Sequence record: NC_070869.1
DNA: 64,000 bases
From: Escherichia phage vB_EcoP_SP5M
Reading direction: 5' to 3' (one strand)
Notes under the pieces: generated by a model
What the model saw: the letters and a program-made list of their open reading frames with translations, nothing else
The model's database searches: none
What the model was told of the DNA's origin: nothing
Program-made: the position numbers and the translations under genes
Shown: in pieces, positions 1 to 64,000 of the stretch
How the letters are laid out: each line of letters begins with the position of its first letter
How positions within the stretch are numbered: position 1 is the first letter of the stretch

Positions 1-78
1 GGCTACACCCTTACACTCAACCATCCCCCCCGGTATGTTGACCGTGTATCCACTACCCTACCCCACCTTACACGTTAC

Positions 79-93
79 ACATGCTCCGCATGT
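79..93 (+). promoter_or_regulatory. Hairpin promoter of N4 virion-RNAP type (ACATGC-TCC-GCATGT, then TATGGA)
   Basis: Perfect 6-bp inverted repeat with 3-nt loop TCC (GGA on template strand); same architecture recurs at 893, 1153, 5693. Confidence 0.6.
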
Positions 94-135
94 TATGGAC
101 ATGTCGTCCTATCATCAACTATTGGAGCTATCATC

Positions 136-459
136 ATGACTACTACCGCTACTGTACGTATGACCGCAGGAACTTTACTTGGTACTGTTAACTCAGCTGC
201 TACTACTGTTGCAGATACCTTTGGTACAGCAACTAAAGCAGTAGGTATGCTTAACTCATATGTAAGTACTATGGCAGAGAAACAAGCCATTCGTACTAAA
301 TTAGAAATGCATACATTTGTTAATAAACTGGCAGAGGAAACAGCTATGACTGAGACTATGCGTAAGAAAAGTATTGAGGAATTCTGCAAGGATTCTGAAA
401 ATGCTCGTATCTATAACGCAGAATATTCTAAAGTAATTGACATCCTGTCTAAAGACTAA
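136..459 (+). CDS. Early hypothetical protein (107 aa)
   Basis: ORF track; GGAG upstream; lies between hairpin promoter and terminator. Confidence 0.6.
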   Translation: MTTTATVRMTAGTLLGTVNSAATTVADTFGTATKAVGMLNSYVSTMAEKQAIRTKLEMHTFVNKLAEETAMTETMRKKSIEEFCKDSENARIYNAEYSKVIDILSKD

Positions 460-466
460 GTCACCT

Positions 467-494
467 AGGAGACTCTTCGGAGTCTCCTGTTTTG
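467..494 (+). terminator. Rho-independent terminator
   Basis: AGGAGACTC-TTCG-GAGTCTCCT hairpin followed by GTTTTG. Confidence 0.6.
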
Positions 495-547
495 AACATT
501 AGATAGATAGTCAAAAGTAGATAACTATCTACTTTAGGAGATAGATA

Positions 548-886
548 ATGGCTAAGTACATTTGCGTAAAATCATTAACTAAAGATGTTCCTGTAGGAAC
601 AGAACTAGTAGGAAAATTCCACTCACCAGGAAGATTCATTCTTACTGAAGATAGTAAATTAAAGTGTGTATCTGGAATAGGACCACGTTGGTACAAAGAT
701 GACCAACTACCTCTTGCAGGTGCTTTATGGGTATGGCAATGCCAAGACCCTATTAAAGCTTTAGAACGCTATGAGAAAGCTGTTCGTGCCCATGAAATGC
801 TTGGTGCTCAAGACCCGGAAGATTGGCCTGGAATTGAGAAAGAATATGAATCTGCCAAGGCAGAATTGCTTAAACGCTTGTCTTAA
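548..886 (+). CDS. Early hypothetical protein (112 aa)
   Basis: ORF track; AGGAG 8 nt upstream of ATG. Confidence 0.6.
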   Translation: MAKYICVKSLTKDVPVGTELVGKFHSPGRFILTEDSKLKCVSGIGPRWYKDDQLPLAGALWVWQCQDPIKALERYEKAVRAHEMLGAQDPEDWPGIEKEYESAKAELLKRLS

Positions 887-892
887 AAACCA

Positions 893-907
893 AGAAGCTC
901 CGCTTCT
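893..907 (+). promoter_or_regulatory. Hairpin promoter of N4 virion-RNAP type (AGAAGC-TCC-GCTTCT, then ATTGGA)
   Basis: 6-bp stem, TCC loop; flank AAAACCAAGA shared with the copy at 1153. Confidence 0.6.
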
Positions 908-940
908 ATTGGATATCATTTAACTATTGGAGATTAAGCT

Positions 941-1147
941 ATGTATATTCATACTTCCCTGTTTGCAAACAAGAGTAACAATGGTGGATTGTTAGGTAAG
1001 ATTGATGCTCAGTGGAATCTTTGGTTCTCAGAGATTACTAACGTAACAGAGAGACAGCACTATGTTGCTTGTCACTCATTCCCTGCTAAGCCTACCAAGA
1101 AACAAATCCGTAAATTGCGTAGAGAGTTTCGCAAAGAAGCAATCTAA
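941..1147 (+). CDS. Small basic early protein, C-terminal AKPTKKQIRKL motif
   Basis: ORF track; paralogous C-terminus to ORF 1805..1990. Confidence 0.5.
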   Translation: MYIHTSLFANKSNNGGLLGKIDAQWNLWFSEITNVTERQHYVACHSFPAKPTKKQIRKLRREFRKEAI

Positions 1148-1152
1148 AACCA

Positions 1153-1167
1153 AGATGCTCCGCATCT
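1153..1167 (+). promoter_or_regulatory. Hairpin promoter of N4 virion-RNAP type (AGATGC-TCC-GCATCT, then TATGGA)
   Basis: 6-bp stem, TCC loop, conserved flanks. Confidence 0.6.
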
Positions 1168-1280
1168 TATGGATGATGTAAATGCATCCACTAATCATTG
1201 AAATCTTAAGTCTTTTCTTGGGTTTAGTCACCGACAGACAAACCCATCAATCAAATAATCATTTATCTGGAGAGTACAAA

Positions 1281-1661
1281 ATGTCTATTCAAAAATTCAC
1301 TTTCGGTCAATCTAACGCTGCTGCTACCACTGCTAAAACTGATAAACCAAAAGCTCAGTTCTGGTTGAACATTGGTTATGTAGCTAATGAAGGCTCTGAA
1401 GAAGAGAAGTTCATCTCTCTGCCTACTGGTATTCCACTGGATACTCAGGAGCCACTGCCTACTAATAGCAGCAATGCTGACTTCCGTGCTATGCGTTGTG
1501 CACAGAATGACTTGCTGGAACAGTTAATTGAGTATGCTCAGAACCTGGAACCAGGTGAGGAGGGTATCATTAACCTGCAAGTTCAACTTCGTCGTGTGAA
1601 AGCAGAGGCTGCTGACATCCCAGCAGACGAGAATAAATATGCTCGTAAACTGGCTTTCTAA
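1281..1661 (+). CDS. Early hypothetical protein, acidic C-terminus (start moved to internal ATG with GGAGAG SD)
   Basis: ORF track 1182..1661; internal Met (MSIQKF) has a proper SD; terminator follows. Confidence 0.5.
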
Positions 1662-1670
1662 TCAATCACT

Positions 1671-1699
1671 AGACTCCCTTCGGGGAGTCTTTTATTTTT
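1671..1699 (+). terminator. Rho-independent terminator
   Basis: AGACTCCC-TTCG-GGGAGTCT hairpin followed by TTTATTTTT. Confidence 0.65.
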
Positions 1700-1804
1700 A
1701 ACTAGACGATAAGCTATTTCTACTTTTTGAGTATCTTTAGACGAAGGGTACTGAAACAGTAACCAGATAGATATAGATTTATATTAGATGAAGGAGTAAC
1801 CATT

Positions 1805-1990
1805 ATGCGTACATTATGTAACCGTTATAACTCGCAGAAGATGATTAATATGTTACAACCTTGGGGTAGTAAGATGTCACTGAATGCACGTTGGCAGGTG
1901 TCTGTAAAAGATGAGAATGGTCACTGCCATGACCACTTCTTTGCAGCTAAACCTACTCGTAAACAAATCCGTAAACTTCATAAGGCATAA
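1805..1990 (+). CDS. Small basic early protein, C-terminal AKPTRKQIRKL motif (paralog of 941..1147)
   Basis: ORF track; shared C-terminal motif. Confidence 0.5.
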   Translation: MRTLCNRYNSQKMINMLQPWGSKMSLNARWQVSVKDENGHCHDHFFAAKPTRKQIRKLHKA

Positions 1991-1994
1991 GACT

Positions 1995-2213
1995 ATGTTG
2001 GACTTCATTGCGTTTGTAATACTCTGCTATGTGCTATATCGCCTACGCGGTTACATCCTCAATGGAGCCAAATGGGTAATTACTAAGCTGGTACTTATCT
2101 GTAAGCTACCTGTTGTATTCATTAAGTGTCTGTTTGCTTCCATTGTAGCTAAAGAGGTGCGTAAGCAACTATGGGCTAAGGAAGCTGAAGAGTTTGCAAA
2201 GAGGAACCAGTGA
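1995..2213 (+). CDS. Small hydrophobic membrane protein (internal start of ORF 1911..2213)
   Basis: ORF track; hydrophobic segments; start inferred to avoid overlap. Confidence 0.35.
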   Translation: MLDFIAFVILCYVLYRLRGYILNGAKWVITKLVLICKLPVVFIKCLFASIVAKEVRKQLWAKEAEEFAKRNQ

Positions 2214-2510
2214 TATTCACTAACATAGAAGATGCCATTGAAGAATGCATCTTTCGTAGGTATCACACTGGTGTACAGAAACGACACTATGGTGTTGTGC
2301 AACTCAATGGCTATCAAATGGTTGTAAGAATTGTACGTAAGAGTAAACCTTTTAACTTTATGTGGAGTACTAAATCATGCGCAAGTCATTAATTATGGGA
2401 ACCAAAGAAGACGTACAAAAGATGAAAGAGCGTCTGGCTGCTAAGAAACAGACTTCTGAACCAGTACGTAAGATTGTTACCTTCAATCATCCATGTATCA
2501 AATAGCAGGG

Positions 2511-2540
2511 AGTCCTCCATTAGGAGGGCTTCTATTTTTT
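2511..2540 (+). terminator. Rho-independent terminator
   Basis: AGTCCTCC-ATTA-GGAGGGCT hairpin followed by TCTATTTTTT. Confidence 0.55.
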
Positions 2541-2583
2541 ATTCTTGAATAGTTAGATATGCATTTAAATAGGAGAAATAACC

Positions 2584-2901
2584 TTGAATGAAATTGTTTG
2601 TATACTTCCTCAATCAGCTAAGATAGCTGACCGGAATATACGTATTCACCTACCTTTTCCATTAAGTAATCCATTCACTCGTAATGAAAGAACCACAGTA
2701 GAAGATGTAGAGGTAGCTTATGAAGCTTACCTTCGTAATCGTCTTATTAGTGGTGACAAACTAATTACAGCAGAGATGGAAAGGATTGCTTCCTTTGTAA
2801 CAGATAGTACAGGTAAGCCTGTTGGTTTAATTGGTACTGAATCTGATGTTAACGTTATTCGTAAAATACTAATGGAGGCACTAAGTGAACAACCTCAGTG
2901 A
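2584..2901 (+). CDS. Hypothetical protein (105 aa), TTG start
   Basis: ORF track; AGGAG 8 nt upstream of TTG. Confidence 0.45.
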   Translation: MNEIVCILPQSAKIADRNIRIHLPFPLSNPFTRNERTTVEDVEVAYEAYLRNRLISGDKLITAEMERIASFVTDSTGKPVGLIGTESDVNVIRKILMEALSEQPQ

Positions 2902-3118
2902 TGTAATTGTAGGTAATGAGATATTCATTGACCGAAAAGGTTATGCCCGAATTAAACTAAAGGGTAATAACAGAACTATTGTTCGTAAGGTGTACTCTAA
3001 ACCTTTTAGCAATTTCTCTATTGATGAAGTACGTATTAATAACAAGATGTACTTCATAGATAGTAAAGTATCTGTATGTCATACGGATGGTAAAACCTCT
3101 CTTGAATATACTTACTAA
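2885..3118 (+). CDS. Hypothetical protein (77 aa)
   Basis: ORF track; tight packing with neighbours. Confidence 0.4.
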   Translation: MNNLSDVIVGNEIFIDRKGYARIKLKGNNRTIVRKVYSKPFSNFSIDEVRINNKMYFIDSKVSVCHTDGKTSLEYTY

Positions 3119-3130
3119 GGAATAAACAAA

Positions 3131-3352
3131 ATGCTGTTCAGCACTAATTATGGTATTTGCCCAATTTGCAATAAAGGAAGAGGAGTTGCCAATCATAAGA
3201 AGTGTAGTCGTATTCTACAGAAACGACGGAACCAGAAAGAATGGGATAAGATATTAGAAAACCAACACAAAGATGAGTTCAAGAAGACGGCTGTTAAGGC
3301 ATCTACTCAGCTCATTCGTCGTACTAACTTCATAAAAGGTTATCAGAAATGA
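3131..3352 (+). CDS. Small basic Cys-containing (CPIC...C) protein
   Basis: ORF track; Cys pattern. Confidence 0.4.
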   Translation: MLFSTNYGICPICNKGRGVANHKKCSRILQKRRNQKEWDKILENQHKDEFKKTAVKASTQLIRRTNFIKGYQK

Positions 3353-3705
3353 AACTAATCGTGGCTGGTGGAAGAGACTTCGTTAATACCCAAGTAATGA
3401 TTACGGTATTAATGGATTTAGTGGAGAAGGGTAAGATTGACCCTAATCCTGAATTAGTATGTGGTATGGCTCGTGGTGCTGATATGCTTGCATACAGCCT
3501 ATGGGCTAACCACAATATGAAAATCCATACATTCCCGGCAGATTGGAAAACTCACCCAAGAAGTGCTGGATATATTCGAAATGCAGAAATGGGTAATTTT
3601 GCAGATGTACTTGTTGCCTTCTGGGATGGTAAATCCAGAGGAACCAAGCACATGATTGATATCATGCAAAGGCTAAATAAACCTGTATACATCGTGAGGT
3701 ACTAA
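3349..3705 (+). CDS. SLOG/DUF2493-like Rossmann-type protein (DprA/LOG-like)
   Basis: Motifs IVAGGRDF ... CGMARGADMLAYSLWA recalled as SLOG family pattern. Confidence 0.45.
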   Translation: MKLIVAGGRDFVNTQVMITVLMDLVEKGKIDPNPELVCGMARGADMLAYSLWANHNMKIHTFPADWKTHPRSAGYIRNAEMGNFADVLVAFWDGKSRGTKHMIDIMQRLNKPVYIVRY

Positions 3706-3963
3706 ATGATTATTACATATCCTACCTGTAGACCATTCAATTATATGGGGCAAACAATTGCAATACCCTTGTGGGTTAAATATGTTGCCCTGTTGCCACG
3801 TACATATACTAGTAATAACTCTTCCCTTATGGGTTTTGTAAGAAAGCCCAAACTAACTGCCGAAGGTACTTGGGTATCTAAAGGAAGGCAGGAAGAAATT
3901 GGTATCTGTAATTATGTACCTGAAGATAATAAGACCTATTTAACATTGGAGAAGGTGAAGTGA
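3706..3963 (+). CDS. Hypothetical protein (85 aa)
   Basis: ORF track only. Confidence 0.3.
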   Translation: MIITYPTCRPFNYMGQTIAIPLWVKYVALLPRTYTSNNSSLMGFVRKPKLTAEGTWVSKGRQEEIGICNYVPEDNKTYLTLEKVK

Positions 3964-4274
3964 AAACTATTCTAGTAGTTCATGATTCTACATTTACCGA
4001 TGTAGATAAGATGATGCGTAATATTGATTATGTATCTCAGACAAGCCAAGCATTCAATGAAGAGTTTACTCTGTACTGTAATGCTGAATCTCCACTGGTT
4101 CCTATTATTAAGGAGTCAGGTATACCCTTCTCTACAGAGAACTTCCCGGAAGAACCAGACTATGTAATCTCATTTATATATGACTTACATGATGGTTCAG
4201 GGACTAGTGAATTAGCTATGAACCAGTGGCGTAGTAAACGTCCTGTGTTCGCATTTCAGGTACTTAAACCATGA
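3960..4274 (+). CDS. Hypothetical protein (104 aa)
   Basis: ORF track; overlapping stop/start. Confidence 0.4.
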   Translation: MKTILVVHDSTFTDVDKMMRNIDYVSQTSQAFNEEFTLYCNAESPLVPIIKESGIPFSTENFPEEPDYVISFIYDLHDGSGTSELAMNQWRSKRPVFAFQVLKP

Positions 4275-4651
4275 AGATTATGTCATTAGGTGACGACACC
4301 AATGCTTTATTAGGTGTATCTGCACGTCCAATTATCATTGTTAATAAACATCACGGTAAATCCGGTGAGTATATTGGACGTGGTTCACCTCTTGGAAATC
4401 CATTCGTCATTGGTAAACATGGAACCAGAGAGCAAGTAATTGCTAAGTATAAAGTCTGGCTACAAGAACAGATTGATAAAGGTAATCCAGTTGTACTGGA
4501 TGAACTCAATCGTCTGGGTAATAAAGCCATTGACGAGAAAGGACTAGCCTTACAGTGCTTCTGTTATCCGAAACCATGTCATGGTGAGGTTATTAAAGAG
4601 AAGCTAGTACAGGCTATGTATAACTACTTTGTGGAGAATCCTAATGGGTAA
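4271..4651 (+). CDS. DUF4326-like protein
   Basis: YIGRGSPLGNPF ... CFCYPKPCHG pattern recalled as DUF4326. Confidence 0.45.
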   Translation: MKIMSLGDDTNALLGVSARPIIIVNKHHGKSGEYIGRGSPLGNPFVIGKHGTREQVIAKYKVWLQEQIDKGNPVVLDELNRLGNKAIDEKGLALQCFCYPKPCHGEVIKEKLVQAMYNYFVENPNG

Positions 4652-4892
4652 GCCAAAGAACCATTCCAAAGAATGGGATAATCTAGATAATACTAACTTA
4701 AAATTATTAGTGGAATCTAATAAGTCTTTTGTAGAAATATCAAATATTATGCAGAGAACTCTTGCAGCTACTATAACCCAAGCTCAAAGGTTAAACCTAA
4801 TCCATGTACAAGATGTTGGAGGAGAATTAAGAAGTAAGATTATTTATAAAATTACTTACTTAGAATCCATACCATGGAGTACTTTCAAATGA
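4629..4892 (+). CDS. Hypothetical protein (87 aa)
   Basis: ORF track only. Confidence 0.3.
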   Translation: MWRILMGKPKNHSKEWDNLDNTNLKLLVESNKSFVEISNIMQRTLAATITQAQRLNLIHVQDVGGELRSKIIYKITYLESIPWSTFK

Positions 4893-5074
4893 ATAAACAG
4901 TGTAATTGTGGTAAAGGCTATGTATCCCAATGGGATAACAAGTGTGGTAAATGCCGAACCAAGAAAGAACAACGCGATCATGAGTATGCTCTTACTTATT
5001 TAGAAATGACACGTAACTATAACAATATGACCGCACATGATGCTTATATTTATAATAGAGAGGCTTGTAAATGA
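4874..5074 (+). CDS. Small zinc-ribbon-like protein (CNCG...CGKC)
   Basis: ORF track; Cys pairs. Confidence 0.4.
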   Translation: MEYFQMNKQCNCGKGYVSQWDNKCGKCRTKKEQRDHEYALTYLEMTRNYNNMTAHDAYIYNREACK

Positions 5075-5427
5075 AAGAAATCTTCGTATTTACTACCAAC
5101 ACGTTAGGTCAGCACACTAAGGGTGCTGCTAAAGTGGCTTATAAGAAGCACGGTGCTCGCTGGGGTATGGCTTATGGTCAGTATGGTAATAGCTTTGCTA
5201 TTCCTGTTAAGAACCAAGATGGTCAATACATCCGGGAAGAATATATTAATGGCTTTGTAGAAGGATTCATTAACTATGCCGCTATCAATCCTCAGTGGGA
5301 TTTCCACTTACATAGTACAGAACATTTAGACCCATATCAGTTCATTAATGCTACTGGTAATGTCCTGTTCCCAGAAGAATGGAGACAATACTTAGGTGAC
5401 AATTACAACTACTGGGGAACCTTCTAA
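5071..5427 (+). CDS. Hypothetical protein (118 aa)
   Basis: ORF track; overlapping stop/start. Confidence 0.45.
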   Translation: MKEIFVFTTNTLGQHTKGAAKVAYKKHGARWGMAYGQYGNSFAIPVKNQDGQYIREEYINGFVEGFINYAAINPQWDFHLHSTEHLDPYQFINATGNVLFPEEWRQYLGDNYNYWGTF

Positions 5428-5687
5428 TGACATATGAAGAACTATGGGCTGCTCAGGTTAGAGCCAGAGCACTCACACGGCATGACATCTACTGTGCATT
5501 GCAGAACGAATTAAAGGGTCGTACTAAGCTGGGTCACATATCAGGTTTAATTAAAATACCTATGCGTAGTCTGGTATGGCCTTATCGGGAAAAAAGTAAT
5601 GAATTTAGCGGTAATGGTTTATATGTACGTATTAACTACCTCGGCCAAGAGAACAATATTCGTATTGCCTTTTGGACTAAGCGTTAG
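5427..5687 (+). CDS. Hypothetical protein (86 aa)
   Basis: ORF track. Confidence 0.4.
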   Translation: MTYEELWAAQVRARALTRHDIYCALQNELKGRTKLGHISGLIKIPMRSLVWPYREKSNEFSGNGLYVRINYLGQENNIRIAFWTKR

Positions 5688-5692
5688 GTAAT

Positions 5693-5707
5693 AGCTGCTC
5701 CGCAGCT
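5693..5707 (+). promoter_or_regulatory. Hairpin promoter of N4 virion-RNAP type (AGCTGC-TCC-GCAGCT) upstream of RNAP II genes
   Basis: 6-bp stem, TCC loop, followed by TTGGGGA. Confidence 0.55.
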
Positions 5708-5720
5708 TTGGGGATATAAA

Positions 5721-5975
5721 ATGGATACAACTGCTGTAAGCATTGGGGAGATTGTAAAAAGAAAACATCAATTAAAATGGAGAGATTATCATCTATTAAA
5801 ACATCTTATTCGTATGACTGTTTCAAGCCCTACTCTACAATATTCAGAAGTAAGTGTACTAGGGGTAAGATTATCGATGTTTACCCATAGAGAGGTCGTA
5901 TCAAAGAGTATATTTATAAGCTGCTACTTCGATAAAAGTATTGGCAAATATGAATTCAATTGTTTTATTAAATAA
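5721..5975 (+). CDS. Hypothetical protein (84 aa)
   Basis: ORF track. Confidence 0.35.
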   Translation: MDTTAVSIGEIVKRKHQLKWRDYHLLKHLIRMTVSSPTLQYSEVSVLGVRLSMFTHREVVSKSIFISCYFDKSIGKYEFNCFIK

Positions 5976-5998
5976 ACTAATTTATTAGGAGATATGCG

Positions 5999-6817
5999 AT
6001 GTACTCATCTATTGAACATCAGAAGCAGCTTGAAGTCCTATTCAATAAAAATCAATTACTGCCTCGCATGAGGAAGGAATTCGAGGACTCCAAAGAAATT
6101 GACTTTAAGGCATTCGCTGCCTATTTAGAAATTGATTATAAGCTGCTCATTGATGCAATGGTGCAGATTGCCCTACATAAACGTGCTGACATCCAGACTA
6201 TGATTGGCTCTCTCATGAGTCACTCAGATGATGCTCAGTACATCGCTGACTGTCTGTATAAGATGGCAGAGAATGACTGCTTCAACTATGACCCTACCAT
6301 CGACAAGTTCGGTGTTATCTATGAGATTAGTGAAGATGTCCAAATGGAACTGGAAGCATTCCAGTATCCATTACCTATTGTAAGTGCTCCTAATCCCGTT
6401 AGAACTAACAGAGATACTGGTTACTACCAGACTAAAGGAAGCATCATACTCAAGAAGAACCATCATGAGATGGATGTCTGCCTTGACCACATCAACCGTA
6501 TGAACAATCAACGTCTTTGCATTAACTGGGACGTTGCCAACTATGTAAAAGACTCTCGTCCTAATATGGATAAACCCAAAGAAGGTGAAACCCGTCAGGA
6601 CTATGAGAAACGAGTTAAAGCCTTTGAGAAGTACAGCCGTACTGCTAAGGAAGTAATGGAGTTAGTGACTCAGGAAGGCAATAACTTCTCACTGGGTCAC
6701 AAATATGACAAACGTGGGCGTACTTACGCTCAGGGCTATCACATCAACTATCAGGGAACCAGCTACAACAAAGCTGTACTGGAGTTCGCTGATAAGGAGT
6801 TAGTAAATGAAGACTAA
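5999..6817 (+). CDS. Phage RNA polymerase II small subunit (N4 gp15-like, N-terminal half of a split T7-like RNAP)
   Basis: Size (272 aa) and position directly before the catalytic subunit; promoter hairpin upstream. Confidence 0.65.
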   Translation: MYSSIEHQKQLEVLFNKNQLLPRMRKEFEDSKEIDFKAFAAYLEIDYKLLIDAMVQIALHKRADIQTMIGSLMSHSDDAQYIADCLYKMAENDCFNYDPTIDKFGVIYEISEDVQMELEAFQYPLPIVSAPNPVRTNRDTGYYQTKGSIILKKNHHEMDVCLDHINRMNNQRLCINWDVANYVKDSRPNMDKPKEGETRQDYEKRVKAFEKYSRTAKEVMELVTQEGNNFSLGHKYDKRGRTYAQGYHINYQGTSYNKAVLEFADKELVNED

Positions 6818-7024
6818 CATTGGCTCCTATGAGTTATGGGTTAATGAAGAGTGTATCTACTCAGGTACGTATGTGAAGTGCCTATACTTTGAGAAGCTTT
6901 ATAAGCTTCAGAACCCTAAGAATAAAACCATTATTTATAAACTATCTGCCGACGTAGTAACTATCTAACCCTCCAATAAGCAGGCTCTCCATAGTGGGGA
7001 GCCAAGAAGCAAAAGGAAAATACA

Positions 7025-8242
7025 ATGCAACTGTTAACTGCCCGTGAATACCTGAAAGTAGATATCGCTAACAACTATGGCTTAGATAAAAAGACATGGG
7101 ATGAACGTATTAGCTGGTTCGATGAGAATGAAACTAACCTGCTTAATCTGGTAGATGAAGCTGAAGAATCTGCACTGTTCTATGCTGGTGTAAACGCATG
7201 GAAAGATATGAAAGCTGGTAAACCTATTGGTTATGCCGTAGCTCTGGATGCTACATCATCTGGCTTACAGTTACTGGCTTGCCTGACTGGTGACCGTTCT
7301 GCTGCTGAACTATGTAACGTAGTTAACTACATGGGTGAGAATGGTAAACCATTACGACGTGATGCTTATACAGTTATCTATCATAAGATGTTGGACATCC
7401 TTGGTGAAGCATCTCGTATTAAACGTAGTGACACCAAGCAGGCAGTTATGACTGCGTTCTACGGTTCAGAAGCCAAGCCTAAAGAAGTATTCGGTGAAGG
7501 TATCCGTCTCAAGACTTTTGAGAATGTAATGGAAACTGTTGCTAGTGGCCCTTGGGCACTGAACAAGTTCTTACTGCAATGCGGTAACCCGGATGCTAAC
7601 CGTTACGTATGGATACTGCCTGACAACTTCCACGCTGTCATTAAGGTCATGGTTCCTGAAGTACAGACCGTTAACTTCTTAGGTAAACCATTCGATATCA
7701 CACGTATGGTTCAGGGTACTGAAGAGAAGACACGTATGCTCTCTGCTAACATCACCCACTCTATTGATGGGATGGTGGTACGTGAGATGCTACGTCGTTG
7801 CAACTTCGACATGAACCAGGTGAACTATGTTAAGTCCCTCTGCGAAGGAACCAGTGATTATATGGTTGCCCCTGATGATAACTATGAAATGGTTAACACA
7901 CTGTGGTCTAACTATGAGAAGTCTGGCTACCTGTCTACCCGTATCTTTGATTATCTGGACTCAGAAACGATTGAATTGGTTGATACAGATGTAATCATGG
8001 CTATGCTCAATACCATGCCTAAGAAACCATTCCCTGTAATGACTGTACATGACTGCTTCCGTTGTCATCCTAACTATGGCAATGACCTGCGTCGTCAGTA
8101 CAATCAGATTCTGTCTGACATTGCTAAGAGTGACCTACTGGGCTTCATCCTGTCTCAGGTACTGGGACAAGAGTTCTCTGCTGGTAAGCTGGATGACAGC
8201 CTCTGGCAGGACATTCTTGAAACAGACTATGCATTAAGTTAA
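7025..8242 (+). CDS. Phage RNA polymerase II large subunit (N4 gp16-like, catalytic half of T7-like RNAP)
   Basis: YAVALDATSSGLQLL (motif A-like) and VHDCF (motif C-like); 405 aa. Confidence 0.75.
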   Translation: MQLLTAREYLKVDIANNYGLDKKTWDERISWFDENETNLLNLVDEAEESALFYAGVNAWKDMKAGKPIGYAVALDATSSGLQLLACLTGDRSAAELCNVVNYMGENGKPLRRDAYTVIYHKMLDILGEASRIKRSDTKQAVMTAFYGSEAKPKEVFGEGIRLKTFENVMETVASGPWALNKFLLQCGNPDANRYVWILPDNFHAVIKVMVPEVQTVNFLGKPFDITRMVQGTEEKTRMLSANITHSIDGMVVREMLRRCNFDMNQVNYVKSLCEGTSDYMVAPDDNYEMVNTLWSNYEKSGYLSTRIFDYLDSETIELVDTDVIMAMLNTMPKKPFPVMTVHDCFRCHPNYGNDLRRQYNQILSDIAKSDLLGFILSQVLGQEFSAGKLDDSLWQDILETDYALS

Positions 8243-8248
8243 TAAACT

Positions 8249-8286
8249 GGCCTCATTCCTTCGGGAGTGAGGCCTTTTATTTTTTG
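8249..8286 (+). terminator. Rho-independent terminator
   Basis: GGCCTCATTCC-TTCG-GGAGTGAGGCC hairpin followed by TTTTATTTTTT. Confidence 0.65.
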
Positions 8287-8302
8287 CTTGGAGGTAGTCA
8301 AC

Positions 8303-8485
8303 ATGCCAGACATCTATGATGTTATTACTAAAACTGTACTGATAGTTTTATCTGCTATTGTGATATTCACAATAGTTAATGCTCACAAATCCAAATTTGC
8401 TTACTGCTACTATGGAGCGTACTCTGCCGGATGTTTTGTATTAGCCGGTTGGATAGCTTACTGGATTTACCACATCAACAACTAG
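8303..8485 (+). CDS. Small two-TM membrane protein
   Basis: ORF track 8267..8485 with internal Met after GGAGG; hydrophobic. Confidence 0.4.
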   Translation: MPDIYDVITKTVLIVLSAIVIFTIVNAHKSKFAYCYYGAYSAGCFVLAGWIAYWIYHINN

Positions 8486-8512
8486 CCACCCTCAAGGGTG
8501 GCTTTCTTTTTT
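8484..8512 (+). terminator. Rho-independent terminator
   Basis: AGCCACCC-TCAA-GGGTGGCT hairpin followed by TTCTTTTTT. Confidence 0.6.
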
Positions 8513-8559
8513 ATCAGCCTTCATAATGATTAGGCATATTTACTCAAGAGGATACATAC

Positions 8560-9393
8560 ATGCCAACCCTAAAGATTGCGTTTAATAAAACTACCAACGT
8601 TGCTACCGTGCTTGACTCGAGTGGTAGTGTTCCAGGTGGTTCTGTGGAAGTAGGTACTTTTGTACACCCGGATGCCACTTACCCTGATAGCTTAGTTATC
8701 TATCACGGTGTTCGTGATCTGTTGTATAAACGCTCTGCTAAAAACCCTGCTGAAGAAGGCTTCTGGCCTAATAACATCGTGGATATGCAGTCAGTCACCA
8801 TCGACATGAAAGCTACCCCACGTCTGACTATTGCTACCAAACTGCCTCGTGTAGTCTCCGCTATCGAAGGTGAAGACATTAACTGGCACGTTGATGTAGC
8901 AGGTGGTAAAACTCCATTTACTTATAAATGGCAATTCAAAGCTAATACTGCTGGTGCAGCATTCGCTGATATTGGTTCAGGTAGTAATGCATCAGCTGCT
9001 ACTGCAACGCTGACTCTTAAAGGCGTAACAGCTGCTTCTGCTGGTACTTATAAAGTGATTGTTACTGATGCTAATGGAACCACGGTAGAAGATACCTCGT
9101 TGCTGGCTGTAGGTTATTACGAAGCAAGCTCACTGGTAGCTACTCCTGCTTCACTGGCTTTATCTGTTGCTACTGATACTGCTAAAGGTAAGACTGTAAC
9201 CATCGCTGCTATGCCTGTTGGTTCTTCTGCTGGTACTTTGTCTATCAAGACTGCTCCGGATTCCGGTCGTGCTACAGCTACCATTTCTGGTAACGTACTG
9301 ACGGTTAAACCAGTGGCTGCTGGTAAAGCTACTTCTGTAGTAGTTACCAATGGTACTGTCGATGTAACCATCGCTATTACTGTTGCAGCTTAA
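8560..9393 (+). CDS. Ig-like (Big_2-type) domain protein, candidate capsid decoration protein (N4 gp17-like)
   Basis: Ala/Thr/Val-rich beta-strand repeats (TYKVIVTDANGTT, TVKPVAAGKATSVVVT); flanked by strong terminators. Confidence 0.5.
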   Translation: MPTLKIAFNKTTNVATVLDSSGSVPGGSVEVGTFVHPDATYPDSLVIYHGVRDLLYKRSAKNPAEEGFWPNNIVDMQSVTIDMKATPRLTIATKLPRVVSAIEGEDINWHVDVAGGKTPFTYKWQFKANTAGAAFADIGSGSNASAATATLTLKGVTAASAGTYKVIVTDANGTTVEDTSLLAVGYYEASSLVATPASLALSVATDTAKGKTVTIAAMPVGSSAGTLSIKTAPDSGRATATISGNVLTVKPVAAGKATSVVVTNGTVDVTIAITVAA

Positions 9394-9443
9394 GGGTATT
9401 CTTTGTTTGGGGTTGTAAACCCTGATGTAATACCCTCAAGTTT

Positions 9444-9480
9444 GACCTCCCTAATAAAGGGAGGTCTTTTTTTTTTTTTT
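9444..9480 (+). terminator. Rho-independent terminator with 14-T tract
   Basis: GACCTCCC-TAATAAA-GGGAGGTC hairpin followed by T14. Confidence 0.7.
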
Positions 9481-9505
9481 GACTTAAATAAACTGGAGCC
9501 AGGAA

Positions 9506-9694
9506 ATGTATAAAGAGATTGCATTCTTCTCGTTCTTGCTAGGTGGTTTAATAGGTGCAGGATTTGTAGCTATTTCTAATACCTACTTTGGTTCTACTCC
9601 AAATTCTGTAACACAAACCCTCAAGCATGAATGTGAATTGAATATCCCTCGTAATCAAAGCTGCGTAATGCAGTTCGTACCGGAGAAGAAATGA
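9506..9694 (+). CDS. Small membrane protein
   Basis: ORF track; N-terminal hydrophobic helix. Confidence 0.35.
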   Translation: MYKEIAFFSFLLGGLIGAGFVAISNTYFGSTPNSVTQTLKHECELNIPRNQSCVMQFVPEKK

Positions 9695-9876
9695 AACTTA
9701 CCCAGTCCCAAGCAATTTTCCTTCGCATGGTTCAAGGTGGTTCTGCCACCAGCAACCGTAATAACAAAACCGCACAGTCTCTTAAGAAGCTGGGCTTAGT
9801 ACAGTTCAATGCTGGTCTTGGGTGGTCATTAACCCCTACCGGATTACTTCAACTCAACGAATTAAAAGGTAACTAA
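9691..9876 (+). CDS. Hypothetical protein (61 aa)
   Basis: ORF track. Confidence 0.3.
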   Translation: MKLTQSQAIFLRMVQGGSATSNRNNKTAQSLKKLGLVQFNAGLGWSLTPTGLLQLNELKGN

Positions 9877-10203
9877 ATGAAAACTTTAATTGCTGTTGTT
9901 CTTGTAGCTTTATCAGTTCTGTCATTCGGTGCTCAAGCATCCAGTCGTGCAACTCTATTGGAAGCTGCTGCTGATTACAAAGCCAATAATGCAAACTTTG
10001 TGAACCAGGGTTACTTCATGGGCATGGTTACTATGGGTGTGGAAGCAGGAAAGAATTGTGTACCTGACGATATGAAGTTAGGACACATTTTTGACAGAGT
10101 GGCATCTATTATTCTGTATGACCGAAAGGTAAATGCAGTAAAAGTACCGTCAGACATGGTTCTGTTAGCGATTGATACAGCATATCCCTGCGTTAAATCT
10201 TAA
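9877..10203 (+). CDS. Secreted/periplasmic protein with signal peptide
   Basis: N-terminal MKTLIAVVLVALSVLSFGAQA signal-like sequence. Confidence 0.45.
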   Translation: MKTLIAVVLVALSVLSFGAQASSRATLLEAAADYKANNANFVNQGYFMGMVTMGVEAGKNCVPDDMKLGHIFDRVASIILYDRKVNAVKVPSDMVLLAIDTAYPCVKS

Positions 10204-10237
10204 TTAGTAATTCCATTAACTTTAGGAGAGTAAGTAA

Positions 10238-11290
10238 ATGGAGAGCATTGACTCCTTGACTGTATGTAATACACGCCAAGCCCGTAACTTTATTATCCGT
10301 GCTTTACAAGCAGGTAACGTGCCGTTCCTGACTTCATCACCTGGCATGGGTAAGTCTGCAATTATTCGTTCTGTTGCAGAAGAATTTGGCATGAAGCTGA
10401 TTGACCATCGTCTGTCTACTTCTGCCCCAGAAGACTTGTCTGGTCTACCATTCCGTAATGGTGATCGTGCAGAGTTTATCCCTTTCGCTGACTTATTCCC
10501 TATCGAGGGGGACAAAGTACCGGAAGGTTATAATGGCTGGCTCCTGTTCCTTGATGAGTTCAACTCAGCTAAGAAAGAAGTAGTAGCTGCTGCATACAAA
10601 CTGATTCTCGACCGTATGACTGGACAGAAGAGACTTCACCCCAATGTGATGATTATCTGTGCCGGTAACAAAGCTACTGACCGTGCCATCGTTAACCCTC
10701 TGGGTACTGCAATGCAGTCCCGTGTTGTCCACTTCGAAATGGAACTTAACTTCGATATCTTTGTTGAAGACGTAATGATTCCTCAAGAATGGGATGAGCG
10801 TCTGGTTGCATTCTTACATGCTAACCCTGGCTATCTGCACGACTTCGACCCTGCCCATAAGAACAAGACATTCTGTTGTCCTCGTACTTGGGACTTTGTT
10901 AACAAAGACCTCAAGAACCGACCAGAAGGTGCTCTGCCTGATGAAGATTCTATCTACTATGCAGGCCACGTTACTGCCGGTAAAGCTACAGAATTTGTTC
11001 AGTTCACTCAGGTATACAATCGTATGATTACGATTGAGAAGGTAGTTAAAGACCCTTTGGGCTGTGCACTGCCGGAAGATAATAACCTGTGCTGGGCTAC
11101 CGTTAACCATCTGGCTAACAAGACTACTGAAGATAACTTCTCTGATGTACTTCAGTATATTGAACGCTTTAAAACGTTCACCCATAAGATTCTGTACTTC
11201 CGTACAGTAGGTAAAGCATTACCAGAAATTCAGGCTACCCCTGAATGGCGTAAGGCTGCTGCCAATATCTCTCGTTACATTCACGGATAA
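10238..11290 (+). CDS. MoxR-type AAA+ ATPase
   Basis: Walker A SSPGMGKS, Walker B LLFLDEFN, sensor ICAGN. Confidence 0.8.
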   Translation: MESIDSLTVCNTRQARNFIIRALQAGNVPFLTSSPGMGKSAIIRSVAEEFGMKLIDHRLSTSAPEDLSGLPFRNGDRAEFIPFADLFPIEGDKVPEGYNGWLLFLDEFNSAKKEVVAAAYKLILDRMTGQKRLHPNVMIICAGNKATDRAIVNPLGTAMQSRVVHFEMELNFDIFVEDVMIPQEWDERLVAFLHANPGYLHDFDPAHKNKTFCCPRTWDFVNKDLKNRPEGALPDEDSIYYAGHVTAGKATEFVQFTQVYNRMITIEKVVKDPLGCALPEDNNLCWATVNHLANKTTEDNFSDVLQYIERFKTFTHKILYFRTVGKALPEIQATPEWRKAAANISRYIHG

Positions 11291-11297
11291 TCACAAC

Positions 11298-12473
11298 ATG
11301 AACCAGATACCTCAGCACACACTTAGTGATGAACAACTCATGCGTGAGTATGACCGTATTCAGGCCCAAGCCTTTCTAGGCAAGTCTGCTGCGTTTTTTG
11401 GTTCATTGCTGTGTAGTCTTAAATTCTCATGGAATCGGGAGGATTGTCCCACTGCATGTACTGATGGGATAGAACTCCATTTCAACCCAGACTTCTTTAT
11501 CTGGATGTGCCCTGATGCAAGAGAAACAGTGCTAATGCACGAACTCTGGCATGTGGCATATCTCCATGGCATCCGTTGTGGAAGCCGTGACCCGGAAGTC
11601 TGGAACCAGGCATGTGACCACTTCATTAACCTTCAGTTAGAGGAAGATGGTTACAAATTCACTGGTATCGACAAAGGCATTTGCAAAGACCCTCAATATA
11701 AAGGATGGGTTGAAGAAGACATCTACGATGACCTGATGAAGAACCCTCAGAAAAGGCAGAAGCCGTCAGGGGGTGCTGGAGCAGGTCTTGCTGGCGACAT
11801 GAAAGCTCCCTCTTCGGGGCAGTCCCAGGGTGCTGTTGTCAACAACGTAGTACGTGCAATGCAAAGCCAGAAGATGGCTGGTGGAATGATGCCCGGTAAA
11901 GGTGCTGGTCGTATGGAAGAGGTTATTACCCAATTCCTTAAACCAGTGGTTCCTTGGCAAGAAGTCCTGCTGAACTTCTTTACCGACATTGATGACACAC
12001 ACTATACGTGGGCCAGACCTAACCGTCGTTTCACTGATATCCATCTACCTTCTCTGGAAGATGATGAGGGTCGTTTACGGCACTTAGCTTACTTTGAGGA
12101 TGTATCTGGTTCTATTAGTAGTGCTGACTCTCTGCGTTTTAACTCAGAGGTTGCCTACGTTAAGAGCCAGTTCAATCCTAAGAAGATGACCCTTATTACC
12201 TTCGACGATATTATCCAAGAAGAGATAGACATCACTGAAGAAGATACTTTTGAAGAGATTAAGATTACTGGTCGTGGTGGTACAAACCTTGAACCAGTGC
12301 GTGATTGGATTATTAAGAATAAGCCAACCGCTGCAATCATATTCTCCGATATGTATGTTCGTCCAATGGAAGAATTACCATTTGATATCCCTATCATCTG
12401 GTGTGTTCTGAATAATCCCAATGCTACCGTACCTTTTGGGGAGGTAGTTCATATCCCTAAAGGAATGAAATAA
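11298..12473 (+). CDS. vWA domain protein with N-terminal HExxH metallopeptidase-like region
   Basis: HELWH motif; MIDAS-like DVSGS; partner of the MoxR ATPase. Confidence 0.7.
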   Translation: MNQIPQHTLSDEQLMREYDRIQAQAFLGKSAAFFGSLLCSLKFSWNREDCPTACTDGIELHFNPDFFIWMCPDARETVLMHELWHVAYLHGIRCGSRDPEVWNQACDHFINLQLEEDGYKFTGIDKGICKDPQYKGWVEEDIYDDLMKNPQKRQKPSGGAGAGLAGDMKAPSSGQSQGAVVNNVVRAMQSQKMAGGMMPGKGAGRMEEVITQFLKPVVPWQEVLLNFFTDIDDTHYTWARPNRRFTDIHLPSLEDDEGRLRHLAYFEDVSGSISSADSLRFNSEVAYVKSQFNPKKMTLITFDDIIQEEIDITEEDTFEEIKITGRGGTNLEPVRDWIIKNKPTAAIIFSDMYVRPMEELPFDIPIIWCVLNNPNATVPFGEVVHIPKGMK

Positions 12474-12979
12474 TGGTTGTTAATGGTAATTCTCTATACC
12501 GTTCATCTCAATTACTGGACATCCCAGACCGTAAGGTATCCGAGCACGGTGTAAGCTATGGATTAGGTGAAGCTGGTTACGATATCCGTATCAAACAAGA
12601 TATCACCTTCTATCGCTTATTTGGGTTGATTCCAATGGTGAAAATCATTGATGGTGAGACGGTAACTCGTCGCTTCGGCAAGTTCGCATTGGCTTCGGCA
12701 ATTGAGAAGTTCAACATGTCTAAGTACTGCGTAGCTATCGTTCACGATAAGTCTACCTGGGCAAGGCGTGCATTATCAGTGTTCAATACCGTAATAGAAC
12801 CAGGATGGAAAGGGTATCTTACCCTCGAACTGGTTTATCATGGTCGTAAGAAACTGCATATCCCGGCTGGTGCTGGGATAGCTCAAGTATTATTTCATCT
12901 GGTTCAGGAGCCTGCTAATTACAATGGCAAGTATCAGAACCAGGAAAACAAACCAGTAGCTGCAAGAAGCAGTAAATAA
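12473..12979 (+). CDS. dCTP deaminase / dUTPase-fold enzyme
   Basis: GEAGYDIRI and EPGWKGYLTLEL motifs. Confidence 0.6.
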   Translation: MVVNGNSLYRSSQLLDIPDRKVSEHGVSYGLGEAGYDIRIKQDITFYRLFGLIPMVKIIDGETVTRRFGKFALASAIEKFNMSKYCVAIVHDKSTWARRALSVFNTVIEPGWKGYLTLELVYHGRKKLHIPAGAGIAQVLFHLVQEPANYNGKYQNQENKPVAARSSK

Positions 12980-12988
12980 GGAAACAAC

Positions 12989-13198
12989 ATGTCAGTATTT
13001 CAAGTAACTCATGCAACCTCAGATGTACGCTTAACCATTAATGCTGCAAATGTAATTGCAGTAGAACAGATTCCACTGTCTGACTGTGCACGCGTCATAT
13101 TTGTAGATAATAACTATATAGAAACCAAAGAAACTTATCGTTCAGTACGCAATTACCTGAAAAAAGCTCTTGCTCCTGCAAGCAAAGATGCTGAGTAA
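12989..13198 (+). CDS. Hypothetical protein (69 aa)
   Basis: ORF track. Confidence 0.35.
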   Translation: MSVFQVTHATSDVRLTINAANVIAVEQIPLSDCARVIFVDNNYIETKETYRSVRNYLKKALAPASKDAE

Positions 13199-13271
13199 GT
13201 AGCTGCCTAAATAGCCCGGCATAGTTGGGCTATTTGTGAAGAAACTAACTAAACCTCACATAGGAACCATC

Positions 13272-13514
13272 ATGGAATCTTTAGCAGCAATCCTTGTTTT
13301 CTTATTCATATTAGCTGTATACCTTATCCCTACTATCATTGCTTTTTCACGAGGCCATGCCTCTAAGTGGGGCATTGGTGTGCTTAATATCGTATTAGGC
13401 TGGTCTTTAGTCTTCTGGGTAGTAGCACTGATTTGGTCACTGTCCAACAAAGGTCAGAACCAGGTTACGAATGTAACTGTCGTCCAAACCAATGGTGGCA
13501 GTAAAGCAGAGTAA
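13272..13514 (+). CDS. Superinfection-immunity-like small membrane protein
   Basis: PTIIAFSRGHASKWGIGVLNIVLGWSLVFWVVALIWSL resembles Imm_superinfect pattern; start moved to internal Met. Confidence 0.45.
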   Translation: MESLAAILVFLFILAVYLIPTIIAFSRGHASKWGIGVLNIVLGWSLVFWVVALIWSLSNKGQNQVTNVTVVQTNGGSKAE

Positions 13515-13588
13515 CTAATCTAAGCATCATTACATAGTGGTGCTTGTGGAAGTTGCTTCCAGCTCATTGCTTATCCATCTCCTAACCC

Positions 13589-13619
13589 AAGCCCACCTAA
13601 CCCGTGGGCTTTTTTATTT
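13589..13619 (+). terminator. Rho-independent terminator
   Basis: AGCCCAC-CTAACCC-GTGGGCT hairpin followed by TTTTTATTT. Confidence 0.6.
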
Positions 13620-13631
13620 ACAGGTACTCTT

Positions 13632-14021
13632 ATGTCAAACAGACGAAACGGTAAGTCTATCTTTCAAGGAATGGACTTCGGTAAGCTGGAACAAACTGCA
13701 ATGCTTACTCTAGGTAAAACTATGCACGACCTGGTGGAAAAGAATGGAATTAACTCTGATGTTTATGCAGCAATGCAGGTTCTTATTCAGAAAGGCTGGA
13801 CTACTAGTAGACCTTTTAACACCACTTCATATATTCCACCAGAACCACATCTGAAATCTAAGGTAGACCGAATCATAGATAAGTTCTGGCTTAGTCCGTG
13901 TTATGGCGACATGCACCTTTACCTGGCTCAAATACAAAAAAATCCATATACCAAAGATGTATTCAAAGGCAAGAGCACTACCCATCATTACCCCTGGTAT
14001 AAAAGAGGTAGTAAATACTAA
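13632..14021 (+). CDS. Hypothetical protein (129 aa)
   Basis: ORF track. Confidence 0.4.
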   Translation: MSNRRNGKSIFQGMDFGKLEQTAMLTLGKTMHDLVEKNGINSDVYAAMQVLIQKGWTTSRPFNTTSYIPPEPHLKSKVDRIIDKFWLSPCYGDMHLYLAQIQKNPYTKDVFKGKSTTHHYPWYKRGSKY

Positions 14022-14464
14022 TGCGTATCCCATTCCTAAGAAAAAGGGAACGAAATCCCGTTCTTTATAATAAAGGCATAGAGGATGAGTACGAACTCAA
14101 CCGTAAAGCCCGTTCCTACGCAACAAAATTATTCATGGGGACCAATACCCCTGATAGATTACTGGACTTTGTTTTCGAACAAGTCTTTATCATATACAGC
14201 TTAGCTATGTCTGCTGGTTCACAAGAAGTAAGTGATAAGGCAAGAGATGCTCTCTGTATGCTCCGTAAAGAGTATGAAGACTTTCTGTATGAAGACTTGT
14301 ACTCCTTTAAAAAAGAAACCGCTGTAGCGTGTTCTGTGGCTCTTACTGAAGGTATAGCAGTATTACAGGAACTACCACGTAGTGAGTTTAAGCTGGTATA
14401 TGTTCAGGCCAAGAAGATTACAGAAAGCCGTAGTGGTATCACCAACTATCTAAGGTCATTCTAA
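14021..14464 (+). CDS. Hypothetical protein (147 aa)
   Basis: ORF track; ATGA overlap with neighbours. Confidence 0.4.
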   Translation: MRIPFLRKRERNPVLYNKGIEDEYELNRKARSYATKLFMGTNTPDRLLDFVFEQVFIIYSLAMSAGSQEVSDKARDALCMLRKEYEDFLYEDLYSFKKETAVACSVALTEGIAVLQELPRSEFKLVYVQAKKITESRSGITNYLRSF

Positions 14465-15408
14465 TGATTAAGGCAACTGTCATTGCAGATTCCGTTCATC
14501 ATGCAACGGGTACTCGTATTACTACCTTTGAATTGGTTTATCCCCGATTCATTCACAGTGAGTTTATGACCCACCGTGTATTCAACCGCAATGCTTCAAG
14601 TAGTCGTGCTATCCCTACTTCTAAGTTAATCGAACAGGTTCGTAATGAACCAGTGATGCCGAGTCACTGGGGTAAGAACCAGAAAGGTATGCAAGCAGAT
14701 GAAGAACTCACTCCTATGGAGATTGAGGATGCTAAGTTTATCTGGGATAACGCTGCATCTGCTGCTGCTGTATATGCTGAACAACTGCGTCGTGGGCAGG
14801 TACATAAGCAAATCGTTAACCGTATTCTGGAACCATTCACACATATCCGTGTAGTAGTAACTTCAACTAGTTGGGCTAATTTCTATGGACTACGTGACCA
14901 CAAAGATGCACAACCAGAGATTCGTGAACTGGCTCAGGCAATGCGTAAGGCACATGAAGAAAGTACTCCAAGAGCATTACCACAAGGGGAATGGCATTTA
15001 CCGTATATTGCTCATATTGACCGTGTCGGGGCTTATAATTACTGCAAACATCAGCGAATTACTCGTGATGAGCCAAGTAGTGAAGAAGTGTATGGCTTAC
15101 TTCTTAAAGTAAGTGCTGCTCGTTGTGCTCGTGCTTCTTATAACAACTTCGAGGGGCGACCTTCTACTATTGAAGAAGACTTAGGATTGTTTGCTAAGTT
15201 AGTTGAGAACCAGCCTATTCATGCATCCCCTACAGAACACCAAGCAACTCCTATGCTGTTCGGTGATAAGTTCATTAACAACCAGAACCCATTAACCTGG
15301 GAACAGGGTGTTACTTCAATGAATCGCGAAGGTAAGCTGTATTCAGGCAACTTACTGGATTTTATCCAATTCCGTAAACTAATCCCCGGAGAAACAATTA
15401 CAGAATGA
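14464..15408 (+). CDS. thyX: Flavin-dependent thymidylate synthase (ThyX-like)
   Basis: HR-x7-S signature-like (THRVFNRNASSSR); adjacent to dCTP deaminase. Confidence 0.5.
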   Translation: MIKATVIADSVHHATGTRITTFELVYPRFIHSEFMTHRVFNRNASSSRAIPTSKLIEQVRNEPVMPSHWGKNQKGMQADEELTPMEIEDAKFIWDNAASAAAVYAEQLRRGQVHKQIVNRILEPFTHIRVVVTSTSWANFYGLRDHKDAQPEIRELAQAMRKAHEESTPRALPQGEWHLPYIAHIDRVGAYNYCKHQRITRDEPSSEEVYGLLLKVSAARCARASYNNFEGRPSTIEEDLGLFAKLVENQPIHASPTEHQATPMLFGDKFINNQNPLTWEQGVTSMNREGKLYSGNLLDFIQFRKLIPGETITE

Positions 15409-15641
15409 AGCGTCTAGCTATTCAAGCTCTGTTTATAAGTATCATCCTGGTTCTGGAATTTGTATTTGCACTGCATGGTGCACAGAGCCTGGAAGAGATG
15501 TTCTTCGTAGTAGCCCGTTTCTCTGCATGTGTTCTTGGCTTATGGTGTGTGTATTACTATGCACGCGATTATGTAGCCATTAAGGAACGCGATGATGCTG
15601 AGAAGCGTCTACGACAATTCGTAGAACAGAATCGTAAGTAA
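15405..15641 (+). CDS. Small membrane protein
   Basis: ORF track; two hydrophobic helices. Confidence 0.4.
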   Translation: MKRLAIQALFISIILVLEFVFALHGAQSLEEMFFVVARFSACVLGLWCVYYYARDYVAIKERDDAEKRLRQFVEQNRK

Positions 15642-15645
15642 ACCT

Positions 15646-15674
15646 AAGACCTCCTTCGGGAGGTCTTTTTTTGG
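15646..15674 (+). terminator. Rho-independent terminator
   Basis: AAGACCTCC-TTCG-GGAGGTCTT hairpin followed by TTTTTT. Confidence 0.7.
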
Positions 15675-15701
15675 TTTCAATTAACTCTTTTAGGAGGGCA
15701 T

Positions 15702-15914
15702 ATGCCTGCTAAATACCGTATCAAAGACACTCCACTAATGTGTGAGGGTGAGAAAGGTGACATTGTATATGCCTGTATCCAAGACGATTTCAATGCTGCT
15801 TTGATGTTAACTCAAATGACAAACACACTGCATGTATCAGTAACACTGGATCCTACCGGTGACTATCCATGCTTCCCTATCCCTGCCCACAACCTGGAGC
15901 AAATCCATGATTAA
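15702..15914 (+). CDS. Hypothetical protein (70 aa)
   Basis: ORF track; AGGAGG upstream. Confidence 0.4.
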   Translation: MPAKYRIKDTPLMCEGEKGDIVYACIQDDFNAALMLTQMTNTLHVSVTLDPTGDYPCFPIPAHNLEQIHD

Positions 15915-16221
15915 TCCTGAAGTTATTCATAGTAAAACTGGTAAGGCTGTTCCACTTAGTGATATTGCAGTTACCGGTGATATTGCTGCTTGTCCAGCTA
16001 ACATCGCTTCACTGTGTATGTGCATTGCTGCGCTGGCAGAGGAACGTAAATTATGGCTGGAACCAAGCAAAGAGATGGTACTGGCTGGTATGTCTGAACT
16101 GAATGCACTTCTGAAAGAAATGTATGACGAGGATGGTCAATTAGTTGAGCCAACCGATGATCAGATTTCGGGTGCTGTAGTATTTATCCTTCAAGCAATG
16201 GCAGGTAAACGCAATGGCTAA
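15907..16221 (+). CDS. Hypothetical protein (internal start of ORF 15859..16221)
   Basis: ORF track; GGAG before internal ATG. Confidence 0.4.
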   Translation: MINPEVIHSKTGKAVPLSDIAVTGDIAACPANIASLCMCIAALAEERKLWLEPSKEMVLAGMSELNALLKEMYDEDGQLVEPTDDQISGAVVFILQAMAGKRNG

Positions 16222-16405
16222 TGTAAATATCGCTTCAGAGAAAACGTATAGCATTCAAATTAATGGCTTAACCGAATATCAGGTCTTATTCCTAATGAAT
16301 GCTTTTCAAAACAGTCCAGTGGGTCACCACCCTAATGATGAACCACTGGAAGAAGCTGAACTACGTAAAGCTATTTTCGATAAGTGTAAACAAGTACTAC
16401 TTTAA
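16214..16405 (+). CDS. Hypothetical protein (63 aa)
   Basis: ORF track. Confidence 0.35.
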   Translation: MANVNIASEKTYSIQINGLTEYQVLFLMNAFQNSPVGHHPNDEPLEEAELRKAIFDKCKQVLL

Positions 16406-16432
16406 GCAACATTTAAACTGGAGAGTAAATAA

Positions 16433-18994
16433 ATGTTAGTTGCAGATACCAATCAATCAGCCACTTCAGCGACACTGGGTGGCAAAGAAGCAATCGCCTT
16501 TGGCATCTCCGATGACCCGGCATTCTTTCACGTATTAAGTACTTCCCTTTATAACAATCCTACTCTGGCAGTAGTCCGTGAGACTATCTGTAACAGTTGG
16601 GATGCTCATATTGAGGCAGGTAAGACTGATACTCCTATTCGTATCACCATTGATACAGACAACTTTATTACCTTCCGTGACTACGGTAGCGGTATTCCAG
16701 ATGAACTCATTGGTTCCATTTATGGTGTCTATGGTGCATCTACTAAGAAGTCCAACAGTAGTGTTACTGGTGGCTTCGGTCTGGGATGTAAATCCCCATT
16801 CGCTTATACAGATAGCTTCCAGGTTACTTCATGGAACCAAGGAAAGATGTCTGTATATAACGTAGCTAAGGCTGCGATTGAGAATGATGGTAAACCGGGT
16901 ATTGTTCCTATTGTTACCAATATTCCTACTGAGGAATCTGGTCTGGAAGTTAAATTCCAGTTAGGCAAGCATGATGTAAATACCTTCGTGCATTACATCA
17001 CATCAATTGTGTTTAACGGTGAGATTAAAGCTGAGCTTAGTATTCCTAAACTCGTTAAAACAGAAGAGGGTAACAGTATTCAGCAGGGTGATTACACTCT
17101 ACTGAATACACTGGGTATGTCATTTGAACCTGGTTCGTATGATATGTCTGATAGATGGTATCAAGGCTATATGGGTAGTAGTAACATATACGTTCGCTAC
17201 GGTAACGTAATGTACCCAATAGTATCTAGCCCGGCTAGTGAAGAGGCTGTAGGGCTTATCCTCAACTTCATGAATATTATTGGTGCTTTTAATTTAGTAG
17301 TTCAGGCTGCACCAGACACCTTAGCTATTGCTCCTAGTCGAGAAACACTGTCTAACCAGAAGTTAACTGATGATGGTATTACTACTCTATGCGTAGATTT
17401 AGTAGACCGTATGGAGAAAGAGATTAAAGCTAAGATTCCTGAAGCTATTAAGCAGATTGAAGAATATGCCTCTGAATCCTCTACCCGCTTCTGGGAATAT
17501 CCATCATTCCTGGGTGCTGTTACAGATAGAACCGTTCAACGCTATATGTCCTCCAGTTTATGGGCTAAGCAACGTAAACATTACATCAAACACTGGCGTA
17601 ACTTATCCAATAAGGCATTATTAGCCCGCCCTGAGTATGCAGGACTTAAGAAACTGTATGGTAAGGCTATGCGTGCTCTTAAGCATACTCGTACAGACAG
17701 TACATCCTTATTTCAGGAATTAGTATATCGCCATCTGCACTTACCTCAGCTTGCTGCTTTAAAAGCTACTGGTATTAAGTGGTCTGGTTACATAATGAAC
17801 CAAGGTAATTCTGTAGACTTGGTGAAAGGTAAGCTTATTGACTACTTTAAGATGTACCATAACTCCCACCAGAGTATTGGCATATTTACTACCAAGAACG
17901 TTGTAGTTACCCGACGTTTATCTGATTGTGCAGATTCTTTCTCGTACTTCCCTGAATACAACCGAGGTGACCTGGAGCGTACAGCTTTTGTTCATGTCGT
18001 TGGTCCTAAGAAGGGTGCAGCAGAGGAAGCTGTAGCTAAGTTCACTGCTATGGATTATCGGGTAATTGACCTTACTCAATACAATGAGTGGGACAAACCA
18101 ACTAACTTCCGTAGAGAGCAGGCTAAAATAGCTGCCGAGAAACGAGCTAAGACAATAGCTGCCAATAAAACCAAAGCAGGAGGTAAAACTAATGCTCTGA
18201 TTTCGTTGAATGCAGTCCTTGATACTACCCAAGTACGGAATAAAAATGGCGATTGGGAACCCAAGCCGTATATTCAGAAGGAATTTGCTGACCCAAGTCG
18301 CCATGAGAAGTACGGTTTCGTTGAAGTGGAGCAACCTAAGTACTACGTACTAGCCAATCAGGTTGGTTCTGGTAGTCCTGTAACTGCTCGAATTGGAACC
18401 ATGTGGAAATGGTATGAGTTATCTGATGAGATGAAAGCAGAGACAGTTGTCTGTCGTAATCAAATCGAAGCTAACAAGGCCAAACGTCGTGGTGCTATTC
18501 ACATTGACGACATTCGTCTTAATGAATTGATGTCTGTTATTACCAGCAAGGGATTCAAGAAGTATGCCACAGAGCAACGTATCGGTGTTCTGGAATACGT
18601 AGGACTGGATGACAGAGAATATTGGGAAATCCTCGACATCCTGGGTCTAACATTCAAACCATTACAGAGTCTGACTTTTAAACCAGAATATGAATGGGCT
18701 TGCGACTTCTTAAGAAACCATCCACGCAACAAAGAGAGACTTGTTGAGATGGGCCTTATTAAGTCAGTAGATGACTTGGAGCCATATGTAAGGATAGTTA
18801 ATCCCCGTATGCATAAGCATTTCGAAGTACTTAACGAATACAAAAGTCTGTTTTGTTACAACTGGAGTGCTGGCGACATCCTACAGAGCCTGGACTTGGG
18901 TAGTTTAGTTAAACATCTCAAGAAAAATCCAGAGGATATTCCTGGGTTTAAGTCCCTCTACCGTAATCGTCTAAATAAACTGAAAGGTAAATAA
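16433..18994 (+). CDS. rIIA: rIIA-like protein with GHKL/Bergerat-fold ATPase domain
   Basis: N-terminal ICNSWDAH ... DYGSGIPDE ... GGFGLGCKS; 853 aa; followed by rIIB-sized partner. Confidence 0.7.
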   Translation: MLVADTNQSATSATLGGKEAIAFGISDDPAFFHVLSTSLYNNPTLAVVRETICNSWDAHIEAGKTDTPIRITIDTDNFITFRDYGSGIPDELIGSIYGVYGASTKKSNSSVTGGFGLGCKSPFAYTDSFQVTSWNQGKMSVYNVAKAAIENDGKPGIVPIVTNIPTEESGLEVKFQLGKHDVNTFVHYITSIVFNGEIKAELSIPKLVKTEEGNSIQQGDYTLLNTLGMSFEPGSYDMSDRWYQGYMGSSNIYVRYGNVMYPIVSSPASEEAVGLILNFMNIIGAFNLVVQAAPDTLAIAPSRETLSNQKLTDDGITTLCVDLVDRMEKEIKAKIPEAIKQIEEYASESSTRFWEYPSFLGAVTDRTVQRYMSSSLWAKQRKHYIKHWRNLSNKALLARPEYAGLKKLYGKAMRALKHTRTDSTSLFQELVYRHLHLPQLAALKATGIKWSGYIMNQGNSVDLVKGKLIDYFKMYHNSHQSIGIFTTKNVVVTRRLSDCADSFSYFPEYNRGDLERTAFVHVVGPKKGAAEEAVAKFTAMDYRVIDLTQYNEWDKPTNFRREQAKIAAEKRAKTIAANKTKAGGKTNALISLNAVLDTTQVRNKNGDWEPKPYIQKEFADPSRHEKYGFVEVEQPKYYVLANQVGSGSPVTARIGTMWKWYELSDEMKAETVVCRNQIEANKAKRRGAIHIDDIRLNELMSVITSKGFKKYATEQRIGVLEYVGLDDREYWEILDILGLTFKPLQSLTFKPEYEWACDFLRNHPRNKERLVEMGLIKSVDDLEPYVRIVNPRMHKHFEVLNEYKSLFCYNWSAGDILQSLDLGSLVKHLKKNPEDIPGFKSLYRNRLNKLKGK

Positions 18995-18998
18995 TCTG

Positions 18999-21047
18999 AT
19001 GAAAATCGAAATGATTTCTATCATCGCACTGGCAGTTGACAGTCGAAACCTCACACTGTGGAAGCCTGATGGCTCCACGGTTGTATATCCTCAGAGCGAC
19101 CCACGGGTTGCTCGCATTGTATCTGAAGCACAGACTAAAGGTCTTGGTACTACCCAAGACCAAATAGAAGTAAACATTGCACCAGAAGTAGAACTACGTA
19201 CTGAATATCTAGAAGCAGAGAAGAACACCAACGGATTCGTCCGTTTCTTCAAGGTAGCTAAGGCTAAACTCAAAGAGTTCTTTGAGGATGGTACAGGTGT
19301 TCAACCAGCCCGTATCGTCTCAGATATTAAGCTGGGTAACCCTACTAAGACATTAGTGTCTAAAGCTATGGATACCTTCCTGGCTGTCCAGGCTAATGAA
19401 CCAGAAGTAACGGTAACAAACGGATGCTTCGACAAACGTGACAATCTGATGTGGGTTATTGGTTGGGACAAGGACCATAACCATCCTGCACTGGTTCGTT
19501 TTATTAACGACGTACTGGGTTGGGGTTATGACCATACCCACCGCATTCTTAGACGGGAATGGCCAATTGGAATTCGTGCAGTATCCGACGATGAAATGGG
19601 TGAATTTGCTAAACAAGCCCAGAACATCAAAGGTGTACACATTGTATTTACCAACCGTGAGGAAACACCACTACCTTATGTGGAAGTAGCTAAAACTACG
19701 AACCAGAATAAGCTGGCTGCTGTTTCAGAGAAGCTGGCTGCATTAGGTGCTATCAGTACCGATGATGCTAACTTCCACACTGATGTGAAGGAAGATGAGG
19801 TGGTTGTTGCTGTTACCAACAATGGGGTTATCCCTGGGGTTGAGAACCTGCAACGTCACCTGCGTCAGTCTGCCAAGCTGAAAGACTACAAGGGCTTTAC
19901 TAAGTTCCTTGAGCGTCTGGCTCCAGTTATTAAAGACCGTCTGCACTCAGTAGAAGACCTGATGAAGTTCATGGAGACTGCTGAGCTACCTATTGCAGAT
20001 GATGGTTCAATCCTATTCCTGAAACGCCTGCAGTATAAAGACACGGAAGATGGTAAACGTGTATTCGTTGACTGTCACTCAGGGAATATCCGTCAATGGG
20101 TAGGCTGCAAAGTGCAGGTACGTGAAGACCTGGTAGACCCTGACCGTCGTCAGGACTGCTCTAATGGCCTACACGTAGCATCCATGAGCTATATTCGTAG
20201 CTTCGGTGGTAACGTAACTATCCTTGGTAAAGTAGCACCTGAAGATGTATTTGCTGTTCCTCAGTACAACACTAATAAGATGCGTGTATCTGCATATCAT
20301 ATTATTGCTGAACTACCGGAAGAGGAACGTAATAACGTTAACAATGGTATCTACCTGTCTAAGACAGCAGTAGGTAAGAAGTTGCTTAATGATGCCATCG
20401 TTGGGAACCATAGTTCACCCACCACACTTATTATGGTTGGTGGTCATTATGGTACTAACCTCAAATACACTAATCTATCTTCTGGTTCCGTAGAACAATT
20501 CCGTACAGTTGCTAGTAAAGAAGCACTGAACATGGAAGAGTCACTGAATGAAGCTGTAGCTGCTGAACCAGTGAAGGCTACTGATCTTAAACCTGTTAAT
20601 AAGAAGACTCCTACTGTGAAAGAACAAATCCAGGAACTGGTCAAAGAGTTCCTCAATACAACAACACCAGAAGATAAGTTAGCTGCTGCTGACCTTCTGG
20701 TAGAACTGCGTTCCAAAGCCAGAAAGCCTTGGGGTGCATTCGATGTAGGTAGTGATGTGGTAGCTAAGATTGCTGATGTACGTGCTACCTATACAGCTAA
20801 GCCTATAGGTAAACCTAAAGCTGTTAAGCAAGATAAGACAGGTAAACCTACTAAGTCTAAGCCTGCTATTAATAGTACTAATGCCAATATCATCAGAGGT
20901 TATCTAGCAGATAATGGTATGTCCGATTATCAGAAAGCCCACTCCATTCATGACCTGAAACGCGCAGCTAAGAAGTCATATACTGCCATGGGTCTTACTG
21001 AAGAAGAATGCAAAGCTATTGATAAGCTGAAGCACCACCTTAAGTAA
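18999..21047 (+). CDS. rIIB: rIIB-like protein
   Basis: 682 aa ORF immediately downstream of the rIIA-like gene; synteny-based call. Confidence 0.5.
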   Translation: MKIEMISIIALAVDSRNLTLWKPDGSTVVYPQSDPRVARIVSEAQTKGLGTTQDQIEVNIAPEVELRTEYLEAEKNTNGFVRFFKVAKAKLKEFFEDGTGVQPARIVSDIKLGNPTKTLVSKAMDTFLAVQANEPEVTVTNGCFDKRDNLMWVIGWDKDHNHPALVRFINDVLGWGYDHTHRILRREWPIGIRAVSDDEMGEFAKQAQNIKGVHIVFTNREETPLPYVEVAKTTNQNKLAAVSEKLAALGAISTDDANFHTDVKEDEVVVAVTNNGVIPGVENLQRHLRQSAKLKDYKGFTKFLERLAPVIKDRLHSVEDLMKFMETAELPIADDGSILFLKRLQYKDTEDGKRVFVDCHSGNIRQWVGCKVQVREDLVDPDRRQDCSNGLHVASMSYIRSFGGNVTILGKVAPEDVFAVPQYNTNKMRVSAYHIIAELPEEERNNVNNGIYLSKTAVGKKLLNDAIVGNHSSPTTLIMVGGHYGTNLKYTNLSSGSVEQFRTVASKEALNMEESLNEAVAAEPVKATDLKPVNKKTPTVKEQIQELVKEFLNTTTPEDKLAAADLLVELRSKARKPWGAFDVGSDVVAKIADVRATYTAKPIGKPKAVKQDKTGKPTKSKPAINSTNANIIRGYLADNGMSDYQKAHSIHDLKRAAKKSYTAMGLTEEECKAIDKLKHHLK

Positions 21048-21109
21048 TAGCCTGTTCAAATAGCCTCACTTATAATAAAGTGAGGCTATCTTTGAAGAGG
21101 AAATAAGCT

Positions 21110-21505
21110 ATGTCTAAAGTATTCAGAAGTAATCGCAAAGCAACTGATGAAGACATCATTCGTATGAATGCTGTTGGTCTGTCCCTCGCAACTATCGCTA
21201 AGACGTTGGGGGTTCACCCCACCACGGTTACTTTGCGATTGCGTTCCCTAAACATTGAACCAGCCGACACACGTCGGACGTTCATGGAAAACGTATTACG
21301 TCCTTTACCAACCCATGTGGCTGATTGGCTGTCAGAGCAAGTTGGTCCTGCTTATGAGATTCGCTCATATGTAAGAGACTTGATTCTGGAGGCTTATAAC
21401 AATCGCCACCTTAACCAAGAGAGTGAACATGAAAAGTTCATCCGTTTGTACGCTGGCAAATACGGAAGCCTGGTTCCGGAAAGCAGTAGCAAATCCTACG
21501 AGTAA
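21110..21505 (+). CDS. Putative HTH DNA-binding protein
   Basis: AVGLSLATIAKTLGVHPTTVTLRLRSL helix-turn-helix-like segment. Confidence 0.4.
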   Translation: MSKVFRSNRKATDEDIIRMNAVGLSLATIAKTLGVHPTTVTLRLRSLNIEPADTRRTFMENVLRPLPTHVADWLSEQVGPAYEIRSYVRDLILEAYNNRHLNQESEHEKFIRLYAGKYGSLVPESSSKSYE

Positions 21506-21890
21506 GAACATTAGTACCCAGATTGGTTGCCATCTGGAAGAAGTATGTGAAATGTTAGATGAGTTGACCCCATCCTGCGAGGATAGTATGCAAGTGTTAG
21601 CCGATGCACAGGCTGCTTTGGGTAAATTATCTCTGCTGATGAAAACAAACCACATGGCTATCTTCCCAGCAAATAGCAATCGCTTAGCTTTGCTGGATTC
21701 ACTGGCAGACCAGATTGTTACAGCAACTGGCGTCGGTACTTTCCTTGGGATGAATGTCCCGGGAGCATTGGCTGAAGTCAATCGCTCAAACTATTCTAAG
21801 TTTGAAGATGGTGAACCCGTCTTCAATGAGAATAAGAAAGTTATGAAAGGGAAAGACTATACTCCCCCAGATTTAACGCCTTACATCTAA
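21423..21890 (+). CDS. Hypothetical protein, possible MazG-like NTP pyrophosphohydrolase (start uncertain)
   Basis: HLEEVCEMLDE acidic motif; overlaps upstream ORF so true start unclear. Confidence 0.3.
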   Translation: MNMKSSSVCTLANTEAWFRKAVANPTSKNISTQIGCHLEEVCEMLDELTPSCEDSMQVLADAQAALGKLSLLMKTNHMAIFPANSNRLALLDSLADQIVTATGVGTFLGMNVPGALAEVNRSNYSKFEDGEPVFNENKKVMKGKDYTPPDLTPYI

Positions 21891-21910
21891 CCCTCTACGG
21901 AGGGTTTTTT
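21889..21910 (+). terminator. Rho-independent terminator
   Basis: AACCCTC-TACG-GAGGGTT hairpin followed by TTTTTT. Confidence 0.6.
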
Positions 21911-21923
21911 ACTGGAGATTTTA

Positions 21924-23234
21924 ATGTTTTCCAAACCTACCAAAGCCCCACTGAACAAGGGGCAAGAAGCGGTTGCGAAGGAGTTCTTCGACTTCCTGCT
22001 CGACCCTAATGCTACCGAATTCAATATTAGTGGCCCAGGGGGAACTGGCAAGACATTCCTGATGTCGCACCTCATTGATGACACTATGCCTGCATATATG
22101 GAAACTTGCTCCCTTATGGGAACCAAGCCTCTGTATAACGAGGTTGTTATGACTGCGACCACGAACAAGGCTGCCGAAGTTCTGGCTCAGGCTACTGGAC
22201 GCCCAACATCTACCTACCATTCCTTCCAGGGATTGATTGTTAAGAATGACTTTAAGACTGGTGAGGCTAATGTCGTACCATCTAAATCATTCAATATTAA
22301 GAAGAACAAAATCATCTTCGTAGATGAAGCATCCATGATTGACCGTCAGTTGCTTAAGTATGCTCGTGAAGGTACTCACCAGTGCAAACTGGTATTCGTA
22401 GGTGATGCTTCTCAGCTTCTGCCTGTTAAAGAGAATAAGTCTCCAGTGTATGCAGGTAATATCCCAACACACTATCTGACTGAACAGATGCGTACCGATG
22501 CACCGGAACTCAAAGCATTGCACCAGCAATTGCGTGATACGGTGGAAGGTAAGACAGGCTTCCTGCCTATTAAATGTATTCCAGGCATTATTGACTGGGT
22601 ACAGGGGGAAGAGATGGAGAAACTGGTTCTCAGTCACTTCACTCAACCTACCAACAGCCGTATTGTTGCTTACACAAATGACCAGGTTATTAATTACAAT
22701 AACTACATTCGTGAAGCTAATGGTTACGTAGGTGAGTACTCCATCGGTGAACAGTTAGTTTCTAACTCTGCTGTTCGATTAGGGGTGGAGGACCGTCTGT
22801 CTATTGAGCAAGACGTAAAACTCATTGACCAGGATAGTAGTACTCGCATGGTTCAAGTTACAGGTGACCTGGAACTGGAAGTCCGTGATAGTACTCTGGA
22901 CCTTGGTTATGGTGGTATTGTTAGCGAAGTACCAGTTCCTACCGACCCAGACTACTTCAACCGTTTGGTTAAGTGGTTAGGTAAAGAGAAGAACTGGGAA
23001 CCTTATTTCCGTCTTAAAGAAACCATTCCAGACCTTCGTGCTACTCATGCATGTACTGTTCATAAATCACAAGGCTCTACTTACGACACAATCTTCATTG
23101 ATGCAAATGACCTCTCAAGCTGTCGCCAACCTGATATGGTTGCCCGTCTGCTTTACGTCGCCGTGTCTCGTGCCCGTAAGCGTGTAGTGTTCTATGGCAA
23201 TCTTGCCAGTAAGTACGGTGGGCTAACTTTCTAA
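21924..23234 (+). CDS. SF1 DNA helicase (Dda/RecD-like)
   Basis: Walker A GPGGTGKTF, Walker B IIFVDEASMID, C-terminal VAVSRARKRVVFYG. Confidence 0.8.
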   Translation: MFSKPTKAPLNKGQEAVAKEFFDFLLDPNATEFNISGPGGTGKTFLMSHLIDDTMPAYMETCSLMGTKPLYNEVVMTATTNKAAEVLAQATGRPTSTYHSFQGLIVKNDFKTGEANVVPSKSFNIKKNKIIFVDEASMIDRQLLKYAREGTHQCKLVFVGDASQLLPVKENKSPVYAGNIPTHYLTEQMRTDAPELKALHQQLRDTVEGKTGFLPIKCIPGIIDWVQGEEMEKLVLSHFTQPTNSRIVAYTNDQVINYNNYIREANGYVGEYSIGEQLVSNSAVRLGVEDRLSIEQDVKLIDQDSSTRMVQVTGDLELEVRDSTLDLGYGGIVSEVPVPTDPDYFNRLVKWLGKEKNWEPYFRLKETIPDLRATHACTVHKSQGSTYDTIFIDANDLSSCRQPDMVARLLYVAVSRARKRVVFYGNLASKYGGLTF

Positions 23235-23244
23235 GGGAGGGTAT

Positions 23245-23775
23245 ATGCCTCAGATTGGTTCAGCGACTATTGGTCAGGTTGCCAATAGCAGCGAGATAGT
23301 CAAGCACCTGTTCTTAGCAGAACTGGTTCGTCTTGATGGTGTGTTAAACGGCATCATTGATAAGAATGATCGTATCAATGGTGTAGACGTATCGGCTGGA
23401 TTCCTTCATCAAGGGGAGTTCTATCAGCGTTCTAATGCTACCAGACCCCCAACCTATGGTGAACGATTAACACTTAATCCAGAACTTTGGCCTGCAATGG
23501 ACAAGTATCTGAAAGCCTCCAGTCGTTTGATTATGGAAGTACACCTTGTGAATCAGACTGTATATCGACTGGTTCGCGGTTGTATGTCCTATCAGGATGT
23601 ACGTGATGCTCTACCTGAATGTCTGGTAGCACAAGACCAGACTGGTCAGTACAAAGGGCTACCACGTACTCGTGAAGCAGCTTGGGCTCTTGCTGGCGAT
23701 GCTATGGCAATCAAACAGTATGAGAAGATTCTTCCTTCTATTGAGTACTATGCAGCTTCTCATCTGATTTTCTAA
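23245..23775 (+). CDS. Hypothetical protein (176 aa)
   Basis: ORF track; GGAGGG upstream. Confidence 0.45.
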   Translation: MPQIGSATIGQVANSSEIVKHLFLAELVRLDGVLNGIIDKNDRINGVDVSAGFLHQGEFYQRSNATRPPTYGERLTLNPELWPAMDKYLKASSRLIMEVHLVNQTVYRLVRGCMSYQDVRDALPECLVAQDQTGQYKGLPRTREAAWALAGDAMAIKQYEKILPSIEYYAASHLIF

Positions 23776-23784
23776 GGTAAAGCT

Positions 23785-25749
23785 ATGCGTTACATCACCT
23801 CTCAGGATACTGGCAAGTATCCTATTGCTATCCTCGGTCATCAAATCCGAAGGGAGGAGATGATTAAAACCTACCTGCTGCCTTATGACCTAAGCATGGA
23901 AGATTTCATCTTCCTTGAACTACATTCTGCCCCTGGCAAGAAGAAAACTCCTGCAAGGGAGATTAAAGAGTTCATTCAGCAGGAACTACAGCAAGTACTG
24001 GATGATGCGGAGACTCAGTACATTATCTGTACCGATTCTGACTACTTCAAAATACTGACTAAAGAAGCTAAAGCAGAAGCTAACCTCGGCTATGTTTGTG
24101 ACTCAGTATGGGGTAAGCAGAAGGTTATTTATACGCCTAACTACAGACAGGTCTTTTATGATCCACCCGTAGTAAAAGCCAAAATTGCTCAGGGTATGGA
24201 TGCATTACTTAACCACATCCGTGGACAGTATGCTGAACCAGGTCAGGGAATCATTGAGTTTGAAGCCTATCCGGATACGCCCGAAAAGATTAAAGCCTGG
24301 TTAGACCAGTTGCTTGAGATGAATAAGCCTCTGGCTATAGACATCGAATCATTCGGTTTAAAGCACTATAACGCAGGTATAGGAACGATTACGTTCTGTT
24401 GGAGTAAGACACAAGGCATAGCTTTTAATGTGGACTACGAGCCAATTAAGGGGGCTACTGAAGCACCATATGGGCGTATTAACAGGAACGATGTTGTTCG
24501 TAACCTGTTACGTGAGTTCTTCATTAAGTACACTCAACGGCAGATGTATCACAACATTAGCTATGATGTTTATGTGCTTATCTATCAGTTATTCATGGAT
24601 AACCTGATTGATACGGAAGGCTTACTACATGGCGTGGAAATCATGCTACGTAACTGGGACTGTACTAAGTTAATCACCTATCTGGCTACTAACAGTTGTG
24701 CCGGTAATCACCTTAGTCTGAAAGACCAGGCTCAGGAGTATGCTGGTAACTATGCTCAGGATGATATTAAAGACATTCGTCTTATTCCTAATGAGCAACT
24801 GTTACGCTACAACCTCATTGATGGTTTGTGTACGTGGTACACCTACGAGAAGCACTGGGATACTCTCATTGCTGATGACCAACTGGATGTTTACAACAAC
24901 ATCTTTAAACCAGCCTGTGAAGACATTATTCAGATGCAGTTAACCGGTATGCCCATGAATATGGAAACCGTTAACCAAGTAGCTGAAGAGATGGAAACTG
25001 ACAGGAACCAGGCTTTGAAAACTATTCGTGAGTCTAAGCTCATGAAGAACTTCACCCTGATGCTTCGTCAGGAATGGGTAGATGATAAGAATGCTAAGCT
25101 CAAGAAGAAACAAGTAACGCTTGCTGATTGTGATATTGAGTTTAATCCTAACTCCGGTCCACAGTTACAGAAGCTGTTATTTGATTATATTGGCTTACCG
25201 GTTCTTGGTCTTACTAAGAGCAAGCAACCTGCTACTGACGGTGATACTATTAAAGCACTGCGTACACATACGCAGAGTGAAGATGTTAAGGAACTGCTCA
25301 ATGCACTTATCGACTATAAACTCGTGGATAAGATTATCACTAGTTTTATACCAGCTTTCAGGAATGCCCAACCGGGACCGGATGGCTGGCACTACCTGTT
25401 CGGAAACCTCAATCTGGGAGGCACAGTCTCCGGTAGGCTATCGGCTTCAGAGCCAAATCTACAAACAATTCCATCCGGTTCTAAATATGCCAAGAAGATT
25501 AAGAAATGCTTCGAAGCCCCTCCTGGCTGGATATTTTGCGGTTTGGACTTCGCCTCGCTGGAAGACAGAATATCTGCACTGACTACCAAAGACCCACAGA
25601 AGCTCAAAGTGTACATGGGGGTAATTGTGTATAGCGTTACTATCGATGGAGTTGACCATCATATCCGAGATGATGATACAATTGTTTATGATGGGAAAAC
25701 ATTTACCGGAGAGGAATTTTATAATGCCTATACCAATAGCCTACTTTGA
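23785..25749 (+). CDS. Family A DNA polymerase, N-terminal part (3'-5' exonuclease and polymerase motif A)
   Basis: Exo I DIESFGL, Exo II YHNISYDVYVL, Exo III-like YNLIDGL, motif A GLDFASLEDRI; ORF ends before motif B. Confidence 0.8.
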   Translation: MRYITSQDTGKYPIAILGHQIRREEMIKTYLLPYDLSMEDFIFLELHSAPGKKKTPAREIKEFIQQELQQVLDDAETQYIICTDSDYFKILTKEAKAEANLGYVCDSVWGKQKVIYTPNYRQVFYDPPVVKAKIAQGMDALLNHIRGQYAEPGQGIIEFEAYPDTPEKIKAWLDQLLEMNKPLAIDIESFGLKHYNAGIGTITFCWSKTQGIAFNVDYEPIKGATEAPYGRINRNDVVRNLLREFFIKYTQRQMYHNISYDVYVLIYQLFMDNLIDTEGLLHGVEIMLRNWDCTKLITYLATNSCAGNHLSLKDQAQEYAGNYAQDDIKDIRLIPNEQLLRYNLIDGLCTWYTYEKHWDTLIADDQLDVYNNIFKPACEDIIQMQLTGMPMNMETVNQVAEEMETDRNQALKTIRESKLMKNFTLMLRQEWVDDKNAKLKKKQVTLADCDIEFNPNSGPQLQKLLFDYIGLPVLGLTKSKQPATDGDTIKALRTHTQSEDVKELLNALIDYKLVDKIITSFIPAFRNAQPGPDGWHYLFGNLNLGGTVSGRLSASEPNLQTIPSGSKYAKKIKKCFEAPPGWIFCGLDFASLEDRISALTTKDPQKLKVYMGVIVYSVTIDGVDHHIRDDDTIVYDGKTFTGEEFYNAYTNSLL

Positions 25750-26266
25750 GAACCGTTATCTAATTTCAGAGGATGGTTCCATCACCAATCTTGCTAGCAA
25801 TTCCCCGCTTAAACCAACAGTAAATCCTAATGGGTATCTTAAGGTTGGTTTAGCGAAAGGGGATGGTACGCACCAACAGGAATTGGTTCATATTCTGGTA
25901 GCTAAACACTTTATTCCCAATCCATACGGATACAAGTATGTAAATCATCTGGATGGGAATAAACAGAATCCCCATAAGGATAATCTGAAATGGTGTACAG
26001 CATCCCAAAATTCAGAACACGCCCTGCGAACAGGATTACGTCCTGGATATATGTCTGCAAATGACAAGGAGAAGTACCTATTTGAAGTACTGGAAGGTAA
26101 GCAAGTAGGTGAACTCGCCCAAGAAATAGGCAGACGTGCAGAAACACTGCATAAAATGCTCAGAACCACTGCTGACAGACTCGGTATCCGTCATAAGTGG
26201 GATGAGGTTATGAGGAGGAACCGCAGAGATGTCGCAATTCGACAACTTGCCAAAATCAACTCATGA
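25724..26266 (+). CDS. HNH homing endonuclease (NUMOD4 + HNH_3-like) inserted within the DNA polymerase gene
   Basis: NGYLKVGL ... VHILVAKHFIPNP ... VNHLDGNKQNPHKDNLKWCT; own SD GGAGAGG. Confidence 0.75.
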   Translation: MPIPIAYFENRYLISEDGSITNLASNSPLKPTVNPNGYLKVGLAKGDGTHQQELVHILVAKHFIPNPYGYKYVNHLDGNKQNPHKDNLKWCTASQNSEHALRTGLRPGYMSANDKEKYLFEVLEGKQVGELAQEIGRRAETLHKMLRTTADRLGIRHKWDEVMRRNRRDVAIRQLAKINS

Positions 26267-27059
26267 TTTCACTGGCAAAAAGATTCAATCTGTAAAAAAG
26301 GTAGGTAGTTCAACGGGTTATGATGGGCATAGTCTTCGTGCGTATGCTTACTTCGGTGAGCAAATGCCAGACATTGTAGACACAGTTGAATCAATTAACT
26401 CTATTCAGGTGAAGTACAAGCACTTGCGTAGTGATTCTAAAGCCCCAACCTTCTTGCTTACCTATGGTGGCACGTATATGGGCTTGATGAAAAACTGTGG
26501 CTTCTCGGAAGAGAAAGCTAAGACAACAGAGAAACGTTATCACGAACTCTATGTAGTTAGCGATATGTGGGTTCAGGCTAAACTAGACGAAGCTGCCAAG
26601 ACTGGTTATGTAACTGCTGCATTTGGTTTGAGAGTGCGTACTCCTTTACTGGCTCAGGTATTACGTGGGACATGTAAGACTCCATATGAAGCAGAGGCTG
26701 AAGGTAGAACTGCTGGTAATGCCTTGGGGCAAAGCTGGTGTCTACTTAATAACCGTGCTGGCTCAGAATTTATGCGTAAGGTCAGAGCCAGTGAGTTCAG
26801 GTTAGATATACGTCCTAGTATTCACATTCATGATGCTCAGTACTTCATGATTCGTGACAACATGGATACTTTGCAGTACACGAACAAGCACTTGGTTGAA
26901 GCCGTTAACTGGCAGGACCATCCTGATATTGCTCATCCAGAAGTTGGTTTGGGTGGGGAACTATCATTGTTTTACCCAACGTGGGCTAACGAGATTGAGA
27001 TTCCAAATCACGCTACCCCAGAAGAAGTTAATCAAATAATTCAAAAGGCATTCGCATGA
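26229..27059 (+). CDS. Family A DNA polymerase, C-terminal part (motifs B and C)
   Basis: Motif B RSDSKAPTFLLTYGGTYMG, motif C IHIHDAQY. Confidence 0.8.
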   Translation: MSQFDNLPKSTHDFTGKKIQSVKKVGSSTGYDGHSLRAYAYFGEQMPDIVDTVESINSIQVKYKHLRSDSKAPTFLLTYGGTYMGLMKNCGFSEEKAKTTEKRYHELYVVSDMWVQAKLDEAAKTGYVTAAFGLRVRTPLLAQVLRGTCKTPYEAEAEGRTAGNALGQSWCLLNNRAGSEFMRKVRASEFRLDIRPSIHIHDAQYFMIRDNMDTLQYTNKHLVEAVNWQDHPDIAHPEVGLGGELSLFYPTWANEIEIPNHATPEEVNQIIQKAFA

Positions 27060-36009: not shown

Positions 36010-36086
36010 GTCCGCTTAGCTTAGACTGGGAAAGCAACCGACTAATAATCGGAAGGTCACTGGTTCAAATCCAGTAGTGGACACCA
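36010..36086 (+). tRNA. tRNA with apparent anticodon AAU (loop CTAATAA), CCA encoded
   Basis: Acceptor GTCCGCT/AGTGGAC; D-arm GCTT-AGACTGGGA-AAGC; anticodon stem ACCGA/TCGGA; T-arm ACTGG-TTCAAAT-CCAGT. Confidence 0.55.
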
Positions 36087-36318
36087 ATTCAGCAGTAACA
36101 TAGTCCTGATTGCATAGCACTCTAAAGACAACACTGGTAAGACAGTCCAGTGGCTGCTAATGTATTGTTATTCCCCTCGACGGGAATTTCGCTAGTGAAG
36201 GTAACACTTAAAAATCCAAACCTACGTCTTACTACTATCAGGCTATCAACCCATGGTCGCTTAACCCTATAGTGATAGTAGTTTGACGGCCTGCTTCGTT
36301 GACTGCGTTAAAGTCACT

Positions 36319-36358
36319 AAGTCCCCTGGAGCCGCCACTCTGGGGGACTTTTTTATTT
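36319..36358 (+). terminator. Rho-independent terminator closing the tRNA island
   Basis: AAGTCCCC ... GGGGACTT hairpin followed by TTTTTTATTT. Confidence 0.55.
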
Positions 36359-36525
36359 GAGAATTACTTATTGGACGATTCATATGATTGACCTAATCTT
36401 AACCCCATATGCCTATGAGGTAACGGATAACCGAGGACGTAAGTCTTTAGTATTTGCAGGTAGCGTAGCCTATAACAACGCAGTCATGTTTAAATACACA
36501 CTCAAACCACTCTATGAGGCTAATA

Positions 36526-36906
36526 ATGGCAACAGTAAGCAAAGAATCAATCGAAGCTAAGATTAAGAGCGTCTACTATTTCAATGGTGCTGATGCAGTG
36601 AAGTCTGCATTCGTTAACCCTTCTGCACTTCCGGCAGACGATTTGGCTAACCTGGGCCTGGTAACATACTGTGTTATCATCCTGGAAAATGGCTTTAAAG
36701 TTGAGGGTGTATCTGCCTGTGCTGATCCGTCCATCTATGATGAATGGAAAGGTCGTCAGTATGCATATGAAAATGCATTCAATAAGATCTGGGAATTGGA
36801 GGGTTACCTCCTACGTCAGGCGCTGCATGAGCAAGCCCAGAGCCAGGAAATGTTAAAGGGCTTCCTGGAAAATAATGAGTGTGAAGGTGGGGGTTGTAAA
36901 ATTTAA
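36526..36906 (+). CDS. Hypothetical protein (126 aa)
   Basis: ORF track 36514..36906 with Met after GAGG. Confidence 0.45.
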   Translation: MATVSKESIEAKIKSVYYFNGADAVKSAFVNPSALPADDLANLGLVTYCVIILENGFKVEGVSACADPSIYDEWKGRQYAYENAFNKIWELEGYLLRQALHEQAQSQEMLKGFLENNECEGGGCKI

Positions 36907-37154
36907 TGGATATAGACCCTAAAGTTGGGTTTGCTTCTGTTAAAGTTTTAGCTAAAAGCGGAAAAATTACTTCTGAGCCAGCTTACCATCATAAGTTCCC
37001 CATTGGGGAAACAGCAGATACAATCAATGTAAATAAGTTGGAAAAGGAATTACTTAGTATGGCTAAACACCATGTAAGCAAGCATCCCCCTACAGAGTAT
37101 GAAGCTAAGTTCGGATACTTCATTGAGTATACGAAAGGGCAATATTCTAAATAA
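36906..37154 (+). CDS. Hypothetical protein (82 aa)
   Basis: ORF track. Confidence 0.4.
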   Translation: MDIDPKVGFASVKVLAKSGKITSEPAYHHKFPIGETADTINVNKLEKELLSMAKHHVSKHPPTEYEAKFGYFIEYTKGQYSK

Positions 37155-37298
37155 AAGTTAGTGGTGGTTGCACCATTTAACAAACAAGTGTAAGGTAGTT
37201 TTTACCGAAAGGTACTGAACTACCCGACATGTGGTAAGGCTCTAGAAGCCAAAACAAAACAAGCCCTCCTAGTGAGGGCTTTATCATTTGAGGTAGTT

Positions 37299-37787
37299 AT
37301 GTCAGAAGAAATTAAAGTTCACTTCACCAATTACATTGGAACCAAGTGTGTAAATGGTTTCAAGATGAACAAAGAAACATATTGCAAACTTCGTGGATGG
37401 GATGTGCCTGCTAATGAAGACCCATTAGAAGTAGGTTACTTAGTAGAATACCCGGATTCTAAACCTAACCATGAGCAATTCCGTGGTTATATTAGCTGGT
37501 CACCGAGGGTTGCATTTGAAGCTGCATATTGTGATGTAGATAAGGGTTGTACTTTTGGTCACGTAGTAGAACTTATAAAACTAGGTCACAGACTGACCCG
37601 TAAAAGCTGGAATGGTAAGGGAATGTATATCACCCTAGTACCTGGTGAAAATTGGGCTATGGATAAACATGAGAATACCGTGTGTGAGAAACGGGATTGG
37701 TTGGGCATCAAAACTGTTGATGACCAGTTTATGCCTTGGGTTCCATCCCAATCGGATGTATTAGCTGAAGACTGGGTAATTCTGTAG
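37299..37787 (+). CDS. Two-domain protein with C-terminal DUF2829 (Tad2-like) domain
   Basis: RKSWNGKGMYITL ... MPWVPSQSDVLAEDWVIL matches remembered DUF2829 signature; start moved to Met after GAGG. Confidence 0.5.
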   Translation: MSEEIKVHFTNYIGTKCVNGFKMNKETYCKLRGWDVPANEDPLEVGYLVEYPDSKPNHEQFRGYISWSPRVAFEAAYCDVDKGCTFGHVVELIKLGHRLTRKSWNGKGMYITLVPGENWAMDKHENTVCEKRDWLGIKTVDDQFMPWVPSQSDVLAEDWVIL

Positions 37788-37796
37788 GAAACTATT

Positions 37797-38027
37797 ATGA
37801 CGCAAGTATCTATTACCTCTGTTGTTCGTGAAGCCATTCTCAACAATACTGTCCGTACATATTCATTCGATGAAATCGCAGAGAAGCTGGGAGTAACTCG
37901 TTACGTAGCTAAGAAACTTTACTTCACTTTCCTGTGGTTCCCTACGGAGGAAACATTACGGAAGATTAAAGAGACTGGTAAATTTCCAAGTGAAGGACGT
38001 AAGCCTAAAATGTGGAAAACACCCTGA
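37797..38027 (+). CDS. Hypothetical small protein
   Basis: ORF track; last + strand gene before the convergent terminator. Confidence 0.4.
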   Translation: MTQVSITSVVREAILNNTVRTYSFDEIAEKLGVTRYVAKKLYFTFLWFPTEETLRKIKETGKFPSEGRKPKMWKTP

Positions 38028-38038
38028 CTTCTAAAAGC

Positions 38039-38067
38039 AAAGCCCCTCATAGAGGGGCTTTTTTATT
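38039..38067. terminator. Bidirectional terminator at the convergence of + and - transcription units
   Basis: AAAGCCCCTC-ATA-GAGGGGCTTT hairpin with T-rich tracts on both sides. Confidence 0.65.
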
Positions 38068-41000
38068 TTAGTTTACTAAGTTCATCCAAGGGTTCAGGTT
38101 GTGAGCACGAAGCCCCTGACCAAAGCCCCATGAGTAATCCAGACTACCCTTAGCAGCAATGCTAAAGATGTTGTCCTGAATAGGTAAGCCAACGTTACCA
38201 AACATGGTAGGAGTTGGAGCCAGCATCGCCATTGCTGCATGTACTGGGTTGTTACGAATCATGGACACTGCAACTTTTGCTGAACGAATCTTAAAGTTGT
38301 AGAACCACATTAAACCAACACTTTCCATATACCCACGGAAGCGACCCGGCAGACGGTCATAGTTAACGAACTCTTCCGTTACACGTCCCAGTGCTTCTTC
38401 ACGAGTCTTACCTTTACGCTGGGTCAGTTCATCATAGATGATTGCTTTAGCGATAAAGTCAGAGTACTCAACAGTCTTCTGGATACCCTGGAACAAAGCA
38501 GTATCCTTAGTGATAAGTGCATAACGACCAGCAGTACGCACTGACTTAGGTAACTTATCAGCCAGCTTATCCATGTATTCGTGAAGTTTGCCCTCAGTAA
38601 TCAGGATGTCATCACGACCGATACCAGCATCCGCAATTGAAGAGAACTCACCAGCTTCTAACAGAGGCCAGATACTCATACGCTTATGGCTATCAGTAAT
38701 GGACTGAATCTCAGCCTTAAGTTTACGAATCTGGTTCGGGTTAGTAGCTGCACGTAATTCTGCTTCTGCATCTACCTGACGTAGACGAGATTTCAGGTAC
38801 TGATTAATCTCAGCAGTCTTCTGTGGAATGCTCTTAGCAATGTTCTTAACCGGTACGCCACGGGCAACCATCTGGTAAAGGTTAGCCAAGAAGTTAACAG
38901 CAGGTACGACTACTGACTTAACTACAATCAGAGTCTTAGCTTCTTTAACTAAGTTTTGAACCAGGTTCTCACCACCCATTGTGTACTTATATGCACGGTT
39001 ACCAAATACACCCAGCATAGCTTTCTTGAAGGTATCCAATGTTTCTGGGGACCAACGAGAATTACCAGACCAAGCATCCCCAACGGAAGCTGCACGATAA
39101 CCAAGTGCATCATTCAGCATGTCACGACGCACCCACAGTTCACCTTCACCGAATAAACTCTCTGCTTTCCGTCGAGTTTCACTGTTCATCAGCTTGAGAG
39201 CATCAGCAGTTACTGGGTCCAGTTTAGAACCAAGAAGATTCACATACTGGGACTTATTAGAGGCAGACATTTTAATGTCGTTCTCATACATGCTATGCAG
39301 GTTCTCAATCAGCATATCGTTGAAGCGTTGAGCCTTAGCTTCTTCCACCTGACGACCACGCCATACACCAATTGCACGGGCAAGATGGTTCTCACCTTCA
39401 ATGTGCTTCAGCATGTTAGGGTCAATGGATTGCTCATAGGCAACTACATTACCTTTATCGTCATATACTGGCAGCAGTGGTTCGTTGCCACGTTCACCAC
39501 GAGCCAGTGCTTTAGTGATACGGTCTACGGAAGGTTTGTCAGTAATACGACCAGCTACCATTGAACCTACCGTAAATCCTGTACCAAGATCTACACCACC
39601 AGCAGTATCACGAACGTTCTGTAGGATACCCTGTGAGAATGGAGCCTGTGCCTGTACTGGTGCAAAGTAGTAGCTACGTGCTGGACCACGGTTAGCAGAG
39701 CTACCTTGATAAGTACCAAGACGTACATAGGACTTCTCAATCAAATCACCAAACTGGCTATCTTCAGCAACAATCAGATTAACACCCTGTTTAGTCTCAC
39801 TAGGGATATGCCCTTTGTACTGGTTCAGAGTTGCACGTGGGTCAGACTTGGCTTTAGCCATTTCATCTTTACGCTGACCAACCAGATAAGAAGTAGCAAA
39901 GTCCATTCCATCAACTTCTGTCTGAGCCAGTGAAGATAACATTTCACGGTCAGACTTGTTCATTGCTTCCAGTGCATACAGGGTAATAAGTTTATCCAGT
40001 TGAGCTACATCTACAGTAGATCGAGCAGCCTGACGTTCACCCAGCATACGGGAGATTGCAGTAGCATTACGCAGTAGGTTATTACCAACTGTACCGTTAA
40101 TCATGTACTGAGCCAGTTGCTTAGATTTACGATTAATCAGGGGCCAGTTACGACCAGCTTGTTTCTGCAAATCTGCTTCCAGCTTATTCACTTCACGGTC
40201 AACAATCTTCTGGTCAGACAGCAGGTCACGGATTTCAGCCAGAGACATAGTATCCCGAAGAACAGCTAAGTCAGTTTTACCCATACCAGTGTGCATTGCT
40301 TTCCACTCATCATTAGTCAGCTTACGACTGAACTTAGATGCGATAGTGGTAGGCAGATGTTCACGGAATTGCTGTCGGTCTGCTTGTACCTGTGCACGAA
40401 CTGCTTTAATCAAATCGTATACAGAAGCATTGCTCTTAGTACGACCGGTTAAGTCATTAATTAAGTCATGAAAAGGTTGCCATACCTTACCCTGGTTCAT
40501 TGCTGCCATAACACCTTCAGCTACAATTGCACCATTCTTCTCTGTAGCAATAGCAGCTACCAGTTGTGCAGCATGAGCAGCACCTTTGACCAATGGGTTC
40601 TTAGTATTAGCTGCAACTTCACGAGCACTTTCTAAAGCACGAGTAGACAGTGCATCAATAGAATCCACCAGATACTGGTTAGCTCGGTCAATAGCATTAC
40701 CACTGGGAGTAGCAACGGAATCATAGAATGACTGTGCATTGAGGCTAGTCTGCATGATTGTCTGAGCCAGTGCATCCATACCTTCCTGTACGTTAGTAGC
40801 TTTGGTATCACCTGCTACACGGGCATTCAGGCTAGACATTGCAGCAGTACCAATGTTAGTCAGCATTGCATCAACGGTATTACCAGATTTCTTATCTGCT
40901 TTCATAACTGGAATGTTAGCCAGTACATTACGTACTTCTTCGCTAACCATTGCCAGACCAACAAAGGTAGGCAGTAAGGAAGAACGACCCTGTGCATCAA

Positions 41001-44000
41001 ACTCAATGTTGTTAGCACCCATGATTGTATCGAACTTCTGTTGAGCATAGTAACGGTCAGCAGGGTTAGTACTATCTGGGTCAGCCATGAATGCTTCAAC
41101 GGTCAGGTTCTTAGTAACGTGTGCATAGTATTCCTGTACACGAGAAAGAGCTGCCGGACTAATAGCAGCTTCGGTAGCCAGTGCAGCAACGATATTAGTG
41201 AACAGACGTTGCTCCTGCATATTCATAGTGAAGCCATGGGCCTGAACATCACGGGTTACTTTAGTTGCATTCACTACTGCATCAGAGAACTTACCTTTAC
41301 GAATTACTTGCTGTACTGGTTCAGAACCAATGTAGTTAGTAATCAGTTTATCAAAGGTCTGCCCCAACTCTTCCAGACGGGTATTGTCACCGTATGCCTT
41401 GTTATGGAACAAGGTAGTGTCCTTGGATACAGCAGCAGTAGGAGCCTGTCCACGCATAACCACAGAGGAGTTAAACAGTAAGCCAGAGAACATATCATCT
41501 GCATTAGCAGGTGCTTTCTTGCGACCAAATACCAGACGCTTGATTGCTTCATACACAGACTGAACCATAGCTTTCAGTGCTGTGGTCTTCTTCTGCTTAC
41601 CAATCAATTCACGGTTGGTTAAACCCCAAGCCATGTACTCATTCAGTGCAGCAGCTTTAGCCATTGCAGGTTCAATGAAGCCATTAGACAGGTGACCATT
41701 AATGGTAATAAGTGCATCAGCATATGCTTCACGTACTGCCGGAGATTCGTTCTTAACATCCAGAGTACGGAACTGGTTCATCAGGTCTTCAATATTCTGG
41801 ACTGCTTCATTATGAGTACCCTCGTAGTGAGCCAGTACAGATTCAAAAGTGGAAGCATGTACCAATTCATGAACCAGAGTCTCTAAGGAAGGGGTAACTA
41901 AGTAGATGGTCTTATCATCGAAGTTAGTCCAACCATACGCATTACCTGCTTCGGCAGCTTCAATATCTTCCGGTGCTGGACGGGTAATGTTCTTCTCAAT
42001 AGCATAAGCATCCAGTTGAGCAGGTGTACCGTAAACAACCTTGTAGTCTTTAGCAGCAAGAGATTTCTGTACTTCCTTCAATACTGCTTGCTGCTCAGGA
42101 GACATCTCTTTAGCCAGCTTAGTAATAGCAGTATTGGACAGCAGACGTACACCAGACTTAAGTACACGACCAACTTGTTCCATTGCTGGAATTTCTTTCA
42201 CTGGTTCTGCTTTAGCAGCACGTACTGCATCACGACGCTTGTTTAATTCAGCATCAAACAGTTCGTTCAACTTAGCTACTTGCTGGTCTACAGTCAGACC
42301 TTCCAGAGAGATTTTACCGTTATTCACATAAGGAGCACCTACAGCAGCCATCTGGTCAACAGTGGTCTGCACCTGGTTCATTACTTTGTGGCGAATATCT
42401 ACACCAAGAGCAATGTTACGCAGGTTACGTTCAATCTGTTCAGCACCTGCACGTAACAGGTCATCAGTAGCTCCCTCACGCTGGTCATATTCCAGAGCAG
42501 ATTTAGCGATAGCCTGTTTGGTTTCATCAGACAGTTTGCTGAAGTCTACATTCTTCATGAACTTAGCGTAGGAGTCATAAACATTCTTGATAGGGTTACC
42601 CTGCCAAGAAGTGTATACAGCCTCGTTAGCTTTGCGACTTGCATCAGTGATGTCACTGATACCAATGTTCATACCATCAAAGATTTTCAAGGTATTCTTT
42701 GGAGCACCTTTCATAGTAGAAAGGGTCTGCATCATCATGCCATCACCAGTACCGATGGTCATAAATGGAATACCTGCAACACCTGCCTGTGAAGGAGCAT
42801 AGATGCTCATTGGCACACGCATACGGTCATCTAAGTTGGTAGCCAGTACTTGGTTAGCAACATCAGTATTCTCACTACCAGCAATGTAGAAAGTCTGTGA
42901 GCCAGTCTCAATCATTGGAGCCAGTGGAGATAAAGATTCCTGGATTTCATTCAGTTCTTTCTGTGTTAAGAAATCACCCTTCTTCCAGGTTGAGTCTTTT
43001 TCTTTTTCTGCCAGCTTAGCCTGTACTGCTTGCTGGAACATATCCTGCAATACCAGAGACTGAATCTGGGTAGCCTTCTGCAAGTTCTCAGTAGAGTGCA
43101 TCAGACCTTCACCAACAGTATTACGGATACCAGTACGCATTGGTTCAACGAACAGGTAGAGCATGTTCTCTTGTAAGTTCTTCAGGGCATTACCGGATAC
43201 GGTAAATTTCTGAGGGTTTAACTTACCAGTCAGAGCACCATCTACTTGCTGAATAGACAACTCACCTTTACGCACAACTGGAACATTGCCAGTCAGTGCT
43301 TCCATAGAAGTAAGGAAAGTATCCAGCATAGCCTGAGCATCAGCCTCAGACGCAGCCTCCTTACCAAACATTGCCATAGCTGGGGAAATGCTAGGGTCAG
43401 CAGCCCGTGCTTGCAGAACGTCACTGAGGCGTTCATAGATGGTGTCAGTAATTGCACTAACCATCTTACCAGCAATACCACGAGCACCAGAACCATAGAT
43501 GGTAATGGTCAGTGGGTTTTTGGCGATACCACGTTTCAGGTCCAGAGTACCGTCTTCATTCAGGTTGAAGTCTTTAATGAACAAGTCCATTAACTTCTGA
43601 AGATGGTTCATCTGGCTCATAACTGGAACGTTGTTACGGTAAGTAGTACGTAACTCATTCAGGGCTTGTTGCAGACCATTGGTAGATGCTTCATACAGGT
43701 CAACACTGTCATCCTGTGAACGATGCTCGTTCATAGTCTTACCAGCTTTACCAAAGAACAAACCACCCTTAGCAGTATTCTTAATCCAGTCTGGAGTGAA
43801 CTTACCACCAGTCATTAATACCATTGCGTTGATTGGGCCGTTAGTTACACCATCAGCTTCAACGTACAGTGGAGTATTAAAGTTGGCACGGTCATCGCTG
43901 TTCAGGTAACGAGCATATTCCATCAGAGCCATGAGAGCCACGAAGGATTTGTCACCACCCAGAGAAGTCTTCAGGATATCTACTGCATCAGCAGGTAAGT

Positions 44001-47000
44001 GACCAGACTTATCGAACTCAACCATCATATCAACAGCTGGCTTCAGATTGCCTTCCAGAGCCTTGGTCAGCTTTTCAGACATAGCCTCACGGGACATGTT
44101 ATGTACCTTGATGCCCAATGCCTGAGCCAGTCCTAGCTGGAAGTCAGAGTACGCTTGGCTGTTTTCATTACTTAAGTCGATAGTAGAGAAGGTCGGCAGA
44201 ATTGCTTCACGAACCAGTTTACTGGATTGTGGGTTGTTCTTACCAAGCATCTGCATACGGCCTACACGAGTCATGTTGTAACTGTAGTGAATAGGAGTAT
44301 CCAGTCCATTCTCTTGTTCTCGTATCTGATTAATTACACCGAACAGAGAATCATATGCCATAGACACGGACAGGTTTTTACCTTCCAGAGATTTAGCAGT
44401 GTTCTCATTCAGTAAGTCAGGATTAAGAGTACCAGCACCCATCAGTTCCAGAATGTTGTCACGGCCTAATGCTTCATAGAAGTTAACCATCGGCATATGT
44501 ACACGGAACTCAGTAGCCTGTTCAGCTTTCAGAGCAGCTTTCTGCTCAGGGGTATTTTTAACAGCAGGATTACGTAACTGAGTTTGAGCCACGGAAGGAA
44601 TGTCATCACCGAAGTACATTTTCTCTTCCGGATTTACCAGCACAGCTTCCTCAATTGCTGTAGGGAAATCATTAATAGGGTCTTTATCTGCCAGCTTATT
44701 AATGGTGTACAGACCAACAGTCTTATTAGAGTCTGGGTCAATCTCAGACACATCCAGCATAGTCTCAGTAACTGCACCCATCTCAATGAGAGAAGACAGA
44801 ATCTCTGTAGCCATTGCCATTGGGATACCTTTTGTATATCCCAAAGGTGCATTAGGATTGCGATTTAAACCCCAGTAGGATTCAATCTTCTGAGCCAGTG
44901 AGCTAGTAGCTTCAACCAGAGTCTGGGCATTCTCAAACTCAGCCAGAATACTTTCTGGTAACAGAGATGCTTCTACACCAGTAATAGCAGCTACATCTTT
45001 CATATCTTTAATAGCAGCATTCTGTGTAGCAGTCAGTCGCCATTGCAGACCAGCAAGCACAGCAGTCTCTAACAACTGGTCATTGAACTTAAAGGTATCA
45101 CCATCTCGTTCAACGATATTCAGCAGTTTGCCACCTACCCAACGATTAGCCTCAGTACCTTCTGCAAAACGTTTACCAACATTTTTGTTAGCAAGGAACT
45201 TAGCCAGTCGTTCAGACAGAGTAGTCTTCAGAGTTTCCCCAAAGTCCATCAAGTCCTGATAACGTTTCATCACATCACTGGTGAGAGCGTTATTTTCTTT
45301 TTGAGTGAATGCTTCAAAGCGAGCAGCAGAAGACAGTGCTTGCTTAATATCAGTCAAAGGAGATTCAGAACCAATGGTACGGGACTTAGGTTCTTCTGGT
45401 AGGGTAAATGCTTTCAGGAACTGGTTCGGTGTCTTTTCATTGTTATAGACAGGGAACACTGTTTCCATTTCTGTTTTGGTTTCGACTACTTCCTGGGTAG
45501 CATCTACTGTTTCAGATTCAGTAGTAGAGACTTCTTCTGCTTTTGGACTAGTCTCCTTAGTAGGAGCAGTCTTATTTTCTACCACTGGTTTAGATTTAGG
45601 CTGTACAGTAGTAGTGTCCTCTTGCACTGGTGCAGGAGATTCATCAACCTGATTCACTGGTTCATTGGTCTGTTGGGATTGAGCAGCATCAAGACTGCCC
45701 TGACGGAACTCTTTAACTACCTGAGCAGCAGGCTTGTTCAGACGTGGATCCAACGAGGTAACTTTCACATGAGAAACATTAAGCTCCGGGTAAGCCGTAG
45801 CAAGTGCATTAGCAATATCAGCTACGGTTTTGGCCTCCAGTCCTACTTGCTGGGCAAACTTAACAGACTTGGTATCATAAGGATTGACACCGAGACCAGT
45901 ACGACTACGTACCCATTCACGGGAAGGCGAGAGAGCCTGATAATGAACAGACTTATTCTTATCCGCATTCCCAGAAATCAGATGCTCATTCAACGCTCCG
46001 ACCTTATTCTGCATGTGCTGGGCGAACTTCATAAAGTCGCTCAGATAAGCGGAGGCCAAATCGAAGTTACCAGAGTTATACGCAGAACGAATGCGTTTCG
46101 CATGTTGCAACGCAGAGTACTGTCCTTCGTTAGAACGAGACTCGTCGGTTTTAATCTGTTTACTAACAATGTCTTGAGGACGTAAGCCTAGTTCTTCTGC
46201 TTTAGCGTCGAACTCACGTGCACCCTGTAATAAGGCAGCAGCCGATTGCAGGGCAGCACGTTGACGATTCCCCAGTGTAATCTTACCTTCACTTGCATGT
46301 TTCAGAACCATGTTCACTGAATCTGCGTCCAGTACTTCTGGAGACACATCAGCAGCCATAGCAATGTTGTTTGCTTGGGCTTGGTTAGCTTCTTCAGTAG
46401 CTTTCAGCTTACCTGCTTCAGCCTGTTCCTGAATCATGGAATGGATAGCACGGAATGCACGGAGTACTTTAGGGGTATTCTGTACGTTAGCCATCAGACC
46501 GGAGAACTGGTCTACGATAGTAGCAGCAGGGGAACCTTGTTCCAGATTAGCCAGAGCACCTGGGTCACGGTTAATGAAGCTATCCATAGACATGATGTTG
46601 TCATACATCTGGATTGCAGCTTCCATTTGAACGTTAGGGTCTTCGGCAGTATTAACCAGGTCAGCCATCTTCTGAATAGCTTCTACACGGTTAGTGGAAC
46701 CAGAAACAGCTTCACGGATTACTGGGTTAGCTTGTTCCAATTCTACTGGGTCAAACTTCATTGCCTGAGTTAAGTCAGCAGCATACTGAGTAGCAGCAGC
46801 TTTCTCTTCTGGAGTGATATCCATTGCATCTACTGCTTCCTGTACAGTTGCTTGTGCTTGCTCTGCCTGAGCAGCAGCTTCCTGTGCAGCAGCGTTAACC
46901 GTAGCATCAGCTACAGGGGATGCTTGTTCATTACGCTTAGCAACTTCTTCACCACGTTGAACCAGGATGTTAGTAAGAGGAGATGCAGCTTTTGCTAATG

Positions 47001-48417
47001 TTTTACCAACCAGAGAAGCACCAGCCAGAGTAGTACGAAGAGCAGGACCAGCAGCAGCTCCGGCAGCTTTAACAGTTGCACCTGGAGCTTGAGCAACCCC
47101 AGCACTACCGAAGCCATAAAGTGCACCAAGACCTGCTTGCTCACCAACCCCTTTGAGAGTGTCACGGGATGCATCAACATTTTCCTTGATTGCACGGTTC
47201 TGGGCATACTGACCAAAGCCTGACTGAATACCTTCCTCTACAGTCTCACGAAGCATATTAGAACCAGCACCTGCCAGTGAACCTACCTTAAGTGGATTAA
47301 GTTCAAACTTGGATACCAGTGGACCAGTAGCAGCAGCAACTGGGGCAGTTAAGCCAGCAGCAATGATACCTGTTTCGGATGCAGTCTGACGACGTGCTTC
47401 ATCAGGAGATAATCCATCAGCAATATGTTGTTGGTAAACAGGAGATTTACTTGCCAGTTCTTGATGAGGCATCTTCATGATTTCAGAAGCAGTCTGTTGG
47501 TATGCACCACCAGCTTCCATACCACCGATTGCAATAGCAGGTGCAGCAACACGACCAGCAGACAATGCAACCTGTGCAGGACGTGAACCTAACTCAGCAG
47601 CTAAGGTAATACCCTTAACAGCTTTATCCCCTCCTACCATTACTTTACCGAGTGCAGATACACCACGGATAAGTGGACCACCAGTAAAGAGGGAACCAAC
47701 ACCTTCACTCAGTCCATCGGAGGCAGCCATACCATTATCAAGTGTATTAGCAACAGAATCGAAAGCATCACGACCAATGCGGGACAAGGAGGCAACCAAA
47801 TCGCTCTCCCCGTTTTTGATGTCTTGTTCATAAAGTTTCTGGTTCTTTTGAGCAGAAATCTGGTTCTGATTCTGAACAACTTTACGGGTAGCATTCAGTG
47901 CATCAGACTGTAAATTGTGTACACCTTCATTCAACCAATCCATCCCGGAAGCAATGGATGCCCCGGCATTATCATTGACCAGACCTGTGCCAAGAGCAGC
48001 AATGCCCCCAAGGGTATTAGCAACACCAAGACCAACACCAGAAAGAGTATCGCCAAATGCTTCTGCGTTAGTACGTTGTTTAGATAAGTCCTGACGTACA
48101 GCATCAGCAGCATTAGCTCGGCTATTAAGAATTTGTAGACCCTGCTCATTACCGTATTTATTAATGATTTCTAAGGGGGAGGCTTGAGTGAAATCTGCCT
48201 GAAGTGAACCTGGTTCGAATGCACCGATTCCAAGATTACCTACTCGTCCGGTCTGGAGATTGTAAGCATTCTCTGGGGTTAATTGGAAAGGGCTTTGCCC
48301 TTGTGCAGCTTGCTTCTGAGAGGTTGCAGTAGAGACATCGACTTGCTTAGCATTAGTGATGCTGTCTGCGAAACCTGCCAGACGGTCAAATGTTGACATA
48401 GCATGTTTCCTGTTCAA
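38068..48417 (-). CDS. Virion-encapsidated RNA polymerase (N4 gp50-like vRNAP), 3449 aa
   Basis: Giant ORF at the N4 vRNAP position; TRVGR (T/DxxGR-like) and other RNAP-like motifs in the central region. Confidence 0.85.
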   Translation of the reverse strand: MNRKHAMSTFDRLAGFADSITNAKQVDVSTATSQKQAAQGQSPFQLTPENAYNLQTGRVGNLGIGAFEPGSLQADFTQASPLEIINKYGNEQGLQILNSRANAADAVRQDLSKQRTNAEAFGDTLSGVGLGVANTLGGIAALGTGLVNDNAGASIASGMDWLNEGVHNLQSDALNATRKVVQNQNQISAQKNQKLYEQDIKNGESDLVASLSRIGRDAFDSVANTLDNGMAASDGLSEGVGSLFTGGPLIRGVSALGKVMVGGDKAVKGITLAAELGSRPAQVALSAGRVAAPAIAIGGMEAGGAYQQTASEIMKMPHQELASKSPVYQQHIADGLSPDEARRQTASETGIIAAGLTAPVAAATGPLVSKFELNPLKVGSLAGAGSNMLRETVEEGIQSGFGQYAQNRAIKENVDASRDTLKGVGEQAGLGALYGFGSAGVAQAPGATVKAAGAAAGPALRTTLAGASLVGKTLAKAASPLTNILVQRGEEVAKRNEQASPVADATVNAAAQEAAAQAEQAQATVQEAVDAMDITPEEKAAATQYAADLTQAMKFDPVELEQANPVIREAVSGSTNRVEAIQKMADLVNTAEDPNVQMEAAIQMYDNIMSMDSFINRDPGALANLEQGSPAATIVDQFSGLMANVQNTPKVLRAFRAIHSMIQEQAEAGKLKATEEANQAQANNIAMAADVSPEVLDADSVNMVLKHASEGKITLGNRQRAALQSAAALLQGAREFDAKAEELGLRPQDIVSKQIKTDESRSNEGQYSALQHAKRIRSAYNSGNFDLASAYLSDFMKFAQHMQNKVGALNEHLISGNADKNKSVHYQALSPSREWVRSRTGLGVNPYDTKSVKFAQQVGLEAKTVADIANALATAYPELNVSHVKVTSLDPRLNKPAAQVVKEFRQGSLDAAQSQQTNEPVNQVDESPAPVQEDTTTVQPKSKPVVENKTAPTKETSPKAEEVSTTESETVDATQEVVETKTEMETVFPVYNNEKTPNQFLKAFTLPEEPKSRTIGSESPLTDIKQALSSAARFEAFTQKENNALTSDVMKRYQDLMDFGETLKTTLSERLAKFLANKNVGKRFAEGTEANRWVGGKLLNIVERDGDTFKFNDQLLETAVLAGLQWRLTATQNAAIKDMKDVAAITGVEASLLPESILAEFENAQTLVEATSSLAQKIESYWGLNRNPNAPLGYTKGIPMAMATEILSSLIEMGAVTETMLDVSEIDPDSNKTVGLYTINKLADKDPINDFPTAIEEAVLVNPEEKMYFGDDIPSVAQTQLRNPAVKNTPEQKAALKAEQATEFRVHMPMVNFYEALGRDNILELMGAGTLNPDLLNENTAKSLEGKNLSVSMAYDSLFGVINQIREQENGLDTPIHYSYNMTRVGRMQMLGKNNPQSSKLVREAILPTFSTIDLSNENSQAYSDFQLGLAQALGIKVHNMSREAMSEKLTKALEGNLKPAVDMMVEFDKSGHLPADAVDILKTSLGGDKSFVALMALMEYARYLNSDDRANFNTPLYVEADGVTNGPINAMVLMTGGKFTPDWIKNTAKGGLFFGKAGKTMNEHRSQDDSVDLYEASTNGLQQALNELRTTYRNNVPVMSQMNHLQKLMDLFIKDFNLNEDGTLDLKRGIAKNPLTITIYGSGARGIAGKMVSAITDTIYERLSDVLQARAADPSISPAMAMFGKEAASEADAQAMLDTFLTSMEALTGNVPVVRKGELSIQQVDGALTGKLNPQKFTVSGNALKNLQENMLYLFVEPMRTGIRNTVGEGLMHSTENLQKATQIQSLVLQDMFQQAVQAKLAEKEKDSTWKKGDFLTQKELNEIQESLSPLAPMIETGSQTFYIAGSENTDVANQVLATNLDDRMRVPMSIYAPSQAGVAGIPFMTIGTGDGMMMQTLSTMKGAPKNTLKIFDGMNIGISDITDASRKANEAVYTSWQGNPIKNVYDSYAKFMKNVDFSKLSDETKQAIAKSALEYDQREGATDDLLRAGAEQIERNLRNIALGVDIRHKVMNQVQTTVDQMAAVGAPYVNNGKISLEGLTVDQQVAKLNELFDAELNKRRDAVRAAKAEPVKEIPAMEQVGRVLKSGVRLLSNTAITKLAKEMSPEQQAVLKEVQKSLAAKDYKVVYGTPAQLDAYAIEKNITRPAPEDIEAAEAGNAYGWTNFDDKTIYLVTPSLETLVHELVHASTFESVLAHYEGTHNEAVQNIEDLMNQFRTLDVKNESPAVREAYADALITINGHLSNGFIEPAMAKAAALNEYMAWGLTNRELIGKQKKTTALKAMVQSVYEAIKRLVFGRKKAPANADDMFSGLLFNSSVVMRGQAPTAAVSKDTTLFHNKAYGDNTRLEELGQTFDKLITNYIGSEPVQQVIRKGKFSDAVVNATKVTRDVQAHGFTMNMQEQRLFTNIVAALATEAAISPAALSRVQEYYAHVTKNLTVEAFMADPDSTNPADRYYAQQKFDTIMGANNIEFDAQGRSSLLPTFVGLAMVSEEVRNVLANIPVMKADKKSGNTVDAMLTNIGTAAMSSLNARVAGDTKATNVQEGMDALAQTIMQTSLNAQSFYDSVATPSGNAIDRANQYLVDSIDALSTRALESAREVAANTKNPLVKGAAHAAQLVAAIATEKNGAIVAEGVMAAMNQGKVWQPFHDLINDLTGRTKSNASVYDLIKAVRAQVQADRQQFREHLPTTIASKFSRKLTNDEWKAMHTGMGKTDLAVLRDTMSLAEIRDLLSDQKIVDREVNKLEADLQKQAGRNWPLINRKSKQLAQYMINGTVGNNLLRNATAISRMLGERQAARSTVDVAQLDKLITLYALEAMNKSDREMLSSLAQTEVDGMDFATSYLVGQRKDEMAKAKSDPRATLNQYKGHIPSETKQGVNLIVAEDSQFGDLIEKSYVRLGTYQGSSANRGPARSYYFAPVQAQAPFSQGILQNVRDTAGGVDLGTGFTVGSMVAGRITDKPSVDRITKALARGERGNEPLLPVYDDKGNVVAYEQSIDPNMLKHIEGENHLARAIGVWRGRQVEEAKAQRFNDMLIENLHSMYENDIKMSASNKSQYVNLLGSKLDPVTADALKLMNSETRRKAESLFGEGELWVRRDMLNDALGYRAASVGDAWSGNSRWSPETLDTFKKAMLGVFGNRAYKYTMGGENLVQNLVKEAKTLIVVKSVVVPAVNFLANLYQMVARGVPVKNIAKSIPQKTAEINQYLKSRLRQVDAEAELRAATNPNQIRKLKAEIQSITDSHKRMSIWPLLEAGEFSSIADAGIGRDDILITEGKLHEYMDKLADKLPKSVRTAGRYALITKDTALFQGIQKTVEYSDFIAKAIIYDELTQRKGKTREEALGRVTEEFVNYDRLPGRFRGYMESVGLMWFYNFKIRSAKVAVSMIRNNPVHAAMAMLAPTPTMFGNVGLPIQDNIFSIAAKGSLDYSWGFGQGLRAHNLNPWMNLVN

Positions 48418-48464
48418 ACTTATATCGTATATAGGTAACTTACTCTACAGTAAGCCAGTTAAAG

Positions 48465-48487
48465 AAAAAAGCCCCGTAGGGCTTTTA
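48465..48487 (-). terminator. Rho-independent terminator (minus strand) between the upstream virion gene and the vRNAP gene
   Basis: AAAGCCC-CGTA-GGGCTTT hairpin; minus strand reads hairpin then TTTTTTCTTT. Confidence 0.55.
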
Positions 48488-48493
48488 TTAGTA

Positions 48494-50458
48494 TTACCGA
48501 TTTTGTCTTGGTTGCATATACTCAGGCAGTCCTTGTGCCTGACGAAGGTATCGTTCAGCACGCTCCTTGTTTTCTTTCTCAACTGCCCGGTCTACAGAGG
48601 CCTGAGATTGGAAGTTACGTGGAGCCAGGTTTTGTGGGTCTGCTTGTACTTGTGCCTGTGCAGCTTGGAGCATTGCAGCAGCTTTAGTAACAGCCTCCTG
48701 ACGTGCAGGTAACAGTGCAGTAAGACCACTTTGTCCGGTGTTAATCTTATTCTGGGTATTTGTCAGTGCAGCTACAGCAGCATCATAAGCAGTCTGTGCT
48801 GCCTGAATGTTCTGCATAGCCTGAGCACGACCTAGGTTACGAACACTACCTTCCAGTGGCTCTCCCCGTTTCACACCCTCAATTAACTGTTCTACCTGAC
48901 GGTCATTAAGACGCATACCATTACCGGCTTCATTGGTAATGAATGGGTTAACTGCATCAATAGCACGACTAATATAACCTTCCGGTACACCAGTCTGTGC
49001 ACGTTGCATAACAGCAGCAGCCATAGCTGGTGACATATTCCCACGTTGAGAAATATCGTTCAGTCGGTTCAGTACCCAGTTACGGTCAGCACCTTTAAAG
49101 TCGCCCTCCAACAGACGGTTAGCAATCTCACCTACTGGGGTATTATCAGTGACAGTACCAAGGAAATCAGTATTAAGACTACCGGTGTTATCCTGCATAG
49201 AACGAGTACCAATCATACCCTGAGCCAGAGTAGATACTGCCTGATTACCTTGATTATTCTGAACCATAGCGAGCGGGTCAGACCCTACTTCTGCTTGGGC
49301 AATAACAGGTTTAATCTGTTCCCAAGTCATATCCTTATAAGCACCTGGGGTAGAGTTAGGCAGAGCAGCCCAGGTATCTTTAAGGTTACCGTTCTTACGA
49401 GACTCGAAGATAGCCTTACCAATCTTATCCTGGTTCTCAGCAGAAAGTGGCTGGCTTTGCCAATCTGAACCAAGAACTTTGGGGGCGAAGTCTTTCAGGG
49501 TAGCTTGGTTAATCTGGAATGCTCCAACAGGTGAAGCTCCTTGGTTAGACTTCATACCATCCTGGTGCTTAATTACATCACCAATACTCATTTGAGTAAT
49601 AGGAGTAGATGTACCAGCAAACTGGTAAGTAACATCGTAAGGGGAACCCTGACGAGTACCAGCAGTACCTGGAGCAGATGCAGCACCTACACCATTGCCA
49701 TATACACCCGGGTAAGCATTAGCCAGTAATCCCTGCAAACGTGCCTGTGCAACTGGGGACAGGTTCTTACTATATGCTTCTGCTAACAGACGGGCATCGT
49801 TGGGGTTCTCAGCACCACGGGTAATCTGTGCCATTACACCCATAGCAGCCTGACTATCAGCATCATTACGTTGAGCAACACCCAAATCAAAACGGTTCTG
49901 TGCCTGATTAATAGCCTGACCTCCCTGACCCTGAAGACTACCCATCATCTCCAGTTGTTGGTCAGCAGGCAGTGCAGACAGTGCCTCACGTGTCTGACTT
50001 AATGCAGCATTAATACGGTTCTGGTCACCGGACTGATAAGCTTCAGACAGTAAACGAATAGCAGGGGAAGCATTATCTAATGCAGAGTTAGTATCCTGTA
50101 AACGACCAAAGAGATAAGCATTGTAGTCATTGGTTCCCTGCTGACCTTGTTGAGTCAGTAATGTACCTGCTCGCTCATCCAGGTTTTGAAGGGTACGTTG
50201 GTTTACCAGTGAAGGGTCAACCCCCTGAAACAATGCACCAGATGCCAAAGCATTACGGTACTCATTCGGGTCTTGGTACTGCATAGCATTCATCATGACG
50301 GCATTGCCAGCCTCCTGCTTGGCAGCGTTCTGGAAATTACCCAGTGCATCACTTAAGCCGGAGGTGGCATTACCAATCATGCTACCAAATGTGCGAATGC
50401 TGTCACCAACTCCAGAGAAGTTAGGTGCATCAACATTTCTCCACGTTATCTGAGCCAT
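48494..50458 (-). CDS. Virion protein (N4 gp51-like position), Q/N/G-rich
   Basis: 654 aa ORF in the late module; synteny. Confidence 0.5.
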   Translation of the reverse strand: MAQITWRNVDAPNFSGVGDSIRTFGSMIGNATSGLSDALGNFQNAAKQEAGNAVMMNAMQYQDPNEYRNALASGALFQGVDPSLVNQRTLQNLDERAGTLLTQQGQQGTNDYNAYLFGRLQDTNSALDNASPAIRLLSEAYQSGDQNRINAALSQTREALSALPADQQLEMMGSLQGQGGQAINQAQNRFDLGVAQRNDADSQAAMGVMAQITRGAENPNDARLLAEAYSKNLSPVAQARLQGLLANAYPGVYGNGVGAASAPGTAGTRQGSPYDVTYQFAGTSTPITQMSIGDVIKHQDGMKSNQGASPVGAFQINQATLKDFAPKVLGSDWQSQPLSAENQDKIGKAIFESRKNGNLKDTWAALPNSTPGAYKDMTWEQIKPVIAQAEVGSDPLAMVQNNQGNQAVSTLAQGMIGTRSMQDNTGSLNTDFLGTVTDNTPVGEIANRLLEGDFKGADRNWVLNRLNDISQRGNMSPAMAAAVMQRAQTGVPEGYISRAIDAVNPFITNEAGNGMRLNDRQVEQLIEGVKRGEPLEGSVRNLGRAQAMQNIQAAQTAYDAAVAALTNTQNKINTGQSGLTALLPARQEAVTKAAAMLQAAQAQVQADPQNLAPRNFQSQASVDRAVEKENKERAERYLRQAQGLPEYMQPRQNR

Positions 50459-50470
50459 GATGGTTTCCTA

Positions 50471-50935
50471 TTAACGGGTTAGTTTATTAGCTGCAATGTA
50501 AGCATCAGCCGAAGACTGGTCACGGTTCTCTGCTGTAGCACGGCTACGAGCACGGTCTTCCAGTGCAGTGTTATAAGACTTAATCTGGTTATTCAGGTTA
50601 GTGTTAGTAACACTCTTAGTAAAGTTCAGCTGGTCTTTGGCTAACTTGTTAGCCTGGAAACCACTATAGATACCAGCTAAGGAACCAAGTGCACCCAGCC
50701 CTAGTTGGAAGGTAGGTACGTTCATGCCCAACTGATTAGCTGAACCAGACAAGAAAGAAGTAGGGGAGGATACTCCTGTACCTGCATTCATACCAATAGT
50801 TGCACCAGGGGTATAGTTCATAGCTGGGGTATTAAAGTTCTGATTGTTATTAGGCATCCAAGACATAGCTCCTGGCTGAGGGGCTTGGTTGCCTGTTAAG
50901 AATGACAAATCCATAAGGATTCTCCTGTTAAACAA
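50471..50935 (-). CDS. Virion protein (154 aa)
   Basis: ORF track; late module. Confidence 0.45.
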   Translation of the reverse strand: MFNRRILMDLSFLTGNQAPQPGAMSWMPNNNQNFNTPAMNYTPGATIGMNAGTGVSSPTSFLSGSANQLGMNVPTFQLGLGALGSLAGIYSGFQANKLAKDQLNFTKSVTNTNLNNQIKSYNTALEDRARSRATAENRDQSSADAYIAANKLTR

Positions 50936-53582
50936 GGTCAGTATTAAGAGTCATATCAGTGTAGCTGCCAATCATGTTTAGAGACATATCAGCTATATCT
51001 GAACCAGTCATAAGAGTACGTGAGAGGAAAGAATCCATCGACTCCATTGACACGAATTGCATAGGGTCAATTACACCCTGTCCAGCAGTACCAAACATTT
51101 CTTCATACTGCTTATTGATTGCCATCATATCGGTATTGTACTTCTGCATTACACTCTCTGCTTTCTGAATAGTAGCAGCCGTAGATGCATTAATATACTG
51201 GCTAATGCCATTACCCACTGAACTGGTAAGCTGCATGATGTTTTGGGCATTCATCATTTCGCTGGCTAAGGTAGATAAGGATGTACCAGTAGATAGAGCA
51301 GTACCAACATTCATAGCTACCATTGAAGCAACAGCAGCGATGATAAAACCTAGCTTATCACCAAACAGTGAAGTAGATACTTTAGTGACAATAGATATCA
51401 TAATCATTGCAGCAATGGCGTTTGCTACAGCACCTACTATTACAGCAGCTAATCCAACAAAACCGAGTGATGCACCAACTGCACCATAAGCCCCAAGTAT
51501 ACCTACACCACCAGCACCCATAGTGAATACAGATACAACGACAGCAACTACAACAACCACAATCTTAAAGGCAGAAGTTTGATACCACTTCTTCTTAACC
51601 TTCTTATATGAGTTCATTACTAAGTAGGAACAAGCAGTAGACAGCTGAGTACTACGAGTCAGTGACATTGAACGGTAGATGTTAGTGTGCAGTGGGATAA
51701 TGAATCCACTCTCTTCTGCATCACCCATTGCTTCAGCAACATCAATGTTTACTGACTTGTTTTTATACACCCTGTTGCTGTGGTGCAGACCAAGTACCCT
51801 AAGTTTACGATAGGTGTTATCACCATCTTGCCAAAGCAACTCATATTCCTGCATAGAGTAAAACGTAGGAGTAACTTCCAATCTTTTAGTTGAACCAGAG
51901 TTACTAGCTGTACGTATGTTCTTGCGTGTAAGGGTTATATCCCCTGCATACCTGGCTCGAAGTTGTCCTTGTTTAGCACCTGCCCATGCTTTACCAGAAT
52001 GTGTAGTTTCAGATACATAATTCCAACGGATGGTCATGTCATACTTATAATGCTTACTACTATGCACCCTAAACTCTCGCTTAGGTATGACAGGATATTC
52101 CGGCAAGGGGGGTGGTGTTCCAACAATATGACCTTCCTGCCTGTTCCACCATTCTACGTATGCATCGACTGCATCATTAGCTGCCTGATAACCTGCAATC
52201 ACTGATTCCAATGTAGGGTAGGTTGGGTCAGGTGGGAATGCTTCAGTAGCCATCTGAAAGAAACGATAGATATATTCCTTAGCAGTATCTTCTGGAGTAT
52301 TAAGGGATACACCAAATGTGCCATAAATGTACTGAATATCACCTATGTCCTCATTCTTCTTAAGCTCCGTCATTACTTTATTAAGCTTACCACCAGTGGC
52401 TTTATAGAGAGCCTTCTTACAGTGGGGGTAAATTGGGTCATACTCTACCCATTGTTTATCATTCCTGATTGGGATGAATGGATAGAATCGGTTATCAGTA
52501 GCTTCAGTTTCAAACAGTGAGTCAAGTACAGCGTTGCCGGAATTGTACTTATAGATAAGCAGTTTGGGTGTACTAACAGCAGCCATCTCAGTATCAGTAC
52601 GAGTAATCTGAGATGAGTATTTACGAACCAGTGTTTCCGTAGTTGTGGTGATTGTGTCAGTGCGAGTAACACCCCCACCTAAATCAACAACATTGGTAGT
52701 TACAGTAGTACTGGATTGTATCTCACCGAACTTTTTATGAGTCATTACTCTGTCAGATACAACTACAGTTACATCATCCGGCTTCTCAGTAAATCCTCTA
52801 CGGTAAACCTTAACGTAAGAGTTCCAGTTATCTATGCTTGATTCAGTAACAGTACTGTCTTCATCTGGCCTACCATCAGAGTAAACAGAATGAGTCTGTA
52901 TAGTCTTGGTAAGATTGGCTGTATTAGCTGTCGTATCACTTGAGATAGTAGTCCATAACAAAGTAGACGGTAAGTCATCCTCATCATCATAGACAGTAGT
53001 CGGACCTTCTACTGGTGGATTGGTAGTAGGTGACTTATAGAATGTGTAGTCAGCATAGAGATACAAAGCACCTGGTTCAAAGTTAGTAGGTGTGAATGTA
53101 ATAGTAGAGCCTCCATCTAAGGAGGTCATAGTAATTTCATTGGTATCTTCATCAATGTCTATGTCGAATCGTTCCATGATTCGACTTGGGGCATTTTCAT
53201 AAAGATACTGGTCACACCATTGCTCAAAGTCAGCAAAGCCAATTTCTGCTGCCTGAACATAGACTGTTTCTCCAGCAGGTGGAGTAAGTTGACCCTGTAT
53301 AACAGTAGGGTCAATCTTAGCCAGTACACCTAATGAAGAACCAGCCATACCAACTTCTGAATCATAGTGGTTTTTACTCCAGCTGGAGAACAGTCGCATA
53401 CGAATACCAGGTCCGTTCAGATAACTATCGGAGATAGTATCTGCCATACTGAATCCTGTATTAGCAACAATATTACCAATAACCACAGTCTTCATATAGT
53501 TTGGACGTTTATGTATATCCCCTGCCATGTTATAGACAGAGGATGCTACGTATACTTTGGTTTTCCCACTGAATAAGCCCAT
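50928..53582 (-). CDS. Large virion protein with long Gly/Ala/Val-rich hydrophobic segment
   Basis: 884 aa; about 100-residue hydrophobic stretch (VVVVVAVVVSVF ... AAVIVGAVANAIAAMIMISIV). Confidence 0.5.
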   Translation of the reverse strand: MGLFSGKTKVYVASSVYNMAGDIHKRPNYMKTVVIGNIVANTGFSMADTISDSYLNGPGIRMRLFSSWSKNHYDSEVGMAGSSLGVLAKIDPTVIQGQLTPPAGETVYVQAAEIGFADFEQWCDQYLYENAPSRIMERFDIDIDEDTNEITMTSLDGGSTITFTPTNFEPGALYLYADYTFYKSPTTNPPVEGPTTVYDDEDDLPSTLLWTTISSDTTANTANLTKTIQTHSVYSDGRPDEDSTVTESSIDNWNSYVKVYRRGFTEKPDDVTVVVSDRVMTHKKFGEIQSSTTVTTNVVDLGGGVTRTDTITTTTETLVRKYSSQITRTDTEMAAVSTPKLLIYKYNSGNAVLDSLFETEATDNRFYPFIPIRNDKQWVEYDPIYPHCKKALYKATGGKLNKVMTELKKNEDIGDIQYIYGTFGVSLNTPEDTAKEYIYRFFQMATEAFPPDPTYPTLESVIAGYQAANDAVDAYVEWWNRQEGHIVGTPPPLPEYPVIPKREFRVHSSKHYKYDMTIRWNYVSETTHSGKAWAGAKQGQLRARYAGDITLTRKNIRTASNSGSTKRLEVTPTFYSMQEYELLWQDGDNTYRKLRVLGLHHSNRVYKNKSVNIDVAEAMGDAEESGFIIPLHTNIYRSMSLTRSTQLSTACSYLVMNSYKKVKKKWYQTSAFKIVVVVVAVVVSVFTMGAGGVGILGAYGAVGASLGFVGLAAVIVGAVANAIAAMIMISIVTKVSTSLFGDKLGFIIAAVASMVAMNVGTALSTGTSLSTLASEMMNAQNIMQLTSSVGNGISQYINASTAATIQKAESVMQKYNTDMMAINKQYEEMFGTAGQGVIDPMQFVSMESMDSFLSRTLMTGSDIADMSLNMIGSYTDMTLNTDLV

Positions 53583-53583
53583 A

Positions 53584-54426
53584 TTAGTTCAGCCCGTTGT
53601 TAGACTTCAGCTTGGTCAGAATGGTATCAATACTTGCGTTAGTGAAACCATTAGGAGGATTCAAGCCCTCATCAATAGTCTTCTGTGTAATCCATGCATC
53701 AGTAAACAATTTAGCCGCTTTAACTTCTGCATCTCGTTGGTAAGAAGTAATCTGTTGGGAATACAATTCTTTCTGTTTACCAATAGAACCAAGAATAGGT
53801 AATGCATCAGAACGGGTTTCTTGGGTCTGTGCACGCTGTACTTCATATTGTTCCTGTATCAAACGTTCTTGTGCAGGAAGAATTTTTTCTGAAGTATACA
53901 GTGCAGCACAGTATGTTTCAGACTCAGTAGCAATCTTCATCTTAGTGAGGGCATATTCACTCTTAGCAGACAGTGCCTGAATCTTAGCCAGTACAAACTG
54001 TGCCTTAGAAGTTGCCAGTTGAACACGTGCAGTAACTGCTTGAATCTGTGCCATAGCAGCAGCCCAGTATGCCTGGTCACGACCAAGTAAGAACTGAACA
54101 GCATTATTCATGCAGGCTTCCATCGTAGCAATGTACGCCTTGGTATATTCACCACCAGTAATACGGTTAGCTTTATACTCAGCTTTAAGGTGATTGTGTG
54201 CAGATTCCATTAATGCATCAAACGTACCACTACCACCTACTTCACGGGTAGTAAGTGATTCATTTGTTACTTTAGTAATAGCATCAAAGATTGGGGAGGA
54301 ATCCCCACCAGGGATATCCCATTCAGGGCCAGACATATCAACATCAGGAAGGGTAAAGTCATCACCCTTAGTTAACTCATCTAGGAGACGGTTAGCTTCT
54401 ACCTCAGCAGAACAAGACATAATCAT
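53584..54426 (-). CDS. Virion structural protein (280 aa)
   Basis: ORF track; late module. Confidence 0.45.
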
Positions 54427-54496
54427 TCCTCTTGGTTCAAAAAGAAACGGCCCACGGAGTTACCCCAGTGAGCCGTGTTGAACTGTAGCTTATACG

Positions 54497-55138
54497 TTAA
54501 TCGTTCAGGCTACCAGCAGCAATCTGTGCTTGAGCCAGTTGAGCCAATTCTGCTTCAGTCAGCGGAGGCAATACTTCAATGGAGAACTCACGTGCTTCAG
54601 TTGCACGGATATCCGGTAAGCCATTCTTACCTTTACGGGTCGTAATGTTGATGAACTTACGTTCTTTTAGGAACTCATAAATACAGTACGGAATATGATA
54701 ACCATTGTCGGTGACTTCGCCGAACGGAACAAACTTACGTACAGTACCCATATATTCGTTAGCTACGGTGATAATCTCACCCGGCAGGTCTTTCTTCTTA
54801 GGGTCAAGGTTCTGGATACGTACACGAATCAGTCGAGTCTGTTCTGCACGAATCTTCTGACCCAGTGTCATTTTCTTAACACCTGCTTCTTGTTTTTCAC
54901 CCAAAGGATTAACAGCAGCTTCTTTTACTTCTGGTTCATCTTTTACTTGTGCAGCTTCAATCTTCTCACGAAGCTTCTCAACGGAGATGTTGTTAGAGAA
55001 CTTAATATTCATCAACGTTGCACGTTGCTTAAGAACATCAAGTTCGCTAGGCATTGCAATATCGTTAACGGTATCTTCGTTGCCCTGTACGTCCAGTTCT
55101 ACGTCAGTGGTCGGTTTATCGTTAATGCTCATGTTCAT
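54497..55138 (-). CDS. Virion/assembly protein (213 aa)
   Basis: ORF track; directly downstream of the capsid gene. Confidence 0.4.
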   Translation of the reverse strand: MNMSINDKPTTDVELDVQGNEDTVNDIAMPSELDVLKQRATLMNIKFSNNISVEKLREKIEAAQVKDEPEVKEAAVNPLGEKQEAGVKKMTLGQKIRAEQTRLIRVRIQNLDPKKKDLPGEIITVANEYMGTVRKFVPFGEVTDNGYHIPYCIYEFLKERKFINITTRKGKNGLPDIRATEAREFSIEVLPPLTEAELAQLAQAQIAAGSLND

Positions 55139-55205
55139 ATTTCCTGTGGTTCAACTAGTTTTGTTAAGAGGGGGACTTATGTCCCCCTTACTTTATTTAG
55201 GACTA

Positions 55206-56408
55206 TTACAGAGGAGCAACAGTCTTAATCAGAGCCAGACGTTCTGGACGTTTAACCAGAATACCGTAGTACCACTTGATGGAACTGAAACCAGTCTCGC
55301 CATACGGGTCATTACGGTCAGCAGTTTCTCGACCAGGCATCTTAGTCATGATGGAGAACTTAACAGACTTACCATCAGTCTGGAAGCCAATGGTAGAGAA
55401 GGAGTCATCACCAACTACCAGCATCGGGAATACGTCGTAGTGTTCTTGACCACTAACCATAGAAGAACGGTAACCCGGGTTAGAAGAGACTTGAGCACCA
55501 GCACCTGCCCAATGCAGCATCTCCGGAACCTGAATAATACGGAACTTGTCGATACAACCGACTTCACCGTTCATCAGAGTACCAGCATCAGCATAGTGCT
55601 GAACCTCGATGAATGCTTTGTTACCAAACAGGTCTTTCATCGCTTTCAGTTCTGGAACCAGTTCAGAACCAACGTACATTACGCGAGTACCACCAAGTAC
55701 TTTGGTATCAGTCAGCTTAGAACCAGTGATGATAGTAGTCTGGGTCGGAGTACGGTTCTCAGTAAGAATCTGGTCAAGACGCATCAGGTTCTTATAAGAA
55801 ACTACAGACGGGGTAGAACCTTCACCAGTGATGGTAGCATCAGAGGTAGCAGCACCTGCATACAGTACAGTACCTGCAGCAGCCAACAGGTCTTTCTGGA
55901 GAACAGCTTCAGTCAACTGTACAGCACCGTTCATCAGTTCACGAGACAGGTGTTCTTTCAGTTGGTCATCAGAATCAAAGTCCAGGGACTCTTGAGTAAA
56001 TTCGTAGAAGAAACCGAACTTATGGATGGAACCTTCGCGAGACAGACGGGTAAAGCCTACACGGTTAACACGACCACCGTTCTCTGTCAGCAGAGGCAGT
56101 TTAGAGGTAATGTTACCGACGTCTTTAGAAGAACCATACAGGTTACCATTAACGATGGTAGCACCGTTGGCATCAATACCCTGGTCGTTGATGTTCTTAT
56201 CATCAAGCAGTGGAACGTACTCGTACACCTTAACAGTCTTACCGTAGTTCTTCGGCATGTTGATGGTGTTAGCCAGTGGCATGAAGTACTGATCTTTACG
56301 AGACTGAATAATAGCTTTCTTCAGCCAGTAAAAGGTATTCATCTGGTCGGAACCAGCACCATCAATGCTAGATTTCTGACCGTCAACTGGAGCGTTATAG
56401 TTTAACAT
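55206..56408 (-). CDS. Major capsid protein
   Basis: 400 aa, size and position match N4-like major capsid gene; antisense 472-aa ORF judged spurious. Confidence 0.65.
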
Positions 56409-56424
56409 ATCATCTTATTCCTGT

Positions 56425-57645
56425 TTAAAGACTACCCGGTACTGGGAGTTTAGCGAAATCTTCATCACTCATAGCGAGTGGGTTTACAATAGGTGTTGCT
56501 TTACGTGTAGCAGCCCGACTTAGGGAAGCTGCTTTAGCTTGCTCACTGTTAGCCAGGGTCTGCTTAGGTTGTGCTACACGCACTACCGGCTGAACCACTG
56601 GTTTAACTGCTTGTACCGGTTCAGGCTTAGCCACTCGGTTAAATGCCCCTTGTTGTGCAAGAAGGTTACCGACGTGGTTATAAGCCTGAATGAACGGAGT
56701 ACCAACCGGAATCTGACCTAACATCTGAAGACGATTCACTTCATTTGCAATGGTGTCATAAATACCATTCTCACGTTGTTCGTGAATAGTCTGGAGTAGT
56801 CCACGATTCTGGTAAAGAGCATCTTTACTGGCAGCATCCCATGTCGAGCCGATAACACCTAATGTAGCTTGTCCTTCTTGAGTAGACTTTAAGTCGTCAA
56901 TTTCGGTTGCAAAATCTGCTTCGGTGTCGGTAACACGGTGATTGCCACCCTGGTAGTTAATTTCCTCATCTGGATTAAAGTCCAGGGGGTCTGTACCAGA
57001 GTCTTTGAGCAACTTCTTAATGGCTTCAGGATTCTTTTTATCCAGGTCAATCAGGAAAGAAAGTTTATCCTCATCCATTAAACCGTTGTTCTGTAACATC
57101 AGCATTACCTTACGGTAAGGCTTTAGTTCTTGCATCTTACGAGTATAGTTAGCACCCATCTGCATCAGGCTAATGGCCTCCTCCGGTGAACGGGGAGTAA
57201 TCACTTTGCCGTTAGCTTTAAAAGGAGCCATCAACTTCTCGTAACCTTCCTTATAGTTGAAGTCAGCAGGCAGACCTTCAGACTGTTTGCCTTCTTCTTC
57301 CTGTTCCTGGCCTGGTTCAGTAGTAGAAGGTTCAGCTTTAGTAATCGGCTCACCGTTACTATCAACTTCTGTGTCAACAACTTTATCATCAACTTTATCA
57401 GAAGTTAAAGGATTTGCTGAATCTTCTTCATCTGGTTCGGCTTCAGGGGAGGTTTCTTCGGTTGGTAGGTCTTCAACAGCAGGGGTGGCAACTTCTTCTT
57501 CAGGAGTCTGTACGCCGTTGGTTTCTGGGTTGTTCTGAGTGGAAGTGTCTTCCTCAGCGATAATTGCTGGGGCTTCCATATTCAGAATCTCATCATCCGA
57601 CATTGCGAGAATGTCGGAAGCTGTGGTTGCAGCTTCCGTAGTCAT
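56425..57645 (-). CDS. Acidic protein upstream of capsid gene (scaffold-like candidate)
   Basis: 406 aa, strongly acidic N-terminal half; position. Confidence 0.4.
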   Translation of the reverse strand: MTTEAATTASDILAMSDDEILNMEAPAIIAEEDTSTQNNPETNGVQTPEEEVATPAVEDLPTEETSPEAEPDEEDSANPLTSDKVDDKVVDTEVDSNGEPITKAEPSTTEPGQEQEEEGKQSEGLPADFNYKEGYEKLMAPFKANGKVITPRSPEEAISLMQMGANYTRKMQELKPYRKVMLMLQNNGLMDEDKLSFLIDLDKKNPEAIKKLLKDSGTDPLDFNPDEEINYQGGNHRVTDTEADFATEIDDLKSTQEGQATLGVIGSTWDAASKDALYQNRGLLQTIHEQRENGIYDTIANEVNRLQMLGQIPVGTPFIQAYNHVGNLLAQQGAFNRVAKPEPVQAVKPVVQPVVRVAQPKQTLANSEQAKAASLSRAATRKATPIVNPLAMSDEDFAKLPVPGSL

Positions 57646-57664
57646 AGGAAATATCTCCGGTTAA

Positions 57665-58009
57665 TTATTCGTCTTCAGGCTCAGCACGAACTGCGTCGAG
57701 TTCTTCTTCTACCTGTAGAATAACGTCAGCCTCGTTTTCGCCCATACGAATGGCGAGGTCGAGCCAACGACGTAAATGACCAGCAGCTTGAGCCATGTTC
57801 AATGCATCTGCACGGTTATTGGCTTCAAGCAGTGGGTCACCAGACTCTTGCACGTAACGTGCACAATCTTCCGTACAGAACTGGCGAAGAATTACTTTAC
57901 GGAACAGTGGATTCTCCAGAAGTTTACGTACATCTTCTGCATGTGCAACTACACCTTTAGCAGCTTCTAGTCGATGTTCCAGTCCAGCGATTGTTGATTC
58001 TTTACTCAT
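57665..58009 (-). CDS. Hypothetical late protein (114 aa)
   Basis: ORF track. Confidence 0.4.
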   Translation of the reverse strand: MSKESTIAGLEHRLEAAKGVVAHAEDVRKLLENPLFRKVILRQFCTEDCARYVQESGDPLLEANNRADALNMAQAAGHLRRWLDLAIRMGENEADVILQVEEELDAVRAEPEDE

Positions 58010-58022
58010 GTGAAGGTCTGCC

Positions 58023-60299
58023 TTACAGGTTCATGCCAAGAGCCGATGCTGGATCTTGGCTAGGGTCATAGTATTGGGAACTAAGTGAATAAGCTGGGTC
58101 TTGTTGAGCAGCTAAATCGCGTTCTGGTATTGAGTTCCCATCAGTCAAAGTATTATATCCAACAGCAGCAGATATGTTGGGGGTAGTTTCCCCTTCTTTA
58201 ATAGGTGTTGTCAATGCCTTAGTTATTTGAAGGTTCTGGTTTCCTTGAGATTGTGCTTTTTGTTTTTCCATATCACGAGCATGTTTAGTACCAGATTCCT
58301 GTTCCAGATAATCCAGGTCTTTAAGGTCACCACTAGAAGCAGCCTCTTTAGCCTTAGCCATATTGAGTGCAATCTTACTTTGCAGCTCTTCATTCTCAAG
58401 CTGTGCTTTCTGAATTGCCAATTGCTTAAGCTGTTCTTCCATAGGGTCTGGCTGTGGTCGCCAAGTACGTAACTCATGAGCCAGGTCAGGCATACGTTTA
58501 AGTTCTGCAATCTTAGCTACAAGAGATAGCGTAATAGTTTGGTCAACCGTATTACCTAGTGTTTGAACCATGAAGCTCAAATCCTGAGACTTCTGGTTAT
58601 CAATTTCAGCAGTGTTAATATCAACCTCAATGTCGAAGTTACCTTTAAGGTCTTCACGGTTAATCTCTACATACTGCTCATTAGTAATACGTACTACTTC
58701 CTTCTCAGATAAGAACACAGCATTCATTGCACAAATCTTAGTACCAATGTCTGCCATACCTTTAGCTAATCGGCGAAGGATTGCCATCTCACGTTTGGAT
58801 GCTGCATCAAGTGCACCACGAATACCAGCAGCCACGTCACCATAAGCAGAACCAGTTACACCACCGGAGAATGCTTTAACACCAGTTAGTGATTCTGCTT
58901 CCTGGTTTTGCATCTGGGTCATTACTATTGCCGACTGAGGTAATTCAGGGAACTTATGTTCCATAATAGCCTGACTAGGATTGCCCTGCATTGGGTTGTA
59001 TTCATAGTCTTGCCCATCGTCATATCGACGACGGTTTAGTGTATCCAGCATCCCTTTAGGATAACCACGTTGACCATTTGCACTACGACCCAACAGGTCA
59101 ATCATCCCACGCATAGTTGCACCAAGAATCGCTTGGTTATCCCCTAAAAGTTCAGCATCGGCTTCACCAAAGAGTTCACGCTTACGTGGCATGTAAGGAA
59201 CAACTACCAAAGGTAACTTACCATCAGGGAATGGGTTCTTCTCCATACGAATAAGAGTAGAACCAATCCAGGTAGCAACAATAGGTTCCAAAGAACCATC
59301 ATCATTGATGTCGTAAAATCCCCAGTATTCATAAGCAACAACTTTCTTACGAAGTGCATCCTTAAACTGGAAGTCGCTTGGAGTTTTACTCTCATGGTCT
59401 GGGTCAGTCATAGGACTGGAGCTTTCCCAGTCAATCTTATCTAAGTTGTGATATAGATCCTTGTTCTTCATGAGGTCTGCTTTGCATGTCTCAAAGGAGA
59501 TAACTGCATACAGAGCCTTATCCAAATCACCATTACAGCTTGGATCAATAACTACGTTATTAGGATTAAGCATTTCAACGGTAGGTCTGTTAACCAGTGC
59601 CTTCTCTACCTCTACTTCAGTAACTCCTGTCTGTATTGCATAGGTAGCTTCTCCAGTTTCATTGAAGTAGTTAACAGCTTCCTTAATATCTTCAGGCATT
59701 GTTTCGTCGTACTCACGAGGATTCTCTGCCTGAAGTTGTAAAGCCTGTTGAAGAACATCTGCCTGTTCCTGGTTCTCAATTGGATACAACTGGAAGACCG
59801 GTGTTTCTGTTTTAATTTTAACAGTCTTACGTTCCCAGCCAATACGAGCAATACCAGTACCGTCATCTACGACACTGTGTACGTAATCATCCACCAGTTT
59901 TACTTTATTAAGCTGGGTACGGAATTGGTAGTTAAGAACTAATTCATTCTGTCGTGCAGCTAACTCATCTTCAAAGGTAACAGGAGTTACTTTAAAGAGT
60001 TTATTAGATGAGAGGAACGGCTCAGACAATGGAGCATACCGCCACTCTGCCTGACGGCGAACCAGTCTGGGTTGGACTTGTGACCGTCCTTTAACCTTTG
60101 GGGGTTTAGCTTTACCCTTGACTTCCATCAGGTCATTCCACTCACGAATCTGTGCCATGATTGCTTCGTGAGCAGGTTTAGCTGATTCCAAATCACCCTT
60201 CAGTAATTGGATACTTGGTTCCTTCTTCCAGTCCGTTAGCTTCTCTGATTGAGCCGGGTCAGGTAAAGGCTTAAAAGTGTCTTGGTGTTCCATAGTCAA
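58023..60299 (-). CDS. Portal protein
   Basis: 758 aa at the N4 portal position; acidic C-terminal region. Confidence 0.65.
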
Positions 60300-60301
60300 T
60301 C

Positions 60302-60802
60302 CTATTCAAAAAGTTTACGGTCAGCCTGAATTTGTTTACCCAACTCAACTAGTTGGTTGTCACGGAGTCTAACAGTTGCCCGGAGTTCTTCAACCAAACG
60401 TCTGCCTTCTTCAAGACTACTGTCGAGTCTGGCTGCATGGCTTGCAAGACTTCTGCACTCAAGGGTTCCGGCTTCGGCTTGACGTTTATATACCGATGCT
60501 CGTCTTTCAGACTGTTGCATCCGGCTGTCGTAATCACTGCTAACGCGAGCAAGCTCGCTTGCGTAATTACTCTCAGCCATCTGCAACCGGGAAGTAAGTA
60601 ACCCGACTTCATAACTATGGTTTCTTTGGAGAGCATTGTATTTGTCCTGTAGTTTTTGTGTTGCCTTCAGGTCTTCGACCTTTTGGTCATCCCATTTCTT
60701 TTGAACAGTAGACTGCCCATTGGAATTGCCCCAAAAGTAAATGGTGGCCCCGAGGACCACCACCAGAAGATAAGGCCAACCTTTAGAGATTAGCATCTTC
60801 AT
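60302..60802 (-). CDS. i-spanin (Rz-like): N-terminal TM helix plus coiled-coil periplasmic domain
   Basis: [16 protein letters not shown] helix followed by charged coiled-coil region. Confidence 0.55.
60349..60612 (-). CDS. o-spanin (Rz1-like) lipoprotein embedded in another frame of the i-spanin gene
   Basis: Signal peptide with lipobox-like AVITTAGC, Pro-rich mature part; entirely embedded. Confidence 0.5.
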   Translation of the reverse strand: MKSGYLLPGCRWLRVITQASLLALAVITTAGCNSLKDEHRYINVKPKPEPLSAEVLQAMQPDSTVVLKKADVWLKNSGQLLDSVTTN

Positions 60803-61418
60803 TACATGCCTCCAGTGGCACATTACCGATTCGGTTAGCTACCCAACCATACGTAAAATCTGGCATGTTCAATGAGGTGTAGTGGTTCAGTTGTTTAGCA
60901 TCAAGTAACTTAATCATTACCTGACATGCTGCAACTTTGCCTCGTTTTTTCTGTAATGCTTTATATGCATTAACAGTACCTGCACCGACTTTACCATCAA
61001 CTTGTATTTTAGGGTAGTCTTTGCCATCACGGGACATTTCATTAAGGGATTGCTGCAACCACTTAGCTGGTCTGATTACACCGGTATTAACACCAGCATC
61101 AACCAGTTTGTGTGTTACAGCAGGAGATATATCAGTGAAGGCTACGAAGTTAGGCTTAAGTACATAGTCATCAATGTATATCTCAGCAGCCATCTCTTTA
61201 GATAAACCCTTCATGGAACCATCCCAACCATATTCAGCAGCCAGAACTTCTTTATGAGATTTAGCTACTGATTGAGTAATACCATGATTAGTTTCCCCAC
61301 CTGGGTCACGCGGATTGTTTACATACCCTCCTTCCATATAGAACACTGCCCCCAGAATAGCAGCGACAACTCCTCCCACTGCACCACCTTTTGCAGCAAG
61401 TTTTTGTTTAGCTTTCAT
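60783..61418 (-). CDS. SAR endolysin, N-acetylmuramidase (GH108-like)
   Basis: Gly/Ala-rich N-terminal SAR-like helix (GGAVGGVVAAILGAVFY); EGGYVNNPRDPGGETNHGIT catalytic motif. Confidence 0.7.
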   Translation of the reverse strand: MKAKQKLAAKGGAVGGVVAAILGAVFYMEGGYVNNPRDPGGETNHGITQSVAKSHKEVLAAEYGWDGSMKGLSKEMAAEIYIDDYVLKPNFVAFTDISPAVTHKLVDAGVNTGVIRPAKWLQQSLNEMSRDGKDYPKIQVDGKVGAGTVNAYKALQKKRGKVAACQVMIKLLDAKQLNHYTSLNMPDFTYGWVANRIGNVPLEACNEDANL

Positions 61419-61668
61419 GAGAATCTTCCTTTGGATGGAATCGTATTAGTCTGCCTACAATGTTTAAGGCAAACAGTGCGATTGTAATGCTGGAACCATG
61501 TGGGATATCTTCAAGGATATGACGAGGCAGTCCCGTCAGCATTGGTTGGATAATATCTACAGCAGAAAACAGAATTAACCCAAACGTGCTAATCTGAACA
61601 GATGCCCACTTCCAGGATTTCTTCCAGTTAGGTACTAGCCCTATCTTTCTTTTTAGCCTGCAAACCAT
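61408..61668 (-). CDS. Putative holin/pinholin (two TM helices)
   Basis: TM helices VQISTFGLILFSAVDIIQPML and SSITIALFALNIVGRLI; directly upstream of SAR endolysin. Confidence 0.45.
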   Translation of the reverse strand: MVCRLKRKIGLVPNWKKSWKWASVQISTFGLILFSAVDIIQPMLTGLPRHILEDIPHGSSITIALFALNIVGRLIRFHPKEDSHES

Positions 61669-61985
61669 GCGAATATCTCCCGTCTTGCAGCAGCCAATAC
61701 ACCAATAATTGCACCTGCTCCAGCCCACACCCACTTACCAAAAATCCCAGCACCAGCAACTTTATGTTTAATGGTGATGAACTCTTCGATGGTAGGTTCA
61801 GACTTAGTGATGCTCTCCTCTACCCGTTTAAGTCGGGTACTAAGGTCGCCCATAGACTCACTTAGCTTTTTAATAGACTCTTCCATTTTCTCCCTTTCCC
61901 TCGATTCACGAGTTTGGTTTTCGAAAATGTTTCTCAGTCTCTCTTCAAGTCTGGCTAGAGTTACGTTATCTGGTTCATTTCCCAT
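61653..61985 (-). CDS. Coiled-coil protein with C-terminal TM helix (holin/antiholin candidate)
   Basis: Charged N-terminal region; C-terminal AGAGIFGKWVWAGAGAIIGVLAAA. Confidence 0.4.
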   Translation of the reverse strand: MGNEPDNVTLARLEERLRNIFENQTRESREREKMEESIKKLSESMGDLSTRLKRVEESITKSEPTIEEFITIKHKVAGAGIFGKWVWAGAGAIIGVLAAARREIFAWFAG

Positions 61986-62157
61986 AGGGACTTTCTCAGG
62001 TTAGTTAAGTCATAATTGACTAAAACAGTCTACCTAATGACTTGTTTGTGGTACAACAAAAACCCTCCCCAACAGTCTAGCTGGGCTGGTTAGTACCTAA
62101 AATATTGAACAATAAATCTGTCTACAACAAAGCCTACAAGGAGGCAATGAGCCACCG

Positions 62158-62187
62158 ATGGACTTCGACGACGACATTCCGTTCTGA
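62158..62187 (+). CDS. Mini-ORF encoding MDFDDDIPF (SSB C-terminal tail peptide)
   Basis: ATG-initiated 9-codon ORF; AAGGAGG 13 nt upstream; hairpin with T tract downstream. Confidence 0.3.
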   Translation: MDFDDDIPF

Positions 62188-62192
62188 TGAAG

Positions 62193-62212
62193 AAAGGGCC
62201 ATGCGGCCCTTT
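62193..62212. terminator. Bidirectional hairpin/terminator (AAAGGGCC-ATGC-GGCCCTTT)
   Basis: 8-bp stem with GC core, T-rich on both sides. Confidence 0.5.
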
Positions 62213-62322
62213 TGATTATGATGATAACAGCTCTATAATCTTTTTAACCAGTTCAGCCACGTATCTGAACCAGATTACAAATGGCGGTTCGGTCGGTTCT
62301 GTTTCACCTTCTATTTTCACCC

Positions 62323-63858
62323 CTACATTGATGGCAGTAGAGAGACATTAACATCTCTCACAAGCCCATCAACACTAGTTAACACAACTGAGATGTCACC
62401 AGTTGAACTATTAATAGATAAGCTAACAGTAACCCCTGTTCCAGAAAGACCAATCCTTCCAGAGCTTGCGACAATTCCGCTGGTGATGATATCAAGATAG
62501 AAATTGGTTTCGTGCCTTATCCCTATAGGTATTTTTATATAATCACCTTGTGCAGTATTGCCAATTCTGCACTCAATCAATATGGCTCTGGTGACGTATG
62601 TATCATATAAATCTTGCGCAATATTGGGCTTAGTGAATGATAACGTTGCTCCCACAGTGGCTGGTAATCTACCTGATGACTGTGCACCAATAATCCGTCT
62701 TCCTTTGATAACCTGTGACATTCCAACATTTACATCATCATCCATACCGAGATTTCCGGTTATAGCTTTATTTAATGTAGGAGCCTTCTGGTTAAGTGCC
62801 GAAGTAACAAAACCGGTCATATCACTTCCAGATATCAGGAGTGTCCCATTACCAGAGCCAAGAACCGATACGTTAAACGATGGAGAATTTGTCCCACCCT
62901 GACCCCACTCTTTAGCTCCGTTTCGGGTTCTCACCCCAGAGATTACTATTTTACCGTTATCAATAATAACAAAGTTTGCTGAGTAGTTATCATTCATTGG
63001 TTGATTAGTACCACTGCGAGCGACGACAACTCCGGTTACAATCCATGACGAATCCTTGCCAGCAACTACCCCTCCTCGTCCAGCCCTGTCGCACAGTTCA
63101 CCTGAAATCTGGTTTTCTATTGATTCATACGCATACCAGTTATCACCAGCGTTCCATTCGTTACGGCATCCCCCGAAAAAGTTACTATTTGCCCCACCGA
63201 CAAGAGCTACGCCTCGGTCATTGGCATTGATTGTGCAACCAATCATCATAGAGTCTATTAAATTTTTAACTCCGTCCCCATTTCCAGATAGTGAACAAAA
63301 GTGTGCTTTCACTGTTGCGATGTATCTTGCTGATCCTTCCTTATTCCAACCAATACCAATAGCAAAACGGTAAATCCCGCACCCTTCAAGTCGAGTACCG
63401 TTGAACTCGGTAGATTTATCTGCGGAATAAAAAAGATACGTTGTTTTATCTCGACCATCAAAAACAATATCCCGGAACACATGACGACCAGTTGAATAAA
63501 ACGGAAAGCTTGCTCCAGCTGCTACACGGATAACGACCCCGCAATTAAGGAAGCTACTGTCATCTGATACAGTGTATGGTCGACGACATCCCCACCCTAT
63601 AAGTGAGAATCCCAATGGAAGCGTAGCGGGATCGCTACCAAGTTCAATAATCCCCAGGTTCCTCGGTATATCAAGGACCATAACTCCTGCAGCTATAGCT
63701 GCTTTTAACGCATAGTCCGCTGAGACTACTGCTCCAGAAGTTGTAAGTAATGCTTGTTGATCCGATTCGGTAAGGTATTCAAAAAGTGACGCACGAATGA
63801 TTCTGTCCAGAGGGGAGGCGTTCCGGGACACCATTGACGCCCCTGTTTCAGAAGACAT
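62323..63858 (-). CDS. Tail fiber / tailspike-like protein, probable beta-helix
   Basis: 511 aa, Gly/Asn/Ser/Thr-rich with repeated G-x-G-x-V/I segments; N-terminus may lie beyond ORF start. Confidence 0.45.
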
Positions 63859-64000
63859 CTCCTGCCTAAGCGTTGCATCACCAACACTAACCCACGCATT
63901 AGGGCTAACACCACCGGTTGATGTAGGGGTTGAACCAGCAGGAACTACCTTAGGTAGTACACCATCCCAACGGTATTTACCACCAGCAAAAACAACCAGT

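Follow-up and report, generated by a model that had tools for sequence, protein, structure and literature searches.

A predicted tRNA-Ile with the anticodon AAU is conserved across Gamaleyavirus, a genus of N4-like coliphages. The gene studied here lies in a 64-kb stretch of the genome of Escherichia phage vB_EcoP_SP5M (the whole stretch is referred to as the window), and we favor, with confidence that is middling at best, its interpretation as a functional accessory elongator tRNA that would retain an unmodified A34, be charged by IleRS, and be specific for AUU. The annotation tRNA-Ile(aat) is already present in many GenBank records, and one paper mentions the gene in passing; we found no publication that examines where the gene comes from, how far it is conserved, or what its unusual anticodon means.

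The gene, its fold, and its locus

The 1.4 kb around the tRNA-Ile gene matches 91 phage records with 90–97% identity, nearly all of them from Gamaleyavirus (Schitoviridae, N4-like) phages of Escherichia, Shigella, or Klebsiella; judged by sequence, the window is that of a Gamaleyavirus, that is, an N4-like coliphage. The tRNA locus is flanked by homologues of gp47 and gp48 of N4 and lies upstream of the virion RNA polymerase gene, which runs leftward. With default settings, ARAGORN reports tRNA-Ile(aat) and one unassignable tRNA gene in the 64-kb window and no others. The features of the locus are as follows:

35196..35277, − strand: tRNA-like element, found by ARAGORN at 80% of the default threshold only
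35449..35521, + strand: tRNA-like element, found by ARAGORN at 80% of the default threshold only
35556..35651, + strand: tRNA-like element, found by ARAGORN at 80% of the default threshold only
35928..36000, + strand: tRNA-like gene, 9 nt upstream of tRNA-Ile; ARAGORN 'tRNA-???(ac)', Rfam tRNA 42.5 bits
36010..36086, + strand: tRNA-Ile(AAU) gene, 77 nt including the encoded 3' CCA; ARAGORN and Rfam
36042..36048, + strand: anticodon loop CTAATAA (C32 U33 A34 A35 U36 A37 A38)
36091..36158, + strand: structured element that immediately follows the tRNA; two inner hairpins enclosed by the stem AGCAGU/GCUGCU
36319..36358, + strand: intrinsic terminator from a terminator scan; 13-bp stem, then a T run
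38068..48417, leftward: virion RNA polymerase gene, 3443 codons

The original prediction described a canonical cloverleaf with the anticodon AAU, and both points hold; the gene is a bona fide tRNA. ARAGORN returns tRNA-Ile(aat) at exactly 36010..36086 on the + strand; the Rfam RF00005 match is full-length (model positions 1–71) and exceeds the gathering score of 29 with 62.4 bits (4 kb searched; E = 2.5e-12). The anticodon AAT is located at 36044..36046: Rfam places CUAAUAA in the anticodon-loop columns, and ARAGORN reads aat. The acceptor stem (GTCCGCT/AGTGGAC) has seven pairs, one of them G-T; the D stem (GCTT/AAGC) has 4 bp; the anticodon stem (ACCGA/TCGGA) has four Watson–Crick pairs and an A.A at 27–43, which is the sole departure from the canonical cloverleaf; and the T arm is ACTGG-TTCAAAT-CCAGT. 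All of the canonical features are present (G18G19, U33, the 7-nt loop, the 5-bp T stem, the GTTCAAATC T loop, and the discriminator), and the discriminator A is followed by CCA at 36084..36086. Single-sequence minimum-free-energy (MFE) folding of tRNA-Ile did not recover the cloverleaf, a failure that is common for unmodified AU-rich tRNAs; we gave this result no weight against the covariance-model and covariation evidence.

The original prediction also noted an encoded CCA. It is present in the window, but it is specific to the window, since the relatives have ACCC, ACTT, ACAT, or ATCC after the acceptor stem. By this comparison the encoded CCA is a chance feature of the window and no property of the gene; because the relatives do not encode it, CCA would normally be added post-transcriptionally.

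The upstream tRNA-like gene has an MFE fold that is a clean cloverleaf (z = −2.95). Its anticodon arm is aberrant, either a 5-bp stem with the 6-nt loop AAACCA or a 4-bp stem with an 8-nt loop, which precludes the assignment of an anticodon; the GenBank records label it tRNA-OTHER, Undet, or Thr. This gene accompanies the Ile gene in a subset of the Gamaleyaviruses, where one acceptor-stem pair has changed in a compensatory manner from G-C to A-T and the loop is polymorphic (C/T); its CCA is encoded in some relatives and not in the window. It is probably co-transcribed with tRNA-Ile. The terminator, which is annotated at the same site in PhAPEC5, PhAPEC7, and G7C, probably ends the transcript that contains the tRNAs; the sites found by a sigma-70 promoter scan near the tRNA gene are no more numerous than those in shuffled sequence. 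The structured element that follows the tRNA (~70 nt) is conserved as far as phage N4 (33441–33576, 76% identity), where its consensus fold shows compensatory changes, and it is retained even in relatives without the tRNAs. No Rfam family matches this element, which may represent a small RNA of the Enquatrovirinae that has yet to be described. When compared with PHROGs, the flanking ORFs encode a RuvC-like resolvase and proteins of unknown function, none tied to tRNA metabolism. The elements found at the relaxed threshold may be decayed remnants of an ancestral tRNA island; one of them overlaps a 72-aa ORF (35430..35648) that has no PHROG match.

The tRNA-Ile gene is present in about 37 of the 91 records that have the locus. 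Both tRNA genes are cleanly deleted in EC1-UPM and PGN829.1; an unrelated insert of 130 nt takes their place in G7C; and Bas96 has a chimeric tRNA in which the acceptor, D, and T arms are kept, with a 21-nt 'anticodon loop' and no normal anticodon arm. The slot that holds these genes (35926..36082, flanked by ggcatgactcacctatt and cagcagtaacatag; homologous in loci L005, L153, L154, and L155) is a cassette hot spot, occupied among the relatives by two tRNAs, one tRNA, a chimeric tRNA, an unrelated insert, or nothing. The tRNA-Ile(AAU) gene is, then, accessory and dispensable in close relatives; because it is missing there, any benefit that it confers is conditional.

Conservation, rarity, and ancestry

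We collected homologues from GenBank phages and, using patterns with NNN at the anticodon, from IMG/VR and metagenomes. The anticodon is AAT in all of the 28 related loci (21 GenBank and IMG/VR loci and 7 metagenome contigs, with the window itself extra), 11 of which (4 IMG/VR and 7 metagenome) were retrieved with the anticodon left free; the canonical U33...A37A38 loop is likewise present in 28 of 28. The 13 distinct homologous sequences align without gaps and have a mean column identity of 96%. Standard pairs occupy 260 of the 260 pair cells (20 stem pairs × 13 sequences), compared with 18–49% in controls with slid partners; compensatory double changes occur at 2–71, 29–41, and 30–40, with G-U intermediates; and the covariation score was reached by none of 500 shuffles. 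The tRNA is 94–98.8% identical to those of PhAPEC7, UE-S5a, AN24P2, and 24-32N, whereas the 334 nt downstream are only 77–79% identical in the same phages. On this evidence the cloverleaf fold is under purifying selection; the paired stems, together with change that is slower than that of the flank, indicate that the Ile gene has remained a folded tRNA ever since AAU appeared. The invariance of the 7-nt loop is not significant by itself, given the mean column identity of ~96%.

The stems of two tRNA-like remnants in the neighborhood, 'Cys-aca' and 'Ala-cgc' (ECBP1 and Bp4), contain mismatches, and Rfam detects neither. We considered whether a second A34 tRNA, the 'tRNA-Cys(ACA)' of Bp4, ECBP1, and the UE phages, makes A34 a systematic feature of these phages; this candidate was rejected, as it has a poor cloverleaf with mismatched stems, no Rfam hit, and no homologue in the window.

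According to the original prediction, A34 in bacteria is limited almost entirely to tRNA-Arg(ACG), in agreement with two published accounts (PMC8007984; bioRxiv 10.64898/2026.05.15.725136). The known bacterial exceptions are Leu-AAG and Thr-AGU in Leuconostocaceae, and A34 tRNAs have been described as 'prohibited' even in phages (PMC8007984). Our scan of 185,579 bacterial and archaeal species genomes (one genome per species) with the AAT pattern gave 13 matches, of which 2 are complete tRNA-Ile(AAU) genes and 11 are loci where ARAGORN found no gene; the scan gauges rarity only. By ARAGORN these loci (L156–L168, e.g., in Legionella steelei and L. moravica) are mostly incomplete tRNA genes, and the incomplete matches may be 3' tRNA fragments at the integration sites of mobile elements. 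The anticodon-arm/T-arm pattern was also sought in IMG/VR, where CAT gives at least 120 loci and AAT gives 13: 5 Gamaleyavirus, 4 low-GC (21–24% GC; 3 of the 4 on contigs labeled giant-virus MAGs), 3 in a second phage lineage, and 1 (L030) without an ARAGORN tRNA-Ile. That second, unrelated phage lineage (L024, L027, and L028; 53% GC) carries a different complete tRNA-Ile(AAU) that is 70% identical to that in the window; this lineage looks temperate, with tail-fiber, Erf, exonuclease, and O-like replication genes. The L027 tRNA has the tail-fiber module on one side and the recombination module on the other, a position in which it could belong to an attachment site and not be a working tRNA.

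The closest relatives of the window tRNA have a different anticodon. Its identity is 79% to the CAU tRNA of EcP1 (another Schitoviridae phage), 77–78% to ileZ-type prophage tRNAs, 75.6% to K-12 ileX (tRNA-Ile2), 68.4% to K-12 metT, and 62.5% to K-12 ileV (tRNA-Ile1, GAU); that is, its body is nearer to ileX/ileZ than to tRNA-Ile1 or tRNA-Met, and it shares the anticodon-arm core CGACTNATAATCG with ileX. As detected by BLAST, all of the relatives outside Gamaleyavirus are CAT tRNAs: ileZ of Stx phages and its E. coli prophage copies (RefSeq tRNA-Ile) and the tRNAs of EcP1 and of Yersinia, Aeromonas, and Vibrio phages. The C34 of a TilS substrate is absent from the window and from each of the 28 related loci. 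Because the closest relatives are CAU tRNAs of the lysidine type (tRNA-Ile2, ileX/ileZ), AAU most likely arose by the change of C34 to A; the simplest history suggested by these comparisons is an ancestral phage tRNA-Ile2 gene, of a type that is common in phages and reads AUA once lysidine is formed, with one C34-to-A transversion. The CAU ancestry, the conservation across the genus, and the dispensability in close relatives were absent from the original prediction. The setting is also known from relatives: N4 encodes Asn, Ser, Thr, and Pro tRNAs in the syntenic gp47–gp48 gap, and the CAU tRNA of EcP1 is clustered with Asn and Pro tRNAs. We rejected a eukaryote-type origin: the AAU tRNA-Ile genes of giant viruses have the same anticodon loop and part of the stem, yet their overall identity to the window tRNA is 64%.

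Charging, decoding, and alternative roles

The identity set of E. coli IleRS (PMC9976931) is represented in the gene by A73, A35, U36, A37 (the t6A site), A38, C4-G69, U12-A23, and C29-G41. Among the homologues, A73, A35, U36, A37, A38, C4-G69, and U12-A23 are invariant, and three of the 13 distinct sequences have U-A or U-G at 29–41. MetRS needs C34, so isoleucine is the only plausible identity of the window tRNA. At position 34 the gene encodes A34 and not the G34 or lysidine-34 of the identity set. Position 34 is a major identity element; the zinc-binding domain of bacterial IleRS recognizes G34, and yeast IleRS charges an A34 transcript 16-fold worse than the I34 form (PMC11685878). Charging of the A34 tRNA may therefore be inefficient; A34 is likely a poorer determinant for IleRS than G34 or I34.

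We infer that the gene is expressed, that its product is charged by IleRS with A34 unmodified, and that only AUU is decoded. The tRNA-Ile would be transcribed rightward with the neighboring tRNA-like gene, up to the terminator at 36319, and would be processed by host RNase P and 3' trimming, with CCA added by the host enzyme where it is unencoded; t6A37 would probably be added, and E. coli IleRS would charge the tRNA with isoleucine. The unmodified A34 would form a Watson–Crick pair with AUU, and AUC, AUA, and AUG would be read poorly or not at all. The tRNA would then supplement the single tRNA-Ile(GAU) of the host, which reads AUU by G:U wobble only; AUU is the dominant Ile codon of the phage, with 59% of the Ile codons and a frequency of 33.6 per 1000, and in the major capsid gene it makes up 16 of 18. 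E. coli already has abundant tRNA-Ile(GAU) for AUU, so the gain may be modest. When an AAU tRNA was used for codon reassignment in E. coli, the values were 4.5% for AUU, 0.43% for AUC, 0.27% for AUG, and below detection for AUA, that is, AUU was read about 10-fold better than AUC (PMC11066159); an engineered Ile-tRNA(AAU) is tolerated and mildly beneficial in E. coli (bioRxiv 10.64898/2026.05.15.725136).

Enrichment of AUU and AUA in the late genes had been proposed as a check on the role of the tRNA. ATT/(ATT+ATC) is 0.65–0.77, compared with 0.71–0.82 in N4; AUA in the late genes is 9.9 per 1000, compared with 4.4 per 1000 in N4. We therefore discarded codon co-adaptation to tRNA-Ile(AAU): N4, without an Ile tRNA, has the same or a stronger bias for ATT over ATC, a trait of the subfamily, so codon usage gives no specific support for the role of the tRNA. 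The AUA-rich genes of the late region are:

50928..53582, − strand: 14 AUA
54987..56405, + strand: 9 AUA
62323..63858, − strand: 13 AUA

AUA accounts for 1 of the 157 Ile codons in the virion RNA polymerase gene and none of the 18 in the major capsid gene, which suggests that the AUA-rich genes differ in history or in expression level.

The alternative that best survives, although we consider it unlikely, is counter-defense, which the original prediction had raised as the replacement of a host tRNA targeted by an anticodon nuclease and in which the altered wobble base, perhaps with the adjacent tRNA-like RNA, would provide a substitute or a decoy against a nuclease or toxin directed at tRNA-Ile while Ile decoding is kept. 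The presence of the gene in only some close relatives, in a hypervariable cassette slot, is the usual pattern of anti-defense cargo, and both of the adjacent tRNA genes deviate specifically in the anticodon loop with the remaining fold conserved; position 34 is A in the window tRNA, G in ileV, and C (lysidine) in ileX, and the remainder of the tRNA is kept. Phage tRNAs are known to escape anticodon nucleases by loop mutations (PMC10264068; PMC11464382; PMC11555353), and a bacterial Schlafen tRNase left cleavage signatures on tRNA-Ile(CAU), among others (PMC13056530). However, a tRNA that reads only AUU could not replace the AUC and AUA decoding lost with the host tRNA-Ile, our analysis identified no E. 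coli defense specific for tRNA-Ile, and no experiment ties the Gamaleyavirus carriers to tRNA-targeting systems. To our knowledge, there is no E. coli defense specific for tRNA-Ile(GAU). We assign the same low probability to a deliberate use of the 'forbidden' A-first class, in which the A34 tRNA-Ile and the tRNA-like RNA with the 6-nt loop would form a counter-defense cassette that is invisible to, or a decoy for, a host nuclease or toxin directed at tRNA-Ile while Ile decoding continues. Conversion of A34 to I34 by non-canonical deamination would be an equally novel alternative.

Somewhat more doubtful is the proposal that the tRNA does not decode, being either a relic inactivated by C34A or a tRNA-shaped element that serves as an RNase P/Z processing signal or as a stabilizer of the conserved RNA downstream. 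The island is full of decaying or aberrant tRNA-like elements, Bas96 keeps three arms without a usable anticodon loop, and several relatives have lost the gene without replacement; to these can be added that A34 is a poor determinant for IleRS (PMC11685878) and that the loop invariance is not significant alone. These points are opposed by the retention of every IleRS identity element except position 34, by the uniform AAT and canonical loop of the 28 related loci, and by a rate of change much slower than that of the flanks; also, two of the compensatory double substitutions are in the anticodon stem, where a mere processing signal would not need them.

The least probable of the three is an inosine tRNA, that is, conversion of A34 to I34 by host TadA acting beyond its usual motif, or by an unknown enzyme, and reading of AUU, AUC, and AUA without TilS. 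It would fit an ancestor that was an AUA decoder and a late-gene AUA frequency about twice that of N4; the window loop has C32, U33, A37, and A38 in common with tRNA-Arg2, I34 formation has been inferred in E. coli for a Phe-tRNA engineered to carry AAA (bioRxiv 10.64898/2026.05.15.725136), and I34 would restore a G-like determinant for IleRS (PMC11685878). Yet TadA-dependent editing in E. coli is confined to U33-A34-C35-G36 (UACG) (PMC13170351), and the window loop is U-A-A-U. Tested in E. coli within a CU-NNN-AA loop that is otherwise the same, an AAU anticodon carried no inosine; neither inosine nor AUA reading was seen with anticodons in which both 35 and 36 depart from those of ACG, AAU among them (PMC11066159). 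A phage-encoded A34 deaminase was sought and rejected for the 64-kb window (about 8 kb of the genome lies outside it): the CDA-type motif (H/C)xE...PCxxC is absent from the chosen ORFs and from 615 six-frame segments of the window, and phmmer with an approximate E. coli TadA query gave no hit in the window with E < 1. The most expressed genes avoid AUA, as the virion RNA polymerase and capsid genes illustrate. The original prediction of AUU, AUC, and AUA decoding after deamination thus finds no support; the UACG limit, the inosine-free AAU anticodon in E. coli, and the window without a deaminase together favor an unmodified A34. If I34 were nevertheless true, AUU, AUC, and AUA would be served by one tRNA with no need for TilS, which would be unprecedented in bacterial systems.

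Relation to known tRNAs and significance

The nearest sequence family is tRNA-Ile2 (CAU; E. coli ileX/ileY, ileZ of 933W, and EcP1; 75.6–79%), with which the window tRNA shares the core CGACU-N-AUAAUCG, C4-G69, A73, the T arm, and the predicted isoleucine identity, as well as the setting in a phage tRNA cluster (with the CAU tRNA in EcP1, and in the gp47–gp48 gap in N4). Unlike tRNA-Ile2, it has A34 and not the C34 that TilS converts to lysidine, and it is without the C5-G68 pair, a TilS determinant. With A34 instead of C34 there would be no lysidine and no confusion with tRNA-Met, and the tRNA should read AUU rather than AUA.

The genomic anticodon is that of eukaryotic cytoplasmic tRNA-Ile(AAU), which becomes IAU by ADAT2/3, and the giant-virus copies have the same loop, CTAATAA; however, there is no homology beyond general tRNA features. 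The host TadA is homodimeric and UACG-specific, not ADAT2/3, so inosine is not expected. As rare prokaryotic ANN exceptions, the Leu-AAG and Thr-AGU tRNAs of Leuconostocaceae and Oenococcus are also comparable (PMC8007984). These natural bacterial A34 tRNAs are cellular and serve four-codon boxes, whereas the window tRNA is viral and serves the split Ile/Met box, in which a promiscuous reader would introduce mis-sense errors. Some of the natural bacterial A34 tRNAs stay unmodified, e.g., Thr-AGU in Mycoplasma.

Engineered A34 tRNAs share the host, the AAU anticodon, and the CU-AAU-AA loop context with the window tRNA, and they provide the only direct data: no modification was found, AUU is read far above AUC, and AUA reading is undetected (PMC11066159; bioRxiv 10.64898/2026.05.15.725136). 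They were built on an M. jannaschii tRNA-Tyr body or from mutated host genes, whereas the tRNA described here is naturally selected. With the phage tRNAs that evade immunity (PMC10264068), e.g., T5 tRNA-Lys against PARIS (PMC11464382) and tRNA-Tyr against a retron (PMC11555353), the window tRNA shares an anticodon loop that differs from that of the host isoacceptor and a place as accessory cargo in a variable locus; it differs in that its change alters the anticodon itself and with it the codon read.

tRNAs with an unmodified wobble A are nearly missing from bacteria, archaea, and phages, and the field is still asking why; a 2026 preprint engineered all of the ANN tRNAs in E. coli to address this (bioRxiv 10.64898/2026.05.15.725136). 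If the gene provides plain AUU supplementation, it is an annotation curiosity with no new biology. It is probably an unusual accessory gene that works in an ordinary way. It is also a natural ANN tRNA, maintained by selection in easily grown E. coli phages whose gene-less relatives can be used as controls; it makes testable the modification state of A34, its acceptance by bacterial IleRS, and the cost or gain in fidelity in the split Ile/Met box, and it illustrates a one-step evolutionary route by which an AUA decoder would be retargeted to AUU. Most likely, the mechanism is the ordinary one of an AUU-specific accessory tRNA, and the value of the gene is that of a natural test case for the problem of the 'missing ANN tRNA'.

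What the first reader, a model, noticed from the sequence alone, without database searches (positions are those of the whole stretch)
51300..51640. Roughly 100-residue Gly/Ala/Val-rich hydrophobic segment inside an 884-aa virion protein
The central-to-C-terminal part of ORF 50928..53582 contains an unusually long hydrophobic, small-residue-rich stretch resembling multiple glycine-zipper helices. In a virion protein encoded next to the injected RNAP this suggests a membrane-inserting ejection or channel component.
Basis: inference. Interest (0 to 1): 0.4.

Follow-up and report, generated by a model that had tools for sequence, protein, structure and literature searches.

The report
Hydrophobic cork of N4-like tail plug
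The long greasy Gly/Ala/Val-rich stretch is real, but it is the already described "hydrophobic knot" with which the single-copy tail plug protein (N4 gp53 family) of N4-like phages corks the tail tube, not a new membrane channel protein.

Summary
ORF 50928..53582 lies on the minus strand and encodes 884 aa. Residues about 670-765 are V/A/G-rich, with a 60-residue uncharged run that no shuffle matches in hydropathy.

Cryo-EM of N4 (Bellis et al., Nat Commun 2026) shows gp53 as a one-copy tail plug. Residues 29-56 and 670-716 (here 29-56 and 674-720) weave six short helices into a "hydrophobic knot" that corks the 12-mer tail tube. The last ~160 residues lie unresolved in the lumen.

These segments are the best-conserved parts of the family. 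The C-terminal module matches at least 1,872 50%-identity clusters and sits at the C-terminus in the 150 best hits.

It is a plug cork, not a shown channel. In N4 the pore formers are gp52 and gp51.

Two stretches are hydrophobic enough to span a bilayer, so insertion after unplugging is untested but not excluded. This genus lacks N4's plug anchor gp64/gp65. Already known; low interest.

The parts
50928..53582 (-). Gene for the 884-aa tail plug protein, ortholog of N4 gp53 and DEV gp74 (PHROG 2220)
53415..53498 (-). aa 29-56, an N-terminal helical hairpin. It is the first half of the 'hydrophobic knot' (N4 residues 29-56).
   Evidence: 71% identical to N4 29-56. AF2 predicts helices 29-39/40 and 46-55. 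Covariation pairs 33-53, 37-49 and 31-54 indicate a hairpin. The N4 structure is described.
51579..51605 (-). aa 660-668, KKVKKKWYQ: a conserved basic/aromatic junction between the globular core and the hydrophobic segment
   Evidence: K663 is invariant in the 36-sequence alignment and at least 90% conserved in the 86-sequence one. K665 is 83% identical as a residue (94% charged, i.e. K or R) in the 36-sequence alignment and at least 90% in the 86-sequence one. W666 is 97% and Y667 92% conserved. The motif is also present in Pollock gp62 and Vibrio JA-1 gp47.
51423..51563 (-). aa 674-720: the hydrophobic segment that forms the second half of the knot corking the tail tube (N4 residues 670-716)
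   Evidence: 66% identical to N4 670-716. No charged residue at any position 674-729 in 36 homologs of 30-93% identity. G707 is invariant; G694, G697, G703, G710, A713 and G717 are at least 90% conserved. Summed insertion free energy over 19 residues is about 0 for 674-692. Covariation pairs 695-728, 708-720, 706-720 and 701-723 indicate a helical hairpin. Pairs 29-684 and 50-716 link it to the N-terminal hairpin.
51288..51422 (-). aa 721-765: continuation of the hydrophobic segment. It holds the helix around invariant N721, a loop with conserved FGDK, and a last hydrophobic helix 744-765. The N4 model ends at the equivalent of aa 728.
   Evidence: N721 is invariant; G741 and G745 are 97% conserved. 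Insertion free energy is -0.5 for 711-729 and +1.6 for 744-760. The N4 model covers residues 9-724, equivalent to 9-728 here.
50931..51287 (-). aa 766-884: conserved polar/amphipathic C-terminal tail. In N4 it lies unresolved in the tail lumen.
   Evidence: E847, F852, R855 and T856 are invariant. AF2 predicts helices at low confidence. Covariation pairs 782-863, 774-870, 780-875 and 804-857 suggest a folded helical bundle. [quoted passage not shown]
52581..53036 (-). aa ~183-334: long beta-sheet 'feather' domain on the outside of the plug
   Evidence: AF2 predicts strands 211-334 with pLDDT around 90. This region is deleted in the ~725-775-aa size class of the family. The N4 paper describes a feather-shaped beta-sheet that DEV gp74 lacks.
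53584..54426 (-). Tail tube protein (N4 gp54 homolog). Its 12-mer is the tube that the knot plugs.
   Evidence: tblastn with N4 gp54: 64% identity, E 5e-127. PHROG 2050, virion structural protein. Its role in N4 is described.
50471..50935 (-). N4 gp52 homolog: a small ejection protein stored in the tail lumen above the plug. It forms membrane pores in N4.
   Evidence: tblastn with N4 gp52: 57% identity, E 8e-46, aligned from 50914. It has an 87-residue uncharged run.
48494..50458 (-). N4 gp51 homolog (ejection protein)
   Evidence: PHROG 6126, E=0. The PhAPEC7 annotation reads 'similar to virion protein gp51 from N4'.
38068..48417 (-). Virion RNA polymerase (N4 gp50 homolog), 3449 aa
   Evidence: ORF list. 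The PhAPEC7 annotation reads 'putative virion RNA polymerase'.

Best explanation
The gene encodes the tail plug of a G7C-like (Gamaleyavirus) N4-like phage, the ortholog of N4 gp53.

[quoted passage not shown] Most of the protein is outside the tube: a globular core plus a beta-'feather'.

The flagged hydrophobic stretch (aa 674-720) folds together with an N-terminal helical hairpin (aa 29-56). Together they form a compact knot of about six short helices pushed into the tube opening like a cork. This keeps the pressurised DNA and the lumenal ejection protein gp52 inside. The remaining ~160 residues are one more hydrophobic helix and a conserved helical tail. They extend up the tube lumen.

On receptor engagement the plug is displaced sideways. 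gp52, gp51 and the virion RNA polymerase then leave through the tube.

Basis of each step:
- Shown here: orthology, conservation, helical character, and hydrophobicity.
- Shown in N4 (and at low resolution in DEV): the knot-in-tube geometry and single copy number.
- Inferred: that the same geometry holds in this phage, and the displacement step.
For: Orthology:
- Full-length match to PDB 9YFT chain 'Gp53' (E=0) and 55% global identity.
- Same gene order as N4: gp54-gp53-gp52-gp51-vRNAP.

Published structure: N4 gp53 residues 29-56 and 670-716 form a hydrophobic knot of six short helices that corks the tube base. gp53 was found in virions by LC-MS. The symmetry mismatch is 12:6:1.

Mapping: these residues equal 29-56 and 674-720 here, at 71% and 66% identity.

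Conservation: aa 1-60 and 669-762 are the most conserved parts of the protein. The mean top-residue fraction is 0.66 and 0.60 there, against 0.42-0.51 elsewhere. No charge occurs at 674-729 across 36 homologs. The module is also present in Humphriesvirinae and in Vibrio schitoviruses. It matches 1,872 50%-identity clusters and is C-terminal in the 150 best hits listed.

Covariation (Meff about 200) gives contacts within the segment (695-728, 708-720, 701-723). It also gives contacts between the segment and the N-terminal hairpin (29-684, 50-716).

Virion presence in a closer relative: Moo19 gp70.
Against: - No structure exists for a Gamaleyavirus tail tip. In Moo19 the distal density was too weak to model.
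- AF2 as a monomer leaves aa 688-805 at pLDDT below 50, so the knot is not reproduced computationally.
- This genus lacks N4 gp64/gp65, the sheath that anchors the N4 plug. Retention and triggering must therefore differ.
- The covariation analysis is underpowered, and clade structure may inflate it.
- The knot explains aa 674-720 only. The role of aa 721-884 is unknown.
Confidence: 0.85

Rival explanations
1. Dual-state segment. In the virion the helices are stored as the knot. After receptor-triggered unplugging the exposed hydrophobic helices partition into the outer membrane. There they anchor the tail or prime insertion of the gp52 pore. This would be analogous to the lumen-stored hydrophobic stretch of the T5 tape measure pb2. 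It would add to the plug role rather than replace it.
For: - Two 19-residue stretches have a summed insertion free energy of 0 or below (674-692: 0.0; 711-729: -0.5), and 744-760 is marginal. The rest of the protein is at +8.4 or above (scale values recalled from Hessa et al. 2005).
- A conserved Lys-rich/Trp-Tyr motif precedes helix 1, like a membrane-interface belt.
- An exposed knot would be energetically unfavourable in water.
- One database record labels a homolog 'membrane protein' (H21).
Against: - N4 particles that released DNA still show the plug seated in the tube. The authors propose lateral displacement and re-corking.
- There is one copy per virion, too few to build a DNA channel.
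- Pore activity is assigned to gp52 and gp51.
- Conserved glycines every 3-7 residues, and prolines in some homologs at 687-690, fit short packed helices better than long straight spans.
- No experiment addresses gp53 and membranes.
Confidence: 0.15
2. The segment is a true membrane anchor used during assembly. Newly made gp53 is inserted into the host inner membrane through its C-terminal helices, and tails are built on it there, before extraction into the tube.
For: The hydrophobicity is sufficient for membrane insertion. A late C-terminal position is compatible with post-translational insertion. This rests on inference only.
Against: - No evidence exists from N4, DEV or Moo19 work.
- The mature state is clearly non-membrane.
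- No signal peptide or lipobox features were noticed.
- Extracting a multi-helix anchor from a membrane would be costly.
Confidence: 0.05
3. One reading: gp53 is an encapsidated ejection protein that forms multi-spanning transmembrane glycine-zipper helices and builds the trans-envelope channel.
For: Hydropathy and enrichment of small residues. The gene lies in the same late operon as the ejection genes.
Against: - The solved ortholog is an external single-copy plug.
- There is no sequence or fold similarity to gp52, gp51 or T7 gp14-type proteins.
- No strict glycine-zipper motif is present.
- The plug is retained on emptied N4 particles.
Confidence: 0.03

Closest known systems
Escherichia phage N4 gp53, tail plug of the 'tail-gating complex' (PDB 9YFT; Bellis et al., Nat Commun 2026, PMC13434306; preprint PMC12633501)
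   Same: Full-length ortholog with 55% identity, nearly the same length (884 versus 885 aa) and the same gene neighbourhood. It has the beta-feather. Both knot segments are conserved (71% and 66% identity), as are the junction motif KKVKKKWYQ and the C-terminal tail.
   Different: It belongs to a different genus (Gamaleyavirus, not Enquatrovirus). N4's plug anchor, gp65 domains D9-D10 with gp64, has no homolog in the window or in the tail module of the close relative PhAPEC7. The partner that holds and releases the plug must be different and is unknown.
Pseudomonas phage DEV gp74, tail plug (PDB 9ZE4 chain M; mBio 2026, PMC12892993)
   Different: Only 12-14% identity. DEV gp74 has 740 aa and lacks the beta-feather. 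It is held by the gp56-gp55-gp54 receptor-binding fibre.
Bacteriophage T5 tape measure pb2 hydrophobic stretch and BHP pb3 plug (Sci Adv 2023, PMC10038345)
   Same: A functional analogy only. A hydrophobic stretch of about 46 residues is kept inside the tail tube next to a plug, in a presumed metastable state that is released on receptor binding.
   Different: There is no sequence or fold relation. T5 uses a trimeric hub plug and a separate trimeric tape measure. Membrane insertion is proposed for T5 and is untested for gp53. gp53 is a monomer that combines plug and lumenal segment in one chain.
P22 gp26 / Sf6 tail needle (podophage tail plugs)
   Same: Same job: sealing the tail channel after packaging (stated).

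Membership tests
Schitoviridae tail plug (N4 gp53 / DEV gp74; PHROG 2220) | End-to-end sequence homology to N4 gp53 | tested here: met
   phmmer against PDB 9YFT_FA: E=0, residues 1-883 on 1-883. 55% global identity. PHROG 2220, E=0, profile positions 1-847 of 850.
Schitoviridae tail plug (N4 gp53 / DEV gp74; PHROG 2220) | Gene lies directly after the tail-tube gene (gp54) and before gp52-gp51-vRNAP on the late strand | tested here: met
   ORF order on the minus strand. N4 gp54, gp53 and gp52 map by tblastn to 53590-54420, 50934-53582 and 50474-50914. N4 and PhAPEC7 annotations agree.
Schitoviridae tail plug (N4 gp53 / DEV gp74; PHROG 2220) | Globular core fold of the solved plug | tested here: met
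Schitoviridae tail plug (N4 gp53 / DEV gp74; PHROG 2220) | The two segments that build the hydrophobic knot (N4 29-56 and 670-716) are present and conserved | tested here: met
   They map to aa 29-56 (71% identity) and 674-720 (66% identity). They are the best-conserved regions in 36 homologs (invariant and near-invariant columns of the 86-sequence alignment).
Schitoviridae tail plug (N4 gp53 / DEV gp74; PHROG 2220) | One copy in the virion, seated in the distal opening of the 12-mer tube | not testable with these tools
   Shown for N4 and DEV. Virion presence by mass spectrometry was shown for Moo19 gp70. There are no data for this phage.
N4-type tail-gating complex (plug held by sheath gp65 D9-D10) | Presence of gp64/gp65 sheath proteins | tested here: not met
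   tblastn with N4 gp64 and gp65 gave no hit (E up to 1e-3) in the window or in PhAPEC7 59000-71778. The PhAPEC7 annotation goes from gp63 to a tail fibre and a gp66-like gene. No Gamaleyavirus record appears among the 40 rows shown of the 120 records matching gp65; the other 80 were not listed. The window ends at 64000, so the comparison relies on a 94%-identical relative.
Pore-forming / membrane-spanning ejection proteins (N4 gp52, N4 gp51, T7 gp14-like) | Stretches hydrophobic and long enough to span a bilayer | tested here: met
   KD19 above 1.6 over aa 666-765. Insertion free energy is 0 or below for 674-692 and 711-729.
Pore-forming / membrane-spanning ejection proteins (N4 gp52, N4 gp51, T7 gp14-like) | Homology to a known ejection or pore protein | tested here: not met
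   No Pfam or NCBIfam family matched. The only PDB sequence hits are the two plugs. The only credible fold hit is DEV gp74.
Pore-forming / membrane-spanning ejection proteins (N4 gp52, N4 gp51, T7 gp14-like) | Stored inside the capsid or lumen in several copies, and leaves the particle on ejection | not testable with these tools
   The literature on the ortholog says the opposite: one copy, mostly external, and still present on emptied particles in vitro.
Glycine-zipper helices (GxxxGxxxG) | The motif itself | tested here: not met
   No GxxxGxxxG and only two GxxxG (703, 741). The relaxed pattern [GAST]xxxGxxx[GAST] occurs four times. Small-xxx-small pairs are enriched 3.7-fold. Conserved small residues sit at spacings of 3-7 residues (694, 697, 703, 707, 710, 713, 717, 721, 724).

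The most novel reading that the evidence does not exclude
The 'hydrophobic knot' may be a spring-loaded storage form of membrane-competent helices. When the receptor-binding apparatus pulls the plug out of the tube, aa ~670-765 unravel and insert into the outer membrane. This would fix the tube over the entry site and seed the gp52 pore. gp53 would then be plug, trigger and first membrane-inserting element in one chain.

In G7C-like phages, which lack the gp65 sheath, a tailspike (gp66-like or gp63.1-like) would be the trigger.
Probability: 0.15. Interest if true: 0.55.

Novelty: already known. Interest (0 to 1): 0.2.

Why it matters
For annotation, records for this genus label the gene 'hypothetical protein', and one pipeline even splits it into unrelated names (H1). 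It can safely be called 'tail plug protein (N4 gp53-like)'.

For biology, little here is new. The plug and its hydrophobic knot were described for N4 in 2025-2026 and for DEV in 2026.

Two open questions remain:
- What happens to a bilayer-competent hydrophobic knot once it is pulled out of the tube during a real infection?
- What holds and releases the plug in G7C-like phages, which lack the N4 sheath?

The second question bears on how host recognition is coupled to genome release in a group of phages used for therapy and typing.

Tried and rejected
1. Pfam and NCBIfam scans of the whole protein, and Pfam scans of aa 641-884 and 765-884 up to E=10, gave nothing credible.
2. AlphaFold2 with 36 and then 86 sequences models the core well. 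The segment stays at pLDDT below 50, so neither the knot nor a TM bundle could be tested by prediction. Only secondary structure was usable.
4. A strict glycine-zipper motif is absent.
5. The antisense ORF 51205..51489 (+), 94 aa, lies opposite the segment. It is a by-product: 43% of the sense codons there start with G. That puts C in the middle of the antisense codon, so no stop can form.
6. The other N4 asymmetric structure paper (Zheng et al., Structure 2025, PubMed 40318628) is not held and could not be read.
7. A full-length mean-field covariation run exceeded memory. It was repeated on aa 1-80 plus 630-884.
8. No dedicated TM-topology predictor was available. I used Kyte-Doolittle hydropathy and a summed Hessa-type scale recalled from memory, which is approximate.
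Full report
**1. Observation**

The ORF at 50928..53582 is real, but it lies on the minus strand. It encodes 884 aa. The flagged bases 51300..51640 encode aa 648-761, which is the C-terminal quarter.

That stretch is 19% Val, 16% Ala and 11% Gly, against about 6% each elsewhere. It has no Arg, Glu, His or Pro.

Residues 674-733 form a 60-residue run without any charged residue or His. The best 60-residue window has mean Kyte-Doolittle hydropathy 2.17. In 20,000 shuffles of the same protein the maximum was 1.65. Only 3 shuffles reached the uncharged-run length.

No product of the neighbouring late genes gp54-gp59 has even one 19-residue window above 1.6.

I used a summed insertion free-energy scale recalled from Hessa et al. 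2005, so the values are approximate:
- Residues 674-692 score about 0.
- Residues 711-729 score -0.5.
- Residues 744-760 score +1.6.
- The rest of the protein is never below +8.4.

The composition claim therefore holds and is far beyond chance. The 'glycine zipper' label is loose. Small-xxx-small pairs are enriched 3.7-fold. There are only two GxxxG motifs and no GxxxGxxxG.

A 94-codon ORF sits on the opposite strand (51205..51489). It is a by-product of the many G-initial sense codons, which forbid antisense stops.

**2. What the locus is**

Over bases 48000-56000 the window is 94-96% identical at the DNA level to Gamaleyavirus genomes, the G7C-like Schitoviridae. Examples are K57alpha1.2, NAN33P5 and PhAPEC7.

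The minus-strand gene order is:
- portal (58023..60299)
- gp58-like
- gp57-like
- major capsid (55206..56408)
- gp55-like
- tail tube, gp54-like (53584..54426)
- this gene
- gp52-like (50471..50935)
- gp51-like (48494..50458)
- the 3449-aa virion RNA polymerase (38068..48417)

This order follows, and it is the N4 order. tblastn with N4 proteins gives 64% identity for gp54, 54% for gp53 and 57% for gp52.

The gene is therefore near the vRNAP gene but not adjacent to it.

**3. Identity of the protein**

- It matches PDB entry 9YFT chain FA ('Gp53' of phage N4) end to end, with E=0 and 1055 bits.
- More weakly, it matches 9ZE4 chain M ('N4 gp53-like protein' of Pseudomonas phage DEV), E 2.5e-14, through the C-terminal module.
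- Global identity to N4 gp53 is 55%.
- There is no Pfam or NCBIfam family. PHROG 2220 ('unknown function') matches with E=0.
- AlphaFold2 models the first ~670 residues well, with pLDDT mostly 70-94. This part includes a long beta-sheet at about 211-334.

**4. What is known about that family**

Bellis et al. (Nat Commun 2026, PMC13434306; preprint PMC12633501) solved the asymmetric N4 tail tip. Their findings:
[quoted passage not shown] - gp53 was detected in virions by LC-MS.
- The plug is held by domains D9-D10 of the receptor-binding sheath protein gp65, giving a 12:6:1 symmetry mismatch.
- Emptied particles still carry the plug. The authors explain this by lateral displacement and re-corking 'facilitated by the hydrophobic knot'.

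Pore-forming activity in planar bilayers was shown for gp52 and gp51, not for gp53.

In DEV the homolog gp74 plugs the tube and is held by the gp56-gp55-gp54 receptor-binding fibre. In Moo19, an Enquatrovirinae relative, the gp53-like gp70 was found in virions by mass spectrometry. The distal density there could not be modelled.

**5. Mapping onto this protein**

- N4 29-56 corresponds to aa 29-56 here (71% identity).
- N4 670-716 corresponds to aa 674-720 (66% identity).
- The end of the N4 model (residue 724) corresponds to aa 728.

- the conserved junction KKVKKKWYQ (aa 660-668);
- the knot-forming part (674-720);
- about 45 further hydrophobic residues (721-765) that begin the unresolved lumenal portion.

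*Conservation.* In 36 homologs of 30-93% identity, the N-terminal 60 residues and residues 669-762 are the most conserved parts. The mean top-residue fraction is 0.66 and 0.60 there, against 0.42-0.51 for the rest. No sequence has a charged residue anywhere in 674-729.

K663, G707 and N721 are invariant in the 36-sequence alignment. In the 86-sequence alignment only N721 stays invariant, and K663 and G707 are at least 90% conserved. G694, G697, G703, G710, A713, G717, A724 and G745 are at least 90% conserved. Indels fall only at 690-693, 710/711 and about 767.

The exterior is the variable part. A size class of about 725-775 aa lacks aa ~183-332, the feather. This fits a conserved interface with the conserved tube and a variable interface with lineage-specific receptor-binding partners.

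*Distribution.* The same KxKWYQ motif plus hydrophobic module is present in Escherichia phage Pollock gp62 (Humphriesvirinae) and Vibrio phage JA-1 gp47. A profile of aa 641-884 finds 1,872 50%-identity clusters at E up to 1e-3, and 620 at E up to 1e-30. In the 150 best hits the module sits at the C-terminus of proteins that are mostly 700-920 aa long; some shorter entries are probably truncated gene calls.

*Covariation.* I ran a mean-field analysis on 241 sequences (Meff about 200). It is underpowered and may be inflated by clade structure. It recovers features that AF2 also predicts: strand pairing 8-18 with 652-663 (pairs 15-658, 11-662) and the N-terminal hairpin (33-53, 37-49).

It also gives three other sets of pairs:
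- an antiparallel hairpin inside the segment (695-728, 708-720, 706-720, 701-723);
- contacts between the segment and the N-terminal helices (29-684, 50-716, 69-715, 10-727), as expected for the knot;
- contacts within the unresolved tail (782-863, 774-870, 780-875, 804-857), which suggest the tail folds as a helical bundle in some state.

*Structure prediction.* Both AF2 runs predict helices throughout 670-830, but with pLDDT below 50 from about 688. The fold evidently depends on context.

**7. Mechanism**

My best explanation, at confidence 0.85, is that the segment is the cork of the tail plug.
- Shown here: orthology, synteny, core fold, conservation of both knot halves, and helical and hydrophobic character.
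- Shown in N4 and DEV: the geometry and copy number.
- Inferred: that the same geometry applies in this phage, and how the plug is displaced.

The main rival is really an addition to the plug role. The knot could be a metastable store of bilayer-competent helices that enter the outer membrane after unplugging.

Points for it:
- the two stretches with insertion free energy of 0 or below;
- the Lys-rich/Trp-Tyr junction;
- the T5 precedent, where a 46-residue hydrophobic stretch of the tape measure is stored in the tube and a plug refolds into membrane legs.

Points against it:
- the plug is retained on emptied N4 particles;
- there is a single copy per virion;
- gp52 and gp51 are the demonstrated pore formers.

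I put this rival at about 0.15. An assembly-time membrane anchor gets 0.05. The strict 'ejection or channel protein' reading gets 0.03.

**8. A difference from N4**

N4 gp64 and gp65 have no detectable homolog in the window or in the remaining tail module of PhAPEC7. That relative is about 94% identical to the window in the compared region. N4 gp66 matches only in its first 72 residues.

In the phage collection, the listed full-length gp65 relatives are Enquatrovirus, Achromobacter and Delftia phages.

The N4 mechanism of plug retention therefore cannot apply here. A tailspike, gp66-like or gp63.1-like, is the obvious candidate, but I did not test this. The window ends inside that module.

**9. 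Verdict**

The feature is already known from N4 and DEV work of 2025-2026. This is an ortholog in a sister genus. Interest is low (0.2). The residual value lies in the untested fate of the knot during infection and in the unknown plug partner of G7C-like phages.

Noticed in passing
window 60302..64000 and L004 (PhAPEC7 59000-71778): This genus has no homolog of N4 gp64/gp65, the sheath whose D9-D10 domains anchor the N4 plug. N4 gp66 matches only in its first 72 residues. The protein that holds and releases the plug in G7C-like phages is therefore unknown.
   Followed up: partly
window 50931..51287 (-), aa 766-884 of the plug: The C-terminal ~120 residues are unresolved in the N4 map. They are well conserved (E847, F852, R855, T856 invariant). 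They show strong covariation pairs (782-863, 774-870, 780-875, 804-857), which suggests a folded helical bundle rather than a disordered tail.
   Followed up: partly
window 50471..50935 (-): The gp52 homolog has an 87-residue uncharged run (aa 10-96 of the listed ORF). The mechanical ORF starts at a TTG (50935) and overlaps the plug gene by 8 bases. The N4 gp52 alignment starts at 50914 and PhAPEC7 annotates a shorter product, so the true start is probably downstream.
   Followed up: partly
window 51205..51489 (+): A 94-codon antisense ORF lies opposite the hydrophobic segment. It is explained by G-initial sense codons (43% there), which put C in the middle of the antisense codons and so prevent stop codons.
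   Followed up: yes
window 52581..53036 (-), aa ~183-334: The beta-'feather' domain is missing from a ~725-775-aa size class of the family, including DEV gp74. It gives weak Foldseek hits to aerolysin/ETX-type beta-pore-forming toxins (E 8.8e-5, probability 0.23, TM below 0.1). These probably reflect generic long beta-hairpins.
   Followed up: partly
window 48494..50458 (-), aa 506-626 of the gp51 homolog: A weak NCBIfam hit to NlpC/P60 RipA (E 5e-5, 22.5 bits against a cutoff of 625). It covers profile positions 126-245 only. From memory these are the non-catalytic N-terminal part. It is not evidence of peptidoglycan hydrolase activity.
   Followed up: no
window 56425..57645 (-): PHROG 2120 and several GenBank records call the gp57 homolog a 'tail length tape measure protein'. 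That is an odd label for a short-tailed phage whose tube is a single 12-mer ring.
   Followed up: no
window 60302..61985 (-): A lysis cassette lies downstream of the portal gene: an Rz-like spanin (60302..60823), an endolysin/N-acetylmuramidase (60783..61418), a holin-like ORF (61408..61734) and a small PHROG 5211 ORF (61653..61985).
   Followed up: no
L001 (PhAPEC7 49523-52177) and hit H1 (K57alpha1.2): Database annotation of this gene is poor. It is 'hypothetical protein' in most records, while its neighbours are 'structural protein'. In K57alpha1.2 the region carries unrelated labels ('ATPase', 'Hoc-like head decoration', 'PROTEIN RAP1A COMPLEX').
   Followed up: no

Follow-up and report, generated by a model that had tools for sequence, protein, structure and literature searches.

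A probable siphovirus ssb remnant carried with a tailspike cassette into a Gamaleyavirus genome

We analyzed a short reading frame in a 64,000-nt stretch of the Escherichia phage vB_EcoP_SP5M genome (NC_070869.1), hereafter referred to as the window. This feature is very probably a non-functional remnant, consisting of the last ~20 codons of a Skatevirus/Roufvirus-type siphovirus ssb gene, that hitchhiked with a tailspike cassette into a Gamaleyavirus. Gene fragments at mosaic junctions are an already known kind of thing, and the implication for the movement of host-range modules between phage families is modest.

By sequence comparison, the phage is a Gamaleyavirus, a G7C-like relative of N4. 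Genes for portal, spanin, endolysin, holin and gp63 lie to the left of the locus on the minus strand, and a tailspike gene lies to the right, also on the minus strand. This open reading frame (ORF) layout agrees with the first-pass annotation, which had set the frame between the lysis genes and a tail gene on the opposite (plus) strand. A protein identical to that of the gp63 homologue is encoded on 322 blocks of public assemblies. The features of the locus are as follows.

61653-61985, minus strand: gp63 homologue (ORF list; position as G7C gp63), the backbone gene left of the intergenic region
61986-62066, minus strand: leader upstream of gp63, part of the backbone and kept in all Gamaleyaviruses compared (alignments)
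62068-62085, minus strand: terminator-like hairpin followed by a T run (consensus scan)
62074-62111: old left flank preceding the ssb remnant (alignment)
62112-62123: 12-nt patch ATAAATCTGTCT, the left breakpoint zone, which includes the frame-closing TAA at 62113-62115
62124-62190, plus strand: siphovirus ssb 3′-end remnant (match to ZCEC08 ssb, E 3e-21), coding for (Q)QSLQGGNEPPMDFDDDIPF and followed by TGA TGA
62193-62212: type B hairpin with an 8-bp stem and a 4-nt loop (folding), imported with the cassette
62216-62320, minus strand: 34-codon ORF between the hairpin and the tailspike stop, a decaying remnant travelling with the cassette
62323-64000, minus strand: tailspike gene in the gp63.1 slot with a capsule-depolymerase-type C-terminal module, running off the window edge
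63875-63985, minus strand: hinge-coding segment of the tailspike gene, a candidate 5′ crossover zone

Anatomy of the frame and its source

The open frame at 62116-62184 translates as ICLQQSLQGGNEPPMDFDDDIPF and is bounded by TAA at 62113-62115 and TGA at 62185-62187, with a second TGA directly after. E. coli SSB, translated from a RefSeq chromosome, ends APSNEPPMDFDDDIPF, and its final 13 residues are those of the frame (13/13), which confirms the earlier description of a stop-to-stop frame ending in 13 E. coli SSB residues. The frame contains the C-terminal acidic tip of bacterial-type SSB (...DFDDDIPF). The OB-fold ssDNA-binding domain is absent: the frame has only 22 codons, the ORF list holds no plus-strand ORF upstream, and alignments identify the DNA there as Gamaleyavirus backbone. 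An AAGGAGG motif lies at 62138-62144 and the ATG of MDFDDDIPF at 62158-62160, with a 13-nt spacer between them. Downstream, at 62193-62212, is the hairpin AAAGGGCC-ATGC-GGCCCTTT (-13.3 kcal/mol, z -2.2, folded as minus-strand RNA). All of these elements are where the first-pass annotation had placed them. The frame has no start codon of its own, and therefore the only possible product is the 9-residue MDFDDDIPF.

The segment from 62124 to 62190 aligns at 95.5% identity with the 3′ end of ssb in Escherichia phage vB_Eco_ZCEC08 (64/67 nt, E about 1e-20), a similarity far beyond chance. The matching ssb genes are those of ZCEC08 and its relatives, which are Skatevirus/Roufvirus-type small siphoviruses. 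ZCEC08 SSB ends QQSPQGGNEPPMDFDDDIPF, and 19/20 of these residues are shared with the window frame, including the linker QQS-P/L-QGG. Homology to the intact gene end stops at 62124, and the remainder of the gene is missing. Compared with the ssb genes of ZCEC08, KpV2811 and Bas77-81, the window has the same last ~20 codons, stop codon(s), terminator hairpin and convergence with a tailspike gene, but it has only the 3′ end, without OB-fold or start, and a TAA stands 22 codons before the stop.

We considered whether the fragment was instead captured directly from the host, through illegitimate recombination with a chromosomal or plasmid ssb of E. coli in the infected cell. The last 13 residues are those of E. 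coli SSB, and 284 E. coli genomes yield nucleotide matches to the fragment. However, the nucleotide similarity of chromosomal ssb is lower than that of phage ssb, covering only 43-48 nt at 87.5-90.7% compared with 67 nt at 95.5%, and only the last 13 residues agree. The linker QQS-L-QGG of the window resembles the QQSPQGG of phage SSB and not the SAPAAPS of E. coli, the downstream hairpin is like the flanks of phage ssb and unlike the flank of E. coli ssb, and no plasmid matches were found within the E. coli genome set (a dedicated plasmid collection lay outside this search). The longer and closer match, together with the shared linker, indicates that the source is a phage ssb and not the host gene, and we regard host capture as extremely improbable. 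The earlier suggestion of a relic of a captured bacterial ssb 3′ end thus holds as to the relic; the source is not bacterial, and the fragment was not captured for its own sake, being the flank of a tailspike cassette. The alignment to ssb genes at the protein and nucleotide levels, proposed in that annotation as a check, returned similarity to SSB termini that is best to phage ssb.

In E. coli, this C-terminus (SSB-Ct, MDFDDDIPF) is the docking site for SSB-interacting proteins. The window has the same last 13 residues; the E. coli tip ends a DNA-bound tetramer, whereas that of the window appears to be an orphan coding fragment. The phage has its own N4-type SSB, the gp45 homologue at 32607-33407 (97.8% identical to G7C gp45), whose C-terminus is unrelated to the SSB tip of the remnant. 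The statement that the phage encodes a separate, unrelated SSB elsewhere was therefore correct.

The ssb 3′ ends of Bas77-81, Bas82, ZCEC08, Sf11, DS8, a Salmonella "seszw" set, KpV2811 and YX3973 all match the remnant family. Bas77-81 form the Skatevirus cluster of small siphoviruses (46-48 kb) with Roufvirus relatives, and Bas82 is a Nonanavirus (BASEL-II, PMC11990801). We infer the Skatevirus/Roufvirus type for ZCEC08, Sf11, DS8, the seszw set, KpV2811 and YX3973, most of whose records are formally unclassified. An assignment of the donors to T1-like phages (Drexlerviridae) was rejected on the basis of the BASEL placement of Bas77-81. Weberviruses (Snook, RCIP0019) were likewise set aside as a donor type: their tailspike is related, but the gene preceding it is a small unnamed one that closes the recombination module and points the same way, unlike the convergent donor arrangement.

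Mosaic structure of the locus and the donor arrangement

The window is a mosaic of backbone up to 62111, a 12-nt patch, the ssb end at 62124-62190, and an imported hairpin, small-ORF remnant and tailspike. The segment 61900-62111 matches Gamaleyaviruses, with ST4 93% identical and its homology ending at 62111. To the right, starting at 62193, the DNA matches Klebsiella phage SBP at 88-90% across its tailspike and the 3′ flank of that gene; deeper in the tailspike, T7-like SP7 and SEA1f match at 91%. The tailspike is 91-94% identical to those of SP7, SEA1f and the Jedunavirus SBP, and cassette homology ends at 63867 for SBP and at 63985 for SP7. The tailspike frame is open to 63999, and a sibling contig (L149) supplies 672 aa with Tail_spike_N. 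The remnant lies at the boundary between backbone (to 62111) and cassette (from 62193), with the donor order of ssb end, hairpin and convergent tailspike kept.

Within the patch at 62112-62123, 1/12 positions match the ST4-type remnant and 1/12 match donor ssb, and its length equals that of the ssb segment it replaced. The sole SNP relative to L149 falls in this patch. Identity to donor ssb leaps at 62124, from about 1/12 before to 64/67 after. The left crossover at the patch may have been homologous or illegitimate.

Compared with a 62-aa ORF of VLCpiS10a, the 34-codon ORF lacks an internal stretch, and its SBP counterpart is interrupted by an in-frame stop. The differing codons comprise 10-16 nonsynonymous against 1-2 synonymous changes. 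The hinge segment (~110 nt) is 78% identical to the tail fibre gene of T7-like IMEP24 and 74.5% identical to the tailspike gene of ZCEC08; the enzymatic modules are unrelated.

The donor-type arrangement exists among siphoviruses. In ZCEC08 and KpV2811, an intact ssb converges with a tailspike or tail-fibre gene, with only a hairpin terminator between them. The hairpin after the intact ssb of KpV2811 is of type B, as in the window, and type B hairpins are also found 3′ of the tailspike in Klebsiella phage SBP and in VLCpiS10a. In Bas77-81, a single 160-nt match spans ssb and the tail fibre gene. On a 47-kb IMG/VR contig (L103), the genes for an intact SSB (167 aa) and a tailspike (623 aa) converge on a terminator hairpin. 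Collinearity between this contig and a Gamaleyavirus contig (L147) begins at the tip ATG, continues through the stop and the hairpin and runs into the 3′ end of the tailspike, with about 90% identity over the first 150 nt past the hairpin. For the older version of the remnant, then, a donor-like and recipient-like pair exists.

The exact donor of the window copy was not found, as no database sequence joins the ssb end, the type B hairpin and this tailspike allele. DNA pattern searches of viral contigs returned no match to the left junction AAATCTGTCTACAACAAAGCC or to the hairpin with its flank, and a search of metagenome contigs returned none to the ssb end with hairpin and flank. A shorter pattern, TCTGTCTACAACAAAGCC, gave one match, which we rejected as a chance occurrence inside an unrelated gene.

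In the donor siphoviruses, ssb converges on the tailspike or tail-fibre gene at a terminator hairpin common to both. We propose that this terminator, along with the last stretch of ssb, can follow when the receptor-binding module of the tailspike recombines into another phage. A Gamaleyavirus ancestor may have gained a first copy of the remnant, which most lineages would retain in decayed form. In the window lineage, a later tailspike swap may then have crossed over on its left within the old remnant or at its border, so that a new donor supplied a fresh, perfect copy of the distal part. The remnant serves as a marker that identifies the donor type of host-range modules now found in N4-, T7- and P22-like phages and that permits relative dating, with the fresh copy of the window set against the decayed copies of its relatives.

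Fate of the remnant in relatives and expression signals

We compared the window with 20 close relatives, comprising 10 database Gamaleyaviruses and 10 assembly contigs that encode a gp63 protein identical to that of the window. Tailspike alleles differ from the window's in all of them except L149. The remnant is intact in 1/20, namely L149, a 96%-identical sibling with the same tailspike allele. It is decayed in 12/20 through substitutions, premature stops, frameshifts and deletions, and no coding remnant is present in the other 7/20, which have just a hairpin beside the conserved leader. The decayed tips are as follows, with an asterisk marking the stop.

PhAPEC5/7: NEPTMGPDNSIPF* (MGPDNSIPF*)
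phiG17: MGFSDDIPL*
L142: TIANSDSIPFC*
G7C, Bas96 and L148: MGFED*
L141/146/147: MGFED* type with additional changes
ST4/L144: decayed, ATG missing

The same remnant is decaying or lost in the relatives, and the pattern is one of neutral decay and loss. The conservation of the frame in related phages, which the first-pass annotation had named as a check, is thus limited to a single sibling (intact in 1, decayed in 12 and absent in 7 of the 20), and its designation of the unit as a mini-gene does not hold for a 22-codon frame that has no start and is decayed or absent in 19/20 relatives.

The intergenic regions of the window and L149 differ at 2 positions in 337 nt. We rejected this low divergence as evidence of mini-ORF conservation, since the region belongs to a ~1-kb low-divergence mosaic block (61530-62500) that covers gp63 and the 3′ end of the tailspike gene. 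An IMG/VR search with the pattern MDFDDDIPF-stop gave 9 apparent orphans of 120. Four of the 9 are frameshifted full-length ssb genes and 2 run off the end of the locus, and the true orphans are only YX3973, L127 and L110. These orphans are unusable as an argument for conservation because the pattern demanded an intact tip.

In the orphan lineage of YX3973, L127 and IMEP24, all 9 tip differences are synonymous, a pattern suggestive of either gene conversion from intact ssb genes or, in that setting, selection acting on the tip. The perfect copy in the window is as recency predicts, and it would also be compatible with selection in this one lineage.

The AAGGAGG motif corresponds to the donor codons CAA-GGA-GGC (Q-G-G) and is found inside the intact ssb of ZCEC08, L103, YX3973-type phages and others, and the ATG at 62158-62160 is the native Met of the SSB tip. 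The ATG, the AAGGAGG and the hairpin are inheritances from the donor ssb and its terminator and not signals that evolved in place for a mini-gene. The 13-nt spacer between the Shine-Dalgarno-like motif and the ATG exceeds the usual optimum of roughly 5-9 nt. Scanning for sigma-70-like promoters on the plus strand found none from 60997 to the ORF (1.1 kb upstream), with a site count below shuffle expectation. In N4, late transcription proceeds leftward across the right half of the genome (PMC4496689), so the fragment lies antisense to it.

These results bear on the proposal that the frame encodes an expressed decoy, in which MDFDDDIPF made from the ATG at 62158 would compete with host SSB for its partners or modulate SSB-dependent transcription by the N4 virion RNA polymerase (vRNAP). 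The tip, the ATG, the upstream AAGGAGG and the downstream hairpin are all intact, and the synonymous tip differences in the YX3973/L127/IMEP24 lineage would also fit a selected peptide. The dependence on host SSB that the proposal invoked is real, as E. coli SSB (EcoSSB) is required for N4 vRNAP early transcription; however, experiments with purified proteins are reported to have detected no direct interaction between EcoSSB and vRNAP (review, PMC4496689). Further evidence against a decoy comes from the 19/20 relatives in which the remnant is decayed or absent, from the inheritance of every signal, including the putative ribosome-binding site, from the donor gene, from the long spacer, from the lack of a plus-strand promoter in the scan, and from the antisense position of the locus within the leftward late region. 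The decoy proposal thus found no support, and we consider such a function highly unlikely. The fragment is unfit for annotation as a CDS or for pursuit as an SSB decoy and has no weight as a candidate gene.

A role in cis on the minus strand appears very unlikely as well. The antisense remnant could act as a spacer between tandem terminators, or as a 3′ UTR or leader element for expression of the tailspike or of gp63 and the lysis genes, and on the transcribed strand it does have a hairpin on either side. Nevertheless, it is missing from seven relatives whose gp63 is identical or near-identical; these have a single hairpin by the conserved leader. In other relatives it decays freely, and the region has no Rfam family match. 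We retain the reading of a non-functional remnant that arrived with the tailspike cassette.

Terminator types and crossovers at the remnant

The left flank at 62074-62111 is common to the window, ST4, PhAPEC5/7, phiG17, L142 and a P22-like E. coli prophage (L154). PhAPEC7 and the prophage share an identical flank-to-ssb junction, and the others differ through internal deletions. Three terminator types occur behind this flank.

Type A, CCCCGCCGAAGCGGGG: in G7C, phiG17, PhAPEC (variant), L140-142 and L146-148; follows intact ssb in ZCEC08, DS8, the seszw set and L103
Type B: in the window and L149; follows intact ssb in KpV2811
Type C, AAAAGGCCCCTTTCGGGGCC: in ST4, L144 and the prophage; follows intact ssb in Bas81 and Bas82

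With three ssb-type terminators joined to a single left flank, the alignments suggest that crossing over took place repeatedly, and later, within the remnant. The terminator types diverge right after the stop codon, which places these crossovers inside its coding part.

Terminator-like stem-loops that bound exchanges of tailspike modules in G7C-like phages were described previously (Kulikov et al. 2012, as cited in Babenko et al.). Babenko et al. (2019, bioRxiv 10.1101/542787) reported such stem-loop-bounded exchanges and asked about a recombination-stimulating mechanism there; their text makes no mention of ssb. The locus and the phenomenon are the same as ours, and the G7C repeat CCCCGCCGAAGCGGGG is the type A hairpin that lies by decayed remnants. 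Our observations differ in that the hairpin and its flank are traced to a siphovirus ssb 3′ end and terminator, and in that the window has type B. An ssb origin of the stem-loop and flank, acting through shared homology, is a tentative candidate answer to the question raised by Babenko et al. It offers a testable account of why G7C-like recombination concentrates at the tailspike-adjacent stem-loop.

Compatible with the hitchhiking remnant, and a real possibility while short of probable, is that the fragment serves as a recombination substrate. In donors, protein constraint leaves the tip almost unchanged, and its remnant would form a 3′ arm of near-identity that, together with the conserved 5′ hinge of the tailspike, channels repeated homologous exchange of receptor-binding modules between siphoviruses and podoviruses. 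This is consistent with one shared left flank and junction followed by three different terminators, each of which also follows an intact small-siphovirus ssb; with the divergence of these types immediately past the stop; with the jump in donor ssb identity at 62124; with the second shared segment in the hinge; and with the exchanges reported by Babenko et al. On the other hand, the 12-nt patch at the window breakpoint fits neither parent, the IMEP24 breakpoint lies beyond the ssb remnant, and many exchanges among the relatives appear to stop at the terminator and not in the remnant. An arm of 67 nt is also short, and the independent events are few, in a count that ignores the shared ancestry of the flanks.

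We extend this idea, with more doubt, to a portable homology arm: N4-, T7- and P22-like podoviruses and Ackermannviridae might repeatedly swap receptor-binding modules with siphoviruses by homologous recombination through the ssb-tip remnant, with the hinge as the other arm. The tip-coding DNA stays nearly the same across all enterobacterial-type ssb genes of small siphoviruses. If true, this would account for the frequent tailspike exchange at the locus, and the sequence could be used as an engineered landing pad for tailspike swaps.

Like gene fragments known from other mosaic junctions, the fragment in the window is a truncated piece of a donor neighbour at the edge of an imported module, with neutral decay in descendants. 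What sets it apart is its repeated occurrence: at least four further phage groups have it next to tailspike genes, and it appears to be re-used as a crossover zone. T7-like IMEP24 has an orphan ssb end 3′ of its tail gene that also takes in the last codons of VRR-NUC from a siphovirus, and the siphoviruses YX3973 and L127 show exactly this joint between VRR-NUC and the ssb tail. The occurrence of orphan ssb ends 3′ of tail genes in several groups indicates that flanking DNA regularly travels with tailspike modules. The P22-like E. coli prophage, which adjoins intS, carries a frameshifted copy of the ssb end, and the Ackermannviridae phage AV101 has a Gamaleyavirus gp63 piece, leader, decayed remnant and hairpin beside one of its tailspike genes.

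Make-up of the tailspike gene and its small downstream ORF

Two minus-strand reading frames lie on the tailspike side of the hairpin in the window:

62216-62320, minus strand: ORF of 34 codons, flanked by the tailspike stop and the hairpin
62323-64000, minus strand: tailspike gene, continuing past the window edge

In the ORF list the tailspike appears as a 511-aa protein starting at an internal ATG; the frame itself is open up to the window edge. In the sibling contig L149 the tailspike is 672 aa long and begins with a Tail_spike_N domain. We conclude from this and from the open frame that the real gene extends beyond the window and is chimeric, joining an anchor domain of Gamaleyavirus type to a depolymerase module of Klebsiella type that was imported. 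The 34-codon ORF moves with the tailspike cassette, yet it is decaying: the version in Klebsiella phage SBP has an in-frame stop, the window version is an internally deleted form of an annotated 62-aa ORF in Klebsiella phage VLCpiS10a, and nonsynonymous differences far outnumber synonymous ones.

Evidence of mosaic recombination and of tailspike-flank transfer

Across window positions 59001-64000, divergence from L149 (96% identical) is strongly patchy, with blocks at 0-1% alternating with blocks at 9-13%:

60300-60600, 61530-62500 and 63200-63600: 0-1% divergence
62500-62800, within the tailspike gene: example of 9-13% divergence

This alternation indicates that mosaic recombination has taken place very recently, even inside a single tailspike allele.

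A related segment was found in Escherichia phage AV101, a 157-kb Ackermannviridae phage:

L136 (AV101), about 1500-1744: tailspike flank with Gamaleyavirus sequence

Directly 3′ of one AV101 tailspike gene, the segment comprises a Gamaleyavirus gp63 fragment, its leader, the hairpin and an ssb remnant decayed in the G7C manner, which is evidence that tailspike flanks have been transferred between N4-like podoviruses and Ackermannviridae.

ssb-tip sequence at the ends of other genes

Similar tips occur in the following phages:

L003 (small siphovirus YX3973), about 3440-3596: orphan ssb tail
L004 (T7-like phage IMEP24), 3440-3571: orphan ssb tail
L138 (VLCpiS10a), about 2490-2560: tail protein gene end
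L139 (Klebsiella myovirus vB_KpM_FBKp34), 1680-2540: 286-aa protein gene

In YX3973, IMEP24 and the small siphovirus L127, a VRR-NUC-like gene ends in a TAG stop, the orphan tail follows immediately in the same frame, and translation across this stop reads ...KPSEPLIFDGF*QPRQQ...NEPPMDFDDDIPF*; in L127 the frame contains another TAG as well. The three copies show 9 nucleotide differences in NEPPMDFDDDIPF and the stop codon after it, every one of them synonymous. This suggests either amber read-through, which would yield an SSB-tipped nuclease, or gene conversion in which intact ssb genes repeatedly acted as donors.

In VLCpiS10a, the terminal ...YQDDVPF* of the tail protein is encoded by sequence homologous to the ssb tip and is followed by the type B hairpin. 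Here, another gene may have obtained its last codons and stop by recruiting an ssb remnant.

The FBKp34 protein ends in AEPPMDFDDDIPF and is otherwise unrelated in sequence to E. coli SSB. The last 44 nt of its gene, including the post-stop TGATGAA, match the remnant in the window at 93% identity. This gene is convergent with a tail-fibre-like gene bearing a "chaperone of endosialidase" domain, another case of an SSB-tip-ending gene convergent on a tail gene.
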